NCBI GenBank assembly: GCA_937625935.1
Contig: OW569354.1
Span: 310,001 to 374,000, forward strand
DNA from: Tetramitus jugosus
Lineage: Eukaryota > Protista > Heterolobosea
Reading direction: 5' to 3'
DNA: 64,000 nt
Below the pieces are notes generated by a model. The model was not told the origin of the DNA. It saw only the letters and a list, made by a program, of their open reading frames with translations, and did no database searches. Each line of letters starts with the position of its first letter. Position 1 is the stretch's first letter. This document shows, piece after piece, positions 1 to 64,000 of the stretch. The translations under genes were made by a program, and so were the position numbers.

Positions 1-1272
1 GATACCGTCGTTCCTCTCTTCGAAACGGAATAGCTCCTGTCGATATGCCAAGTGGAGAGTTAGACACAATCTGATTGCATGTTTGAGTGGTGATCTTCTA
101 CATACCCGAATACAATTAGATGATTCTTTAAGCATGGAAACAACTGTCCCGTCTGTAATTGTCTTCTCAGGTTTTGCAGGATGACCAGTTGATTTAGAAG
201 TTGCAATGATAGAATCTAGAAGTAACAAGTGAAACTGAGAATCAATCAAGAATTCGCTGACTTTTGAAATGGATTCTTTTTGAAGAAGTCGTGAAACAAA
301 CCGAGCTATATCTGCTACTCTCTGTGAGGTTTCATGTTCTGACAGTTGTCTCAGAGTGACTATGGTTTGATAGAAAGAACTCTCCTCATCATACCTTGCA
401 TACTTGGTCAGAGTGGCAATAATCTTTTGAGAAATGAACTGAACAGTGTCTAACTCTTCATCTGATTGCTGTGCAGCCACCAGAGCAATTATAATCAACT
501 CTTGAATTTCGAGTTGCACATGAGTGTCCTTATGAAACAAATGAGGAAACAATGAATTGATAGCTTCTCTCTTCGCTAGTTGTCCCATATGATGGTTTTT
601 TGCAATACCTTTCAGGATAAAACAAGATATTAGGATGGGTGTTGGAAGCTCGATAGTTCGGATGAGGTCAATGAGGCTCTCGATGGCGTTTGGAATAATA
701 CCCCTATTCGACTTAAAGCCTATTAGCTCATAAATATGATTAAGGAGCTGAAATCAATCACTTACCTCTAATAGGGATAGATATAATGAACGGCATAGTT
801 GTTCACTTTCGTCATCAATCATCAATCTCATACTTTGAGCCAACATCTTTAGTCCATTGTTTGTACAAACGAGCTCAACATCCGAACTATTACCAGAACT
901 TGCAATTTTGTGAAGAATCTGCAGAACAATCTTCTGTGCCTTTTTTTGGCTCTGCTTAGTCGGTTGCATCAGGAGCACATCGAGTAACACAGTGGCCCCA
1001 CCGACATACAAAAATTGAGTATGACACATCTGATCTCTTAAAAAGAGCTGAAGCACAAGTAGTTGTAAGTCCAAACTATTTCGATCATGCATGTAGTTCA
1101 TTCGAAAGAATGCGGAGACTCGGGCGAAAATTAACATCATTTCAGGGTAGAGTTGTGCTTGAAATTGATGCAGTGGCATATTCTCGAGTTTGGAATAGAA
1201 GTTCTGTAACATCTTAATTCGATGCCTAACACTCACTCTATCCCACTCTTTCGTGTCGAACATTGAAGACAT
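1..1272 (-). CDS. Armadillo-like helical domain protein (ARMH1/C1orf228-like), 3' part runs off the window; intron 720-765
   Basis: MSSMFDTKEWDRVSVRHRIKMLQNF...LIFARVSAFFRMNY...FLYVGGATVLLDVL resembles the ARMH1 N-terminus as recalled. A GTAAGT donor at 765 and TAG acceptor at 720 keep the frame open toward base 1. It may be spliced to the upstream ORF. Confidence 0.6.
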
Positions 1273-1362
1273 TGTGTGTTTTGGAGATCTACGTTTGGCA
1301 CCTGTCCAAATAAATAATAGTTTATTGTTTTCATTGATTTGTAAATTTGTGAAAAGTTCCAA

Positions 1363-4300
1363 TTAAGTTGGAGCTCCTGTGCTCTCCTCACCTCCTACAT
1401 ACAGGAATCCGTTCCGGTTTCTTTCTTCCATGATCTGTCTCTTCTTCTCTTCCCATTTTCTTTTACTTTCCTCTTGGTGTTTCATCATTCTCTCTGCACT
1501 TTGAGCTTTGGTAACAGTGTGTTTAGGTACAATCGGGCTTGTAGTTCTTCTTCTCAATTGTTTTGTAATTGAGTGTGAGTTTCTCAATACAGATGCTAAA
1601 TCTCCTCGAAACTCGGGGGCTTTTCTCTGAATGTTCTTTTTGTATCGAAACTGTTTGATGCCCAAATAGAGCTTCACCATTAAACCAGTAATAGATTTAC
1701 AAAGATATTGAGTATTTCTCTTCATTCTTATTTCATCATTTTCTCCATCAATCACATATGTTTGTAACTCTCTCAAGTACTCTCTATTGGATACGTGTTT
1801 TGTTTTGTCTCTATCATTCCTCTCTTGAGGTGAGAGAGTGTCCCCTTCGTTGATAGTGTCCTCTTTTGGATCATCGAGAGATATTCTCCTTCGATTTCTG
1901 TCCAATCTCCGATTTAACTTCGCCCAATCGGATACAAAATCTTCGTGTGAGTAATTCTTCTCGCCAGATTGATCGGAATTGATGAAACTATTCAAAAACT
2001 CGTAGTACTTCCTGGTTCTTGTATGCATATGAAAGATCAGCTCAATCATGACTTCCTTCTCTAAGATAGTCCGATGCAGTAATGCCTTCAGTTCTTCATT
2101 ATCATTCTCCAGATCAACTTCAGCAAGTAGCTCTTCGGCACATTTTTCTTCATCTTTGTTAAATAGGTCTGTTCGGTGTCGCTTGACAGGATGTGTGCTT
2201 GATACCTCTATCTCTTTCCCAGCAGTATCAATCTCAACTCCTTTTAGAAGCTTCGGTGTGGAAATGATATCTAACATTCGAGAACCCTGTTTGTTCATAA
2301 TTGAGTCAGAGTTTTCTCCTTCATTTCTTCTCCTTCTACTTCCTTTTGACCTGATTCTAGTTTCCCCATCAATCTCGCTACCAAAACTTTCTCTCTTGTC
2401 TCCAACCCTTTTCTCCTCCGTTGGAAGATTAATCTGTTTTAAATAGTTAATCTGTGCTTTCAATTCCTGATTCTGATTCTTGTAATCGCGTACTTGAATT
2501 TCTAGTCTATTAAGCTCCTTTTCCATCTTTTTGCTCCGCGTTTGTTGTGTATTTTCATCTCTTCCTACTAACGGTGGACTGCCCGATTCGATTAGATCAC
2601 TCCTCTTTGACGGACTGTGTTCGATTTTCTGTTTTTCTCTTACCTGTCCTCCTGCTATTTCTTTCCTGCTTTTTTCATCTTTCACTTCCTTCATGTTGTT
2701 GGTTTTAGAAGCTTTAGAGATTGTCCTACTCCCCCATGTCTTCTTTCTTGCTGCACTCAAGGATTGTCTTATGGGAGTGATACTTTCTATTAATTCCTCC
2801 TTTTCTTTGGCTTCGGTCTTGGTTGAATTGGAAACTAGCTCAAATTCTTGCCTACTGATCTTCTCACTTACATCTGTAAGTTCTTCAATCTCCTTCCTAA
2901 GAGATACTATAAGTTCTCTCTGATCGACAGTGGAGTCACCTTTTCTCTGAGGAAGGGAACCTGTAAATCTCGTAGAATCATTAAACATTACTTCATCTTG
3001 CTGTGATTGATCATTAGGAGTGTAGTTGTTTTTTTCTCTCTCCAACTGTTTTATCTTCTCCATCAAAGTATCAACCTTCAATTGTAGCTGAAGTTCTGAG
3101 GGAGTTAATATCTCCCCATCTCCTTTTCTCCCTCTTGAGTTACTTTTCTCATAACCAGCACTCTCGTTTTTAAGAAGTTCTGATACTGATGATGTCTCTA
3201 CCGAGCTCACGTTCTCTTCTTGGTGTTTTGGGGGTTTTGTACTTTCTAGCCCAAGATCCTTCGAAGATATCATTTCTTCCTGGTCCTTCTTTCCGACTAT
3301 TGGCTCCAGATTTCTATCAATCTTCCCTTGTCCTTCTGTGTATATGTGTATTTCAACAGGATTCGTGTCTTGAACAAAGGAAAGGACCTCCTTCTCCGCT
3401 TCCACTTCTCCTGAATATTGTAAAAGTGTATCGACTGACACCGTGGAGGGACTATCCGTCGTCTCAGTCATCTTTGTGGTATGAATAGGTTCAGTTTTAA
3501 CTTCTTTTCGACAACCCCTCGCGGCACTTGTTGATCTATTGCCGGTTAAAATGTATTCAACATCTATCAACCTTTCAATCTCGGGCACTTTCACTCTGGA
3601 AGTTACTCCATCTAGTACTTTCCTCTGGTCATGATACAATTCTTTGTAATTCTCTATCCTACTCAATAGATCTTTTTCCTTATCCAACAATCTCTTCACA
3701 GCCTTTTCTTTCTCTTTGTACTTCACCTTAAAAACTAACAGGGCCGTATTAGCTTCATCAATGTCCGTTATGGCCTCTCCCAGATTTTCTTCGACTGATC
3801 CGAGGCGCTCCTGAAAACCTTCAAGAAACACTCTTCTGGTCTCCACTCGAAGAGAATCATCATTCTCAATAATGTTCATTCTCATCTTTAAATCTCTGTA
3901 TGTATGAAATATTTCGTTCAATCTGTCCCTGACAGTTATCAACTTGGATTGAACATTCACAATCGGTGTTTCAATCGAATGAGAACTCATATCCCTCTCT
4001 AGATCTGCCATCTCTTTCTTAACGTCTTCCTCAGTTGACTGAACTCCATGTTTTTCTATCCAACTCTTAAGGTTCTGTAGTATTGCCTTTCTGTCATGAA
4101 GTCTAGAATCCAAAATCTCCATTATATTATTCCATTTGTTCGTACTTTGTTTAATCACTCCATCCTTGGTGACTTGATTTCGATAAATTAGTTCAGATAT
4201 GTCATCATTGTCCAGGAATTCATGTAGCTCGTTTCTATTCATTGTTTGTTCGTAGTTATGAAGTACCTGATCAATTCTCAGTAGGCCGTCAACTATTTGA

Positions 4301-5028
4301 TGTTTATGCTCTTGTTTTTGTTTAACTTTTTCTTGGATCTTTTGGATCCTGTACTTCTCAGCAAGCTCGGGCAATAGCTCTTTTCGAGTTATCTCCCTCA
4401 AACGTATCATTTCTCTCTCCACTTCAGTCTCGATTTGATCATACTCTGACTTAGATATGTTAGATTTGGGTATTTCGACCCCAATGTGTTCATCCTCTAA
4501 TGTTTGACGAAGTAGCGAAGATTGAGGACGATAAGGTTCTCTGAATGTGTCGTCATCATCTACAACTGAAAAATTGAACTCATTGAGTTTTCCCTCCGAT
4601 ACTCCAGTGTTTTGAAACTCTTCTGAAGCATCTTCATCTCCAAACAACTCCTTAAAGCTGAAAGATCTCTCCATTGATCTCTGTTCGGTGGAAGACAAAT
4701 GGTCAAAGGAATATGACCTATCTTTCGGCCTTACATCTGCTGACGTATGTCTTCCATTTGAAGAATGTCTCTGATGAGATGGAAAATGTCTAGAACCTTT
4801 ATTGAGACTGGAGAGCGCAGGAAGCTTCTCCATCGTGTCCTTCCTCGTTCTCTCGCTCAGTTTGTTGGGAGAGATATCATACGCTGAATAAACACTCTGA
4901 TTCGGACTTAAACTCTCTCTTTTATTGTTTCTAATGGGTGATTTAAGGAGAGTTATGGAGGGAGAACCATGAGGAATCGAAGTTCTTCTCGACTCTGCTT
5001 CCTCTAGGAGCTTCCTATTCCTTCGCAT
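1363..5028 (-). CDS. Large charged coiled-coil protein of unknown function (1221 aa ORF)
   Basis: Long ATG-initiated ORF with E/K/R-rich heptad segments; no domain recognised. Confidence 0.7.
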   Translation of the reverse strand: MRRNRKLLEEAESRRTSIPHGSPSITLLKSPIRNNKRESLSPNQSVYSAYDISPNKLSERTRKDTMEKLPALSSLNKGSRHFPSHQRHSSNGRHTSADVRPKDRSYSFDHLSSTEQRSMERSFSFKELFGDEDASEEFQNTGVSEGKLNEFNFSVVDDDDTFREPYRPQSSLLRQTLEDEHIGVEIPKSNISKSEYDQIETEVEREMIRLREITRKELLPELAEKYRIQKIQEKVKQKQEHKHQIVDGLLRIDQVLHNYEQTMNRNELHEFLDNDDISELIYRNQVTKDGVIKQSTNKWNNIMEILDSRLHDRKAILQNLKSWIEKHGVQSTEEDVKKEMADLERDMSSHSIETPIVNVQSKLITVRDRLNEIFHTYRDLKMRMNIIENDDSLRVETRRVFLEGFQERLGSVEENLGEAITDIDEANTALLVFKVKYKEKEKAVKRLLDKEKDLLSRIENYKELYHDQRKVLDGVTSRVKVPEIERLIDVEYILTGNRSTSAARGCRKEVKTEPIHTTKMTETTDSPSTVSVDTLLQYSGEVEAEKEVLSFVQDTNPVEIHIYTEGQGKIDRNLEPIVGKKDQEEMISSKDLGLESTKPPKHQEENVSSVETSSVSELLKNESAGYEKSNSRGRKGDGEILTPSELQLQLKVDTLMEKIKQLEREKNNYTPNDQSQQDEVMFNDSTRFTGSLPQRKGDSTVDQRELIVSLRKEIEELTDVSEKISRQEFELVSNSTKTEAKEKEELIESITPIRQSLSAARKKTWGSRTISKASKTNNMKEVKDEKSRKEIAGGQVREKQKIEHSPSKRSDLIESGSPPLVGRDENTQQTRSKKMEKELNRLEIQVRDYKNQNQELKAQINYLKQINLPTEEKRVGDKRESFGSEIDGETRIRSKGSRRRRNEGENSDSIMNKQGSRMLDIISTPKLLKGVEIDTAGKEIEVSSTHPVKRHRTDLFNKDEEKCAEELLAEVDLENDNEELKALLHRTILEKEVMIELIFHMHTRTRKYYEFLNSFINSDQSGEKNYSHEDFVSDWAKLNRRLDRNRRRISLDDPKEDTINEGDTLSPQERNDRDKTKHVSNREYLRELQTYVIDGENDEIRMKRNTQYLCKSITGLMVKLYLGIKQFRYKKNIQRKAPEFRGDLASVLRNSHSITKQLRRRTTSPIVPKHTVTKAQSAERMMKHQEESKRKWEEKKRQIMEERNRNGFLYVGGEESTGAPT

Positions 5029-5308
5029 TGGTAAATCAAGCGAATATCAAGCCATAAACAACTCCAATCTCTTGGTCTGCATCCACCTTTTTTGAACTTT
5101 TCCCGCTCTCCCTGTAGGACTGTAAACAAAAATACTCCGTATCCCACCCAACATCCTCCACGCAATGCAGGTCTCACATGTCAGGCCGAAGTGTACATGA
5201 TGTTCTTTTTCCCTACAATCATTGAGGAAAAAAAGCAAAAAAAACACAAGGACGAACACAACAAAAACAACAAAACCATCAACCGCACAACCATCATCAC
5301 ACAACACA

Positions 5309-6121
5309 ATGGGAAATCAAAATTCTGGCAGCAACAAATTAAAAAAACAAGAACTGAGAAAGCTTGTTGAAGTCACTCACTTTGACATTGAAGAAATACA
5401 AAAATTGTATGAACAATTCAAGAGTATCAGCAGCAGCAGACAAGATGACGGTGTCATTGACAAGTCAGAATTTCAACAGGCACTTGGATTGAAGGACTCC
5501 TTGTTCGTTGACCGAATGTTCTCCTTGTTCGATGCCGACACTGATGGCAACATTGACTTTAGAGAGTTTATTTGTGGTTTGTCCGTGTTTTGTGAGAAGG
5601 GAACGATTGATGAAAAGTTAAAGTGTATGTGTGAAGTGTGTGTGTGTGTGTGTGTGGAAGATAATCATTATCATCTCTTCCACGCACACACAGTTTTCTC
5701 TGTCTCGCTTGTTTTTTTTTGTTGTGTTTTTTTTTTGAGAGCTCTCGTCATTGTTGTTGTGAACAATCATATGTCTGACAAAATGTGAATATGTATATAT
5801 GTGTGTGTGTGTGTGTGTGTGTATGTGTTTACTCTTGATTCGTGTATTGTAACAAATACAGTCTCCTTCCGTATTTATGACTTTGACAGAGATGGTTGCA
5901 TCTCAAAGGAAGAATTGTACAAGCTATTGGAAGCGTCCTTGGTTGAGAATTCATTGGGCATTCCACAAGAACAGTTGGGATCATTGGTCGATGCTACATT
6001 TGCAGAGGCAGACACTGACGGTGATGGTAAGATTTCATTCGAAGAGTACAGAGTTCTAGTCACCAAGCACCCTTCAATGATTGGAAACATGACTATAACC
6101 ACCAACATCAAGAAGAACTAA
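5309..6121 (+). CDS. Calcineurin B-like (CBL-type) EF-hand calcium sensor; intron 5625-5861
   Basis: MGNQNS myristoylation-type start; EF hands ISSSRQDDGVIDKSEF, DADTDGNIDFREF, DFDRDGCISKEEL and DTDGDGKISFEEY. Removing the GT..AG intron restores KLK-FSFRIYD. Confidence 0.9.
5635..5828. repeat. (TG)n microsatellites inside the CBL intron
   Basis: GTGTGT runs at about 5636-5655 and 5800-5822. Confidence 0.85.
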
Positions 6122-6458
6122 AATATACATACATATCTTACAATAAGTATATGAGTGAGATGATCGAGACAATAGGTGACTTGGCGAACATTGACTCTGT
6201 GAACATAATTTTTCTGTAAACAATAAGCTTCGAAAACAACACCCATTCAATACTTTCAAAACAAAAGCGACTGAATTTTTATGTACATAACAATTTGGTA
6301 CCTTCAGTATATCCATTCATCCTCGTCGTTGATGTCGTTTTGTAGCATGACATTTATGCAATTGATTGCATTCATATTTATCCTTAATCTTATCATTAGG
6401 GAATCAAACCATTCTAAAAATTAATTAAGCTGAATTTGGGCTCGCAAGTGCGCATAGT

Positions 6459-8168
6459 TTAGAATTCGTATCCAACAACATTGACTGCACCCTTTGACAG
6501 GTCGAGTTTGCTGGTGATATCGTTTCTCAACTCGTCCTTGCTGGTTGCTTGCAACTCAACATGACATCCATTCAATGCAGATTGCACAGTCTCAATGTTA
6601 GAGACGACCTTTGATCTCTTCAATGGACCAACAGCATTGGTCCAAGTGATGAAAACATTCTTGTACGATCTTCTTGTTTGTTCCAAGACAGTCACCTTAT
6701 ACACTGCGTGAACAGCTTCGCCGTCCTCCAATGAACTCAAGAATGATTCTAGTCCTTGACCAGCAGTCTTAAGCTTGAGTTGATTTCCTCCCTGTGGCTG
6801 ATTATAACCGAGAATGATCCAATTGGTGGACTCATTGCTGACATTGACCAAGTCGTTGAATCCATCGAACACGGAACCGTTCAACTCTAGTGCACCAACC
6901 TTGACAGATGAGGAAGCAGAAGCAGTTGGAGAAACTGGAGCAGCTTGTTGCTTCTTTCTTTGTTCTTGCAGCTTCTGTTGTCTCTCCTTTTCAACTCTTT
7001 CTTTTTCGACTCTCTCCTTTTCAATTCTCTCCTTTTCGACTCTTTCTTTTTCAATTCTTTCTTGTTCAACTCTCTCCTTTTCGATTCTCTCTGTCTCTTC
7101 TCTCTCGATTCTTTCCTTTTCGACTCTCTCTTGTTCGAGTTTTTCATTCTCTAGTCTTTCAGCCTCTGCAATCTTTCTTTGTTCTTCTTCTGCAGCAGCC
7201 TGTTGTTCTGCTTCTTGTCTCTTCTTTTCCTCCTCTGCAGCAGCTTGTTGTTGTTGTTGTTCTTGTTCATCAACAGATGGTGATTGTTCTTCCACAACTT
7301 GCTCTTCGACTGCTTGTTCTACAACTTGTTCCCCAACAGCAACTGGTTCGCTCACCTGCTCAACAGCTTGTTCAACAGCTTGCTCTTCAATGACTTGTTC
7401 TTCAACAGCTTGTTCTTCAACAGCTTGTTCCTCAACAGCTTGCTCCTCAACTTGCTCCTCAACTTGCTCAACAGCTTGTTCTTGAACAGCTTCGATTTGT
7501 TCTTCAACGGCTGGTTCAACAACTTGCTCTTCGACAACTTGTTCAACAGCTTGCTCTTGAACAGTTTCGGTTTCAACTGGTTGTTCCTCAACAACCTTTT
7601 CTTCAACGGATTCTTGTTGTTGTTGTTCTTCAACAGCTTCTTCTTGAACAGATTGCTCAACAGCAGGTTGTTGTTCTTCAACAGTGTCTTGTTGTTGTTC
7701 TTCAGCTGGTTGCTCAGTAGATTGCTCTGGCTCAACAACTGTGTTTTCTTCAGCTGGTTGTTCTTGTTGCTCTTCTTCGACAACAGTGGTAGCTTCAACT
7801 GGCTTTTCTTCTTCTTGTTGTTGAGTAGCTGCGACTGGTTCTTCTTCTTCCTTTGCTTGTTCGACAACAGCAGCAACTTGCTCTTCAACAGCTTGTTGTG
7901 GCTGCTCAGTAGCTTCGACAACAACAGTTGGTTCAGGTTGCTTCTCCTCTACAGATTTCTCCGCAGTAGGTGTTTTGGCGCTGGATTTCTTGTTGTTCTT
8001 CTTCTTTCTTGGAGTTGTGCTGCCATTGTTGTTGCTGGCACTGGTGTTGGATTGTTTGTTAGTGTTTGAGAAAGAGGCAATAACACTATCAAAATCCTCT
8101 TGGTCTTGCTTCTTGTTGTTCTTCTTTGTGTTGTTGGTGTTGGATGTACCGGACTTTTTCTTTGCCAT
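6459..8168 (-). CDS. Coactosin/ADF-H domain protein with long acidic E/Q/V repeats and KERVE/KERIE charged repeats
   Basis: C-terminal NESTNWIILGY...GQGLESF...KNVFITW...GPLKRSKV is ADF-H/coactosin-like. The middle has EQAVE repeats and single-alpha-helix-like EK/ER repeats. Confidence 0.8.
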   Translation of the reverse strand: MAKKKSGTSNTNNTKKNNKKQDQEDFDSVIASFSNTNKQSNTSASNNNGSTTPRKKKNNKKSSAKTPTAEKSVEEKQPEPTVVVEATEQPQQAVEEQVAAVVEQAKEEEEPVAATQQQEEEKPVEATTVVEEEQQEQPAEENTVVEPEQSTEQPAEEQQQDTVEEQQPAVEQSVQEEAVEEQQQQESVEEKVVEEQPVETETVQEQAVEQVVEEQVVEPAVEEQIEAVQEQAVEQVEEQVEEQAVEEQAVEEQAVEEQVIEEQAVEQAVEQVSEPVAVGEQVVEQAVEEQVVEEQSPSVDEQEQQQQQAAAEEEKKRQEAEQQAAAEEEQRKIAEAERLENEKLEQERVEKERIEREETERIEKERVEQERIEKERVEKERIEKERVEKERVEKERQQKLQEQRKKQQAAPVSPTASASSSVKVGALELNGSVFDGFNDLVNVSNESTNWIILGYNQPQGGNQLKLKTAGQGLESFLSSLEDGEAVHAVYKVTVLEQTRRSYKNVFITWTNAVGPLKRSKVVSNIETVQSALNGCHVELQATSKDELRNDITSKLDLSKGAVNVVGYEF

Positions 8169-8551
8169 GGTTTCAAATGTTTATTGTGATGAAATAGAGA
8201 TGTTGATTTCTGGGTTTAGTTTGTTTGTTTGTTTTCCAGGCAAAGGAGCCGTTGTGTTTGAGCTGTCATGTGACAATCGAGAGTGTACCACGGTGATGTG
8301 TGCAAGTGAAGCACGAATCTCATCCCACACTAGGTGGATACGGACAACCATTTTGTGAAAAAAACTGTTCGAGTCCGACAGAAAAAAGTTTGATGGATGA
8401 CAGGCTCACTACTGCGGATGCGGAGCTTGGCTCGAAGAAGTATCTCAATTTGTTTACTGTGTCAGCTGACAGGTGGTAGGCAGCAAAGACGTTGAGCTCA
8501 CGACATCAGAGTAGTGGCTCTAAAATACATTGGGTAAAGTTAGTTTCGAGA

Positions 8552-8968
8552 TTACTGTGTTGAGGAGGAATTCAACAAGGTGGACTTTAGTTTTTCGAGC
8601 TGAGCCAGCGTAGCTTTTGTCGTTTCATTGGATTGGCTCATTGTTTGCAAATGCTTCTCCGTTGAGAAGTGAGTGCTCGTTAGTTCTTTATGGATGAACT
8701 CTAGTTGATTGATGGCTTGATTTGTATGGGTTACGTGCGGTTCCTTGACTGCAAAATTTCTCGCAGTTTTCAAAATGTATTCCTAAAGTTTTTGGAGGGA
8801 AAAAAATGAGTTGCAGGTCTCGGAGAAGCAAAGAAAATTGTGGATACAAACGTCATGCATGGCTCCATGTAGCATATTCTTGATCAAATTCCCACATTCA
8901 TCAACAATCAATTTTGATTTGTCATATAGGTCATACCGAACTCTTTCAGTTGCATCGCCCGTGCTCAT
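8552..8968 (-). CDS. BORCS7-like small coiled-coil protein (about 115 aa); intron 8783-8851
   Basis: Two ORF fragments join in frame over a GT..AG intron to give ...LIKNMLHGAMHD/EYILKTARNFAVKE..., which resembles the BORCS7 K-VL-GS...ELL..AARN...E pattern as recalled. Confidence 0.55.
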
Positions 8969-9032
8969 TTTTTTTCTGTTGTTTTTTCACTCCGACCAAA
9001 GACAAAATTGAAGTTGATCATGCAAAAATCAA

Positions 9033-10298
9033 ATGATGAAACAAACCAACAACAACAACAAAAAGAAAGAGTCATCTACACGACAAATCAATCAAATTGT
9101 TGTTCATTATGAAAGCTCTGAGCAATTAGCCCAACTGCAACAACTCATCTCTCAAACAATACTTTCACGATGCAACCTCTTGTTTCATCAATCATCATCA
9201 GATGACAACAACAATGATGATGAAGCACCAGACGAAAGAGAAGAAGACAAAAACGAGAACAATAGTGATGAAGCACAAAATTTGAAGCGAAAAAAGAAGA
9301 AGAAGAAGCAACAAAAACAAAAATCATTTGCAAAGTTTCAACACTTGGTCAACGAAATGCAAACGCTGGTCATGTTTCACAAGAGATATGAGAGGATATT
9401 GAGATGCGACGCGTTCATGATTAAGGCTCAAAAACTGATTCGCAGATTTAACAAGTATCGGAGTGAGATGGAGTCGGGTGTTTTGAACCGTGTTTCGTCA
9501 CTTGTATCACAATTTGAGTTCTCATCGAGCAATGTTTTGTCTTTTCAATTGACTTCTTCAATGAGTGAGCAACCGCAACAAAAGAGTGTCTCGAGTGCTG
9601 AACTTCAAACGATACATGGTGCCATTCATGGTGTTCTGCTCTATTTCTTGCAAATTGCTCAAATGATTGAGCAAATGAGAGGTGATGTATGGGAGACGAG
9701 CCGTTACTTGTTTAATGAGCTCTCTACGTTTCACAAGACGACATTTGTGAGAAGTTCTATATGTTTGGCTTGCATGGCCCGTATTCATGCAGTTCTCTGC
9801 GAATATAGTTTTGAGCTGAACGAATGTTACAATGTGTTGGTCCATGTGTTGTCACTTCTGCCGAAACAAAAAGATGTGATGAGTTATCTCAAGGGAAAGC
9901 AGAGCATTGTTTACAAGTATACTACCGCTGCAAATGATACATTGGATGGATATAACATACACAAGGATCAATTAGCTAAATATCTGAATTGGGACGCAGA
10001 GGAAGGAAAACAAATCACACGCCGATTGGATCGTTTTCTATTGTCGCATCAGGAATCTAGCTCTATCAAAGCTGCAGAACATGATGAAGAGTTAGCGACG
10101 GAGGGTATGCACAACAATCCTGATCCGTCGACGCAGCATGACAAGAACCACCCAGATCAAGAAAGCCAGGTGAAGAAAAAGGAATCAAAGAGAACTTCAC
10201 ACCAAAAGGACGAAGAAATCATGACAAACCAAAGCACCAAAAAGAGAAAGGCAACGAGTCAAACATCCTCCTCCAACAAGAAGAAGCGTGCCACATAA
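9033..10298 (+). CDS. Hypothetical nuclear protein, possibly NEPRO/DUF4477-like
   Basis: 421 aa ATG ORF with basic NLS-like tracts. The helical core only loosely resembles DUF4477, so the family call is weak. Confidence 0.5.
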   Translation: MMKQTNNNNKKKESSTRQINQIVVHYESSEQLAQLQQLISQTILSRCNLLFHQSSSDDNNNDDEAPDEREEDKNENNSDEAQNLKRKKKKKKQQKQKSFAKFQHLVNEMQTLVMFHKRYERILRCDAFMIKAQKLIRRFNKYRSEMESGVLNRVSSLVSQFEFSSSNVLSFQLTSSMSEQPQQKSVSSAELQTIHGAIHGVLLYFLQIAQMIEQMRGDVWETSRYLFNELSTFHKTTFVRSSICLACMARIHAVLCEYSFELNECYNVLVHVLSLLPKQKDVMSYLKGKQSIVYKYTTAANDTLDGYNIHKDQLAKYLNWDAEEGKQITRRLDRFLLSHQESSSIKAAEHDEELATEGMHNNPDPSTQHDKNHPDQESQVKKKESKRTSHQKDEEIMTNQSTKKRKATSQTSSSNKKKRAT

Positions 10299-10464
10299 AA
10301 AACTCACTTGTTTCTTGCTGTAAAATAGTAACAAGCGTTTTATAAGTTGTCCACATTGATTCAACGGCGATGACAAAATGATGGCTCCCAACCCAGAGAC
10401 ATTACTAAAAAAATATACAAATGAAATGCGTTTTCAACCAAAATTGATCATTAGATATATGTAT

Positions 10465-10789
10465 TTAGTGTTGAGCCTTCTCTTCAGTCTTTTCTTCAGG
10501 TTGCTTCTTTGGTCTTGCAATAAGGTAACCAAGCAAAGCATACCATCCCATAAAGTACAATGCACCCTATTTTTTCAACAACAAAAAAAAATTTGGTCAG
10601 TGAACTGTTGTGTGGTTTCCAATGTTTTTTTGTGATCACAATGATGTTGAAGAAACATACATATTCGTGCTTGCCCTTGTCTGCCAAAACTCTAGCAGGG
10701 TAGTATGGGTTCAAGTACTTGACGTAGTTTTGAATTCCAGTGTTTAGGTAGATTTTCTTGGTAGCTCCCAAAAGGTCCTTGATGTTCAT
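10465..10789 (-). CDS. 76-aa single-TM protein resembling ATP synthase subunit DAPIT/k; intron 10567-10660
   Basis: A GTATGT..TAG intron gives MNIKDLLGATKKIYLNTGIQNYVKYLNPYYPARVLADKGKHEY/GALYFMGWYALLGYLIARPKKQPEEKTEEKAQH*. Confidence 0.6.
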
Positions 10790-11540
10790 TGTCGGTGATG
10801 TGTGGTGAATTTGTTTGCGTGGTTCGGTTTTTTTCTGCGGGTCAACTGTTGTTACAAGAAGTGTAAATTGTCCGATTGACTGAAAATCTCCAAAGAGAAG
10901 CTGCATTGCTTCTCTCGAGTTGCATACACGGAATACAGGTATCTGAGTCCATCTGGAGTGGTTGACCACGAATTGGTGCCTTGTTGTATTCAGGGAGTTT
11001 TGAGAAGTTCACTTCTAGAAAACAAACCAAGCCAATTTTTCGCCAGATCGACTCATCATGATGCCCATTACACCAGCCAAAGCAGAAACCCCGCACGAAA
11101 TTCAAGAAAGACTAGAGAGAGCAAAAAAGCGCTTCATTCTTAATCTTGTGATTTGCTTGGTCATGCTGGTTGTTACGATCAGCCGTATTTGGGAATTCTG
11201 TTCCAATCTTCATAAAAGATCGAAATAGCGTAGGTAAGGGTCCAAGGGGAAAGAGTCACTCTCAATTTGTTGTCAACAATAACTGCCTCTGCGGAATACA
11301 TTGCCATGTTGTAATTTTTTCTCCGCTCTGATTGTTCAACGAAAATCTGGATTGGGAGTTTTTCACACATGCAAAATTTTTGCGCTGTCATGGTTCAACC
11401 AACACCAACCAAAAGCAAAGCGCTGTCCCCCACACAACAACCAACACAATCGCCATTTCCACTCACTTTTTCCATCTCACTCAACAACACTCATCACACA
11501 CACAACAAACAAGGAAAAGTAAAAAAAATAAATAGCGAAC

Positions 11541-14500
11541 ATGACCACCACCAACATTCATCCAAAGCTAACAAAACAACAAGACGAGCTCGAGAATGAA
11601 TGGGTCAAGAATATGAGAAGAACGACTCAACCTCATATCGACTCATACAATCACGCCATTTCTCACGACATTCACAGAATGATACAACAGTTGCCAACAT
11701 GGAAAATTGTTGAGAAACCAACAGAGGAGAGTGAAGAAACTGAAACTAAAACAATGGAGCTCAACATAGTAGGAGTGAACATTTCAAAGCCAGAAATGCC
11801 AGAATCCAATGGTGCCAAACTATACCCTTCACAGTGCAGAGAAGGAAGACTGGATTACTGTGGTAAGCTTACACTTGAATTCGAAGTGAGTACCTATCAG
11901 GGTGAAGACAGCTCTTCTTCTCATTCCTATCGAATCAGCGTAGATGCTGGTTTTGTGCCCATCATGGTCATGAGTTCTCTGTGTCATTTGAGACACATGA
12001 CCAAGGAACAATTGGCCAAGCATGGAGAAGAATTGTTCGAAGCTGGAGGTTATTTTATTACGGGAGGTTCAGAAAAGGTGGTTCGTCTTTTGAATGCACC
12101 AAAGCGTAATTATGTATGTTGTTGTTGTTGTTGTTGTTGATTCTTTGTTTATGATCGTTGCGATACGGATAGTCGAAACAGCATTGACTCACTCTTGTCT
12201 CTTTTTTTTTGTGTTTGTGATTGATAGCCCTTTTCTATTCGAAGAGGTGGTGGTGATGCTGAACTGAGTGACCAAAAGATTTATATTCGTTGTGTGAGAA
12301 GCGATGAAACAATGACTCTAAACTACATAAAGTATCGATGGGATGGTAGCACGATTTTTGCATTCCAGACGTTTGAAGTATCGACCGTGTTGTTGCTCAA
12401 GGCACTCAAGAGATGTACGGACAAGGAAATTTTTGAGAGTATTCTGGGTCACAACGCCTCTGCCACAAACATTGACAGAGTCATGAATGCACTGAGAACA
12501 TTTAGAACAAGACACTCAAATGTAGATACTCCAGAGGAGATTTATAGAATGTTGGGCACGCAGTTCCATCGATATAGAGTCGGTGATGAGGACTTTATGT
12601 CACTGGGTAAGCGTGTGGTCAGAAAGTTTGTGCTACCATTTTTGGAGAGCGATGAAGCAAAGTTTGACTACATTGTGTTTGCTGTCCGAAAATTGTTCTT
12701 ATTCATCGATGGTAAGATACCCGAGGAGAGAACAGAAGATTTTGCGTTCAATGAGTTGCAAGGACCAGGTCAGACCTTTACGACAACTCTGAGAGAGGCT
12801 ATTATTTCTTCAATGAGATTCTTATCGAATTTGTTTAGAACAAAGAAGAGTTCGATAGATATGGATAATCGTCCTAGTGTTGAATCTTCATTGAGACACG
12901 TTTGCAGAGGTATTCAAACATCAATGAAGAGATTGTTATCGTCAGGTACTGTCCAAGGTTCTGAGTATCCCATCCTGGTGCAAGCAACTGGATTGTCGAT
13001 TATTGCAGAGCGTATCAACTTTTATCGTTACTTTGCGCACTTTAGAAGTATTCACAAGGGTGCAAGATTGCAAGAGATGAGAACAACACATCACAGAAAG
13101 TTGAGTCCAGAAGAATGGGGATTCATTTGTCCAGTGCACACACCTGATGGTGGTCCTTGTGGTTTGTTGAATCATTTGTCAAGAGATGTCGACGTGATTA
13201 CTGAAGAATCTGATGACAAGGCTCTGATCAATGTGCTCGTCTCATTGGGAATGTCTCCTGTGAACAAGAATATGAGAGTTGTTTCCATCTCTAATTCTGA
13301 GAAATGTCCAGTCTTTTTGAACGGTCCTATCATTGGTTATATTCGAACCTCCGAGATTCAATCAATTGCAGATCAATTGCGATTTATGAAGGTGACTCAA
13401 AAGAACAAGGTGTCCAAATTCTTGGAAATTGTGCCTTTTGTACCTACTCAAGCCAAGGTCAGTTTCTTGCCTTCATTGAATCTATCAACACACATTCACA
13501 GATTCACTAGAATTGTTCGTAACTTGATCACCAACGAGATTGAACATATTGGTCCTATGGAACAAACCTTCTTGAACATTGCATGTACCGTCGACGATAT
13601 TAGAGCAAACACGACTCACATGGAAGTATCTCCTGCCACCATGTTGAGTAACATTGGTTCATTGACACCTTTCTCTGACTTTAATCAAAGTCCTCGTAAT
13701 ATTTATCAATGTCAGATGGGTAAGCAGTCCATTGGTTTCCCTCTCTATAACTTTAGAGGCAGAACTGATAACAAGATTTACAGACTGTTGACCCCTCAAA
13801 AGCCATTGGTCAGAACTGAATGGCAAGAGAAGTTACCATTCAACGGTTATACTCATGGTACGAATGCTATTGTTGCTGTCATTTCCTACACTGGTTACGA
13901 TATGGAAGATGCCATGATTGTAAATAAGAGCAGTTTCGAGAGAGGATTCGGTCACGCAAGTATGATTAAATCCGAGGCCGTTTACACGGTAGATGTCTGG
14001 AAAGAGTTTAAGCCAAAGAATGGTGGTGAATTCCCAGTCTACTTTAATAACTGGATCGCAACCGAGAACAAGAAGGCTGTTGAAGAGTTGGATATTGATG
14101 GACTTCCTCTGCCTGGTACTCTATTGAAAGATCAGAGCCCAATGTACTGTGTCTACAACGAATCAACATGCAAGCACGAAACCATGAAATACAAGGGAAC
14201 TGAAAGTGCCTATGTTGACAATGTTAAGGTTGCTAGTGTGCGATCATACGATCCTCAAGCTGTCGGTACAAATCCAAACAGTTGGAGAAAATTGCACGCC
14301 ATTATTACCCTAAGAATCAACCGTAATCCAATTATTGGTGACAAGTTCAGTAGTCGTCACGGTCAAAAGGGTATCATGAGTATGTTGTGGCCATCAGTGG
14401 ATATGCCATTCTCTGAGAGTGGTGTCAGCCCTGATGTTCTCATTAACCCTCACGCTTTCCCATCTAGAATGACTATTGGTATGTTGATCGAGAGTATGGC

Positions 14501-15083
14501 CGGAAAGGCTGGTGCATTGCATGGATACTATGCAGATGCCACTCCATTCCAATTCGATGAAAAGACTCAACCAATTGACTACTTTGGAGAACAACTTGCA
14601 AAGGCTGGTTACAACTACTTTGGTAACGAAACACTGTACTCTGGTTTGAATGGTGTTGAGATGAAGGCTGATATCTACATGGGTGTTGTCTACTACCAAC
14701 GTCTTAGACACATGGTGTCTGATAAGTTCCAGGCCAGAAACAATCAAGGTCCAATTGATAGAATGACCAGACAACCAATCAAGGGTAGAAAGAGAGGTGG
14801 TGGTATCCGTTTCGGTGAGATGGAAAGAGATGCCTTGTTGGCTTATGGTTCCACCCATATTCTTCGAGATCGTATGCTTTTGTGCTCCGATTATGATCAA
14901 GCTCAAGTCTGTCGTCACTGTGGAAGTTTATTGAGTGTCATTGGAACCAGGAGGTCAATGGTCTGTACTTCCTGCAACGGAAAGGACATCGGTATCGTTG
15001 AAATACCCTATGCTCTCCGATATCTGAACGCAGAATTGGCTTCTATGAACATCAAGATGAAGCTTAACGTCAAGGACTCATAA
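11541..15083 (+). CDS. RPA2: RNA polymerase I second-largest subunit (RPA2/RPA135); intron 12114-12227
   Basis: Motifs PHIDSYN, LYPSQCRE, WGFICPVHTPDGGPCGLLNHL, NQSPRNIYQCQMGKQ, GDKFSSRHGQKG, YYQRLRHMVSDK and GGIRFGEMERD. The in-frame intron gives KRNY/PFSIRR. Confidence 0.95.
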
Positions 15084-15247
15084 ACATTTATTTCTTCTTC
15101 GCCTTCCTCCCCACAAATTCATCCTTCTAGATCTCACTTGGACCAAGCTCAATTATCGGAGAATCCAATAAGTTCCACCAAGAAAGAAAACAAAAACAAC
15201 AACAGCAATAAAAAAAAACTCAGAGACAATCAAATTCGACTGAAACC

Positions 15248-15732
15248 ATGTCTGACAACAACAATAATGCACAAGATCAAGAATCACCCATAACCGAACC
15301 ATTAACATCAACAGCGACGACAACCGCCACAACTGCCATGAATCAAGACACAAAAGTCTTGATCATATTGAAGCCTGTGGGTGATGCACCACTGTTGAAG
15401 AAGACAAAGTACAAGATTGCAGCAACATCTCAATTCAGTGAAGTGATCGTATTTGTTAGAAAGAGACTCAACGTTCAACCTGATCAATCATTGGTATGCA
15501 ATTCAGTCGTTTTTTCAACTTGAAAACTATGTTTTTTTTATTATTGTTACCCAGGTCCACCCTTTCTAACAACAAAAATCCATCTTGTTAAATAATCACT
15601 TCTTGAATGTAGTTCCTGTATTGTAATCAAGCCTTCTGTCCCAGTCCTTCGGAATACGTGGGCAATCTGTTGTTAAACTTTGGAAAGGACAAATTGGTAT
15701 TGAACTATGCTCTGACGACCGCCTGGGGATAA
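15248..15732 (+). CDS. ATG12: Autophagy ubiquitin-like protein ATG12; intron 15494-15612
   Basis: KVLIILKPVGDAPLLKK...F..VI.FVRKRL, then exon 2 FLYCNQAFCPSP...LVLNYALTTAWG* with the terminal Gly. Confidence 0.92.
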
Positions 15733-15889
15733 AAACAAAGACATCTACATTCACTCACTCCAATAATATACACTTACAAAACTCCTCCAACCTTCCTCTC
15801 GTAATCTCCTCTCCCAAATCTGGTACCACCCAGAAAGAAGAATGTACATCCTCTCTTGACTCATACTCCACTCTGCTGACACGTCATTC

Positions 15890-16945
15890 TCACATACTTG
15901 TCAATAAAATTTCTGTTGCTTCCTGAATATTGTTGTTTGTTTGATTGAGTGCTCGTATTGCTTCCTCACGATCAAATCCCATTCCGGTCAACAGGGCAAT
16001 ATTGTCTTCAGATGCATTGTTGTTCGATAATGGTCTCTGTCGTGGTGGCCATGCACCTCCACCATATGAATTCATATTTTGATTGCCTAATAAATTATCA
16101 GTGTAAACATCTTGTGTCGCCGCAGTTATATCAAATCCTTGTTCTTGCTGCTGTTGCTGTTGTGCAACATTCCTGGCTCTCAAATTTGAATTTCCAAAAA
16201 TTTCATCTTGTCTCTGTCGCGTGAACCTATTTCTTTGATTTTGTTGTTGTTGATCACGGTTGGACGAAGGCACACTTTGACTGTTGATCAGGGGGAAAAT
16301 GTGCTTGGCGAACCAGCGAGCAATCGGAGATGGTAACTTCCACGATCGCAACGCTCTATTGTTCACATAGATGACACCAGCGATAACTCCGCATAGCGCC
16401 ATTGGAAAAACGCGCCAAAAATTCAACAGTAAAAGCTGAAGGGCCAACAAGTACACAGCGTGCTTCTCAGTGAGTGTGTATGAGAGATGACGAGAGAGTC
16501 TCATGGTTGTCGTCGCAGGTATCATCACAAAATAAATCACCAACGAAGCAAACAGCAATCCATATGGTCCACTCTTCCAGTACAATCCAAATAAATCTCC
16601 GCTCGCGCCCAAAACAAAGCGCGCCAAAAACAAAAGGAAAGCATGAACGAGAGAGGAGAAAACGTAACTATACACAACAAAAACACAATATTTTTGACTG
16701 CCATAAAAACGCTCAAAACAACGGAACACATAGAGAAGAGCAATGCTTAGCAGTGTCTCACTCATTGACGTGAGCAAAAAGGGTGATGCAAAAAGCTTCC
16801 AACCACTTCTCTTTAGAGCTCCACGGCTGCTCTTTCGATCGTTTAACATGGCTGCAATCACACTGATGAGAACACATGTGTAAATGATGGTTTTTGTGAC
16901 TGGCGCGTTATGAAAGCCACTTGGTCCTGATGATAGAAGCGACAT
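15890..16945 (-). CDS. Rhomboid-like pseudoprotease with C-terminal UBA (UBAC2/Dsc2-like)
   Basis: GFHNAPVTK, FRCFERFYGSQKY and SGPYG motifs, TM helices, and a UBA domain (LTGMGFDREEAIRALNQTNNNIQEATEIL). Confidence 0.85.
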   Translation of the reverse strand: MSLLSSGPSGFHNAPVTKTIIYTCVLISVIAAMLNDRKSSRGALKRSGWKLFASPFLLTSMSETLLSIALLYVFRCFERFYGSQKYCVFVVYSYVFSSLVHAFLLFLARFVLGASGDLFGLYWKSGPYGLLFASLVIYFVMIPATTTMRLSRHLSYTLTEKHAVYLLALQLLLLNFWRVFPMALCGVIAGVIYVNNRALRSWKLPSPIARWFAKHIFPLINSQSVPSSNRDQQQQNQRNRFTRQRQDEIFGNSNLRARNVAQQQQQQEQGFDITAATQDVYTDNLLGNQNMNSYGGGAWPPRQRPLSNNNASEDNIALLTGMGFDREEAIRALNQTNNNIQEATEILLTSM

Positions 16946-17568
16946 TTGTTGCGTGAGAATGTCTTTTGTTTGTGGTTTGCTTTTTTTTCTTCTGGTGTTC
17001 GAAAAAGTTGTTGGATCAATTTTTGATCCTTCTTGCTTTTTTGCTTGGGAGATTAAACTCCGATTGAGTGGTTGCTGGTTCTCGTTTTTGTCGCTACAGT
17101 AGTGGTTGGAACGAATCTATGATGAAGGATCCTTTTTGTTTTTTTCTTGGAGAAAGGATTGTTTGTTCACATATGTTTTTTGGTTTTTTTTGTTTGGCTT
17201 ATTGTTGTGTGTGTTTGTCCATTGGTAACAAGAGGCTCTCTGTGGTTAACTCTCATGTGTTTGGCCTGGAATTTGCTCTTGTCGTACATGTGAGCATTGG
17301 TGGCCGGTCGTCAGGTCAGAATGGTTGATGTGACAAGAAAGGCCGAATTTCCCTCACAGGCCTCAAAATTCTCATTCAAAATCCGTTTTGTGTGGTTCAA
17401 AAAATACCAGCGACGATCGTTAGGAAAACTTGGCCTTTCTCTCGTCAACCGAGGCAACCTTGACGCTCAACTGCCCCCTATAAAAAATTTTTTCATATCA
17501 CGCACCAAGCCAAAAACTTTCAACACCAATAACAACCACCAACCCAACAACCAACACTATATAGAATC

Positions 17569-18012
17569 ATGTGCGCAAAGAAGGCAGCAACCACAGAAAA
17601 GAGAAAGAGAACTACCAAGGCAAAGAAGGAGAAGGACCCTGATGCACCAAAGAGACCATTGTCCTCTTATATGCTCTTCTGTCAAGATGAGAGAGAAACT
17701 GTCAAGGAGGAACACCCAACCTTCAAGGCTAAGGAAATTCTAACTGAGCTAGGCAAGCGATGGAAGGCACTCGATGAAGACGATAAGAAGACTTACACTG
17801 ACAGATTCAATGAAAACAAGAAGGTTTACGAAGTTGAAAAGAAGAAGTATGACACTAAGAAGAAGGAAGAAGCTTCTGATGAAGAAGAATCTGAAGATGA
17901 AAAGCCAAAGAAGAAGGCCAAGAAGCCTGCTGCAAAGCCAACCAAGAAGGCCCCTGCAAAGAAGGAAGAGTCTGAGGAAGAATCTGAAGATGAAGAGGAC
18001 GACGAAGAGTAA
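17569..18012 (+). CDS. HMG-box protein (HMGB/NHP6-like) with acidic tail
   Basis: KDPDAPKRPLSSYMLFCQDERETVKEEHP...LGKRWKAL. Confidence 0.92.
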   Translation: MCAKKAATTEKRKRTTKAKKEKDPDAPKRPLSSYMLFCQDERETVKEEHPTFKAKEILTELGKRWKALDEDDKKTYTDRFNENKKVYEVEKKKYDTKKKEEASDEEESEDEKPKKKAKKPAAKPTKKAPAKKEESEEESEDEEDDEE

Positions 18013-18412
18013 AAAGCTCCACCTCCATTTCAAACTCCCTGACAACAGCAGCATTTGTTCAACTGTTGGTGGTCTTTGCTCGAGACGTCTTGAGCAACCT
18101 TGCACAAGGAAAGAGTCAATGGATCAGTGCTCAACCTTGTTGAAAAACAAGGAAAGCTTTTGATCGCTTTTCTGGTTTGGTTGCAACAGACCTGTAGTAG
18201 GAAGAGGACTACAATGAACTGGTCCCAAATTTTGTATATTCACACAATCTCATAAAAAAAAGCGTTAAAAATCTATTTTTCCGTTCACTTTATTCTTACA
18301 AACTTGTTCATCTCCGACTGAAAAAAAAAAGCGACTTCCAAAATCACACAACAACAATCACAATCATCATTCAGAGAGGAGGCGTCTGTTGAACAACTAC
18401 ACAAAAGAAACC

Positions 18413-20029
18413 ATGACAACTGGAAGAGAAGAAGACGATCTATTCAATGAGCTCTATGGTGAAGAAGAGGACACGACCGCTGCCACAAACTCAGCCAATC
18501 AGCAACAACCTCTACCTCCAACAACAATAATGTCGTCCGATACACCGAAAAGTACAGCCACTGATTTTGGTAAAATGTTGGAGGAAGACAGTGATGATGA
18601 TGAAGCATCAGAAGCGGCCAACATTGAAGCAGCGATCGCACAAGAAGAAGAAAAACAAAGATTACAGGAAAAGGAAGAATTGTTGGTGAAGAGTCATATT
18701 GTCAATGATGGCTTATCAGCAAATGGTTCCATTCCCTCTGCTGCCACCGCAGTTTCATCTACTGGTGTCCCTGGTACGACAGCAGTGATTAATGGTCAAA
18801 AGAAAACAATGGACGATGAGGATGATGATGACGACGATGATGAAGACGAGGATGAAGATGATAACATCAACATCATTTTAACAACGGGCAGTGAGACGAA
18901 CAACAGTGCTTCTTCAAGCAGTAATTTGCCTTCTTCTGCTACGTTGACCACTACTGGTGGTGCTACTGCTGCAACAGGTGCTGATGGTGTGACTGATGGC
19001 ACTTCAGCCGATGGCTCGTCAACATCTAGTCTCACACATATTGCAATTGTAGGAAATACGAATGATACGAGATCAAATTCGAATCAATTCTTGCCACAGA
19101 GAAATGGTTTAACAGCAACTGTTGGTGCACCAGGAACAACAGCATCAATAACACTGTCAAATGCTCATTCACAGATTGAGTTGATTGATTTTAAGGGACC
19201 AGAGTATTTGCCACTGATTCATGGACCAAAGATGAATGCCGGAGTGTTTCACAATGAACTGGAACAATATGAAGATAAGCCGTGGAGAAAACCAAATGCC
19301 AATCGAGCTGACTATTTTAATTATGGATTCAATGAGGATTCATGGACATACTATTGTATGAAACAGCAACAGCTGCGATCGGAACAATCGTTTATGCAAA
19401 GTCAAGGCAAGCAGTTAAATGCGGCATCCAATAGAGATCATAGAGATCATGGAAGAAGTACTTATGAGGCAGATAGGCACCATCCGGATCGTGACGGTCA
19501 TAGAGAGTCCGCTAGAGACAGCAGACGATCACCTCCTGCCTATGATAAGAGAGGAAGAGAGGGAGATTATGATGATAGATATGATCGATATCATGATGAT
19601 GCTCATGATCGATTTGCGAAACCAAAGACTGTTGATGAAAGAAGAAGGGGAGGCAGATCTGAGAGTAGACCAGAGATTAGTGATTCCCGGAGTTCTGCCA
19701 GGGATGATCACGGCAGGAAGGGTCATGTTGATGATCGATCAACATCTAGTCGCAGAGGCAACAGAAGTGACAGTGTAGACTCAAGAACATCAGATAGATC
19801 AGAAAGATCCTCAGACTCTCGCGATAAATTAGGCAGCAGTGGAAGCAGAAGAGAAGATTCTCGCTCTGGCAAGTCCTCTGGCGGCCGAGCTTCATCCACC
19901 TCCAAGAAGAGATCTCCACCTCGTGATGACAACAGAGGACGTGGATCTGGTGGAAGAGGAAGAGGAGACTCTGACAAGAATGACAGACACCGTTCTGGAG
20001 AACGAGATAACAAGAGACCACGCAGATAG
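18413..20029 (+). CDS. FIP1: Pre-mRNA 3'-end processing factor FIP1
   Basis: Fip1 motif [28 protein letters not shown], acidic N-terminus and RD/RS-rich C-terminus; first ATG at 18413. Confidence 0.9.
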
Positions 20030-20239
20030 ATAATTCATATCTCTGCAACTTGTAGAATAAACAACATTTCATCATTTCTTCATCTTGAAGGTTCATGCTT
20101 TCATAATCGGACAATTTTAGACAAAATCCGTTACTTTATTTTTCCACCAAAAGAAAAAATTTCTCTCGTCCATAATTCCAAACTCTTTGAAGGAACAACA
20201 CACGGCAGCTGACATCCCTTACACCACAGAGGAAGAGAC

Positions 20240-22594
20240 ATGTCCGTATTTTCAAATAAAAAGACACCCGATTTCCTAAAGGATGCAGGTATGTTCATCA
20301 ATGATCCACCTACCAATGGATATCCATAACAATACCTTATTGTGTCGAGTACCATGTCCAATTGAGTGATCATTGAATATTGACACACGTGCGTTTTTTT
20401 CTTTTTGACTACATTAGAATTGTGTCAAACATTCTTTCAATCTTTTATCAACAAGGAAAATGGTCAAAAGACATACGATAGCTACGTACAAGAGGTGCTT
20501 CAGGAAAAGCGCAGATTGATCGAGGTACATTTGGATGACGTTGCCTCTTTTTTCAACAATTTGGACCTTGTGCAACGAATTGAGAGCAACACAAAAACAT
20601 ATCAAGAAATTTTTTCTGCTTGTGTCGATGAGCTAGTGGAATTGGCGCGAAATGGAGGCACAAACCCGAGTGCCTCTGCTGATCCAGCAATGAACACGAA
20701 TCAGGTTCCTAAAGATCTCATGAGAAAGCATGAAGTGTGTTTCCATGAACGATCCATGAAACAACCTATTCCTCTTCGTCAATTGAAGAGTGAGCACATT
20801 GGTAAGTTGGTGAGTGTGAGAGGTATTGTGACTCGTGTAAGTGATGTGAAGGCCGAGGTTCGTGTTGTTTGTTACATGTGCGACAAGTGCCATGCACAGA
20901 TTTATCAAGAAGTGAACGGAAAGGCCTATACTCCATTGTCCAGATGTCCAAGTCAAATTTGCAAGGCTAACAAGTCGAATGGTATTTTGGAACAAATCAC
21001 CAGAATGTGCAAGTTTGCAAAGTTTCAAGAGATGAGGTTGCAGGAGAAGACTGATGAAGTCCCTCAGGGAAATATTCCTCGAAGCTTGCGTGTTTACATT
21101 TCAGGTGATTTGACACGTCAATGCGGACCAGGTGACTCTGTTACAATTACTGGAACATTTATGCCAGCTCCAATCAATAACCGATTTGGAACAGGATCTG
21201 GAGGCTCTATTGCAACTACATTTGTTCAAGCAATGAAGATTGTGAGACATAAGAAGAGATATGATGATTATTCCGAAGATGGTGCACTATTGGATCAAAT
21301 TAAGAAGGATCAGAAGAAAAAGAACATGTATCAACTCTTGGCGAACAGTCTCGCTCCTGAAATTTATGGACATGACGATGTGAAGAAGGCACTCTTGCTG
21401 ATGCTTGCCGGTGGTGTCACAAAATCTTTAGCAGATGGTATAAGCATTCGTGGTGATATCAACATCTGTCTCATGGGTGATCCTGGTGTTGCCAAGTCTC
21501 AGTTGCTTCGTTTCATTTCTCAACTCTCCCCTCGTGGTATTTATACAACTGGAAAAGGTTCCTCCGGTGTTGGTTTGACTGCTGCTGTCATCAAAGACCC
21601 AGCAACAGGCGAGCTTGTTTTGGAAGGTGGTGCACTTGTTTTGGCAGATAAGGGTGTATGCTGCATTGATGAGTTTGATAAGATGGATGATTACGATAGA
21701 ACAGCTTTGCACGAAGTCATGGAGCAACAGAGCGTTTCTATTGCCAAGGCTGGTATCACCACAACACTGAATGCCCGTGCTTCAGTTCTAGCCGCAGCCA
21801 ATCCAGCATACGGCAGATATAATCCAAGAAAGAGTCCTACCGAGAATATTAATTTGCCACCTGCTTTGCTATCTCGTTTCGATCTCATGTTTTTGTTGTT
21901 GGATAAGCAGAATGATGACTTGGATCTGGCACTGGCCCGTCACATTACCTATGTCCATCAGCACTCAAAAGCTCCAGACGCACCTCAAGAAACTACTGAA
22001 ACCACTGATGAACGGTCATCTCAACAAGGCCTCTTGGACAAGAATTATATTAGAGGATACATCTCATTAGCCAAAACATTCAATCCTGTTATCACGAGGA
22101 GTATTTGTGACTTTGTTACTGAACTCTATGTACAGATGAGACAGAATGATCACAGAGCTGGTGTTTTGGCTGGTAAGGAAGATTTTTCTGACACAAGCAA
22201 GGCCTATACAACACCTCGTGCGCTACTTTCGATACTCCGTCTTGCTCAGGCGTTTGCTCGTCTTCGATTCTCTGATGTTGTCTTACAAGAGGATATCTTG
22301 GAGGCAAAGAGGCTCATGGATTCCTCTCGTTCCTCATTGCTCGATGAAAGTTCCAAGGGACAAGCTCCAGATCCAGTCTCTCAAGTCTTTAGCATTATCA
22401 AGGCACGTCATCAACAGCTATTGTCTCGTGGTGGCGATGATGATGTATTATTGGCAGATGTCACTGGTGAACTCACTGGAAAGGGTCTCATGACCTATTT
22501 GGACAAGTGTTTGGAGGAATACGAAAACCTGAACGTTTGGTCCGTTGTGGTCAACGGTACACAGAAGACTGCCGTCACATTTATTCACCTCTAA
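20240..22594 (+). CDS. MCM7: DNA replication licensing factor MCM7; intron 20289-20417
   Basis: IRGDINICLMGDPGVAKSQLL, IDEFDKM, AAANPAYGRYNP and LLSRFDL motifs. A short first exon MSVFSNKKTPDFLKDA splices in frame. Confidence 0.95.
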
Positions 22595-22658
22595 ATTTCT
22601 TACTTATAAATTAAGCTTTGTATCTTTATTATCTTGAAAGAACAGTTGCATCACATAT

Positions 22659-23207
22659 CTACAGTTTTGATATCAGAATATCACTCTTTGTTCTTTCATC
22701 GGGCGTCAGTGTACCGTACGCAGCATAACCTGAAAGGGAGTCCATTCTCATCGTACTCAACATGAATGATCCAGTACCTTTGGCAATGAATGACTCACCA
22801 CAGTACAGTTCAGCTTCTGCTACGACCAGGTGCCTCGTTGCTGATATGACCTTTCCCTTTGCAATCATTGACAGCCCTTGTCGCTTCATCTCTTCCGAAA
22901 CTGGCTTGAAATAGGAGAGTTGGAATCCAGATGTAAACATGAACGTGTCCTTGTTAATGGACTGCGCAGCGAACCAGGCTGCATCGTCCAGAGCTTTGAA
23001 AATGAAACCACCGTGCATCGTGTTGGCCGCATTGAAAAATTCAGTCTGGATCTCGGTAGCAACAATCGATTGACCATAGTCCGGTACCTGAGCAATGTTA
23101 TGAAAGTATTTGGAGAAGGGAGCAGACTTGTACATGTAAGCCAGACTATTCCAATGATATTGGAACTGTTCATGGTTGGGTGACTTTACAAATGGATGAG
23201 CGTTCAT
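22659..23207 (-). CDS. PaaI-family hot-dog-fold thioesterase
   Basis: FFNAANTMHGGFIFKALDDAAWFAAQS...YFKPV...AKGTGSFM; likely ATG at 23207. Confidence 0.85.
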   Translation of the reverse strand: MNAHPFVKSPNHEQFQYHWNSLAYMYKSAPFSKYFHNIAQVPDYGQSIVATEIQTEFFNAANTMHGGFIFKALDDAAWFAAQSINKDTFMFTSGFQLSYFKPVSEEMKRQGLSMIAKGKVISATRHLVVAEAELYCGESFIAKGTGSFMLSTMRMDSLSGYAAYGTLTPDERTKSDILISKL

Positions 23208-23511
23208 ACTGAGATACGCGTCACTCGTGTTGCCAGAGATGAGTGAAGTGTTGATTTTGTGTGTTTTGTCTAAATGACACGGAGATAAGGAAATATTCTG
23301 TCGCAGGTCCAAAAGACGCGAATGACGAAGAGCGTATGTGTCAAGAGCGAGGTAGTTGTTACCTGTAAGTAACCAACTTTGGCTAGTCTACAAAGCTTCC
23401 AACTCATAGGTCATAGCTGTGAGTGCGCACAAAATCAATTTCATTGTCCGCAAAACGGACGTGTCGCAACATCGAAACACACAAACAGCAAACACAAAAC
23501 AGCAATCAAAA

Positions 23512-24954
23512 ATGATGCATCAAACAACAAACAAAACACTAGCAGATTCAACTCTACACTACGCACTGTGCAATGGTCTCCTCATGATCAACAAACACAC
23601 CAAACAAGTGCAAGCTGTTCCCTGTACACTGTCCTCTCAGGTCAATCTCGTTTCCAGAGAACAATTCAACAAGGTTCAGAGAATACAGCCTGCTTTGAAT
23701 CAATTGGTTCAAGACATTTCAGTCAATAGAGATTTTTTGAGATTGAGCTTGGAGCATGTGATTGAAGAGGATGACTTTACGAAAAAATTGTTTGAGATTT
23801 ATGAGGAACAGCAGTCAGATGAAGCGAGTTATGGGAACAAGGTACAAATGGGTATTCATCGATCGGATTACATGCTTCATTTTGACCAGTCCAACGAGAC
23901 AAACAATGGAGTTTTACAACAAGTGGAATTGAACACAATTTCGAGTGCGTTTGGTGCGTTGAGCACAAAAGCAACATTGATGCATCAAATGCTGGCGAGT
24001 AAACCAGGTGTCAAGGTCGAAGTTTCACCCAGTTTTTACAATAATGTCAAGTGCTTGCATTCGGGTCATCAAGTGTTCAAGAATTTGATTGCAAAGGATG
24101 CTCTATTGTTGGATACTCATCAGGAGAATCATCGAGAACCAGTCATTTTGTTTGTTGTTCAGCCAGATGAGGGCAATTTTGCAGATCAGAGACATTACGA
24201 GTATGAACTGTATAGAGAGTATGGTGTTCGATGCGTGAGAAAGACGTTGACCGAGTTGGCCACAGAAGCAAAGGTCGATGCTCATGGCTTCCTATTTATC
24301 GAAGACAATGTACCAGTCAGTGTTGTGTACTTTAGGTCTGGATATGGACCAGGTGATTATCCAACGGAACAGGAGTGGAATGCGAGAAGATTGTTGGAGT
24401 CGTCCAAGGCAATCAACTGTCCTTCCATTGGATATCAATTGGCAGGAACAAAAAAGGTGCAACAAATCTTGGCCGATCCAAAGAATTTGTCGCAATTCAT
24501 CAAGGATGATTCTCTCGTTCAGGCACTCATGGAAACATTTACAGGTATTTATGCACTGTCGAATCCGGATCATGCAGAGCACATTGCCGATGCAATCAAC
24601 AACCCACAAGACTACGTGTTGAAGCCTCAGAGAGAAGGTGGAGGCAACTTGATTTTTGGAGAAAAGATGGTTGAAATGTTAAAGGACGAGAAGCAGAGCA
24701 AATCGCAGCAATATATTCTAATGAAGCGCATTTGTCCGCGCGGAACCCCTACCGTGTTTTTCAAGGATGGAGTCACTGATGAGTCATTGGGTGTCAGCGA
24801 ACTAGGCATATTTGGTACTTTTGTCGGCAGTGCAAACAAGATTCATCTCAACGAATGCTCAGGTTATTTGCTCCGTACCAAGAAGGAAGGAGTTGAAGAC
24901 GGAGGTGTGGCCAGTGGTGTAGCTGTTCTTGATTCATTGGCTTTCACTGACTAA
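23512..24954 (+). CDS. GSS: Glutathione synthetase (eukaryotic type)
   Basis: GIHRSDYM, QQVELNTIS, VVYFRSGY, LAGTKKVQQ, VLKPQREGGGN, VSELGIFG and GGVASGVAVLDS. Confidence 0.95.
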   Translation: MMHQTTNKTLADSTLHYALCNGLLMINKHTKQVQAVPCTLSSQVNLVSREQFNKVQRIQPALNQLVQDISVNRDFLRLSLEHVIEEDDFTKKLFEIYEEQQSDEASYGNKVQMGIHRSDYMLHFDQSNETNNGVLQQVELNTISSAFGALSTKATLMHQMLASKPGVKVEVSPSFYNNVKCLHSGHQVFKNLIAKDALLLDTHQENHREPVILFVVQPDEGNFADQRHYEYELYREYGVRCVRKTLTELATEAKVDAHGFLFIEDNVPVSVVYFRSGYGPGDYPTEQEWNARRLLESSKAINCPSIGYQLAGTKKVQQILADPKNLSQFIKDDSLVQALMETFTGIYALSNPDHAEHIADAINNPQDYVLKPQREGGGNLIFGEKMVEMLKDEKQSKSQQYILMKRICPRGTPTVFFKDGVTDESLGVSELGIFGTFVGSANKIHLNECSGYLLRTKKEGVEDGGVASGVAVLDSLAFTD

Positions 24955-25121
24955 TCGCTCATATTCAACGACAACAACTTCTGACTTGCAACAGTCAATC
25001 CAAGAATAAAGTCGCCAAACGTTGGGTGCATTTCGCGATTGTGCCTCACCAAAAATTTGATCTCTCAAACAACAACAACAAGAGCAAATAAAAAAACAAC
25101 GATAACAAGAGCAAAAGAAGA

Positions 25122-27515
25122 ATGGGCAAAGCCACTCTTAGCATCCAATCCATTGACTTTACAAAATATTGGCATGCTCTACGCGATGATATGCTAAAGA
25201 TTTTGTTTCATCCATTGTCTGTTGAACATCGACCCAAATACTCTTGGGAACGCCTTCATCAGTTCATTTATCGAATATGCACGGGTCGTTGCTATCATTT
25301 GGGCATTGATGAGCATCAGAGGATTGAGAGTGGAGAGAAACTGACATTTTCATGCCCAGAAAACAACAGTCCACAACCAAAATTGTTGTACTTTGTTGTG
25401 CGAAAATCGATTGAACGGTACATGAGAGATCACTTGTGCAGTTGTTGTGATGATGACGATGCTGATCCTGATGATACTAATGATAGTAGTGATCAAAAGA
25501 CAAAGAGTAGTCAATACACGGGAGTGCACATTGTGCACATGGGAATGGATCTGTTAAAGTTTTATGTGAATCATTGGGATAATTATTCGATTGGTATTGA
25601 TTCGTTGAATGGAATTTTCTTGTACATGACCAGAGATTGGATCATACCGAATCAGACAAAATATGTCGAAGGATCAGCCGATTTGGAGAATGGTGTCTAT
25701 TCGATTCGAGTGTTGGGATACTTGTTGTTTCGACAAGTGTTTTATGAGAAAATTCAGTCCAATCTGCAGAACACGGTACTCGAGTTGATTCATCAGAACA
25801 GAGAGTTGGGCGATCAGTTTGATGAGTATGATTTGTTGGAGCGATATGTGCGATCTGTTTCACGATTGGGATTCGATGGATTAGAGTGGTATGAAGCAGT
25901 GTTTGAGCAACACTTTTTGAAGGAGACCGAAGAGTACTATAAAATCAAGTGTGCGGCTGTTTCCTCAGTTTCCGAATATTTGAATACGATGCTTCACCAC
26001 TTGCGATTGGAAGAGAAGATTTCTGGTCGATACTTGCTATCTTCGACGAAACCAAAGCTCATGTCCATATGTATCAATCACATGATTCACAAGAACTCTG
26101 ATATGTTGTTCGCCGTTTTGCCAGATTGGCTAAAGTATGACAATCGCTCCGATTTAAAGAACTTTTATGCACTGATGAAGCATTCGAATGAGGCAAGCGT
26201 AAAATTGCGAAATTATTTCCATGAACATGTACGGGAGAGTACCGAAGATCGATTAGAGATTGTTAGAAGGGAGAGTCCTGATATATGGAAAAACACTGTT
26301 GATACTTTGATTAATGTTTATCTTCATTTTACTGGATTGATTGAGCAGGTGTTTGATAGGGATACCGAGCTTATATTGGCACGTGATGGAGCACTGAAAT
26401 CTGTCATTTCGCGTACCAAAAACTTTCCTGAATGGTTGGCTAAGAAGATGAATGCCATTTTGCGTGGTAGTGAAAAGTTATTGAACGAAGAAGAGAACGA
26501 AATACAACTGAACACGATATTGAAGCTGTATACGCTTCTCACTTCCGGAGACGCATTCCTAAAATTTTATTCAGTTTATTTTGGCAAAAGACTGATACAA
26601 GGTGTTTATTCTCATGACAACGAAGCAGCCATGTTGGGAAAGTTGAAACAAATATGTTCGTTTGGTGAGGTTTACAAACTGCAGCGAATGTTCAATGATA
26701 TCCACATGTCTGAAGACTTGAATAATCGATTCAATGCCCACATATCGAACATGCAAGCGACGAGTAGCATTGATTTCTCATGTACAATTCTAACACTTGG
26801 TAGTTGGCCATTGTTAGAAACCAATGTCAAATGTATGGTACCCCGGTCATTGGAGCCCATGATGAACCAGTTCGCCGAGTATTACATAAGTCAGCATCAG
26901 GGTAGAAAATTGCAGTGGGTCCCTTCAGTATCCAAAGGTATTGTTCGATCGAATTGCTGGGCCTCCCCCTATGAATTCCAAGTATCATGGTTGCAGCTCT
27001 GTGTGTTGTATCACTTTAACGAAATGGATCAATGTACAGTGGAGGAGTTGCAACGTGTAACAGACATGGACAATACAAGTCTCCATCAAACTTTACACAC
27101 ATTGTATTCAGCAAAGGTTCTCATTATTCAAAGAGAGGGAGTTCCCTTGCTTGACGACAAGAAGTTATTGATTCAATCGAGTGACATTGTATCCCTGAAT
27201 TTTGGCTTCAGTAACAAGCGGCTACGAATCTCACTGTTTGCCCTTGCTACAAAAGGGTTGAGCGATGAAACTCATAGCAAAGTTGTGCAACAGATCGATG
27301 ATGATCGCAAATACGTGATACAAGCAATAATTGTTCGGATCATGAAGTCACGAAAATCGATGAATCATAGAGAACTGGTCGGCATGGTATTATCTCAACT
27401 GCAGCACTTTAGGCCATCCGTCACAGATGTAAAGAAGAATATTGAACATTTGATAGAGATGGATTATTTGGCAAGACATGTCACACACTCTGAAATATAT
27501 AATTACGTTGCATAA
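25122..27515 (+). CDS. Cullin (CUL1/CUL2-like)
   Basis: KLQRMFNDI, ILTLGSWP, GRKLQW and the neddylation motif IQAIIVRIMKSRK...IEHLIEMDYLAR...YNYVA. Confidence 0.92.
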   Translation: MGKATLSIQSIDFTKYWHALRDDMLKILFHPLSVEHRPKYSWERLHQFIYRICTGRCYHLGIDEHQRIESGEKLTFSCPENNSPQPKLLYFVVRKSIERYMRDHLCSCCDDDDADPDDTNDSSDQKTKSSQYTGVHIVHMGMDLLKFYVNHWDNYSIGIDSLNGIFLYMTRDWIIPNQTKYVEGSADLENGVYSIRVLGYLLFRQVFYEKIQSNLQNTVLELIHQNRELGDQFDEYDLLERYVRSVSRLGFDGLEWYEAVFEQHFLKETEEYYKIKCAAVSSVSEYLNTMLHHLRLEEKISGRYLLSSTKPKLMSICINHMIHKNSDMLFAVLPDWLKYDNRSDLKNFYALMKHSNEASVKLRNYFHEHVRESTEDRLEIVRRESPDIWKNTVDTLINVYLHFTGLIEQVFDRDTELILARDGALKSVISRTKNFPEWLAKKMNAILRGSEKLLNEEENEIQLNTILKLYTLLTSGDAFLKFYSVYFGKRLIQGVYSHDNEAAMLGKLKQICSFGEVYKLQRMFNDIHMSEDLNNRFNAHISNMQATSSIDFSCTILTLGSWPLLETNVKCMVPRSLEPMMNQFAEYYISQHQGRKLQWVPSVSKGIVRSNCWASPYEFQVSWLQLCVLYHFNEMDQCTVEELQRVTDMDNTSLHQTLHTLYSAKVLIIQREGVPLLDDKKLLIQSSDIVSLNFGFSNKRLRISLFALATKGLSDETHSKVVQQIDDDRKYVIQAIIVRIMKSRKSMNHRELVGMVLSQLQHFRPSVTDVKKNIEHLIEMDYLARHVTHSEIYNYVA

Positions 27516-27536
27516 CTTTATTTACATTCTTAATAA

Positions 27537-28835
27537 TTACTTGTTGAACCATTTCTTCTCGCTCTCCTGTACACACTTCTCAAAATAGTGATCATCCATA
27601 ATTGCGAGGTAGGGTTCGCTCTTCCAAATATTGAGGCCAGCATGTTGGTTCTGATCTAGTGCATGTCCAGTGTTGGCATCAATCAAGCTAATGATACCTC
27701 TCGTGGGCCAACCAGGCATCACTGCATTGTCATCGAAGAAAATCTGTAGTATGCTTTGATCTTCTGGATCAATGACAAATCTCTTACCACTCTCTGCTTC
27801 CTCTCTATTGGCATTCCACCAGTACCAATAATCTCGATAAAATGCTGATGTACCATCCTGTGTAGCTCGTAGTAGTGTATTATAGATATCTTTCACTCCC
27901 TTGATCAAATGCACTCTGTCTGGACTTGGCTTCTGATGTTGAATCAATTGTTCAATCGGAATTGAAGGATCAACAGCTTGGTTCATCTCTACCGGACGTT
28001 TCAAACTTCCAGTAACAAGATAAGAATTGTGACCCTCATTTCCATTGACATACAAGTATCCAATTGCATAGTTGTCAGGTTTCTCTGTCAAATCGAGAAT
28101 CTTGTTTTTAAGAGACTCCTTCAGATTGTCATCCAATGTGAAATAGGCATGCTTGCCCTGACAAAAATCATTAAACTCTGAACAGACGTTATGCACATCA
28201 TGTTCATCACCAAACGTCCTGAAGATTATCGCATATTCAATCTCTCCACTCAATCGTCTTCTTTCGAGCCATTTGACCAAATTGAACAAAGAAGGAATCA
28301 AATTAACAGTTTGATCCACAGAAAAGGCAGAAGACAATGGAGAATGTGTCTTGACCAATAGTCGTTCTAACAGTGCCTCTTGATGCTTTGAGAACTGTTC
28401 TCCAATGTTCCCCTTGGCAGTAAAGTGATCCAAAAGCGCTCTTCTCTTTGACTTTACTGCGGCATTGTGTTTCAGCTGTTGAGCTAACAACGATGTTCCA
28501 TCATTGTCATTACTATTGCTCTCTACTTTCACATAGGGATAAATGAACTCTTCAATAAAGGAATAGAAAGAGATGATCTCTGTTCCTTGATCAAGGGATA
28601 GTGGTACGTCTACTGTTGGTTCAGAGCTCAGACAAGTCCATCCATGCTTGATCTTATATTCATCAGTGACACCTTTCTTGTTTAGCTCATCGTGGTTGAC
28701 TCTTCCCCACACGCAAGCAGCAATGATCTCATTGGTTACAGTTTCGGTGCTTTTACCACTTGCACTGTCAGAGATAATAATGGTTTTATTGATATCCAGA
28801 TGGATCAACAAACGAGGAGGAGCTTGTGTGTTCAT
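27537..28835 (-). CDS. Uncharacterised conserved protein with HAD-like motifs
   Basis: LLIHLDINKTII (motif I-like), IIFRTFGDE and QIFFDDNA (motif IV-like); likely ATG at 28835. Confidence 0.7.
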   Translation of the reverse strand: MNTQAPPRLLIHLDINKTIIISDSASGKSTETVTNEIIAACVWGRVNHDELNKKGVTDEYKIKHGWTCLSSEPTVDVPLSLDQGTEIISFYSFIEEFIYPYVKVESNSNDNDGTSLLAQQLKHNAAVKSKRRALLDHFTAKGNIGEQFSKHQEALLERLLVKTHSPLSSAFSVDQTVNLIPSLFNLVKWLERRRLSGEIEYAIIFRTFGDEHDVHNVCSEFNDFCQGKHAYFTLDDNLKESLKNKILDLTEKPDNYAIGYLYVNGNEGHNSYLVTGSLKRPVEMNQAVDPSIPIEQLIQHQKPSPDRVHLIKGVKDIYNTLLRATQDGTSAFYRDYWYWWNANREEAESGKRFVIDPEDQSILQIFFDDNAVMPGWPTRGIISLIDANTGHALDQNQHAGLNIWKSEPYLAIMDDHYFEKCVQESEKKWFNK

Positions 28836-29180
28836 TGTGATGTTTGCTACTGATTTTGTTTTGGTAAAGGCGGCTTTGTGGCCACGAAAAAGAGACACCT
28901 TCAAGCAAACTAGTTTTTGTTGATCTCCTAACCGAACTGTTGAGGTCAATTGATAATAATATGGTGAAACACCTTTTCATTCTGCCAGATAGTTTTCTCT
29001 CAACACTGTTCACCAAAGACGAACAAAAAGTCCATGAATACAATTTCCTTCTTTTCCAGTTGAAGGATCATCATTGTAAGAGTTCGGGAGTTCACCAGAA
29101 CTCACCGTACAAAAAAAGCTTGCAAATTTTGTTCCAGCAAAAACAACCAACACATAAACAAGCGCAATTATTCATTAAAC

Positions 29181-30281
29181 ATGAGCAGCAGTAGTACACA
29201 AAGCTTGTTATCTAGATTCGAAGCATCCATGATTCTGTCCGCTGTCGGTGACGCCGTGGGCTACCGTCGTGGAAAATGGGAATTTTTGAAGAATGGACCA
29301 AAAATTCATCAACAGTTCAATGATATGGGACGTTTCGCTGGTCTGCATGTCAATGATGCGAGAAGTTGGCCAGTTTCTGATGATACTGTCATGCATTTGG
29401 CCACAGCAGAAACATTGACTGATTCTGCCTTTGCTTCTCTGTCCTTCCATGATCAAATTACTTTGTTGACTCAAAAGTATGATGTGAGCATGAATGATAT
29501 GAATGGTCGTGGACCTGGACTCAAGTGTATTCAATCACTCAATATGCTTCATAGGCATCCTGAGCTGTGGAACAAGATGGTGTACGATAAGGCAGGTGGT
29601 GGCTGTGGTGGTAGCATGAGAGCCATGTGCATTGGTTTGAGATATTTTGGAGAGGAGAAGCGCAAGGATTTGATTCGTTACTCTGTTGAAAGTGGAAGAA
29701 TCACTCATAATCACGTCAATGGCTTCATGGGTGCTGTTGTCAGTGCTGCATTCACTGCGTTTGCTGTAGAACAGATCCCTCCAAGACAGTGGGGTCGTCT
29801 GTTGCTTGATTCGATTATTCCACAAACCTTGAACTATATTGGAGAGTCCGGAAGAGATGTGGAGCAAGTGAAGATGGATATGAAGAAATTTGAGAGCAAA
29901 TTCTTGGACTATATGCAGCAAAGAAATGTTGTTAGTGGTGAGACTGAACCACAATTCCCTGAAAAGTATGGAGTTGAAGAAAGAGATCAATTCTATAATA
30001 CTTGGAGTTTCAATGGATGGGCTGGTGCCTCTGGAGATGACTCGGTTATTATTTCGTATGATGCTGTTTTGGGTTCAGGAAATGATTGGGAGAAGCTTGT
30101 TGAGAGAGGTGTTCTGCATTATGGCGATAACGATAGCACAGGTGCAATCTCTTGTGCATGGTTCGGTGCTTTGTATGGTTACCCTGACGCCCAAAAGTAT
30201 CAGCAGAACTGGAAGGGTATCGAGTATGAAGGTAGATTGAAAAAGCAAGCAGAACTTTTGTATCAACTTGCCACTAAGTAA
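29181..30281 (+). CDS. ADPRH: ADP-ribosylarginine hydrolase (ARH1/ADPRH-like)
   Basis: VGDAVGY, WPVSDDTVMHLATAE, GCGGSMRAMCIGLRY, ESGRITHNH and HYGDNDSTGAI. Confidence 0.9.
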   Translation: MSSSSTQSLLSRFEASMILSAVGDAVGYRRGKWEFLKNGPKIHQQFNDMGRFAGLHVNDARSWPVSDDTVMHLATAETLTDSAFASLSFHDQITLLTQKYDVSMNDMNGRGPGLKCIQSLNMLHRHPELWNKMVYDKAGGGCGGSMRAMCIGLRYFGEEKRKDLIRYSVESGRITHNHVNGFMGAVVSAAFTAFAVEQIPPRQWGRLLLDSIIPQTLNYIGESGRDVEQVKMDMKKFESKFLDYMQQRNVVSGETEPQFPEKYGVEERDQFYNTWSFNGWAGASGDDSVIISYDAVLGSGNDWEKLVERGVLHYGDNDSTGAISCAWFGALYGYPDAQKYQQNWKGIEYEGRLKKQAELLYQLATK

Positions 30282-30450
30282 ATGTAAACAATTGTATTAT
30301 TGAAAGAACTCAAGATCTGTAAATGTCGGATCAATAAGTGAACCATCACCGTTGTAAACCTCTGGTCAACTTCCATTCAAAGGTTGTCCGCGATAGCAAA
30401 AAAGCACTGCGGGTTTGCGGACTGCGCATCTGAAGAAACACATACAAGCC

Positions 30451-31191
30451 ATGAGAGTCAACACGAACACTCACGTACTAACTGCACAAGATTTCTCTGA
30501 TCTCTTGCCCAAGAAGCAAGAATTTGCTTCAAAAGACAAGAATTTAGCTCTCATCACTAGACCTGGGAATACTGAACGGGTGGCATTCTTCAACAGACTC
30601 CTCCAGTTGCTTGATGAGGAGAATGTCCAGTTCCCTGATGTTCAAAACAAGATTATTCATCCCTCTAGAGTAAGATACTACATGGAGAGACACCTTCAAT
30701 CCACACTATCACCCAATCTCAAACTGCGAGACTTTCTCTCTGCTCACATGGAAGTAGTCCAAGCATTATTGGACGATGTTGAGAGCAATGTCTCCAATTT
30801 AATTTCTTTTTATGACACAAACATAGCTCAAGAACTACAACCATTTAATCCGGACTCAGTAAAGACAAGCTTCACCTTCAAGTTGGTAGATGATGATATG
30901 TGTTCTAAGTTCCACTTTGACCACAACTTGTACAGACTTCTATGCACTTACAAGGGAGAAGGAACTGAATGGATGCCAAATCAATATGTCCGAAGAAACA
31001 GCCAGTGCGATTGTAAGGACCACGAGCTCGTGCAAGACTATAGTAAGAAAGAAATCGTCCAAGAGAACTGGGTCACTATTCTAAAAGGAGGAAAATTTTC
31101 AAAGGAAAATCCAATTGTACATAGATCTCCATCAGTAAGATCAATGCAGGACAGGAGAGTATTGTTGAGAGTGGACATCCTGCTTCAGTAG
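30451..31191 (+). CDS. DUF1826 domain protein
   Basis: MCSKFHFDHNLYRLLCTYKGEGTEW...LKG...IVHRSP...RRVLLRVD matches the DUF1826 pattern. Confidence 0.85.
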   Translation: MRVNTNTHVLTAQDFSDLLPKKQEFASKDKNLALITRPGNTERVAFFNRLLQLLDEENVQFPDVQNKIIHPSRVRYYMERHLQSTLSPNLKLRDFLSAHMEVVQALLDDVESNVSNLISFYDTNIAQELQPFNPDSVKTSFTFKLVDDDMCSKFHFDHNLYRLLCTYKGEGTEWMPNQYVRRNSQCDCKDHELVQDYSKKEIVQENWVTILKGGKFSKENPIVHRSPSVRSMQDRRVLLRVDILLQ

Positions 31192-31727
31192 TTTTCATCG
31201 GCTGAGGACGGACAATTCCCCAGATTTTCGGACGGACTGTCCCTGAAACAAGGAAAAAATAAAGCGCGATTGTTCATGAGCGAGGATATCCTCGCAGAAA
31301 TTATAGTTTTGATCTTTGAACCTCACTCAATCAACTGATCAGTTGATACTCACTTTGACATCTGGCTTGGCAGAAGGTCACTCTTGTGTATTGGCCATTG
31401 TGAGGGATTTTTTAGGACATTGCGAAAACGCCGTAACACCGGACGCCGCTATTTTTGCGTCAGACGCTCCAACAGGCTAAATTTGTTGACCCGAAGCACG
31501 CATCCTCCAGACCAGTTAGCGGTGTGTCTTTTGGACAGATTGGCACAAACTAAAAAATATCTCCCAACCTACACCATCCATCGTAACCAAACCCACGATA
31601 CGCACATCCCTCACCACAAAACAAAAACAAACCCAAATAGTCTCATTGTTTTGTTCCACAACAACCACTGCCAAATAACGCGAAAAACAACAATATTATT
31701 CCAACTACAACAACTACACCAACTGAA

Positions 31728-33017
31728 ATGAGAATTGACAGGAGCTTTATTGTAGAGCTGGTGGATAGCTTTACCAACAGCACATCCACACATTTCCCAC
31801 TGTGGACAAAATTAACAACAGATGAAGTGCTCAACCAAATGAGAAACCAAATGTCAGCTTCAACACTCGTTTTCCTAGTGTTTAGTTGTCTTGTTCTCAG
31901 TTTTGTTGTAGCTTTCATCATTAGAGAGGTTTACACCCTGTTTCACTTGAAGAATTTGAAGGGCAAAGTGGTATGTAACACGTGTGTCAAGACATTGTGG
32001 TGGTTAGTTGGTTGATCTCCTTTGCGGATATCCGTGTCGAATCCCTCTGATTTTTTCTGTTCAATTTGTGCGCACGCGAAAAAAATCAACCGCCACCAAT
32101 ATCCGTCTCTTTTCTCAAATTTGTGTAGCTTGTGTGGGGCTAACGTGCTTCGTTTTTTTTTACGATAAAATCACCAGGTTTTGATCACTGGAGGTGCCAG
32201 CGGAATTGGTAGACTGATCGCAAAGAGATGCTGTCAATTGGGCAGCACTGTTGTCATCTGGGATGTCAATGAAGAATTTCTTGAAAAGACTGTCCGTGAC
32301 TTGTCTAGCCTTGAAGGCAAGATTTACGGCTACAAGGTCGATATCACTGACTATCAAAAGGTGTATGAGGTGGCTGAGAAGGTCAAGCGTGATGTCGGTG
32401 CCAGTGTCGATGTTCTCATCAACAATGCCGGTGTCATCATGGGCAAGAACCTATTGAACTCTTCAGAGAAGGAAATTATGCTCACAATGAACGTGAACAC
32501 ACTGTCTCACTTTTGGACTGTCAAGGCATTCTTGCCAGATATGATTCAGAAGAAGGAGGGTCACATTGTCACTGTTGCGAGTGCTTGTGGCATTGCAGCT
32601 ACATCTGGCATGCCAGACTATGTTGCTAGCAAGTTTGCTACCATTGGTTTCAATGACTCGTTGCGTGTGGAGCTCAAGCAAAGTCCTGATACGGTCAATA
32701 TTAAGACTCTGTGTGTTTGTCCATACTATATCAACACTGGTATGTTCACTGGTGTCAAGAATGGATTTTTGCCACTGTTGGAACCAGAGTATGTCGCTGA
32801 TCGTATCGTCAACAGTATTCAGAGATGTGATGAAGCACTGTTTATGCCATGGACAATCAAGACATCGTACCTGTTCAAGTTTATCGCTCCAATATGGCTC
32901 CAGGATTTGGGACTTGATGTTCTCGGTGTTTCGCGGAGTATGCAGACCTTCAAGGGCAGAACAGACAACTCTCATGTGAGCACCATTACAAATCTCGTTC
33001 AAAAGAAGAATGTATGA
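31728..33017 (+). CDS. Short-chain dehydrogenase/reductase (RDH10/HSD17B11-like); intron 31971-32177
   Basis: N-terminal TM, LKGKV/VLITGGASGIG, LINNAG and catalytic YVASK. Confidence 0.92.
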
Positions 33018-33247
33018 GCCTGGTGTTGATAGTAACGATTACACTTCTCATTCTAACGACTCAATTGACACAGATCGAACTGCGATCGCATCAAGCGAGG
33101 TGTGTCCTCGCATGGTTTGTGCTAGGTGAACACAACAGACATGATGATTGGATTCCAGGCACTTCCAATTAATTGTACATACACAAATATACTTTTTATT
33201 AAATAAGTAGCACACAATCAATTCATAAAATATTTTGTTGACTTTAT

Positions 33248-34180
33248 TTATTGCTCATGCAACCAGTCCTCTCTGTATGAGTGCAAGACAGGAGTGATTG
33301 CCTTCGTGTTTGGCCATTCCAAGCCTAAATGGTGTTGATGAACCTTGTATATGCCCAACACTTGATCATCATCTGGGTGCAATATGTGCCAGACTAGCCC
33401 TTCGATCTGCGCATAAGGATTCTCTAGGGCCTTGAACCAATCAAGCAGCTTATTGACACCAACAGTGCTCAAGTCATTGGCATCGGTCATAAATTTGCTT
33501 ACTTCTGTCTGTGGCAACTCAATTGATCCATGCCCAATCAGAAAATGTTGATTCACATCGGCTGGGAATTGGTAGAGATTACCATTAATCTTCGGACCTA
33601 CGAGCTCAAATGTCTTATTCTGTATTTCGGATGCATTGATATCGATATGAACAACCTTTAGTTGCGCGTGGTTGTCCGGAGACAATTGCAACACTTTTAA
33701 CTCCTTCCCATCGACAACACTGGATGCGTGCCAAACATCGGCCCGATCCGTAGAAGAAACAGGAACCCAACCGACAATGTGCTGTGAATTGTGATAATCG
33801 CTGTGTATCACGTGTGCATTTGCATCAGCAGCCACCCAACCTTCAGGTGTATCCTTGAAATGCTTCTTGACATGAAACTTGAGCTCTACATTGTCTTTGC
33901 CCTTGTTGCGAATCAACCGTTGTAATTTTCTGTTTTCTTCTTGTCCTGCACGGTTCAATTTCTTATCAAAGCGCTTCCAGAGTTGACCATTACGAACCAA
34001 ACAACAAGTGCCATCCATTTTGACCGTAGTTTTCACAATTGGCTTCACAGTGTTGCTGCTGTTGAACAAGGCAGCAATTTCCTTTCGAAGTGTGCCTGTT
34101 GCCAAATTTTCCTTGGTCTGTTCATTGAATTGCGTTTCGAATAGGCATGCAATCTTGTCTTGTACTTGACCTGCGATCAT
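33248..34180 (-). CDS. RLIG1: RNA ligase RLIG1/C12orf29-like (DUF5565)
   Basis: GQVQDKIACLF, adenylation motif KMDGTCC, HIVGWVPV, FELVGPKINGN, IEGLVWH and KVHQHHLGLEWP. Confidence 0.85.
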   Translation of the reverse strand: MIAGQVQDKIACLFETQFNEQTKENLATGTLRKEIAALFNSSNTVKPIVKTTVKMDGTCCLVRNGQLWKRFDKKLNRAGQEENRKLQRLIRNKGKDNVELKFHVKKHFKDTPEGWVAADANAHVIHSDYHNSQHIVGWVPVSSTDRADVWHASSVVDGKELKVLQLSPDNHAQLKVVHIDINASEIQNKTFELVGPKINGNLYQFPADVNQHFLIGHGSIELPQTEVSKFMTDANDLSTVGVNKLLDWFKALENPYAQIEGLVWHILHPDDDQVLGIYKVHQHHLGLEWPNTKAITPVLHSYREDWLHEQ

Positions 34181-34417
34181 GATATCGTTGGTGTTTGTGG
34201 TTGCTTGTTTCGATGGTTTTTCTGTTCGTTGTGTTTTGTGGTTTGTGGTTGTTGTTCTGCTCTCAAAGGAGCAAAGAAATCCTTTTCAAGCAATTGTGCC
34301 AATCGACAGCTCAGCTTTTCAGAGTTCGTGTTGGATGCAAACTCAAACTCGCATCAAATTGAACCACAACAATAAAAACAAGTTCTTTTTGTTGTGTCGG
34401 TGCTGGTTGGCAAAAAT

Positions 34418-34750
34418 ATGAGCAATCAAAATTCGAATGTTGCTACGATACAGCACCTGTATGAAGCAGAGAAGAGAGAGAGAATACGGTTGGAGAATCT
34501 CGTGTTGGAGTACAAGCAAGAAGTTGAGACGTTAAAGTCACTGCTTTTACAACAGGCACAACAACAACAACAACAGGATAGTAGCTCAGAGGTCTCCTCC
34601 ACTCAGAGAACGACAACAGATTCTTCTGCTCACCAGATCAAAGAAGAACAAACACCTACCTTTGTTGCTCCACCATTCAAGATGGCTCCCACCAGTATCC
34701 GACCACCAAACACCATTTCTTCTCCGTCAGCGGATAATTCATCGGAATGA
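34418..34750 (+). CDS. Small coiled-coil protein, unknown function
   Basis: ATG ORF with heptad segment [30 protein letters not shown] and a Q-rich tract. Confidence 0.5.
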
Positions 34751-34841
34751 AAATCTTGTAAAAATTTTGCCGCCAATCTTTGTGAAAAAAAGCAAAACTA
34801 ATCATCTTGTTCTTCAACCAAGCGCCAACAACAACAACAAA

Positions 34842-35627
34842 ATGAACATTCGCAGAGCAACAGTGGAAGATCTATTCGACATGCAGGATTGCAACTTGAG
34901 TTGCCTACCTGAAAATTATCAAATGAAATATTACATGTATCACATATTGAGTTGGCCACAGCTGTTGCATGTGACACAAGATCGTCCGAATCACTCTGTA
35001 GGTTACGTATTGGCCAAAATGGAAGACGACGCCCAAGCAGAGGATAAAACTCCGCATGGTCACATTACGAGCTTGGCCGTTTTGAGAAGTCATAGAAAAC
35101 TCCGATTGGCCAATCATTTGATGAAGCAGGCGCAGAGAGAGATGGAGAACACAAACAATGCTTCCTATGTTTCATTGCACGTCAGAAAGAGCAACAACAA
35201 TGCAAAGCATCTCTATCAGAGAACACTTGGATTCCAGATTCATAAACTCGAAGAAAAGTACTATGCAGATGATGAGGATGCACTCGATATGCGAAAGTAT
35301 TTGAAGGAGAGCGCTGCTATGGAGGCAGATAAGCAACAGAGTGCCACCACTGCTACTACTACTACTACTACTGCCGACAAGAAGACAAAGAGAAAGGCGC
35401 CACAAAAGAAACAGGTCAACGAGGGATCTAGATTGATGTTGTCTGCTTCATCAGAGGGTGCACCAGTCGGAGAGAATTTGCCCGATGTTCATGCTCTGTG
35501 TAAGGCTCTGGGACTGATTGATGAGAAGGAGGAGCAAGCGCGGTTGGCACAGAAGGCTGCTGTTGCTCATCAGAAGCCTCTCTCATCAGGTGCATCTAAG
35601 AAGAAGACGCAAGGAAAGAAAAAGTAA
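34842..35627 (+). CDS. NAA10: N-alpha-acetyltransferase 10 (ARD1)
   Basis: [37 protein letters not shown]...[15 protein letters not shown]...VSLHVRKSN. Confidence 0.95.
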
Positions 35628-35931
35628 AACCTTTATATTACATATTATGATGTTATTGTTGATTTGTTTAGTACCTAGATTTTTTAGAATAGTTTGCTCA
35701 AACATCACATATGACATATCAGCTTAAAATAGGTCGTCTTGTCATTCTTTGACTATTGTGCCATCTTATTGCGAGTAATCTGCAAATTAGCAAAATCCTC
35801 TCGAATCCACTTGCAACCGTGTGGATGCCTACCAAATAAGAAGCCATGAGCTGGTTACAAAATTCATGACTACTAACTTCTACACAGAAAAATTTCAATT
35901 TCGACTCAGGCAGGTAGCTGGACCAGAGTCC

Positions 35932-38900
35932 TTACGATGGAGGTGGTCTCGTGTAGAAGAGCTTCTCTGGTTGAGGTTGAGGCTTGGGAGGAGGAGTAGT
36001 TTTGGGCGAAGGTTGTTGCGGCATGTTTTGCACAAGTGGTCGTTGTTGCTGTAGCTGAAAGTTGTTCCTCTTGGCTTCCATCACACCCGCTCGAATGGCG
36101 TCTAGTGCTACTTTAAATTGCTGAACCTCTCTAGTTTTTTCTTGCAAAGATACGTCATACTGTTGCTTTGCTAAATTGATCTCCACCTCGTGTTTATACT
36201 GTTGCTCGTTCAAATGTCGAACAAACTCCATTTCTTTCAATCGAAACTTACTCTCAACATCTTCAATACGGTTCAACAAGAATCTGAGTTGACGAATCCT
36301 TCTAGCTCGATCTACGTCTTCCTCTTCTTGTTCACCAATTTCCTCTTCGATTTTAAGAGCATCTTTCATAATTTGTGTTGATACTTTCTGTTCCAAAACT
36401 TGATCCTTCAATTTCTCTTGCAGCAGCTCTATCTGAGTAGTTAACCTCATGATTTCTTTCTGAAGATCCAAGACCAACTGTCCCTCAACTCTGTCCGGAG
36501 ACCTTGAGGGAAAAGAATTCACCTTGTCATTTAAAGTCTCCAAAGATATGTTCTTTTGTTTGATTTCTGTTTCAAGCAATTCAATCTTCCTTGAAAGAGA
36601 GTCAATAGTTGAGTTCTTATGCTGTACCTCTTTTTCCGTGTTTTCCATTTTCTTCGTAAGAGAGTCTATGATTTGTTTTGTTTCCTCAGAAGAAGGAGAG
36701 GATTTAATTGACGACTCTGTTCGTTTCAGTTGACTCTGCAATGACCGAATCTTTGCTTCAAGTTCGGATGATTTTTTGTGATGCATCGATCTTGCTTCAT
36801 CTAATTGAGTTTGTAATTCTTTGATTCTAGCAGCAGGTTTGGGCTGATTGTGATACTTACTTCGTAACAATTCAATGTCATCCTCCAGAGCTTGGATCTT
36901 TGTTTCATACTGAATCTTCATTCTCTTTCGTCGGTCAATGTCATCACTTAGAGCATCTTCTGCCTCTGAAAGCTTGCTCGACATTGCTTTCAATTGTTTT
37001 GTTAACAGAAGTATTTTCTCATTCTCCTCGGGTGAAGGTTTCGCAGCTCGAATTAGTTCGGGAAGGGAGTTGAAATCGTGGTTCTTATTCTTTATGTTCT
37101 CAACCATCTGCTCTAGTTCCTTAATTCTTTTAACATCCGCGGGACTTCGGGCTCCTTTCTTTTTTTCCTCTTTTCTTTGCTTCTTTTCCTCTTCCAGACT
37201 TTCCATCTGTTCTCGCAGAGTTTGGATCGTTTTTCGTTGCTCGAGGATGATATCTTCGTCCTTATCAACGATCTGTTGATTCTGCACAAACCACATTACC
37301 TTTTCCTCCAATTCTCTTACCTGATGAATATGATTGCGTTCCATCTCCCTTAACTGATCTTCGAGCATTCGCAACATTTTATTCTCTTCTCTATTTCGTT
37401 CATTCGTAGCAATTGATAACTTTTTCTCCAAATCTTGGCGAAGTTTCTTTTCGACTTGAACATCATTTTTCAGCTCTATCTCCCTTTCCTGTGCCAACTG
37501 TTGCTGATTTTGTAGTTTAATCTCCAATTCTGTGATGTGGTGCCTCATCTGATTCTCTTCTCGGTTCGAGTTTGATGAGATTTGCGATCCAGAATTGATT
37601 AGATGTCTCTTTGAGTTCGAGCTAGTTTGTCTTAATTCTTTGAGTTCTTTCTCGTTTTCTCTGAGCTGATTAACTAATCTCTTGTTGTCCTCTTGGGTAG
37701 CAAGAAGAATCTTTTCCTGGTCATCAAAATCTTTCTTGAGACAATCAATATCTTTTTCATCAACAATACCCGACTTTAACTTCTCCTTGACATCTGTTGC
37801 TCGAACATTCCGAAGTTTATCTGCAAGGTGGGTATTCTCTTCAGATAAATCGTGGACCCGAGATAGTAGAGACTCTCTTTCATCCTGAAATAGTATTAAC
37901 TGCTTACGAGCTTCTGTTTCTCTTTGAAGAGCGTCATTCATCCTCTCCTCAAATTCTTTTCTTTCTTGCTTAAATATCTCGACACGATTTTCGTACTCCC
38001 GTTTCATCTCGGATATTAAGGTTGAAGACTTGGCCTCAATTTCATTTCGATCCATCTTTTGGTTTTGAATCATTTGAATCTGTTCCAAATATCGCTGATT
38101 ATCCTCGTGGTGCAAATTAATTTCCTTTTCTAGTTGTCTTTGGGTATCTTCAAGTTCCTTAGAAACTCTTCCAAATTCCTCTGTTAAATCTGACAATTGT
38201 TCTTTAAGTTGTTGATTGGCTTGTTTGAAATGTTCGGACTCGATTGTCAATCTTTCTATTTCTTCTCTTCTAGCTGTAGCTCCCATCTCAAGATTGACCA
38301 CTTGAGTCGAGAGTGACACGTTTTGAGTAGTCATCTTATTCCAATGCTCTCTATCAACAATTTTCTTATCTCGTGACTGAGCGAATTCTTCGAGATCCTT
38401 CTCAGTTAAATCATCTATGATAGCTTTAGGTCTCACTTTTCCGATTGTTTTTGTTAAATTTTCATCAAATTGACTACTAGTACTCCCTGAATACTCTTCA
38501 AAATCTTCAAAATCTGCATCGTCCATGGAGTCAGTTTTGTTGTTCTCCAAATTATCAAAGAATTTTCTCTTGTCATTCTCCTCTTCGTCTTCATGATAGA
38601 GAAGAGAACTAAGTCTCGATTCAGTCATCTCTGGTGGATATTCGGAGGGATTACGATCGTTATAGAGCTCATTATCTTCATTTTTGTGGATCATTTTCTG
38701 TCTCATTGTCAGTGTCGGATCAGAGTCGCTAAGCCTCATACTGAAATGCCCAGTATCACTAAATGGGTGAAGCATGACACCTACATCTGTTTCTTGAATA
38801 GATTCTTGCAATGCATCTTTCTGCAGAGATTTAGAGCGCAAAGCAGCTCTCTCCTTTAAATTCTTCACGAACCTGTTTCCTTGTACAGCCACTGAAATAG

Positions 38901-39078
38901 CATTCCTAGAGTTGAGGCGAGAATGGGCATTGGTGGTGCTTGGCACTTCTCTGTGAGGAGCATTGCTATTGATGGACACTGAGTCATCTGAGTCAGACTC
39001 GGCCATAAACTCCTCGAACCCCTCGTCATCCAGATCAAAATCATCACTGTCGTCATTTGCTTTTTTGAATGTTCTCAT
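35932..39078 (-). CDS. CEP162: Centrosomal/basal-body protein CEP162-like
   Basis: Coiled coil with WFVQNQQIVDKD, KRIKELEQ..NSLPELIRAA and C-terminal KTREVQQFKVALDAI blocks resembling CEP162. Confidence 0.7.
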   Translation of the reverse strand: MRTFKKANDDSDDFDLDDEGFEEFMAESDSDDSVSINSNAPHREVPSTTNAHSRLNSRNAISVAVQGNRFVKNLKERAALRSKSLQKDALQESIQETDVGVMLHPFSDTGHFSMRLSDSDPTLTMRQKMIHKNEDNELYNDRNPSEYPPEMTESRLSSLLYHEDEEENDKRKFFDNLENNKTDSMDDADFEDFEEYSGSTSSQFDENLTKTIGKVRPKAIIDDLTEKDLEEFAQSRDKKIVDREHWNKMTTQNVSLSTQVVNLEMGATARREEIERLTIESEHFKQANQQLKEQLSDLTEEFGRVSKELEDTQRQLEKEINLHHEDNQRYLEQIQMIQNQKMDRNEIEAKSSTLISEMKREYENRVEIFKQERKEFEERMNDALQRETEARKQLILFQDERESLLSRVHDLSEENTHLADKLRNVRATDVKEKLKSGIVDEKDIDCLKKDFDDQEKILLATQEDNKRLVNQLRENEKELKELRQTSSNSKRHLINSGSQISSNSNREENQMRHHITELEIKLQNQQQLAQEREIELKNDVQVEKKLRQDLEKKLSIATNERNREENKMLRMLEDQLREMERNHIHQVRELEEKVMWFVQNQQIVDKDEDIILEQRKTIQTLREQMESLEEEKKQRKEEKKKGARSPADVKRIKELEQMVENIKNKNHDFNSLPELIRAAKPSPEENEKILLLTKQLKAMSSKLSEAEDALSDDIDRRKRMKIQYETKIQALEDDIELLRSKYHNQPKPAARIKELQTQLDEARSMHHKKSSELEAKIRSLQSQLKRTESSIKSSPSSEETKQIIDSLTKKMENTEKEVQHKNSTIDSLSRKIELLETEIKQKNISLETLNDKVNSFPSRSPDRVEGQLVLDLQKEIMRLTTQIELLQEKLKDQVLEQKVSTQIMKDALKIEEEIGEQEEEDVDRARRIRQLRFLLNRIEDVESKFRLKEMEFVRHLNEQQYKHEVEINLAKQQYDVSLQEKTREVQQFKVALDAIRAGVMEAKRNNFQLQQQRPLVQNMPQQPSPKTTPPPKPQPQPEKLFYTRPPPS

Positions 39079-39849
39079 AGAGCCGAATCGTAGCAAATTA
39101 ACTTTTTGTCATATGAGCCCAAATTCAGAGAAGAGACAGTTCGTTTTGCTCTATTTTTCCGTAATAAAAGCGGGTGAAATTATCGGGCAAAATTTTTTGT
39201 GTGGAAAGAAAAACAACAAGAATTCTTCCTTTTGATAGATAAAAATGTTCAAAACAACAAGGACGCTGATGAGCGGTTTGGTCTGGAAACAAAACGCTTG
39301 GGGAGCAACTAGAAAGCGTAATGCCAAAGATTTGAGGAAGAGAATTGAGTCTGTTGAGGTATGATAATAATTTGAGCATTTGCTTGACAAAGATGTGCAA
39401 GCTAGGTGTGTGATTTTCACATTATCAAATGCTGCTTGATGCAATCTTGTTTGATCGCAAGCTTTCGTTTCGTTTCGTTTCATGCATTTGCTAACATTTT
39501 TTTTTGTGTTTGTTTTGTCGAAACCACATCACATAGGCTTCATTAAAAATTCCATATACCCAAATGCAATCAAGCACTTCATCCGCTCCAAAGCAAACTG
39601 TTTCAATTGATCAAGTGGCTTTGGACTTTAAGAATATCCTTAATGTTGCAAACAAGTCTGCTACATCCAAAATGTAATGCATCGAATGAACGTGGAACAA
39701 CCAACAACAAATAAAAACTCTCTGATTTATTAAACATCTAACCACTAAAATTTTAATCACTAGGTTGTTTCAGGGTAATTGACTTTGAGTATCTTTTGGC
39801 GCCAAAAAGCTTCTACGATAAAGTTGGATTCCAAACAAGAAACGGAACA

Positions 39850-42800
39850 ATGGATGATTTGAGTTATGGTGAAGAGGAACGAACAGTCGAGGAGATTCAT
39901 ATCTCAGTGAGAAGAGCTGTGGAGGATGACAAGCTCGCTATCAGGGCTCTAATTAGTGATGAGTCATTTCTTTTGAGCAAAAGTTTTGGTGAATTCAATG
40001 TGGATTCCTTAATTGAAGATACTCTACTAAGTGTCGTAGCTTTGGATGAAGAGAACAACGCCGTGGGTTTTGTAGCGTTTGATTGTTCTCCCTCTAGGAG
40101 TTCATCTGTCTCGTCGGAGGACAACAAGTTTGAACAGTTCTTACAGTTCAACAACATCAATGCAAAGAACAGTATCTGGATGACATTTTTCAAAGCAGAG
40201 TCAATTGTTAATGACCTGGTTCGCGATCAAGTATTTCAAACCCTGTTTTCTACCTATCCTCAGATCGATTACATCCTGTACAAGCCAATCCGAGGAGGGT
40301 CGATCAATGTTTTCCCTCTATTCGACAGTGATCACACAGAGAAGTGCTTCTTGAAGAAGGAAAGCAATGGACAAGTTATCTTTTATTGTGAAAGAGAATT
40401 ATATAGCCCAAAATTGAAGATTAGATTGGGTAAAGTGGAGGATAACGACGACTTAGGTCCGCTATTTGAGAGTTCGACAAATTTAACGTCTGTCGAGACA
40501 GAAGGAGAATTCTTTATTGCTGATTTACTTCACAACCAAAATGATAGAAACAAAGTATTAGTGGCAATGGTGAGTAGTCTTGAAGATGTTAACATAACAT
40601 GAGCTAGAGATTGACTTGTTTCGTTGTGTAGATGGATGAAAAAATTGTTGGACTAATGGCGCTGAGCAGAGCAGATTATGATATTCACGAGTTGATGACT
40701 GGATTTAATATAGGAGATTATGACGATTTCTTTTCCGAGGTTAGTGGAGAGGATTATGAAGTTAATAGCTTTGAAATATCAATATACTTCATAAAGCCCG
40801 AGTTTGAAGATAGGAGTATTGACTTTGTGAGAACAGCATTTGAAATCTTCCCTAAGATTCCCTACTGTTCCCTACGTCTTTCATTTTCAAACCAAAACCA
40901 TCCTATTCTCGAGCAGTTCATAAGCATCGATCCAACGGATGAATGTCGAAGGTATGTATTACATTCTTGAATATCCAATCAGAAGGCATCCTTAAATTTT
41001 TTGTTAGCTCTGAATCGTTGTATGTATTACCCAAAGCTGCTTTTGTGAGTCGACCATTTGTTGTTGAGGCTACTCAAGCAACAGAGTTGGAGAATATTTT
41101 GACAACCATGAGAGAGAATGAATTTTCGCAACAGTTTATATCATCGGTGATGTTGAGTTACACACCAAATCAAAGTATAACAACAATGTTGATGTTCGAT
41201 TTTAACTCAAAAGAAGAACAGGAAATTATCGGTATTTGCGTTTTGGATCATAAGGTCTCTGAACTATTGCTGAGACGGCACTATGAGATTGACAATTTCA
41301 TCCAGTATCAATCTTACATGTCAAAAGAAAAGCAACGAGCTATGATACAACATATGTATATTGATCCAAAACACTACAAGCAAGTAAATACGTTTATGCG
41401 AGAGCTTATGAGAAGGTTGGGCAAATCTATTTTGTATTATGGTATTAAGCCAGAGGAAACACCTGATATGGTGCTCAACAAGGAGTTAATACGATTGAAA
41501 GCAAGAAGACAGATTGATGCTGTGTGGGAGCAATATGGGGATCCGCTCGAAGACGAGAATCCCAATTCACGACCTTCTTCAAGAATAGGAAATATTATTA
41601 ACGAATATGAGTCTGCATATTTTATCAATAGAAGATACTTAAGTGAACCTAAGACCGAAATTCAATCTAGAATTGTTGTCATTGGTGCTTCACGGACGGG
41701 CTTAAGCTTTGTTCGAAGTTTAACGATGGTATGTCCAACAGGTCAGTCTGGTGTGATGCGACTTCAAATTTTCAAGAGCTAACTGTTTGTGTAGTATCAT
41801 AATCTCTTTTTTAATAACATAACTCTCATTGCTCCTGATGATTTTGATCAACTTCCGAGCTTCCTGTCGAACACGATCAAATCAGAGTTCGAGGATCACG
41901 ATCTCTGGAACTTAACTCGGATGCCAAATGTAAGATATATTCAAGATAGATTAGAGGACATTGATAGACAGGGAAAGAGGGCAATATGCTCTGCAGAAGT
42001 CGTAGTTCCTTTCGATATCTTATTGTTGGCCACGAGTCGGCAGTATAAAATTGACAAGGAGTTCACCGAGAAGGAATCCTTCCCTGAGAATGGAATAATC
42101 AATTTAAATGATAATGATTCATCGATTGAACTTCTCAGGGAATATATAGAAGAGTTTGTGGATGACTCTTCTTGTATCATGGTGTATGGTTCTTCTCTAG
42201 AAGCTTTTGGTACGGTATACGCGATAATCCATGAATTAAATGTTCATCCATCCAGGGTGTTAATGATATTCCCGGATGGCAATGAAGCAACATTTACAGA
42301 TTTAACAATAATATCAATGATAGAATTGTTACTTCAATCGACTGGAATTCAATTCTATTCTCATTATATTCTCCAAGATTTTGTCAAAGATGAATTTGGA
42401 AACTTACAACGCGTTTACCTGATGCCAACAGAGAATGATAACCGAAAGAAACTGTTAGAAGTTCCATGTTCTCTGTTCATCAATGCCTGTATGAGAGATA
42501 TTGATGATGACATGTTGGCGACTATTAATCGAGAATCTTTGGTATTTGATGGAAGATTGATCGTAGATCCCAATTTTCAAACTACTGATCCGGCGATCTA
42601 TGCTGCAGGCCCAATAACTAAATTTTCTCGAAGATTTGGAACCTCTTTGCCTGTTGAGAATTATAACTCGACAGAGATAGGATCGCTCACAGCTGTTGCA
42701 CTGCTAAAGAATATGGGTATTACTCAGCCGATTGAACAAAAATCCTCAAAAATCCAGCTTCCTCAATTTAGGAAGAAGTTGTCTGTCAGGTGTCCTCTGC

Positions 42801-43378
42801 CAACTGGACAATATTTCTTCAAGCTTAATACTACTGAATTTGTACCGGCCGAATGTCAACAGTTCTTCACTAATACTTTCGGAAAAACCAATTCAGAAAA
42901 AGGCCAGCACTATGTTTCATTGTACATCCATAGGTTGACTGGCAGGTTAGATTGTCTTTGTTACTATGGAGATGAAACTATCGAACAAGATAATTACAGT
43001 AGTCTTGTTGGATTGCCCGCTACCTACTTTAACAATCTTGTTGACAGACATCGAGATGGACTAATTTCGGATTTTATCGAATACTTACGAGAGAATTGGA
43101 TTTATGCTCTGTACTGCGATAGGTTCGAGCAGTTCAGAGAAAAATTGAACAAACAACTTTCTGCCAGCAAAGAAATAGAGAACATTGCGAAATTGATGAT
43201 TAGAGGTGCTTACAGAAGTGGAGTGGATCTTGTGGATGCGAATCACTTACAAAACCTCCCAAGCATAGTTTCAACGGAGACAAAGAGATATGTAGAGGGA
43301 GAACTCATGCAATTCTTGGAGAAACATCAAACGTTGCTCAACAATATTCCACTAATTTACTTTTTACCTGAAACATAA
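39850..43378 (+). CDS. CFAP61: Cilia- and flagella-associated protein 61; introns 40570-40631, 40952-41007, 41729-41794
   Basis: Four ORF pieces join in frame by GT-AG introns. Motifs include KVEDNDDLGPLF, RIVVIGASRTGLSF, LVFDGRLIVDPNFQTTDPAIYAAGPITKFSRR and LYCDRF. Confidence 0.9.
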
Positions 43379-43398
43379 AACAAAACTTTCTGCACAAG

Positions 43399-46300
43399 TT
43401 AATTCGCATTAGCAGATCCAAAGCACTGCTCATACAACTTTTCAAGCTCAAATATGTCAATCTCAGATGAATATTTGCCTCTGTTTGGTTCCAAATTAAG
43501 CAGATGTCTGAATTGAGTAATTTCCTTCCTCAATCTATCCTTACCACTCTTTGTTTTGACTTTGTTCCGCAGTCCTTCGATTAAGTTCTTCAGCTTGTCA
43601 AAGAACATGCGAATTATGTTTGTCAAGTAATCAATCTGGTCTTTCTGATGAGTGCCGAGGAATTGTTCAGAAATTTTGAGCAGATATGCTAAGTCTCGAG
43701 CAACACCATGTATTGGAGTTTTTTGATCTGGAGCCACAACATCCCATGGAAATTTTACACCCGCTTGTGTTTGGTCCTTTACTCTGTCCTGCATGAGTGC
43801 GTAGATTTTGTTCTTCAACTCGTCTTGATGAGATTTTAATGTTCTCAAAAGATCATCAAACTTCAACAGTCTCTTCTGTGCACCCTCGAGCTTTGATTCT
43901 AGTTTCTTGAGCAGATGAGGTACTAAATAAATTAAAGTATGAAGACACTCAGATGCCAATAAGATATGTTTGGCTGTAATACTCGTGAGTTGTGTTACCT
44001 CATTCACAGCCTTTGCGTTCAATACTAGATTTCTCGTTCGGCTGTTAAATTCTACCAAGAGTTTGTGAACTCCTTGACTCAATTCAAAGCCACTGATAAA
44101 GTTATAGTCTGACGACACCATCTCCATGTACTCATTAATTATTTTTACCAGCATCAAAAAGCTCCAACATGTAGGGAACTTATGACCATCTAACATCAAG
44201 AATTTTACATCAGCTTCTTCGTCAGTTGTATTCTCATTGACTGTTCCTGATTCGGAAGTTAAGGAAAGCAGAGAAGCTTGAAATTCAGGAGCGACAGTTT
44301 CAATCGGTACCCACTTCTCCTTATCAAGAACATCTCTCAACACTTCCAACTTTTGAGACTTGAACTCATCAAGATAAATTTGTCCTTGTTGAATCAACGT
44401 GCCCCTCAATGTACTAATCTTCTTTCCCAAAAGTTGTTCACATTTTTCAATAAACTCGAATGCCTTGGTCATATATTGTACAATTTCCTTCTTTCTCATC
44501 CTTTTGATTTCATTGTTGCGGAATGTGAATATGGTGGAGCATCGCGTATGACATACTTCACAAACATTCTCAAACACCTTCTCAATCTCAGCCTTCAAAT
44601 TGCTTTGTCTCACATTATTTACAAACTTTGTGTTATCGCTTTCCTCACAAAACTGTGTGATAATATCGCTCACATAACTGGTCTTCACTATGATTGAATA
44701 GAGGGCTTCAAATATATCGGACACCTATACACATATGAAACGCAATGGGTCAGTCCCGCTCACGAACGAACGAATACAAAATAATTGAGAGTAGTACATA
44801 CCACACGTAAGAAGTTGTCATGTGAAATTGATGTTAATTGTTGAATGTTGTTGGGACTAAGATTCAGGTTAGATGCATTCTTTTTCAACTTTTGAACATC
44901 GGCATTGTCCATTTTGAATTTTGGTTGTTCCATTCGTCCTAATGACTTTTCAAGTGTTTCTTTCGTGATTTCTTTGGCATATCGAATCAACTCCTCTCTA
45001 AAAGTTTGTAACGCTGGTTGAATATAATTCATTCGAGCCAATCCATGTATCACTGGCATCAAATGAAGATAGAACTGTGTATTCTCAATCTTTTCCGATG
45101 ATTTCAACTCTTCAATATCTGATTCCACTGTTATCAAAATAAACTCTTGTTGCATCTTCGTCTCCATCGATTTCAACTCCTCCTTCAATTGTTGTGACAA
45201 ACTGCGGAAACAACTCAATCCTGACAGATCGCTCTTCAAAATCAGTTGCGTTTCCTCAATTAAATCAATTGCAGACACATAATCCGATCTAGACACTAAC
45301 AATTGTAGATTGTTCACACTCTGATAGACTGAAGACACAGAATCCATCAATTTGGACAATTGTATCAAATTACTTCGCTTTCTCATTAGTTTTGTGATTG
45401 AGAGAGGGCGCCTTACGGAAATGTCTTGCAAATCGTGAATTTTCTTTCTCAAATTTCGTACATAGGGCAATCCTGCACACAATTGATCATTTAGATCATT
45501 GTACTGCATCAAGGCATCAAATATGCCAGTAGATCGATAAGTCACTTGTCTCAGTAACAAAATTTCAACCTCATCCAAATAGTGAGCTAACTTTTCTTGC
45601 AAGAGCAATGAAGCGGCCATGGCATCCTTTTGAAACACTTGATCAAAAATGTCTGCATTTGCCAAATTGAAATCTTCGTGGAAAAACACTTCAGGAACAC
45701 CCTTCTCCATGGTAACAACCTTGTATGGATCAACTATGAAATGATTTCAATACGATACGATTAATGAATTCATGAACGATAAGATAACTAAAATGACAAA
45801 ACAGTAGCATCGCACAACATACTCTTTTGTTTCGGTTGTTGCTTATCAACATGAATACTCTTTCTAGCCTCCTCTAGCGAAGCATAAATTGGTGAGATAT
45901 CATGTACATAACGAGAAAAATGAGAACTAGAGTAAGCTCTTGGCTCTGTGATCGTCACGACGCCACTCGTTGCCTTCATCGTATCCAAATCACTCAAAAA
46001 TGCATCATTAACAACTACTTTTGTACCTCCATCAGAACGATTCGTTGTCGCACCACCATTCAATACTTTTGAGCCAGCGGTAGAAATGGCAGAAGTCACA
46101 GAAGAACCAAGAGACAACAACAAGTGTTGTTGTTGCTGTAATTCCTGTTGTTTCATTTGTTCCGATGTAGAATCAGTGAACCACCAATCAGCTACAGCAT
46201 TCAATATGCTTGTGTCCTGCATTGTTAATATTGTTGTTGTTGTTGTAAACAAAAAAAAGGAATTGTAAACATCTGCGAACAAAAACCAACAAAATGAGTC

Positions 46301-46521
46301 ATCAAAAAAATGCATCAATCATTGCATGACAATCATACCTCTCTCGGATCGTTCAATACAGCAGACAAATTCTGACTCATAGAGTGCAAATCCATCATCC
46401 TATACTTTTCCAACAAATTCTCTCTTGTTTTTCTCTCAGCAGCAGCATTGGAGGCAGAAGGGGTGTTTGGGGATCGTTGCTTTTGATGGTCTTGCTTCAG
46501 CTCATCAACACTTTTCATCAT
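43399..46521 (-). CDS. VPS54: GARP complex subunit VPS54 (multi-exon, boundaries approximate)
   Basis: QNLSAVLNDPR, VPEVFFHEDFNL, LQEKLAHYLDEVE, LDKEKW, FNSRTRNLVL.A and LTSITAKHILLAS across four ORF pieces separated by short introns. Confidence 0.88.
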
Positions 46522-46800
46522 GGTTTTTCGCTCGCTTTTTTTCTCCGTCTGTGGTCAAAAAATAGTTCAGTCTCTTTTTTTTCTTGGTTCCAATTTGAGT
46601 GGTTGAATGTTCAATGAAGCACAAAGACTGGGACATTACGACAGGTTCTTCGGTGGCGAGATGAACTTTCATTGTAGGATCAGGGCGAAGGACCATTACC
46701 TTTAGGTGGGATATTTAAGCCTACAGAGGATTCTCAACCTTACCAAACCAGACTACAAAACCAACAAAGAGAACATAAAGAACTTCAAAAACGAAAAAAG

Positions 46801-48006
46801 ATGAACCACGAACACGAATGCAGAGAAGACAACTTGTGTGCCCTTGTGACTCTACTGGCGAGATTCCGATCTGAGAAAGGGAATCCCTCCGAACCAGCAC
46901 AATGGAAATTGTACATTGCTCCGAGTAACAATGTTGAGCAACCACAGAGTTTGACATCCAAAGCTCAATCCTTGCAACTCCTGGAAAATTCCTTCCTTCA
47001 AAAGTCCAGGGACAGAATTCAGAGAGAATTGCAAACTTTTCAAGTTAAAATGACTGAGAGAGGTGAGGGAGACCACACATTGATTGTATCATTGGTTCAA
47101 TGCCAAGATGATCACAAGGTGCTCTCCAATTCAGATGTTCAGTCCGTTTTGAAGAAGATATCGGAGGAGATTGAGTCCAATATTGTCTTTGATTACGCTG
47201 GACAGGTCAAACAAGTATTGAAGGCTGGTACTGATATTCTGTTGACCTTGTGTCCTTACTTGGATGCATCAGAACTGCAACAAATCCAGATTGACCCGAT
47301 CGTGGTCTCTGGTTTGGAAGACTTGGTCCCTTATGAGATTGATTTTATGGGAAGTGCTAGAATGATCATCTACCCGGATGCTAATTTATTCTCAAATGAT
47401 CATTTGGAGTATATTAGAAAGAAAACATGCGACAATGAGTTGTGGTGCGGTGCTTCTATCAGAACTAAAACCTTGGTGTCTTACAGATATGAATGCTTGT
47501 TTAATATCTTGCACGAAATGGTCCATTGCGTTCAAACGTCTTTGAAACAGTCAGATAGCACTGCATGGATTCTGGAGCATGACGCATGTAGATTGGCGTT
47601 GTGTTTAATGAATGCAATTTCTCAGAAGAACGAGGTGAGAAATCTATTTCCTCCAGGTAAAGAAGAGGAAGCAATCCTCTATGTATCTGATCTAGTAGAC
47701 GCTGCTCATCGAGTTGGGGTTAGTAAGGAGCAGAATGAAGGATACCTACAATGGAGAGAATCATTCGGGCTTGTACCTCCCGTTCCTGGAGATGCCTTTG
47801 ACTTTGCTAATGACAACATTGCAGTTGCAGACTACTTCAAGTATCGTGTTGGATTGGAAGCCTACTTCCTCCTACAAAAGCAAAACAAGTGCACTGAAAC
47901 TATGATTCACACTTGTTTCAAAAACAGAACAGGTAACTTGGCAGATCAGCAATTGTTGGTACCAAGGGAAGTTCATATCTCAGAAGCAGAAAACTTATTT
48001 ATTTAA
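46801..48006 (+). CDS. Hypothetical protein with HEXXH zinc-metallopeptidase-like motif
   Basis: 401 aa ORF; ILHEMVHCVQ is followed by LEHDA as a possible third ligand. Confidence 0.6.
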   Translation: MNHEHECREDNLCALVTLLARFRSEKGNPSEPAQWKLYIAPSNNVEQPQSLTSKAQSLQLLENSFLQKSRDRIQRELQTFQVKMTERGEGDHTLIVSLVQCQDDHKVLSNSDVQSVLKKISEEIESNIVFDYAGQVKQVLKAGTDILLTLCPYLDASELQQIQIDPIVVSGLEDLVPYEIDFMGSARMIIYPDANLFSNDHLEYIRKKTCDNELWCGASIRTKTLVSYRYECLFNILHEMVHCVQTSLKQSDSTAWILEHDACRLALCLMNAISQKNEVRNLFPPGKEEEAILYVSDLVDAAHRVGVSKEQNEGYLQWRESFGLVPPVPGDAFDFANDNIAVADYFKYRVGLEAYFLLQKQNKCTETMIHTCFKNRTGNLADQQLLVPREVHISEAENLFI

Positions 48007-48676
48007 CGAACCAAGCAATAAACGCCATTGTTGTCAACCACAGAAGTACAGCGACTAGTGTGAGATGACTCTGTTTCGAGCATTGACTTAGTTGAGGTGT
48101 CGGAAAGAACGCAGTTGTAGATTGATTGCTCACACTCATTACAATAATCATTTGACTGGCGAAAGGAGGTTCCAAAGTGGAATTGTAACATATCGGGTTG
48201 GCTACTTGACCCAATACACACTCTGAATCCGCAAGGTCAACCACTGCTATACTCTCATCAATATTCAAACGTAAACACCTTCTTCCCAAATCCAAACTTA
48301 AACTTGAATAATAGAGGATCGATTGCCCTCTTATCAGTTTTTCATTCTGCCCTTGGTCCCATGTGAAGTTGAACATTTTCAATCTGAAAATAGGAGTGAG
48401 ACAGGGGAAAGCTCCCGTTTGACGCATATCCAAAGTGAGAACCGTTTTGTCGATTGATAGAACTCCTGTAGGAGATATGGGAGAACATCCACTCGTACAG
48501 ATGAAACTCACTCCCAGTGAGTCCCCTCGTTTGGTGATTGCGAATGAGACAGGTTGTATGTGTGCTTGCACAAAGTAGAAACGATTCTCGAAATGGGTCT
48601 CTTGTTCCTTACAGAGTGTCACGGTCGACCATAGAATTAATAACAAGAGAAGTAGTGGAGTCGGGGAGCGAAGCAT
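47999..48676 (-). CDS. Secreted or GPI/membrane-anchored Cys-containing protein
   Basis: N-terminal signal peptide (LLLLLLILWSTVTLC) and a hydrophobic C-terminal tail. Confidence 0.65.
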   Translation of the reverse strand: MLRSPTPLLLLLLILWSTVTLCKEQETHFENRFYFVQAHIQPVSFAITKRGDSLGVSFICTSGCSPISPTGVLSIDKTVLTLDMRQTGAFPCLTPIFRLKMFNFTWDQGQNEKLIRGQSILYYSSLSLDLGRRCLRLNIDESIAVVDLADSECVLGQVANPICYNSTLEPPFASQMIIVMSVSNQSTTAFFPTPQLSQCSKQSHLTLVAVLLWLTTMAFIAWFVK

Positions 48677-48876
48677 TTTAATTCTGATTGTTGTTTCGTT
48701 CGGAAGGAGTTGACCTCATGGATCAACCACAAAAAAGAAAGTTTCGCGTGAATCAAAACCAATTCTTTATTTGGAATTAGAATTAATTTTGTATCCCAAA
48801 AGGTAGACAAACAATTCTAGCTCACCCACGTACCGACATCGGTTGTAGTTTCACACAGTTTTCCACTGTTGAGTAT

Positions 48877-51822
48877 TCAGCTGTCCAGTTCAAAGTGAAT
48901 AAATTTTGTCATCTGAACCGAGATCTCCGAGTAGAGAACTGTTGGGTAGATATTTTCAAAGTCGACGTAAACTTCACCATTTTCCAAACTTACGGTAAAA
49001 CCGAGCAGCTTCGAATAGGACAGCACCCGCTGCACAGAGTCGATATTTTGTAATAAACTGGCACCAAGTCGCATATGGCCACGTGAGGGCACGTGTAACC
49101 TGGTGAGTGCCTCTCCTGATCGCCGGCCGACTTCTAAGCTGACAAAGATGAGAAGTGAGGGCAACCAAGAGAACGAATGGACATCATTATTGCCGTTAAA
49201 AACCTCTTTCTCGAGACCTCTTTCCAATCCCTTATAAATCGTGTAGTTTGATATAAAAACACCATCATTAGTCTTCAATGATGGATCAAGATCTGAAATA
49301 AAGCTCAAGAAACCTTCATAGAAAGCCAAGATATGAGAAACAGGCGACAGTTGGACATCAGGTGCCTTCCAATCGTTCATGTACTTAAATTGTGCGTTAT
49401 GATTTCGAATATTCGCCTTGATAAATAGATAGGACAAAACAGGTGCTGTATCATCAGCTCCGGCTCTCCATTCATCATCCTTTGTGTCCTCTTCTGCACT
49501 GCTTCTTCCCTGGATTTCTCGCTTCTTTTTCCTATTGTTTGACCGATTCTGCTTCACTTCAACGAGCACTCGATCTCTGAACACAGCTAACATGTCAATT
49601 TTCTTCGAAAATGTTTTGGCTTTGCTCATATCCTCCAGTAACCGCACTGAGCTCTCAAAGGGCTTCTCAGTCACATCCAGTGGTAAGAACTCCTTGTTTA
49701 CTCCTAGGTGTTCTGGCGTACAAAAATCTAGACTCTCGAGCTTGTGATTCAACAGCAAGTCCTTTTCCTGATACGTCTTTTCATACAGAGAAAACAATGT
49801 GTCACCAAATTTCAAGTGTACATAGGCAGGAATGAGTGGCTCATACTCCTCTTGACACATATTCCTAATATCAACGATCTGTTCTTCAAACATAAATGAC
49901 TCCGTTCCTGGATCGTCCTTCTTTGACCGAGAAACTACGGTGGCTCGTCTGGATCGCTTCTCTGCATTCATGGAACGATCAGACAATACCATGAAAGCAG
50001 CATCAAAGTACGACCACACTTCCTCTTTGATAAAAGCAATGAAGGACTGAATATCTTCAATCGCATAGTACAACATCACTGATTTTTGATTTCCTCTCCT
50101 CTTAGCAGCAGAATGATAACTGCCCTGGAAAGATGATTGGAAAAAATCAAACGCGTTACCAATGTACGAATTCTCGGCTCGATTCGACAATATTTTGTGA
50201 ACCAATTCATCAAATTGACTATTATCAGATAAACTCTTGCACAGAATCTCCATGTGAGAATTCAATTCATCCCTTCTCAGGTATTCATTAACAATTCTGA
50301 ATTGCTTCCATTTGAGAGCATACGATAATTTTGGGCCATTGTCTTCATCGCGTCGAATTCCATATTGTTCAATCGACTTTGATGCCACACCATTTGCAAT
50401 TTGCTCCTTGAGTGCCGATGATGACTCACATTTGATTTGAAACAGTGCTGTTGCAAAGCAATTTTTGACACTTCCCTTTGTAAATGTTCCCTTCTCTACA
50501 TCTGTTCCGTGCCACCTACCATACATGGCATCACCATTTGGCCAATACATGGTTCCCTTGCCTTTTCTCTCACCCTTGGAAAACTTTCCTTCATAGATGG
50601 CACCATCACTATAAATGTAGACACCATGACCGTGAAACAAACCATCTTTCCATCCTCCAAAATACCGGTTCATATTGGAAAACACTTGCACTCCATAACC
50701 GTGCTTCTTATTCGCTAAAAACCCTCCAAAATAAGTGTCTCTCGAGTACAATTCACCTTCTCTGCACATATGAAAATCATTCCAATCCAACAAGACAATA
50801 TCGGCTCTCGGTCTCAACTCTATATAACCCCAATAGTTCCAATTCTTGCCCATTGACACCTTGAACCTCGTTTGTGCATTCGGTTTATCATCCATCCACT
50901 CACCAATCACCATCCATGATTGATTATTGTTGTTACGACTATTATAAATCAACTTTCCGAAGCCATGTCTCTTTCCATGCTCAAAATCACCATCATACAC
51001 AGTACCATTCGGATAAATCAATGATCCCGATCCATGAGGCACCTCCAAGAAATTACCCAACTGATTCAACAGAGAACCCGTGTAGGTGTACTCTCCCTTG
51101 TCTCGAATCGTATATGTTACAGTCTTTAAATCTCCGGGTAGGATAGGCGGAGAATAACAATCCATGGAAGAAGAAGCTTCACTGTAGGATGTCATATTCT
51201 CAGATTCAGTCTCATTTTTGGTCGCATCATTCGCTTGTTGCTGTTGCTGTTGATTGTTCTTATTTTTGTGAACGAGCGCTCGTAAATGATTTTTCTTGCT
51301 AAAAATACTCTTGAGCTTGAATCGATGTGTGGATTTGGATGTCGTCGATGTCGATGTGTTATTGTTGGTGGTGGTGGTGGTAGTGGCAGTAGTAGCAGTA
51401 GTGACAGTGTTTGTAAAAGTGGTGGTTGCTGTTTCTGCTGATAGTATATCGTTTGATGTGTGATCATTTTCATTGTTGATCATGATGGTTTGGTTGTCAT
51501 TGTCATTCTCTTCACTATCATCACTGTTCCCATTGACTCTGGGTGATGGTGAATCACTATTGTTATTGTTATTGTTGTTGTTGTTGTCGTTGTTGGGAGA
51601 CTGATCATCATCATCATCATGGTTGTCGTCAATATTGGTTAATGGAGTTGTAGAGGTCGTTGAAGAGACAATGGCAGCATCTGTCGTTGAACCACCACCA
51701 CTATTCACTACATTGGCCGTAGTACCGGTCGTGCTTGTTGCTGTTGTTGTTGTTGGAGTGGTGGTGTTGTTGTGATTTGACGACGTCGAGTTTTTGGGAG
51801 TCGTTTTGGAGAATAGTCCCAT
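48877..51822 (-). CDS. MORN-repeat plus VPS9-domain protein (alsin-like Rab5 GEF)
   Basis: MORN repeats (YDGDFEHGKRHGFG, YFGGWKDGLFHGHG, YEGKFSKGERKGKG) and VPS9 motif GADDTAPVLSYLFIKA. First ATG (MGLFSK) is at 51822. Confidence 0.85.
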   Translation of the reverse strand: MGLFSKTTPKNSTSSNHNNTTTPTTTTATSTTGTTANVVNSGGGSTTDAAIVSSTTSTTPLTNIDDNHDDDDDQSPNNDNNNNNNNNNSDSPSPRVNGNSDDSEENDNDNQTIMINNENDHTSNDILSAETATTTFTNTVTTATTATTTTTTNNNTSTSTTSKSTHRFKLKSIFSKKNHLRALVHKNKNNQQQQQQANDATKNETESENMTSYSEASSSMDCYSPPILPGDLKTVTYTIRDKGEYTYTGSLLNQLGNFLEVPHGSGSLIYPNGTVYDGDFEHGKRHGFGKLIYNSRNNNNQSWMVIGEWMDDKPNAQTRFKVSMGKNWNYWGYIELRPRADIVLLDWNDFHMCREGELYSRDTYFGGFLANKKHGYGVQVFSNMNRYFGGWKDGLFHGHGVYIYSDGAIYEGKFSKGERKGKGTMYWPNGDAMYGRWHGTDVEKGTFTKGSVKNCFATALFQIKCESSSALKEQIANGVASKSIEQYGIRRDEDNGPKLSYALKWKQFRIVNEYLRRDELNSHMEILCKSLSDNSQFDELVHKILSNRAENSYIGNAFDFFQSSFQGSYHSAAKRRGNQKSVMLYYAIEDIQSFIAFIKEEVWSYFDAAFMVLSDRSMNAEKRSRRATVVSRSKKDDPGTESFMFEEQIVDIRNMCQEEYEPLIPAYVHLKFGDTLFSLYEKTYQEKDLLLNHKLESLDFCTPEHLGVNKEFLPLDVTEKPFESSVRLLEDMSKAKTFSKKIDMLAVFRDRVLVEVKQNRSNNRKKKREIQGRSSAEEDTKDDEWRAGADDTAPVLSYLFIKANIRNHNAQFKYMNDWKAPDVQLSPVSHILAFYEGFLSFISDLDPSLKTNDGVFISNYTIYKGLERGLEKEVFNGNNDVHSFSWLPSLLIFVSLEVGRRSGEALTRLHVPSRGHMRLGASLLQNIDSVQRVLSYSKLLGFTVSLENGEVYVDFENIYPTVLYSEISVQMTKFIHFELDS

Positions 51823-51988
51823 TTCTTTAAGTAATAGAACAAAGCTGTGATTGAGGGTTGTTGGGAGTGATGATGTTTGGGTTGTTGGTCGTACGAATGT
51901 CGCTATCTTATTTTGGTCTTGGAAGAAGGGAGCACAACGGTGTTTTTGACATGTGTCAAACGAAGCAAAAACTGCCTGCCTCCCGTGC

Positions 51989-51994
51989 AAAAAA
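51989..51994 (-). terminator. Pol III oligo(T) terminator of tRNA-Tyr
   Basis: TTTTTT on the minus strand 2 nt after the discriminator base. Confidence 0.85.
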
Positions 51995-51996
51995 GT

Positions 51997-52069
51997 TCCT
52001 CCGAGCGTGACTCGAACACGCGACCACAAGATCTACAGTCTCATGCTCTACCATCTGAGCTATCAGAGG
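51997..52069 (-). tRNA. tRNA-Tyr (GTA), intronless
   Basis: The reverse complement CCTCTGA TA GCTC AGATGGTA GAGC A TGAGA CTGTAGA TCTTG TGGTC GCGTG TTCGAGT CACGC TCGGAGG A folds as a 73-nt cloverleaf with a C1-G72 pair and A73. A T6 terminator follows. Confidence 0.97.
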
Positions 52070-52113
52070 AGATGTTAACTGTCCGTTTTTTTATTTTATA
52101 TTCAAAGACATTC

Positions 52114-53442
52114 AAAAAAAACGCAGAAAAAAACGGAATCACATGTCTGGTGATTCAACAAATTTGGTGAAGGAATACGGCAACAGCCGTTATGCAGTGT
52201 GGACCACTGCACGGAAAGGCTCTAGGCCAAGCGACAGAGAGGTGGTCATTACTGGCAACGGTAATGGTGTCTCTCAGTCAGCTTTGGCAAGAAAGATAGG
52301 AGAGGAGTTTGGTGACTGGCTCAACCGAGTCCAGGTCATCAAGAGGAAAGGCCAGCAACGCTTTGTTGCATGGGTGACGGTCAAGGGTGACCGCATCTAT
52401 GACTTTGTTGACTTGTTCAACAAAGAGAGGAGGATTGGCAACAGCACTGCTGCACCCAAGCGCAGTGTTGATTGCACAAGAAAGGTGGTCGTCCATGGCA
52501 TGAAGAACATGTCAGTGGACGACATCAAGAAGCTACTGGGACCTGAGAAGGTTGCCAGTGTGCTCAAGAAGCGCGACACTGCTTTCGTGGTCATGGGTGA
52601 TGAAACCTATGCACGGGCAGTGCTCAGTGGAGAGAACAAGGTCAAGGCCACGGTCACTCGATACGTCGAGAGACCACATGATCCTCTCAAGGCTGTCAAC
52701 AAGAGGTTGACGAAGATGTACGAGGAGCTGCTGACGGTGGTTGACGCACTGCGTCGACAGGTCACAGAACTCACCAAGGAATTGGGAAAGACAAAGGGTC
52801 AAGGGGGCAACAAACCGGTTCCAATGCCGGAACAAGAAGTTGCCCAAGCCACTGCTAGGATGGAGACTACTCCTGAGCTAGTGGAGGCAGAAGAACAGAG
52901 GACTGTAGCAACACCACTGCCATCAGTGCCTGTTGTACAGCTCAGTGCTGAGAACCGGCAAATTCTGGAGCAAGTGAATGCCACTTCTCCAGTGTTCGCC
53001 AAAGTGAAAAAGGAAATTGCTGCATTGGCACTTGCTGCTGCACGCAAAAGGTATGGTTTGACTGAGGACGAACCAGTCATTGTGGATGTGGATGACGACT
53101 CCGAAAGGGAGATTCAGAGCCCACAACTCAATGACAACAAGAAGAGGAGTGCTAGGATCACACTGGGTGATCTGATGAGCAACAAGGCCCAAAACAAGAA
53201 AACAACAACAGATGGCTCTGTGTCCATCGACGGTCCTACTACAAGGTTACGCTCTTTGATGAAGGGCATCAACCAAACCACTCACCAGAGTGATTCTTCC
53301 AACCTGTAGGTGCACCGTCGGGGACAACAAGAGAAGAAGAGTGAATGACGCCCTACGGGTCGTCACTCACAAAACAAGTCAATAAATGAGCAATCGTGTG
53401 CTTGCTGCGCAAGCACACATGGTTGTATGGAACAAAAAAAAA
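52114..53442 (+). mobile_element. Element E1: ORF1-only non-autonomous retroelement, 44 bp upstream of tRNA-Tyr
   Basis: Direct repeat ATATTCAAAGACATTC at 52098-52113 and 53443-53458; A-tail 53434-53443; one 388-aa ORF; 3' hairpins and AATAAA. Confidence 0.9.
52143..53309 (+). CDS. ORF1-like protein of E1: two RRM-like folds, coiled coil and low-complexity C-terminus
   Basis: KVVVHGMKNMSVDDIKKLLG...DTAFVVMGDETYARAVL is RRM-like; heptads LTKMYEELLTVVDALRRQVTEL; paralogous to 53481-54725. Confidence 0.8.
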   Translation: MSGDSTNLVKEYGNSRYAVWTTARKGSRPSDREVVITGNGNGVSQSALARKIGEEFGDWLNRVQVIKRKGQQRFVAWVTVKGDRIYDFVDLFNKERRIGNSTAAPKRSVDCTRKVVVHGMKNMSVDDIKKLLGPEKVASVLKKRDTAFVVMGDETYARAVLSGENKVKATVTRYVERPHDPLKAVNKRLTKMYEELLTVVDALRRQVTELTKELGKTKGQGGNKPVPMPEQEVAQATARMETTPELVEAEEQRTVATPLPSVPVVQLSAENRQILEQVNATSPVFAKVKKEIAALALAAARKRYGLTEDEPVIVDVDDDSEREIQSPQLNDNKKRSARITLGDLMSNKAQNKKTTTDGSVSIDGPTTRLRSLMKGINQTTHQSDSSNL

Positions 53443-53468
53443 ATATTCAAAGACATTCCACCGTAGTG

Positions 53469-54863
53469 TAAAAAACGCCGATGAAAAAACGAACACACAC
53501 CCCTGTTGTTCGTGAGTATGAGAACCCACGCTATGCTGTGTGGACCACAGCACCAAGAGGAACTGCGCCAAGCAGCAAGGAGGTCATCATCACTGGAAAG
53601 TGTGATGACTCTCCCAAGGCTGCCTTGGCCAAGAAGATTGGCTTGGATTTTGGTGATTTGCTCACCAGGGTCCAAGTCATCAAGAAGGGCCCCAAGAGGT
53701 TTGTTGCGTGGGTAACTGTTGTTGATGACAACATTTACCCATTTGTTGAATCCTTCAACCGCAACAAGAAGATGAGTGGCTGCAAGGCAGCACTCAAGCA
53801 CAACGTAGATTGTGCCAAGAAGGTCGTCCTCCACGGTGTCAAAGGTAAGACGGAGGACGACATCAAGGCCATGATTGGCACAACAAAGGTCAAGAACGTG
53901 CTCAAGAAGCACGACACCGCCTTTGTTGTGATGGAGTCCGAAACGTATGCCGAAGCTTTGCTTCGGAACGTTAAATCCATGCCAGTGGAGGTGGAAGCAA
54001 AGCGCTTCCTTCCACGCCCACGTGATCCTGTCAAGGCTGTCAGCAAGAGGCTGACCAAGATGTACCAAGAGCTACTGGCTGTGGTGGACGACCTGCGCCA
54101 CCAAGTCAGTGTGTTAAAAGATATGGCTTCCGTCAACCGGATTCCCCTCGCATCCCCGTCTCCAAGGACGCCGGAGCGAATCTCCGAATTCGAACCTTCG
54201 ACTCCGTCTACGACCGATGATTGGGAGTCGACCATGCCGGAGTCCCATCCCGCCACTCCAACTACGGTCACCCAAGAGCCAACCAACAATACCATTGATG
54301 AGGATGCTCGTAACAGAGCAATCCTCGAGCTAGTATTGAACACCTCCGAGGTGTTCAAGAAAGTCAAGAAAGAGATTGCTGCCCGAGCAATCATGGTGGA
54401 CCGTGCAAGAAGCACAACCACCGAAGAAGATCCAGTTGAGTTGGATCTCAGTAACCCCGACTGTGAGTTACAGAGTCCCCAACTCAACGAACACAAGAAG
54501 CGATCAGCACGTGTCACCGTTGGTGACACTGCTGCCAACAAGATCCCGGCCAGGTTGGCCAGTATCAAGTCAGGTGCTCTCCGTAGGTCCTACCAACTGG
54601 CTAGGACTACGGAGCCATCTGACCTCACCAGTGGTGCTTCAGATGGAAGTGGAGGCCCTCGCAACGAATCCCTGAAGAAGGGATCAAAACAACATTCCAA
54701 GAAGAGAATGAATCCTGTTGCGTAGGCCTGCCACTCCACTGGGCAAGCACCACATCATGTTAGACAATTGAGAGCAGGCAAGCCTGCTCTCACGCAAAAG
54801 AAAAATAAAAGTTCCGCAACGTGGTGCGTGAGCACCATTTGTTGTATTAAAAAAAAAAAAAAA
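53469..54863 (+). mobile_element. Element E2: second ORF1-only retroelement, 54 bp upstream of tRNA-Tyr once E1 is removed
   Basis: Direct repeat ACATTCCACCGTAGTG at 53453-53468 and 54864-54879; A16 tail 54849-54864; one 414-aa ORF. Confidence 0.9.
53481..54725 (+). CDS. ORF1-like protein of E2, paralog of the E1 protein
   Basis: Shared blocks RYAVWTTA, RVQVIK, RFVAWVTV, TAFVVM, KRLTKMY, KVKKEIAA and QSPQLN..KKRSAR. Confidence 0.8.
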   Translation: MKKRTHTPVVREYENPRYAVWTTAPRGTAPSSKEVIITGKCDDSPKAALAKKIGLDFGDLLTRVQVIKKGPKRFVAWVTVVDDNIYPFVESFNRNKKMSGCKAALKHNVDCAKKVVLHGVKGKTEDDIKAMIGTTKVKNVLKKHDTAFVVMESETYAEALLRNVKSMPVEVEAKRFLPRPRDPVKAVSKRLTKMYQELLAVVDDLRHQVSVLKDMASVNRIPLASPSPRTPERISEFEPSTPSTTDDWESTMPESHPATPTTVTQEPTNNTIDEDARNRAILELVLNTSEVFKKVKKEIAARAIMVDRARSTTTEEDPVELDLSNPDCELQSPQLNEHKKRSARVTVGDTAANKIPARLASIKSGALRRSYQLARTTEPSDLTSGASDGSGGPRNESLKKGSKQHSKKRMNPVA

Positions 54864-54879
54864 ACATTCCACCGTAGTG

Positions 54880-55250
54880 AGAAGAGTGGAAGAATGTGAG
54901 AGATGGTGGCTGCAAAAGGCCGTTAGTAGAAGTGTAGCGGACTTTAGCTCCCTCAAAGATCCCCACAGTATAGACAGGCAGCCTGGGTGGTTTCAGATGC
55001 AAGTCCTCAGTGGAACGCTCCATACCGCAGAGGTTGTTAGAGTCCTCTACAACTCAGACAACAATCCCACCAAATGCGTGTGGTGCAGTCAGGAGCCCGA
55101 AAGTGTGCTCCACTGTCTAATTCGGTGCCCAAGAGCGGTTCATGCCAGGAGATGCCTTGCTATGGCGGTTGCAGAAGAAATTAATGGGATGGGTGTGTTG
55201 TATCAAAATATGGTTCGACAATGTGAGGGTGAAAGACGGAAAGGTCTGCT
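54880..55250 (+). pseudogene. Element E3: degenerate non-LTR ORF2 C-terminal fragment (zf-RVT-type CCHC region)
   Basis: ADFSSLKDPHSIDRQPGWFQMQVLSGTLHT...CVWCSQEPESVLHCLIRCPRA, then a frameshift to IWFDNVRVKDGK. Homologous to 56602-57143; no tail or TSD seen. Confidence 0.8.
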
Positions 55251-55419
55251 CTCCAAAATGCGAAACTACATCGTTCGCAGCAACCGAAATGATGGTACTA
55301 AAAAACTTCACCTTCGAGTGGCCGTAATGGCCAGAAAGCAGACAATCATTCAACAAACATATTGCTAGAATACTGGTGTTGTTTAATGGATTTCTAATAG
55401 TGCTCGCCTTATTCATCCT

Positions 55420-56061
55420 CTATCTCAATCTAGCTTTCTTGGACCTCCTCTCTTCATTCTCCCTTTGTCTTTCTTTTTCTCTTCTCCTTTCATCCAAGAT
55501 ATCTCCTTCATAGTCTGATTGTTGGAATACAGAACATAACAGACAATCAAATCTGGAAGATCTCGCACAACAATTGTTTAAGTAAGGAAAGATTTGATGC
55601 TGAACAACAGACATGGGAATGTTCAACTTTTTGTTCAACACATAGGTGGCGTGCTTCTTTCTATACTCGTGGTCATCAGGCACAGTGGGATCCACTTCAA
55701 TCAACCTATTGTCCCTGCCTCGATCCCTATAACAATCAAAACACAAAAACTCATCAGCGACGAGTTTGACATTGCCCCAATCTTCAAAGAAATCAGAGAA
55801 CTCTGCAGAATAGACTGTATGGCCAGTTCGTGACACATCAGCAAACGCAGAACCGTATTGGCACTTCAGAATGATATACTTTCCACTTCTGGACACAACT
55901 TCTCTGGAATAGCAAAACTGGCCACCTTCACAATGGACATGGTTGGCTTCACTATCGACTTCCTTCACCTTCTTGCCCTTGTTCTGTTTTTCGTACTGTC
56001 TGCGGATTGCACATTGTGATTCAGCACCACCACACTCTCGACAACGAAATGGAATACCCAT
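55420..56061 (-). CDS. Cys-rich orphan protein with CxxC pairs and basic C-terminus
   Basis: About 213 aa from ATG 56061; CREC, CFDC and CLLC motifs; ends RRSKKARLR. Confidence 0.55.
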   Translation of the reverse strand: MGIPFRCRECGGAESQCAIRRQYEKQNKGKKVKEVDSEANHVHCEGGQFCYSREVVSRSGKYIILKCQYGSAFADVSRTGHTVYSAEFSDFFEDWGNVKLVADEFLCFDCYRDRGRDNRLIEVDPTVPDDHEYRKKHATYVLNKKLNIPMSVVQHQIFPYLNNCCARSSRFDCLLCSVFQQSDYEGDILDERRREKERQRENEERRSKKARLR

Positions 56062-56431
56062 GGTGATCACTGTTTATTTCTTGGTGTGGATATGAGAAAA
56101 GAGAAAGAACAAAAATTTGGGAACTGCTGCAACCATCCATTGGGCCTTACAATTACATTCAAGTGATAGGAATTATTCTAGGCCTAGTAACTGCCATGCT
56201 ACACTGCGACAATGGTATGTAGTGATCAATCCCTTCCACATTTGACATGCTGCCTAACACATGATTCCCTTCAGCTCCGATTTCTTCACGACACATGGCA
56301 AGAGATCTTCAAAGAGTTCAAAAATGTGTGGATTGTTCAATTCTCACGACTTGCAACAATATTATATTCGATCTGGAACGAACTTTGAAGTGAACGCTCT
56401 CTACGAAATTTTGAACGATCTCTGTGCAAAA

Positions 56432-56550
56432 GCCTACATTACTGAGGGTTCTCGAGTAGTCTCCTATCTCAATACTAACTCAGCCAGATGGTGCTTAACT
56501 TCTCTATTCGAAATGGGAAGAGGTGGTTCCACCATTGTATGAACGTAGAC
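56432..56550 (-). rRNA. 5S ribosomal RNA gene
   Basis: Reverse complement GTCTACGTTCATACAATGGTGGAACCACCTCTTCCCATTTCGAATAGAGAAGTTAAGCACCATCTGGCTGAGTTAGTATTGAGATAGGAGACTACTCGAGAACCCTCAGTAATGTAGGC is 119 nt. It has helix I GTCTAC/GTAGGC, box A-like GAAGTTAAGC, GTTAGTA and box C-like GGAGAC, followed by TTTT (56428-56431). Confidence 0.95.
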
Positions 56551-56601
56551 ATTAGGAGAGTCTAATCTGGATATCTCGACTTTCTCGGTCGTGATGTAGT
56601 T

Positions 56602-57280
56602 GCGGCGCTGACTTCAGCTTTCTGAAGTACCCCCACAAGATTAATAGACAAGTGGAGTGGTTCTATGCTCAAGTGCGTAGCGGGACTCTTCACACAAGAG
56701 AAACAAAACGCTGTCTATACGGCAAGGATGAAGTGATGGAAAGATGTGAGCGATGTCTCAAAGAGCCAGAGACGATACAGCACTGTCTCATACGTTGTCC
56801 AAGGGCCATCATGAGTAGAAGAAGGTTGGCATTGTCAGTAGGTAAAGACCTTGACAAGTTGGGCATTCACCGTAAGCAGCAAATCAATTTATGGTTTGAT
56901 AATGTTGTGTGGAAGGATGGTAAAATTACGGTGAGGGAAACCCGAAAGACGAGCAAGGAGTTTCTCTCAGGTATGATGGGGATGGAAAATGAAGCAGTGG
57001 AACAAGTAACAAAAGGTTTGAGGATGACCGGTGTGAAGAAGGTCACGGCGGAAAAGAAAGCAAAATCGTTCGTGAACAGGGTGAAGAGGAGGTGCGTCGA
57101 CACCCTTCATCGCCTATTCATATCCCACAAGGAAGACACATAACAATGACGCTCGTAGAGCGTCATTGTGAGAAATGAAAAGTAACAGAGGAGATAACGC
57201 TCTTCGAGCGTTATCCAGTGTAAATCATCAGAAAATAAAATCGGAGCAGCCGAAGTGGTTGTATTAAAAAAAAAAAAAAG
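56602..57280 (+). mobile_element. Element E4: 5'-truncated non-LTR retrotransposon copy (ORF2 C-terminus, 3' UTR, poly(A)), 51 bp upstream of 5S rRNA
   Basis: TSD GGTCGTGATGTAGTT at 56587-56601 and 57281-57295; A14 tail 57266-57279. Open frame ADFSFLKYPHKINRQVEWFYAQVRSGTLHT...CERCLKEPETIQHCLIRCP to the stop at 57143 (L1/Tx1-type C-terminal zinc knuckle). Confidence 0.92.
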
Positions 57281-57679
57281 GGTCGTGATGTAGTTCTCTG
57301 GTAAGAAGAGAAGTGAAGCAGAGAAAAAGATAAGGAGTCAATCAAGAGGTCGTGCATCAAGACACTAAACAAGATAAATAATACTCTGTCGCGGAGGAGT
57401 GAAACACATCCTGTTTCGCACTTTTTGATGTCAATTCATGGAACACAGAGTGATTTGGATGAAAAATGGGATCCCACACAACTCAGAACGATGAAGGTAA
57501 TAATCAATAAATTTGTTGCTTTTGATGTTGGAAATGAAGAAACAGGGCAGGCCGTACTGTTCGGCTTTGATTGTTGGACTTCCTCCATCCATGATCTGGT
57601 TCAATTAATCATAGCTCCGGTGTTTCCTTGACAGTTGAAGTGTTCCGACAAAAAAAAAGCAAAACAAAACCAATAGAAC

Positions 57680-60496
57680 ATGAGTGAGAGCAACGACGAA
57701 GCCAATGATACCCATCGAAGAATAGAAGAAGAATATTTCTTTGTCCATGAAATTGACTCAAGTAGCCTCACCCAAAACGAAACCGAAACCGCGCCAAAAA
57801 CAAAACCCCGCAGGAGCATTACACTCAGAGTTCAGGATCGCCAGGAACTCGGTCAGCAAAAAAGGCGCGAAAGTCAATCTACAAATTCCACGACTCCAAA
57901 GCTAACCTCATTTCCGAGCGATCCTGAAAATCAAGAAATTGCAGTCGAACTTCTCAACAACAAAACCAATCGTCTCTTTCTCGTCGAACACAAGGCAACA
58001 TGCAAGCGATACAATGTGTATCACAGTGCATTCAAAGAACTGGACGAAGCTCAACAATTTTTTTCTGATCATTGGAGACAACGTGTATCGTTCCACCATG
58101 CTCACCTCGTTCCCATCAGTGACATCTTTATTCAACAACAAGAGTTGCAACAGCAGATGGAGCAAGAGGATATGATGTCGTCTTCTGAAGCAACTAGTGG
58201 TGTTGATAATTCTGATGACCAACTGAACAATTTCACTCCTACTTCTCCTACGTCTCCTTCTACCACTGTATCACAACTATCATCATTGAAACCACTCATC
58301 ATATATCATACATATGTCGTCAAGGAGAGATATTCAGATAATTTGATGAATTTTGTAGAGTCAAAGAGAACGAACAAGACGCACATTAGTGAAAAGGTGA
58401 TATTGGACTATATTTCTCAGTTGTTGTCATCTGTGGCCTATTTGCACTCGAGAGGATTCATACACGCACCTGGTGAAATATCAACAGATCGACTCTTCTT
58501 GACCAATTTGTATGTTGATATTTTGTTGGATGCTGGAAAATCAAACAAATTTGTCTCTGATTATGAATTGGTTCAGAATTCGCACTTGTATTTGAGAAAC
58601 GGTATGTGCTGTGTTGTTGTTTTGTTCACTTGAAACTGTTATCGAGAAACATCAACTCATTGACAACAATATTGGTTTACAGCTTTTGTCGCTCCTGAAT
58701 GCAAGCTATTCTTAATATCAGATACGAACACAGGAACATTCTCTTTGACAGAGAAGAGTGATGTCTATAGTCTGGGAGTCATCGTGTTTATTCTAATGAC
58801 ACTGATGACTGATTCGTTGCATCTTGCCAATTTCTTTTTAGCACCTCGAACGAAGAATTATGTGGCCTATTTGGCTCATCTGAAGGATCAAATTACTTCA
58901 ATGACTGCAGATGCTGATTACAGTAAGAGCTTGATAAACTTTGTTGTACGAATGCTTCATCCATCTCCAGATCGCAGAGCATCAATCAAGCAGCTTACCG
59001 ATAGTCTGTTCTTTGAATTTAATCAAGACCTACCTCCACAAAAACAACAGGATCAAAAGCAATCCATCTTTCAAATCTTTCAATCGGCGAGCGAATCAGA
59101 AGAGGAGTTACAAATCACGTCCACGGATTTCTCAGGGAATACGATCGTTAAAATTAGGGATAAGACTATCAAAATCAAGAATCACTCTGTCGAACAGTTT
59201 GCAGAAATGCATATTATTCGAAACAGCAAGATCATCATGGAAGGAACCATGAAGAAGATAAAACGCAAGAAGTCGGTACCCAGATACTTCTACTTGACAG
59301 AGTGCAACTTTATGTACTGTTGTCTAAGCGAACTTAATCCATCGACAGTGACGAGGAAAATTAAGCTCATTCCTAACGCATTTAGTGTTACTCTTAAGGG
59401 TACAGGATTTAAGTTAGCAACCAAAGATGTCACATTCTTGTTAGAACCAGAACCAAAATCGATGCGTGACCTGTGGATCAAAACATTGACAAGCCTGTCA
59501 TATAATCCAAAAGCCCTTCCATTAGAAGTTCATACTTCAGATATCGACACGAGCTCTAGTAGGCTGCTCCTACGTGACGCGGAGTTGGAAACATTTGAAG
59601 AATTTGAAAAACAATATGAAACGATCAAATCGATCGAGAAACTAACAATGCTTGACCAGGACTCCATCTCGATTGTCAACCATATCGGTAGTGGAAGTTT
59701 TGGATCAGTATCTATCATCAGTGCTTTGAATAGTGGAATTAACGAGCGACTTGCAATGAAATGTATGTCAGTTGAACTTGAATCAAGTGAGTTTGAACAC
59801 TTTTATAGTGACCTCAAGTGCGCTCTGAATCTCAACCATGATGGAATATTGAAGATTAAGGCGATTGGGTTTAAACGAAATCAAATCTGCCTTTTCTATG
59901 ATTATATTAGTTTAGGAACTCTCAGCTCGTTATTGTCGATCGGTATTCCTTTCAAAACGAAGCTCGATGTCATGCACAAAGCTGCTCAAGCCCTCATGTA
60001 CCTTCATTCAAAAGACATTGTCCACGAAAATCTTAAGCCGAACAATATTTTGGTGGGCAAGGATTTCTCGAACATCGTCGTCACAGATTTTGGTTTCGCT
60101 AGTTTGAAAATGAAGCTGCTGGGTAAAACACCATACAATATTTTGTTCCAGTACCTACCACCGGAGAGAATGAACATCACCTCAAAAGATTCTGACATTG
60201 ATAAGGCCGGGGATGTGTTTAGCTTTGCTGTGATCATGTCTGAATGGCTAACTGGTCGACCATGGGTTATGGACAAACTGTTTCCAATGGAAATTATGCA
60301 AAAGATAAAGGATGGCTCGAGACCTGAACTGCCAAGCAGTGAAGCAATGCTCAACCAGAAGCGAATCCAAGAAAACGAACGAGAAGTCTATGACGCCATG
60401 ATCAAAATGCTGGAACAGTGTTGGGTTTCAGATCCTCTCCAACGACTAACTTTCGCGCAAGTTGTATCGCATATGAATGACGTCCTCTCCCCATGA
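57680..60496 (+). CDS. Tandem kinase-fold protein with central PH domain (probable double pseudokinase); intron 58602-58682
   Basis: Domain 1: QLLSSVAYLHSRGFIH...FVAPE...TEKSDVYSLGV. PH-like: IIMEGTMKK..RYFYLT..RDLWIKTL. Domain 2: IGSGSFGSV, AMK, VHENLKPNNIL, DFG. Confidence 0.85.
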
Positions 60497-60641
60497 GCTT
60501 CAAACCTCGAGGACTGTGAAATTCACACCCACGGCTTATTTCGTCACCCAAAAATCCTGTCGTCTGGAATTGAATATCTCCGTGACCAATTCCACACGCC
60601 GACACGATCAACAACCAAGTAAAAAAATAACAAAAGAGCAA

Positions 60642-61535
60642 ATGGATCTTGCACAATCAGTCCAATCATGGTTCAACCAGATTGATCAAAAGTACATCAA
60701 CACGATCCCATGGATCCAACAACAAAACCAATACTGCCTCAACGGTCAACCTGCTGAATTTCCGATTGTAACAGCGGTCGGTTCATTGGTCGTTTGTTTT
60801 GCCGCCTTTTTCCTATCGGCTATTGTCAGTCCATTTTTGTTCCCAAAGTATAACACTTTGAGAAAGGATGACAAGGAAAAGTGGAATGTGAAGCTTGTGT
60901 CTGCACTTCATGCTGCCTTTGTGTTCCAAGGTGCCGTAAGAGCCATCTTGGCATATACTCCAACGGGCAACGAATCCGATTTCCAAATCTACCAGTGTGG
61001 CTACAATAGTGATTTGGCCAGATGGTACGAAGCCATTACTCTCGGTTACATGTTTTATGACTTTTGGGTGTGCATTAGAGCTTATGGATTCACAATGACT
61101 GGAATCTTCCCTTCACTCATGATCCATCACATCAATATCTTGATTTGCTTCTGGATCGGTCTCAAATTCCACATGGGATTCTACTTTACATTGAATTTCA
61201 TGACCAATGAGATCTCTCAGCCATTCTTGCATGCCAGCTGGTTCTTTATCAAGTGCAAGTTGCCTCAAAAGCATCCATTGAACATTATCAATGGTCTGTT
61301 GCTTGTTTTGACCTTTATTGGATCAAGATTCTTCTATAACATGTACATTTTCTACTTGTTGGTCACTCAGACACCAAGTTGGAATCCATTGGTATCAATA
61401 GGTATTGGCTCCTATGCAGCTATTGTTCATGTTGCTGTGAATGTCTACTGGTGCAAGCAAATGGTTGACCAAATTATGGATATGATCAAGAAGGCCAAGC
61501 AACCAAAAACCACCCCACAAAAGAAACAAGAATAA
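60642..61535 (+). CDS. TLC (TRAM/LAG1/CLN8) domain membrane protein, TMEM56-like
   Basis: WNVKLVSALHA, TLGYMFYD, MIHH, NEISQPFLHASWF and INGLLLVLTF. Confidence 0.88.
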   Translation: MDLAQSVQSWFNQIDQKYINTIPWIQQQNQYCLNGQPAEFPIVTAVGSLVVCFAAFFLSAIVSPFLFPKYNTLRKDDKEKWNVKLVSALHAAFVFQGAVRAILAYTPTGNESDFQIYQCGYNSDLARWYEAITLGYMFYDFWVCIRAYGFTMTGIFPSLMIHHINILICFWIGLKFHMGFYFTLNFMTNEISQPFLHASWFFIKCKLPQKHPLNIINGLLLVLTFIGSRFFYNMYIFYLLVTQTPSWNPLVSIGIGSYAAIVHVAVNVYWCKQMVDQIMDMIKKAKQPKTTPQKKQE

Positions 61536-61874
61536 AGACTTTGTGTAGTTTGCCCACTGTCCCATCGGACCTTTTCCAAAATTCTTCTCCGACAAATTCG
61601 TTGTCGGACAAAAACTGTTGAATGTTCGATGATTTAGTTGAATAGAGAGAAAACGTTCAACAAAATGTGTGAAACGCGGCCAAACCCAATAGCAAAAATG
61701 ATGATGTTCAACTCTTTTCCTCTGTGTGAAATTTGAACCTGCAATCACTGTCGAACGAACGGCCCGTCACACACGAGAAAGCTTTCGCCCAAAAAACCAA
61801 AAAACACACTCTCTTTTTCTACACACAACAACAACAACAAACCAACCAACCACACAACACAACAACAATAAAAA

Positions 61875-64000
61875 ATGTGCGCCAAAAAGACAAAGAAGGG
61901 AAAGGACCGTTTAGATAAATACTATCATATGGCCAAGGAGCAGGGATATAGATCTCGTGCTGCCTTCAAGCTCATTCAACTCCACAAAAAGTACAACTTT
62001 TTGTCCAGTGCTAGCGTAGTGGTTGACTTGTGTGCTGCCCCTGGTGGTTGGCTCCAAGTCGCCAGAAAGTACATGCCTATTGCTGGTGTGCTCTATGGTG
62101 TCGATTTGGCCTCTATTAAAAAGATACCGAATGTCATGACACTGGAAGGTGATATCACGAGCAAGAAGACACTGAAGCGCATCATGACTGACTTGAATCA
62201 CAGCAAGGCCGATGTTGTTCTTCACGATGGTGCCCCCAACGTTGGTAGCAATTGGTTAAAGGATGCCTATGGTCAGTCTGAGCTCGTTCTTCACTCTCTA
62301 CGGATGGCTTGTGCCCTATTGAAGCCAAACGGTGTCTTTGTCACCAAGGTTTTCAGATCCAAGGACTATCAATCACTTCTCTGGGTGTTCAATCAATTGT
62401 TCAACAAGGTTGAATCAGCCAAGCCAAAGGCATCTAGAAATGCCTCTGCTGAAATTTTTGTCGTTTGTGAAGGATTCAAGGCACCAAAGGACATTGATGA
62501 CAAGTTGTTTGACCCATCATTTGTCTTTGAAGACACTCAGACAGAGAAGAAGCAACTCAAGCTGTCTCACAAGGACCTTGCCAAGATTCAAAAGAAGCCA
62601 AACAGAGAAGGTTACGAAGATGAGGACTACATTCTTCACAAGTCCTATCCAGTGAGTGAATTTATCACAACAGAGCACCCCATTAACGTTTGTGTCGAGT
62701 ACAATGCACTCGTCTGGGATGACAAGTCTCAACTGTACTTGAACCATCCTTTGACCACTGAGGACATTAAGATTTATTGCAGTGATTTGAAGGTTCTTGG
62801 TCGATTGGACTTTAAGGACTTGTTGCGGTGGAGAAAAAATATGGCAGAGCACAAGGAAGCATTGGAGCAAAAGGAGGTTGATGATGCCATGGGAGAGACT
62901 GGTGAGAATGATGAAGATGTCGATGCCATGAATGATGATGATGAAGACCAGGAGGGTGGACCCAACTCAAAGAAGAGAAGAGAAAATCCGTTGCCAGAAG
63001 ACGAAGAACAAGCCAAGAGAGAATTGGACGCTCTGAAACTCAAGGTTGAAAAGGTGAAGAAGAATTTGCTCAAGAGAAAAAAGGTTAAGGAAGCAAAGAG
63101 AATGCCAACACCATTTGAAATGACTGAAGAGAGAGGCGATATTATGGATAACATTCCTGATGCTGCCTACTTTTCACTCAGTACCATCACATCGAGAGAT
63201 CATTTGGAACAGGCTTTGGCTTCTGGAAGTGCCAATGCTGCTTATGATGACTCTGATGCATCAGACAGTGACGATGACATTTACAATGGTGGAGACAATG
63301 AAGATGTGATTGATTTGGACGGATATGATTTGTCTGATGATGCTGTGATTGACGAGTTGCTCGAGAAGCAATTGGACTCCATGTACGACAAGTTCACCAA
63401 GGCTAGAGAGAAGAAGCAAAAGATGGCTGAAAAGAGACAACAAGTGAGAGAACAAGAGAGAAAGGACTTGTCTAACGCACTCTTGAGAGAGAGAAGCGAG
63501 GCTACTGGTCTCTCTTTGGAAGATCTCAAGAAGGGATCCAATCCATTGCTTGCCAACTTTGATGAAGAAGCCACTTCAAGCAGAAAGGTTGGTCAATGGT
63601 TCAGCCAAAACATTTTCGAGGTCTTGCAAGACGATGAAGAAGATGAAGCTGAGGAAGAAGAAGACCAAGGAAGCGATGAGGATATGCCATCTGCCAAGCG
63701 TAGAAAGACCGCAAAGTCAACTTCTGATGATGAGGAGTCTGATGACGAAGAAGCCATCGCCGGAAATCAACCATCTGTCAGGTCAAAGGACGGATTTGAG
63801 ACTGTTCCACAAGAGATGCTCGACCCTGAAGTTCATGCTACTACACTTGCCACTGCAAAGAAGATGTTGCGTAAGAAGGCTAGAAGAGAGTTTATTGATG
63901 ATGCTTTCAACAGATATGCTTTCAATGACACTGATTTGGCACCATCGTGGTTCGAACAAGACGAGTCCAAGCACAACAAGCCAATGCTTCCAGTCTCCAA
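61875..64000 (+). CDS. SPB1: rRNA 2'-O-methyltransferase SPB1/FTSJ3 (runs off the window; absent from the ORF track)
   Basis: MCAKKTKKGKDRLDKYYHMAKEQGYRSRAAFKLIQL, VVDLCAAPGGWLQVA, VLHDGAPNVG and FVTKVFRSKDY. Confidence 0.95.
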   Translation, partial: MCAKKTKKGKDRLDKYYHMAKEQGYRSRAAFKLIQLHKKYNFLSSASVVVDLCAAPGGWLQVARKYMPIAGVLYGVDLASIKKIPNVMTLEGDITSKKTLKRIMTDLNHSKADVVLHDGAPNVGSNWLKDAYGQSELVLHSLRMACALLKPNGVFVTKVFRSKDYQSLLWVFNQLFNKVESAKPKASRNASAEIFVVCEGFKAPKDIDDKLFDPSFVFEDTQTEKKQLKLSHKDLAKIQKKPNREGYEDEDYILHKSYPVSEFITTEHPINVCVEYNALVWDDKSQLYLNHPLTTEDIKIYCSDLKVLGRLDFKDLLRWRKNMAEHKEALEQKEVDDAMGETGENDEDVDAMNDDDEDQEGGPNSKKRRENPLPEDEEQAKRELDALKLKVEKVKKNLLKRKKVKEAKRMPTPFEMTEERGDIMDNIPDAAYFSLSTITSRDHLEQALASGSANAAYDDSDASDSDDDIYNGGDNEDVIDLDGYDLSDDAVIDELLEKQLDSMYDKFTKAREKKQKMAEKRQQVREQERKDLSNALLRERSEATGLSLEDLKKGSNPLLANFDEEATSSRKVGQWFSQNIFEVLQDDEEDEAEEEEDQGSDEDMPSAKRRKTAKSTSDDEESDDEEAIAGNQPSVRSKDGFETVPQEMLDPEVHATTLATAKKMLRKKARREFIDDAFNRYAFNDTDLAPSWFEQDESKHNKPMLPVS

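Follow-up and report, generated by a model that had tools for sequence, protein, structure and literature searches.

Poly(A)-tailed inserts beside a tRNA-Tyr and a 5S rRNA gene

Within the window, the whole 64-kb stretch of DNA analysed here, positions 51997-57295 contain a tRNA-Tyr gene and a 5S rRNA gene, each faced head-to-head by inserts with poly(A) tails. We identified the following features:

51997-52069, minus strand: tRNA-Tyr(GTA), target of E1, E2 and E3 (Rfam RF00005, 62.2 bits; ARAGORN 51995-52070)
52098-52113: left TSD of E1, ATATTCAAAGACATTC, an exact 16-mer whose sole other copy in the window is at 53443
52114-53442, plus strand: E1, an ORF1-only poly(A) element with at least 55 genomic DNA matches at 92-100% identity
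52114-52142, plus strand: 5′UTR of E1, 29 nt, starting A8CGC
52143-53309, plus strand: ORF1 of E1, 388 aa, with a predicted RRM fold at residues 25-110
53310-53433, plus strand: 3′UTR of E1, with two hairpins and the end GGTTGTATGGAAC, then A10
53443-53458: right TSD of E1, with 6 bp in common with the left TSD of E2
53453-53468: left TSD of E2, ACATTCCACCGTAGTG, an exact repeat with window copies only at 53453 and 54864
53469-54863, plus strand: E2, a second ORF1-only element, with the 3′UTR end TTTGTTGTATT, then A15-16
53481-54725, plus strand: ORF1 of E2, 414 aa, about 47-50% identical to that of E1
54864-54879: right TSD of E2, an exact repeat of ACATTCCACCGTAGTG
54880 to about 55240, plus strand: E3, an old relic, a piece of the ORF2 C-terminus (CCHC zf-RVT region; Pfam zf-RVT, E 0.0019)
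56431-56550, minus strand: 5S rRNA gene, full length, target of E4 (Rfam RF00001, 100.4 bits)
56587-56601: left TSD of E4, GGTCGTGATGTAGTT, starting 36 nt from 5S +1, with window copies only at 56587 and 57281
56602-57280, plus strand: E4, the 5′-truncated tail of an ORF2-bearing element, with at least the last 163 aa of ORF2 including the CCHC finger
Within E4: 3′UTR with two hairpins and the end GTGGTTGTATT, then A14 and one extra G
57281-57295: right TSD of E4, an exact repeat of GGTCGTGATGTAGTT

E1, E2 and E4 each carry a poly(A) tail and lie between exact TSDs of 15-16 bp; a preliminary description of this DNA had called them poly(A)-tailed and TSD-flanked, and its junction distances were reproduced: the first base of E1 (52114) lies 44 nt from the 5′ end of tRNA-Tyr, that of E2 54 nt from it after removal of E1 and one TSD copy, and that of E4 (56602) 51 nt from 5S +1. 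The gene-proximal end of the E1 left TSD, corresponding to the first-strand nick, is 28 nt from the tRNA-Tyr 5′ end. The 3′ ends of E1, E2 and E4 consist of TTGTAT(n) followed by A10, A16 and A14 respectively. The 6-bp overlap of the E1 right TSD with the E2 left TSD identifies E1 as the later insertion, on the gene side of E2. An older relic had also been described at the tRNA-Tyr site and is indeed present; E3 starts directly after the E2 3′ TSD, is 5′-truncated and 3′-deleted, lacks poly(A), and shares 89.6% amino acid identity with an ORF2 elsewhere in the genome (L072; 89% nucleotide identity over query positions 1-349). Copies of the E2 type, at 93-99% identity, were found at L002, L019, L020, L024, L049 and L058. 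Relatives of E4 elsewhere, 92-99% identical, run on into a full ORF2, and the loose read ends at 56602 are the ORF2 continuation of other copies. The other intergenic DNA of the window contains no copies of the family.

Family members face Pol III genes throughout the genome

Of the 30 E1 copies that were fetched, 24 face a tRNA or 5S gene located on the opposite strand some 40-50 bp beyond their 5′ end (binomial P of about 8e-61, allowing for 2,379 Pol III genes in the genome), while a further 5 are stacked behind another family member. As proposed from the window, the family aims for a set distance upstream of its tRNA and 5S targets. The E1 targets comprise 5S genes and tRNA genes of at least 13 anticodon types; an exception in position is the E1 copy at L004, only about 7 bp from tRNA-Thr. 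Viewed from the genes, a family match in opposite orientation lies upstream of at least 14 of 53 nuclear tRNA genes and one in the same orientation upstream of none; among 47 5S genes, at least 10 have one in opposite orientation and 2 have one in the same orientation, these counts being lower bounds taken from subsets of the gene lists with a fraction of the candidates scored. No family match was found near the U6 (2) and SRP RNA (4) genes among the matches listed, where about 1.4 would be expected.

E1 copies of about 1.33 kb number more than 25, each with a TSD of its own, and in all some 40 insertions have distinct TSDs of 11-19 bp with no shared consensus. A fixed target sequence at other sites, which the preliminary description had named as evidence against its view, was not found among these, and its reading of the targeting as positional and orientation-fixed rather than sequence-specific holds for the position, orientation and TSD structure that we observe. 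The hallmarks of target-primed reverse transcription are all present, namely a poly(A) 3′ end, TSDs of variable length and frequent 5′ truncation, with truncated copies of 55-1635 bp. Younger copies nick within the 5′ end of older ones (L050, L053, L058, L029). Since the fetched loci together contain about 40 insertions beside Pol III genes, each with flanking TSDs, misassembly is implausible as the source of the junctions.

Two insertion registers track the 3′ tail

The insertions fall into two discrete registers, about 11 nt apart, a point absent from the preliminary description. In G-tail elements, which end TTGTATGG, the TSD starts 26-30 nt from the tRNA gene (mean 28.6, sd 1.1, n = 20) and 23-24 nt from the 5S gene. 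The corresponding distances for T-tail elements (TTGTATT) are 37-41 nt in 12 of 15 cases at tRNA genes (about 39 nt), the remaining 3 insertions falling outside this register, and 33 and 36 nt at 5S genes. The register of the first-strand nick thus tracks the type of 3′ tail (Fisher p = 1.7e-7). Measured at the 5′ junction, the distance to the tRNA 5′ end is 40-46 nt in the G register and about 53-58 nt in the T register, with the element always on the opposite strand. Between tRNA and 5S genes both registers shift by about 5 nt, which suggests that distance is gauged from the Pol III transcription start. An AT-rich, TATA-like stretch lies just gene-proximal to the G-register nick.

Element structure, coding capacity and relatives

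A full-length copy was found at L041, with ORF1 followed by ORF2 and a full-length 5′ end. The full-length element is about 5 kb and comprises a very short 5′UTR starting A5-8CGC (about 18 nt at L041, and only 12 nt in E2), an ORF1 with a predicted RRM fold and coiled coil, an ORF2 of about 1290 aa with APE, RT and a CCHC finger, and a 3′UTR of about 120 nt containing two hairpins and ending TG(G/T)TTGTAT plus poly(A). APE, RT and zf-RVT occur in one frame at 10 loci (1203-1318 aa); PF03372 and PF00078 share one 1293-aa frame at C34, into which E4 relatives extend, and likewise at other loci, RVT_1 in L063 reaches E 7e-29, and APE and RT occur together in a related protein (P0222). The family belongs to the AP-endonuclease-type non-LTR retrotransposons (LINEs).

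Residues 25-110 of ORF1 are predicted to adopt an RRM fold (pLDDT 72-82), and RRMs make up nearly all of the top 50 matches in a fold search (Z 6.4-8.6). The model supports ORF1 as a nucleic-acid-binding protein with putative RNA binding. Hairpin folds of the 3′UTRs have z-scores of -3.1 to -5.8. E1 and E2 consist of ORF1 and the 3′ end without ORF2 and are not truncated full elements, a point likewise absent from the preliminary description; they are non-autonomous LINE derivatives of the TRE5-A.2 or HAL1 kind. Mammalian HAL1 elements are ORF1-only LINE derivatives and are not known to be targeted, unlike the family described here. ORF1 is intact in 23 E1 copies with a median dN/dS of 0.29, a ratio indicating that the ORF1-only elements are under purifying selection.

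The best outside match of ORF2 reaches E 2.5e-32, with 22-30% identity. One ORF2 sequence searched by itself gave E 1.9e-12 against human L1 ORF2p and a stronger E 2.5e-18 against R2, and a family profile searched against the PDB matches only R2 proteins, and no L1 ORF2p, at E <= 1. The closest large relatives carry RNase H, a domain that was looked for and not detected in the family. The L1/Tx1 affinity originally suggested finds no clear support in these matches. Tx1-clade LINEs (Dewa, Mutsu, Keno) are associated with small-RNA genes, but their insertions lie within the gene, at a set sequence, whereas the present family inserts upstream and has no Tx1-like target sequence or target consensus. 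By sequence, no relatives of ORF1 were detectable beyond five metagenome proteins. The host itself looks heterolobosean, its MCM7 being 60% identical to that of Acrasis kona.

A landmark-based model of targeting

We consider it likely that this LINE family targets sites upstream of Pol III genes by reading distance from the assembled initiation complex; geometry and the analogy with TRE5-A point to TFIIIB as the most probable tether. The ORF1-only E1 and E2 types would presumably be mobilised in trans by the ORF2 protein, through recognition of the common 3′ end. Target-primed reverse transcription places all members a short way upstream of Pol III genes whose promoters are internal (tRNA, 5S), with the element 5′ end always toward the gene, the first nick in the sense strand of the gene at a fixed distance from it, and the second nick 11-19 bp further out. 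Such placement spares the gene together with the AT-rich box close upstream of it, and contact of an element protein with the complex, as in TRE5-A, would set the distance. The outcome is a safe harbour within a genome that is, as previously described, compact and gene-dense.

The endonuclease or ribonucleoprotein might instead recognise DNA directly, as an AT-rich TATA-like box or as the shape of Pol III-upstream DNA, without contacting Pol III factors. In rebuilt empty sites A/T-rich runs (aaaataaaaa, ataaaata, tttataataa) often lie directly gene-proximal to the G-register nick, and the base after the nick is A at 10 of 18 sites. However, such runs are common in the window, which is 59% A+T, yet copies are found almost only at Pol III genes, and several sites, L017 and L028 among them, have no obvious AT box. 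T-register nicks fall some 11 nt farther from the gene, in sequence that is unrelated and in part lies within older elements, and the offsets are unchanged at 5S genes apart from the shift of about 5 nt. Direct recognition is, in our view, an unlikely explanation. Much less probable still is random or weakly biased integration followed by selection that purged all but the harmless copies upstream of Pol III genes. Compact genomes do undergo safe-harbour selection (PMC5006619) and the host genome is gene-dense, but selection cannot yield a nick position with an sd of 1.1 nt, a fixed orientation (24 upstream matches in opposite orientation, 2 in the same) or a pair of registers linked to tail type; the distance distribution already contradicts random integration, and the other intergenic DNA of the window is free of copies. 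Segmental duplication of gene and element units, or assembly collapse at repeats, is scarcely credible in place of repeated independent insertion, for although another tRNA-Tyr locus (L002) has the same order of tRNA-Tyr, E1 and E2 at 99% identity and the junctions are known from assembly sequence rather than reads, the TSDs and flanks at L002 differ from those of the window, at least 13 anticodon types and 5S are involved with a separate TSD for each insertion, and the 26-Mb assembly has only 56 contigs.

Returning to an initiation complex as the landmark, we offer a wider reading with somewhat less than even confidence. The family may have arisen in Discoba independently of the dictyostelid TREs and may read TFIIIB-DNA geometry with the precision of a single helical turn, its two lineages, distinguished by 3′ tail (TTGTATGG or TTGTATT), nicking about 23 and about 34 nt before the Pol III start. 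Successive insertions would therefore stack and leave the promoter intact, and aiming may reside in the ORF1 protein kept by selection in the abundant ORF1-only elements. Being under purifying selection, the ORF1-only elements provide a natural dissection of the protein needed in cis and a clue to the aiming protein. The nick positions, precise to about 1 nt in two registers at both tRNA and dispersed chromosomal 5S genes, would amount to a natural footprint marking the position of TFIIIB in an organism without Pol III biochemistry.

Comparison with other elements targeting Pol III genes

The comparison with Dictyostelium TRE5 made in the preliminary description is apt (PMC5911963, Table 1). 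TRE5 elements insert in opposite orientation upstream of tRNA genes, at 40-54 bp, and of 5S genes, at 37-41 bp, and their ORF1 contacts TFIIIB (PMC5911963). Shared with TRE5-A (and TRE5-B/C) of D. discoideum are head-to-head insertion at about 40-54 bp from tRNA genes, the use of 5S genes at a slightly shorter distance, two ORFs with APE, RT and a zinc finger in ORF2, a structured 3′ end and a compact host genome (PMC5911963). TRE5-A.2, a derivative that retains only ORF1, is mobilised in trans and requires a 3′ hairpin (PMC3159450), paralleling E1 and E2, for which mobilisation in trans is likely. In contrast to TRE5, the present host is heterolobosean-like rather than amoebozoan, ORF1 has no detectable sequence relative other than the metagenome proteins, the 5′UTR of about 12-30 nt lacks the A/B-module architecture (the A-module promoter being about 200 bp), the targeted 5S genes are chromosomal and dispersed rather than on an extrachromosomal rDNA element, and two registers about 11 nt apart are tied to tail type.

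Among other amoebozoans no TRE-like elements have come to light (PMC5006619). Convergent evolution has a precedent in NLTR-B of Polysphondylium pallidum and NLTR-A of D. purpureum. These non-LTR elements are not related to TREs and came independently to occupy sites like those of TRE5, at 39-64 bp upstream of tRNA genes (PMC5006619); in these an RNase H domain replaces the zinc finger, whereas the family here has a CCHC finger. To judge from a literature search, which, in line with the preliminary description, yielded no non-LTR example outside the dictyostelids, position-specific non-LTR integration upstream of Pol III genes has so far been described only in those amoebae. Its occurrence in a heterolobosean-like protist, as a second case unrelated in sequence, would show that the safe-harbour strategy evolves repeatedly in compact genomes, and would provide a new comparison system for how the Pol III initiation complex aims a target-primed reverse transcription machine.

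The family would add a further practical precedent for landmark-directed, gene-sparing insertion. In yeast, Ty3 uses TFIIIB and Ty1 uses Pol III subunits as landmarks, with tRNA and 5S genes as safe harbours (PMC5911963). Ty3 and Ty1 are LTR retrotransposons that use an integrase rather than target-primed reverse transcription, and their positions differ from those observed here, Ty3 inserting 1-4 bp from the start site and Ty1 within a window of about 1 kb.

Inserts upstream of Pol III genes in the window

Four inserts were located in the window, three of them (E1, E2 and E3) upstream of a tRNA-Tyr gene and one (E4) upstream of a 5S rRNA gene.

Pol III genes and inserts in the window, with the position of each copy of the target-site duplication (TSD)
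51997-52069, minus strand: tRNA-Tyr(GTA) gene (ARAGORN and Rfam)
52114-53442, plus strand: E1, 3′ end GGTTGTATGGAAC followed by A10; TSD an exact 16-mer, ATATTCAAAGACATTC, at 52098 and 53443
53469-54863, plus strand: E2, 3′ end TTTGTTGTATT followed by A15-16; TSD ACATTCCACCGTAGTG at 53453 and 54864
54880 to ~55240, plus strand: E3, decayed fragment, tail absent
56431-56550, minus strand: full-length 5S rRNA gene (ARAGORN/Rfam annotation)
56602-57280, upstream of the 5S gene: E4, 3′ end GTGGTTGTATT followed by A14; TSD GGTCGTGATGTAGTT at 56587 and 57281

E1, E2 and E3 all lie head-to-head with the minus-strand tRNA-Tyr gene. The preliminary description had reported poly(A)-tailed, TSD-flanked inserts head-to-head with Pol III genes, and we found the tails and exact TSDs of E1, E2 and E4 as well as recomputing the same 5′-junction distances of 44 nt (E1), 54 nt (E2) and 51 nt (E4). 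None of these TSDs has more than its two flanking copies in the 64-kb window. The right TSD of E1 overlaps the left TSD of E2 by 6 bp and E1 therefore inserted later than E2, on its gene side; the order of arrival at tRNA-Tyr is E3, then E2, then E1, the older relic described at this site being the decayed and tailless E3. The arrangement is real and highly non-random. In short contigs from four read runs, broken at repeats, E1 and E2 have a read depth ~50-100x that of unique flank.

Between the insert cluster of the tRNA gene and that of the 5S gene is an intronless cysteine-rich ORF of 216 amino acids (55420-56070, minus strand); it has no match in Pfam and is spanned by one 693-nt contig of a soil metatranscriptome. 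The adjoining ORF of 1050 amino acids (48877-51826, minus strand) contains long homopolymers of Asn, Thr and Gln, and its open frame extends by chance through the tRNA-Tyr gene.

Genome-wide association with Pol III genes

To test the targeting genome-wide we fetched 72 loci from the same genome, comprising 30 E1 copies, 30 E4-like copies and 12 reverse transcriptase (RT) loci. An opposite-strand gene lies ~40-50 bp from the 5′ end of most E1 copies, a tRNA gene in 21/30 (two of these tRNAs by Rfam alone) and a 5S gene in 3/30, and the targeted tRNA genes represent at least 13 anticodon types. Five further copies (L011, L012, L020, L022 and L029) sit directly behind a family member in the same orientation, while the last is 5′-truncated with no recognisable feature in its flank. 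With 2,379 Pol III genes assumed for the genome, the probability of at least 24 of 30 such placements is ~8e-61; the fixed placement first noticed in the window thus holds for most of the E1 copies fetched, which are not random relative to Pol III genes. One exception is locus L004 (2820-2910), where the E1 5′ end is only ~7 bp from tRNA-Thr as against ~44 typically, whether because the insertion was unusual or because sequence was subsequently deleted.

The association is also seen from the side of the genes, for which 63 of ~1,600 tRNA candidates were scored. Within 7 kb upstream, an opposite-strand family match accompanies at least 14 of the 53 nuclear tRNA genes, with none on the same strand among the matches listed; for 5S genes the figure is at least 10 of 47, with two on the same strand among the matches listed. 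Downstream family matches listed number two for tRNA and three for 5S genes, and none lies near U6 or SRP RNA genes among the matches listed. A protein search of the genome with ORF1 gave 110 matches from 355 candidates. The 5S genes themselves are scattered among numerous contigs; of ~780 candidates at least 47 were scored, which are nearly identical to one another, and some are closely paired (C1:57053/58194, C10:499896/501145).

Two insertion registers

Iterative excision of nested elements through their TSDs gave ~40 insertions with distinct TSDs of 11-19 bp, and the first-strand nick of target-primed reverse transcription (TPRT) was read from the gene-proximal TSD end. Nick positions fall into two registers that are associated with the type of 3′ tail (Fisher p = 1.7e-7).

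Nick positions by tail type
G-tail (3′ end TTGTATGG; E1 and others): 26-30 nt upstream of the tRNA 5′ end (mean 28.6, sd 1.1, n = 20); 23-24 nt upstream of 5S +1
T-tail (3′ end TTGTAT(T/A)A; E2 and E4 types): 37-41 nt from the tRNA in 12/15, with two at 29-31 and one at 18; 33 and 36 nt upstream of 5S +1

The offset from 5S genes is ~5 nt smaller than that from tRNA genes in either register. Whereas transcription of 5S rRNA starts at the 5′ end of the mature molecule, tRNAs carry a short leader, and the shift therefore suggests that the origin of the ruler is the transcription start or initiation complex and not the gene body.

Reconstructed empty sites contain no target consensus in or around the TSDs, which together with the fixed offsets bears out the proposal of positional, not sequence-specific, targeting. 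The sole feature of these sites, a stretch rich in A and T that lies gene-proximal to the G-register nick, could be taken to favour direct recognition of DNA by the element. We consider this unlikely, since at four loci (L050, L053, L058 and L029) newer nicks fall within the 5′ end of a copy that was already in place, as predicted by a distance rule but not by a sequence rule. At L050 (1430-1720, minus strand), for example, the 300 bp upstream of tRNA-Glu contain two nested fragments, a G-tail one of 55 bp and a T-tail one of 207 bp, and the later TSD (TTTTTTTCGTCGC) covers the first bases of the earlier fragment. TSDs containing AAAAAACGC were considered as artefacts and this was rejected, as they are genuine and extend across the 5′ end of an earlier insertion. 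Selection acting on insertions that were themselves random is a still less probable source of the pattern, and its origin by duplication or assembly artefact is scarcely credible.

Element architecture

E1 and E2 each contain a single ORF, of 388 and 414 amino acids respectively with ~47-50 % mutual identity, a very short 5′UTR, a 3′UTR of ~120 nt and no reverse transcriptase. E3 and E4 correspond to the C-terminal part of a large ORF2, with its CCHC zf-RVT motif. Elsewhere in the assembly containing the window (26.35 Mb, 56 contigs), frames of ~1290 amino acids encoding an N-terminal AP-endonuclease and a reverse transcriptase lie upstream of E4-like tails; ORF2 frames of 1203-1318 amino acids are open at ten loci, and ORF2 forms several subfamilies that are 42-100 % identical. 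A complete 5′ end is present at L041 (from 2155), where AAAAACGC is followed by a decayed ORF1 homologous to that of E1, a 50-nt spacer and the start of ORF2. This order identifies the autonomous element as a two-ORF LINE and rules out an autonomous form without ORF1; E1 and E2 are ORF1-only derivatives which were retrotransposed in that form. At L034 no open frame was found upstream of an internally deleted ORF2.

ORF1 is intact in 23/29 E1 copies with a median pairwise dN/dS of 0.29 (244 pairs), and the ORF1-only lineage has thus been selected to encode its protein. Exact-sequence look-up of the E1 ORF1 found no entry on record, comparison with Pfam gave nothing above threshold, and its only five homologues are all metagenomic. 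The ESM Atlas provided a weak RRM lead (score 0.77). The AlphaFold model is confident only at residues 30-100 and in a long helix at 181-217, and a fold search of 48,161 PDB chains with the confident predicted domain returned nearly exclusively RRM matches (Z up to 8.6).

The three 3′UTRs compared have little sequence in common, yet each has two strong hairpins (z-scores -3.1, -3.4 and -5.8) and in all three TG(G/T)TTGTAT precedes the poly(A). Hairpins and terminal motif plausibly form a recognition element for the reverse transcriptase. In one soil metatranscriptome the E1 and E2 ORF1s are covered by contigs while the E3 relic and tRNA flank are uncovered, which hints that these ORFs are transcribed; relative to host genes, the depth of the elements is much lower there than in DNA runs.

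Relationship to other retrotransposons

The L1/Tx1 label initially given to the family found no support. In the PDB, R2 proteins are better matches for a single ORF2 than is human L1 ORF2p, and at E ≤ 1 a nine-sequence family profile finds R2 proteins alone. Outside the family, the closest long relatives in a full HMMER scan of 1.84 billion proteins either carry RNase H, which was not found in the targeted family, or are uncharacterised arthropod proteins; a search of representatives, cluster names and Pfam on the relatives likewise named only the latter. The likeness of these TRE5-like, Pol III-directed elements to dictyostelid TREs may reflect homology or convergence. A second, unrelated LINE is present at L061 (C1:201002-204787), with an ORF2 frame of ~1332 amino acids containing APE, RT and RNase H, whose identity to the targeted family is only 19-22 %; the flank fetched shows no tRNA gene.

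Mechanism of targeting

These LINEs insert with the hallmarks of TPRT, in strict orientation, at fixed nick positions and without a target motif. Their targets include type 1 (5S) and type 2 (tRNA) Pol III genes, and insertion leaves both the gene and its proximal upstream region intact. The initiation complex of Pol III, and within it most probably TFIIIB, may be the docking site for an element protein; TFIIIB is favoured because its position with respect to the start site is common to tRNA and 5S promoters. The ORF2 protein would bind the terminal hairpin and TTGTAT motif, thereby mobilising ORF1-only RNAs in trans. Docking and trans mobilisation are both directly precedented in Dictyostelium TRE5-A, whose ORF1 contacts TFIIIB, whose C-module hairpin is essential and whose ORF1-only derivative TRE5-A.2 (structure AB-ORF1-BC) is mobilised in trans (PMC5911963, PMC3159450).

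The family comprises TRE5-like, Pol III-directed LINEs and ORF1-only satellites with two base-pair-precise insertion registers. While this kind of system is known, the lineage, sequence family and register structure are new, no such Pol III-directed LINE family having been described before in the host lineage. A 2016 survey of dictyostelids found no TRE-like elements in Physarum, Acanthamoeba or Protostelium (PMC5006619), and a 2018 review lists tRNA-targeted non-LTR elements as dictyostelid only (PMC5911963, Table 1). Our search for literature on retrotransposons and tRNA in Naegleria and Heterolobosea yielded nothing relevant, and tRNA is nowhere mentioned in a 2026 preprint on heterolobosean transposable elements; like the preliminary description, we know of no account outside dictyostelids.

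Host genome

The MCM7 encoded in the window shares 60 % identity with its Acrasis kona (Heterolobosea) counterpart but only 44-47 % with fungal and amoebozoan proteins among named hits. Groundwater, soil, rhizosphere and freshwater metagenomes contain near-identical DNA. Long unbroken host ORFs at 12294-27512 of the window, encoding the second-largest subunit of RNA polymerase I, Fip1, MCM7, glutathione synthase and a cullin, indicate an intron-poor genome that is gene-dense, as had been supposed. Two contigs, C54 and C56, have tRNA matches with identical coordinates and scores (941, 12773, 14364, 14438 and 44585). The two appear to be copies of a single molecule, at least 45 kb in length, which is probably the mitochondrial genome.
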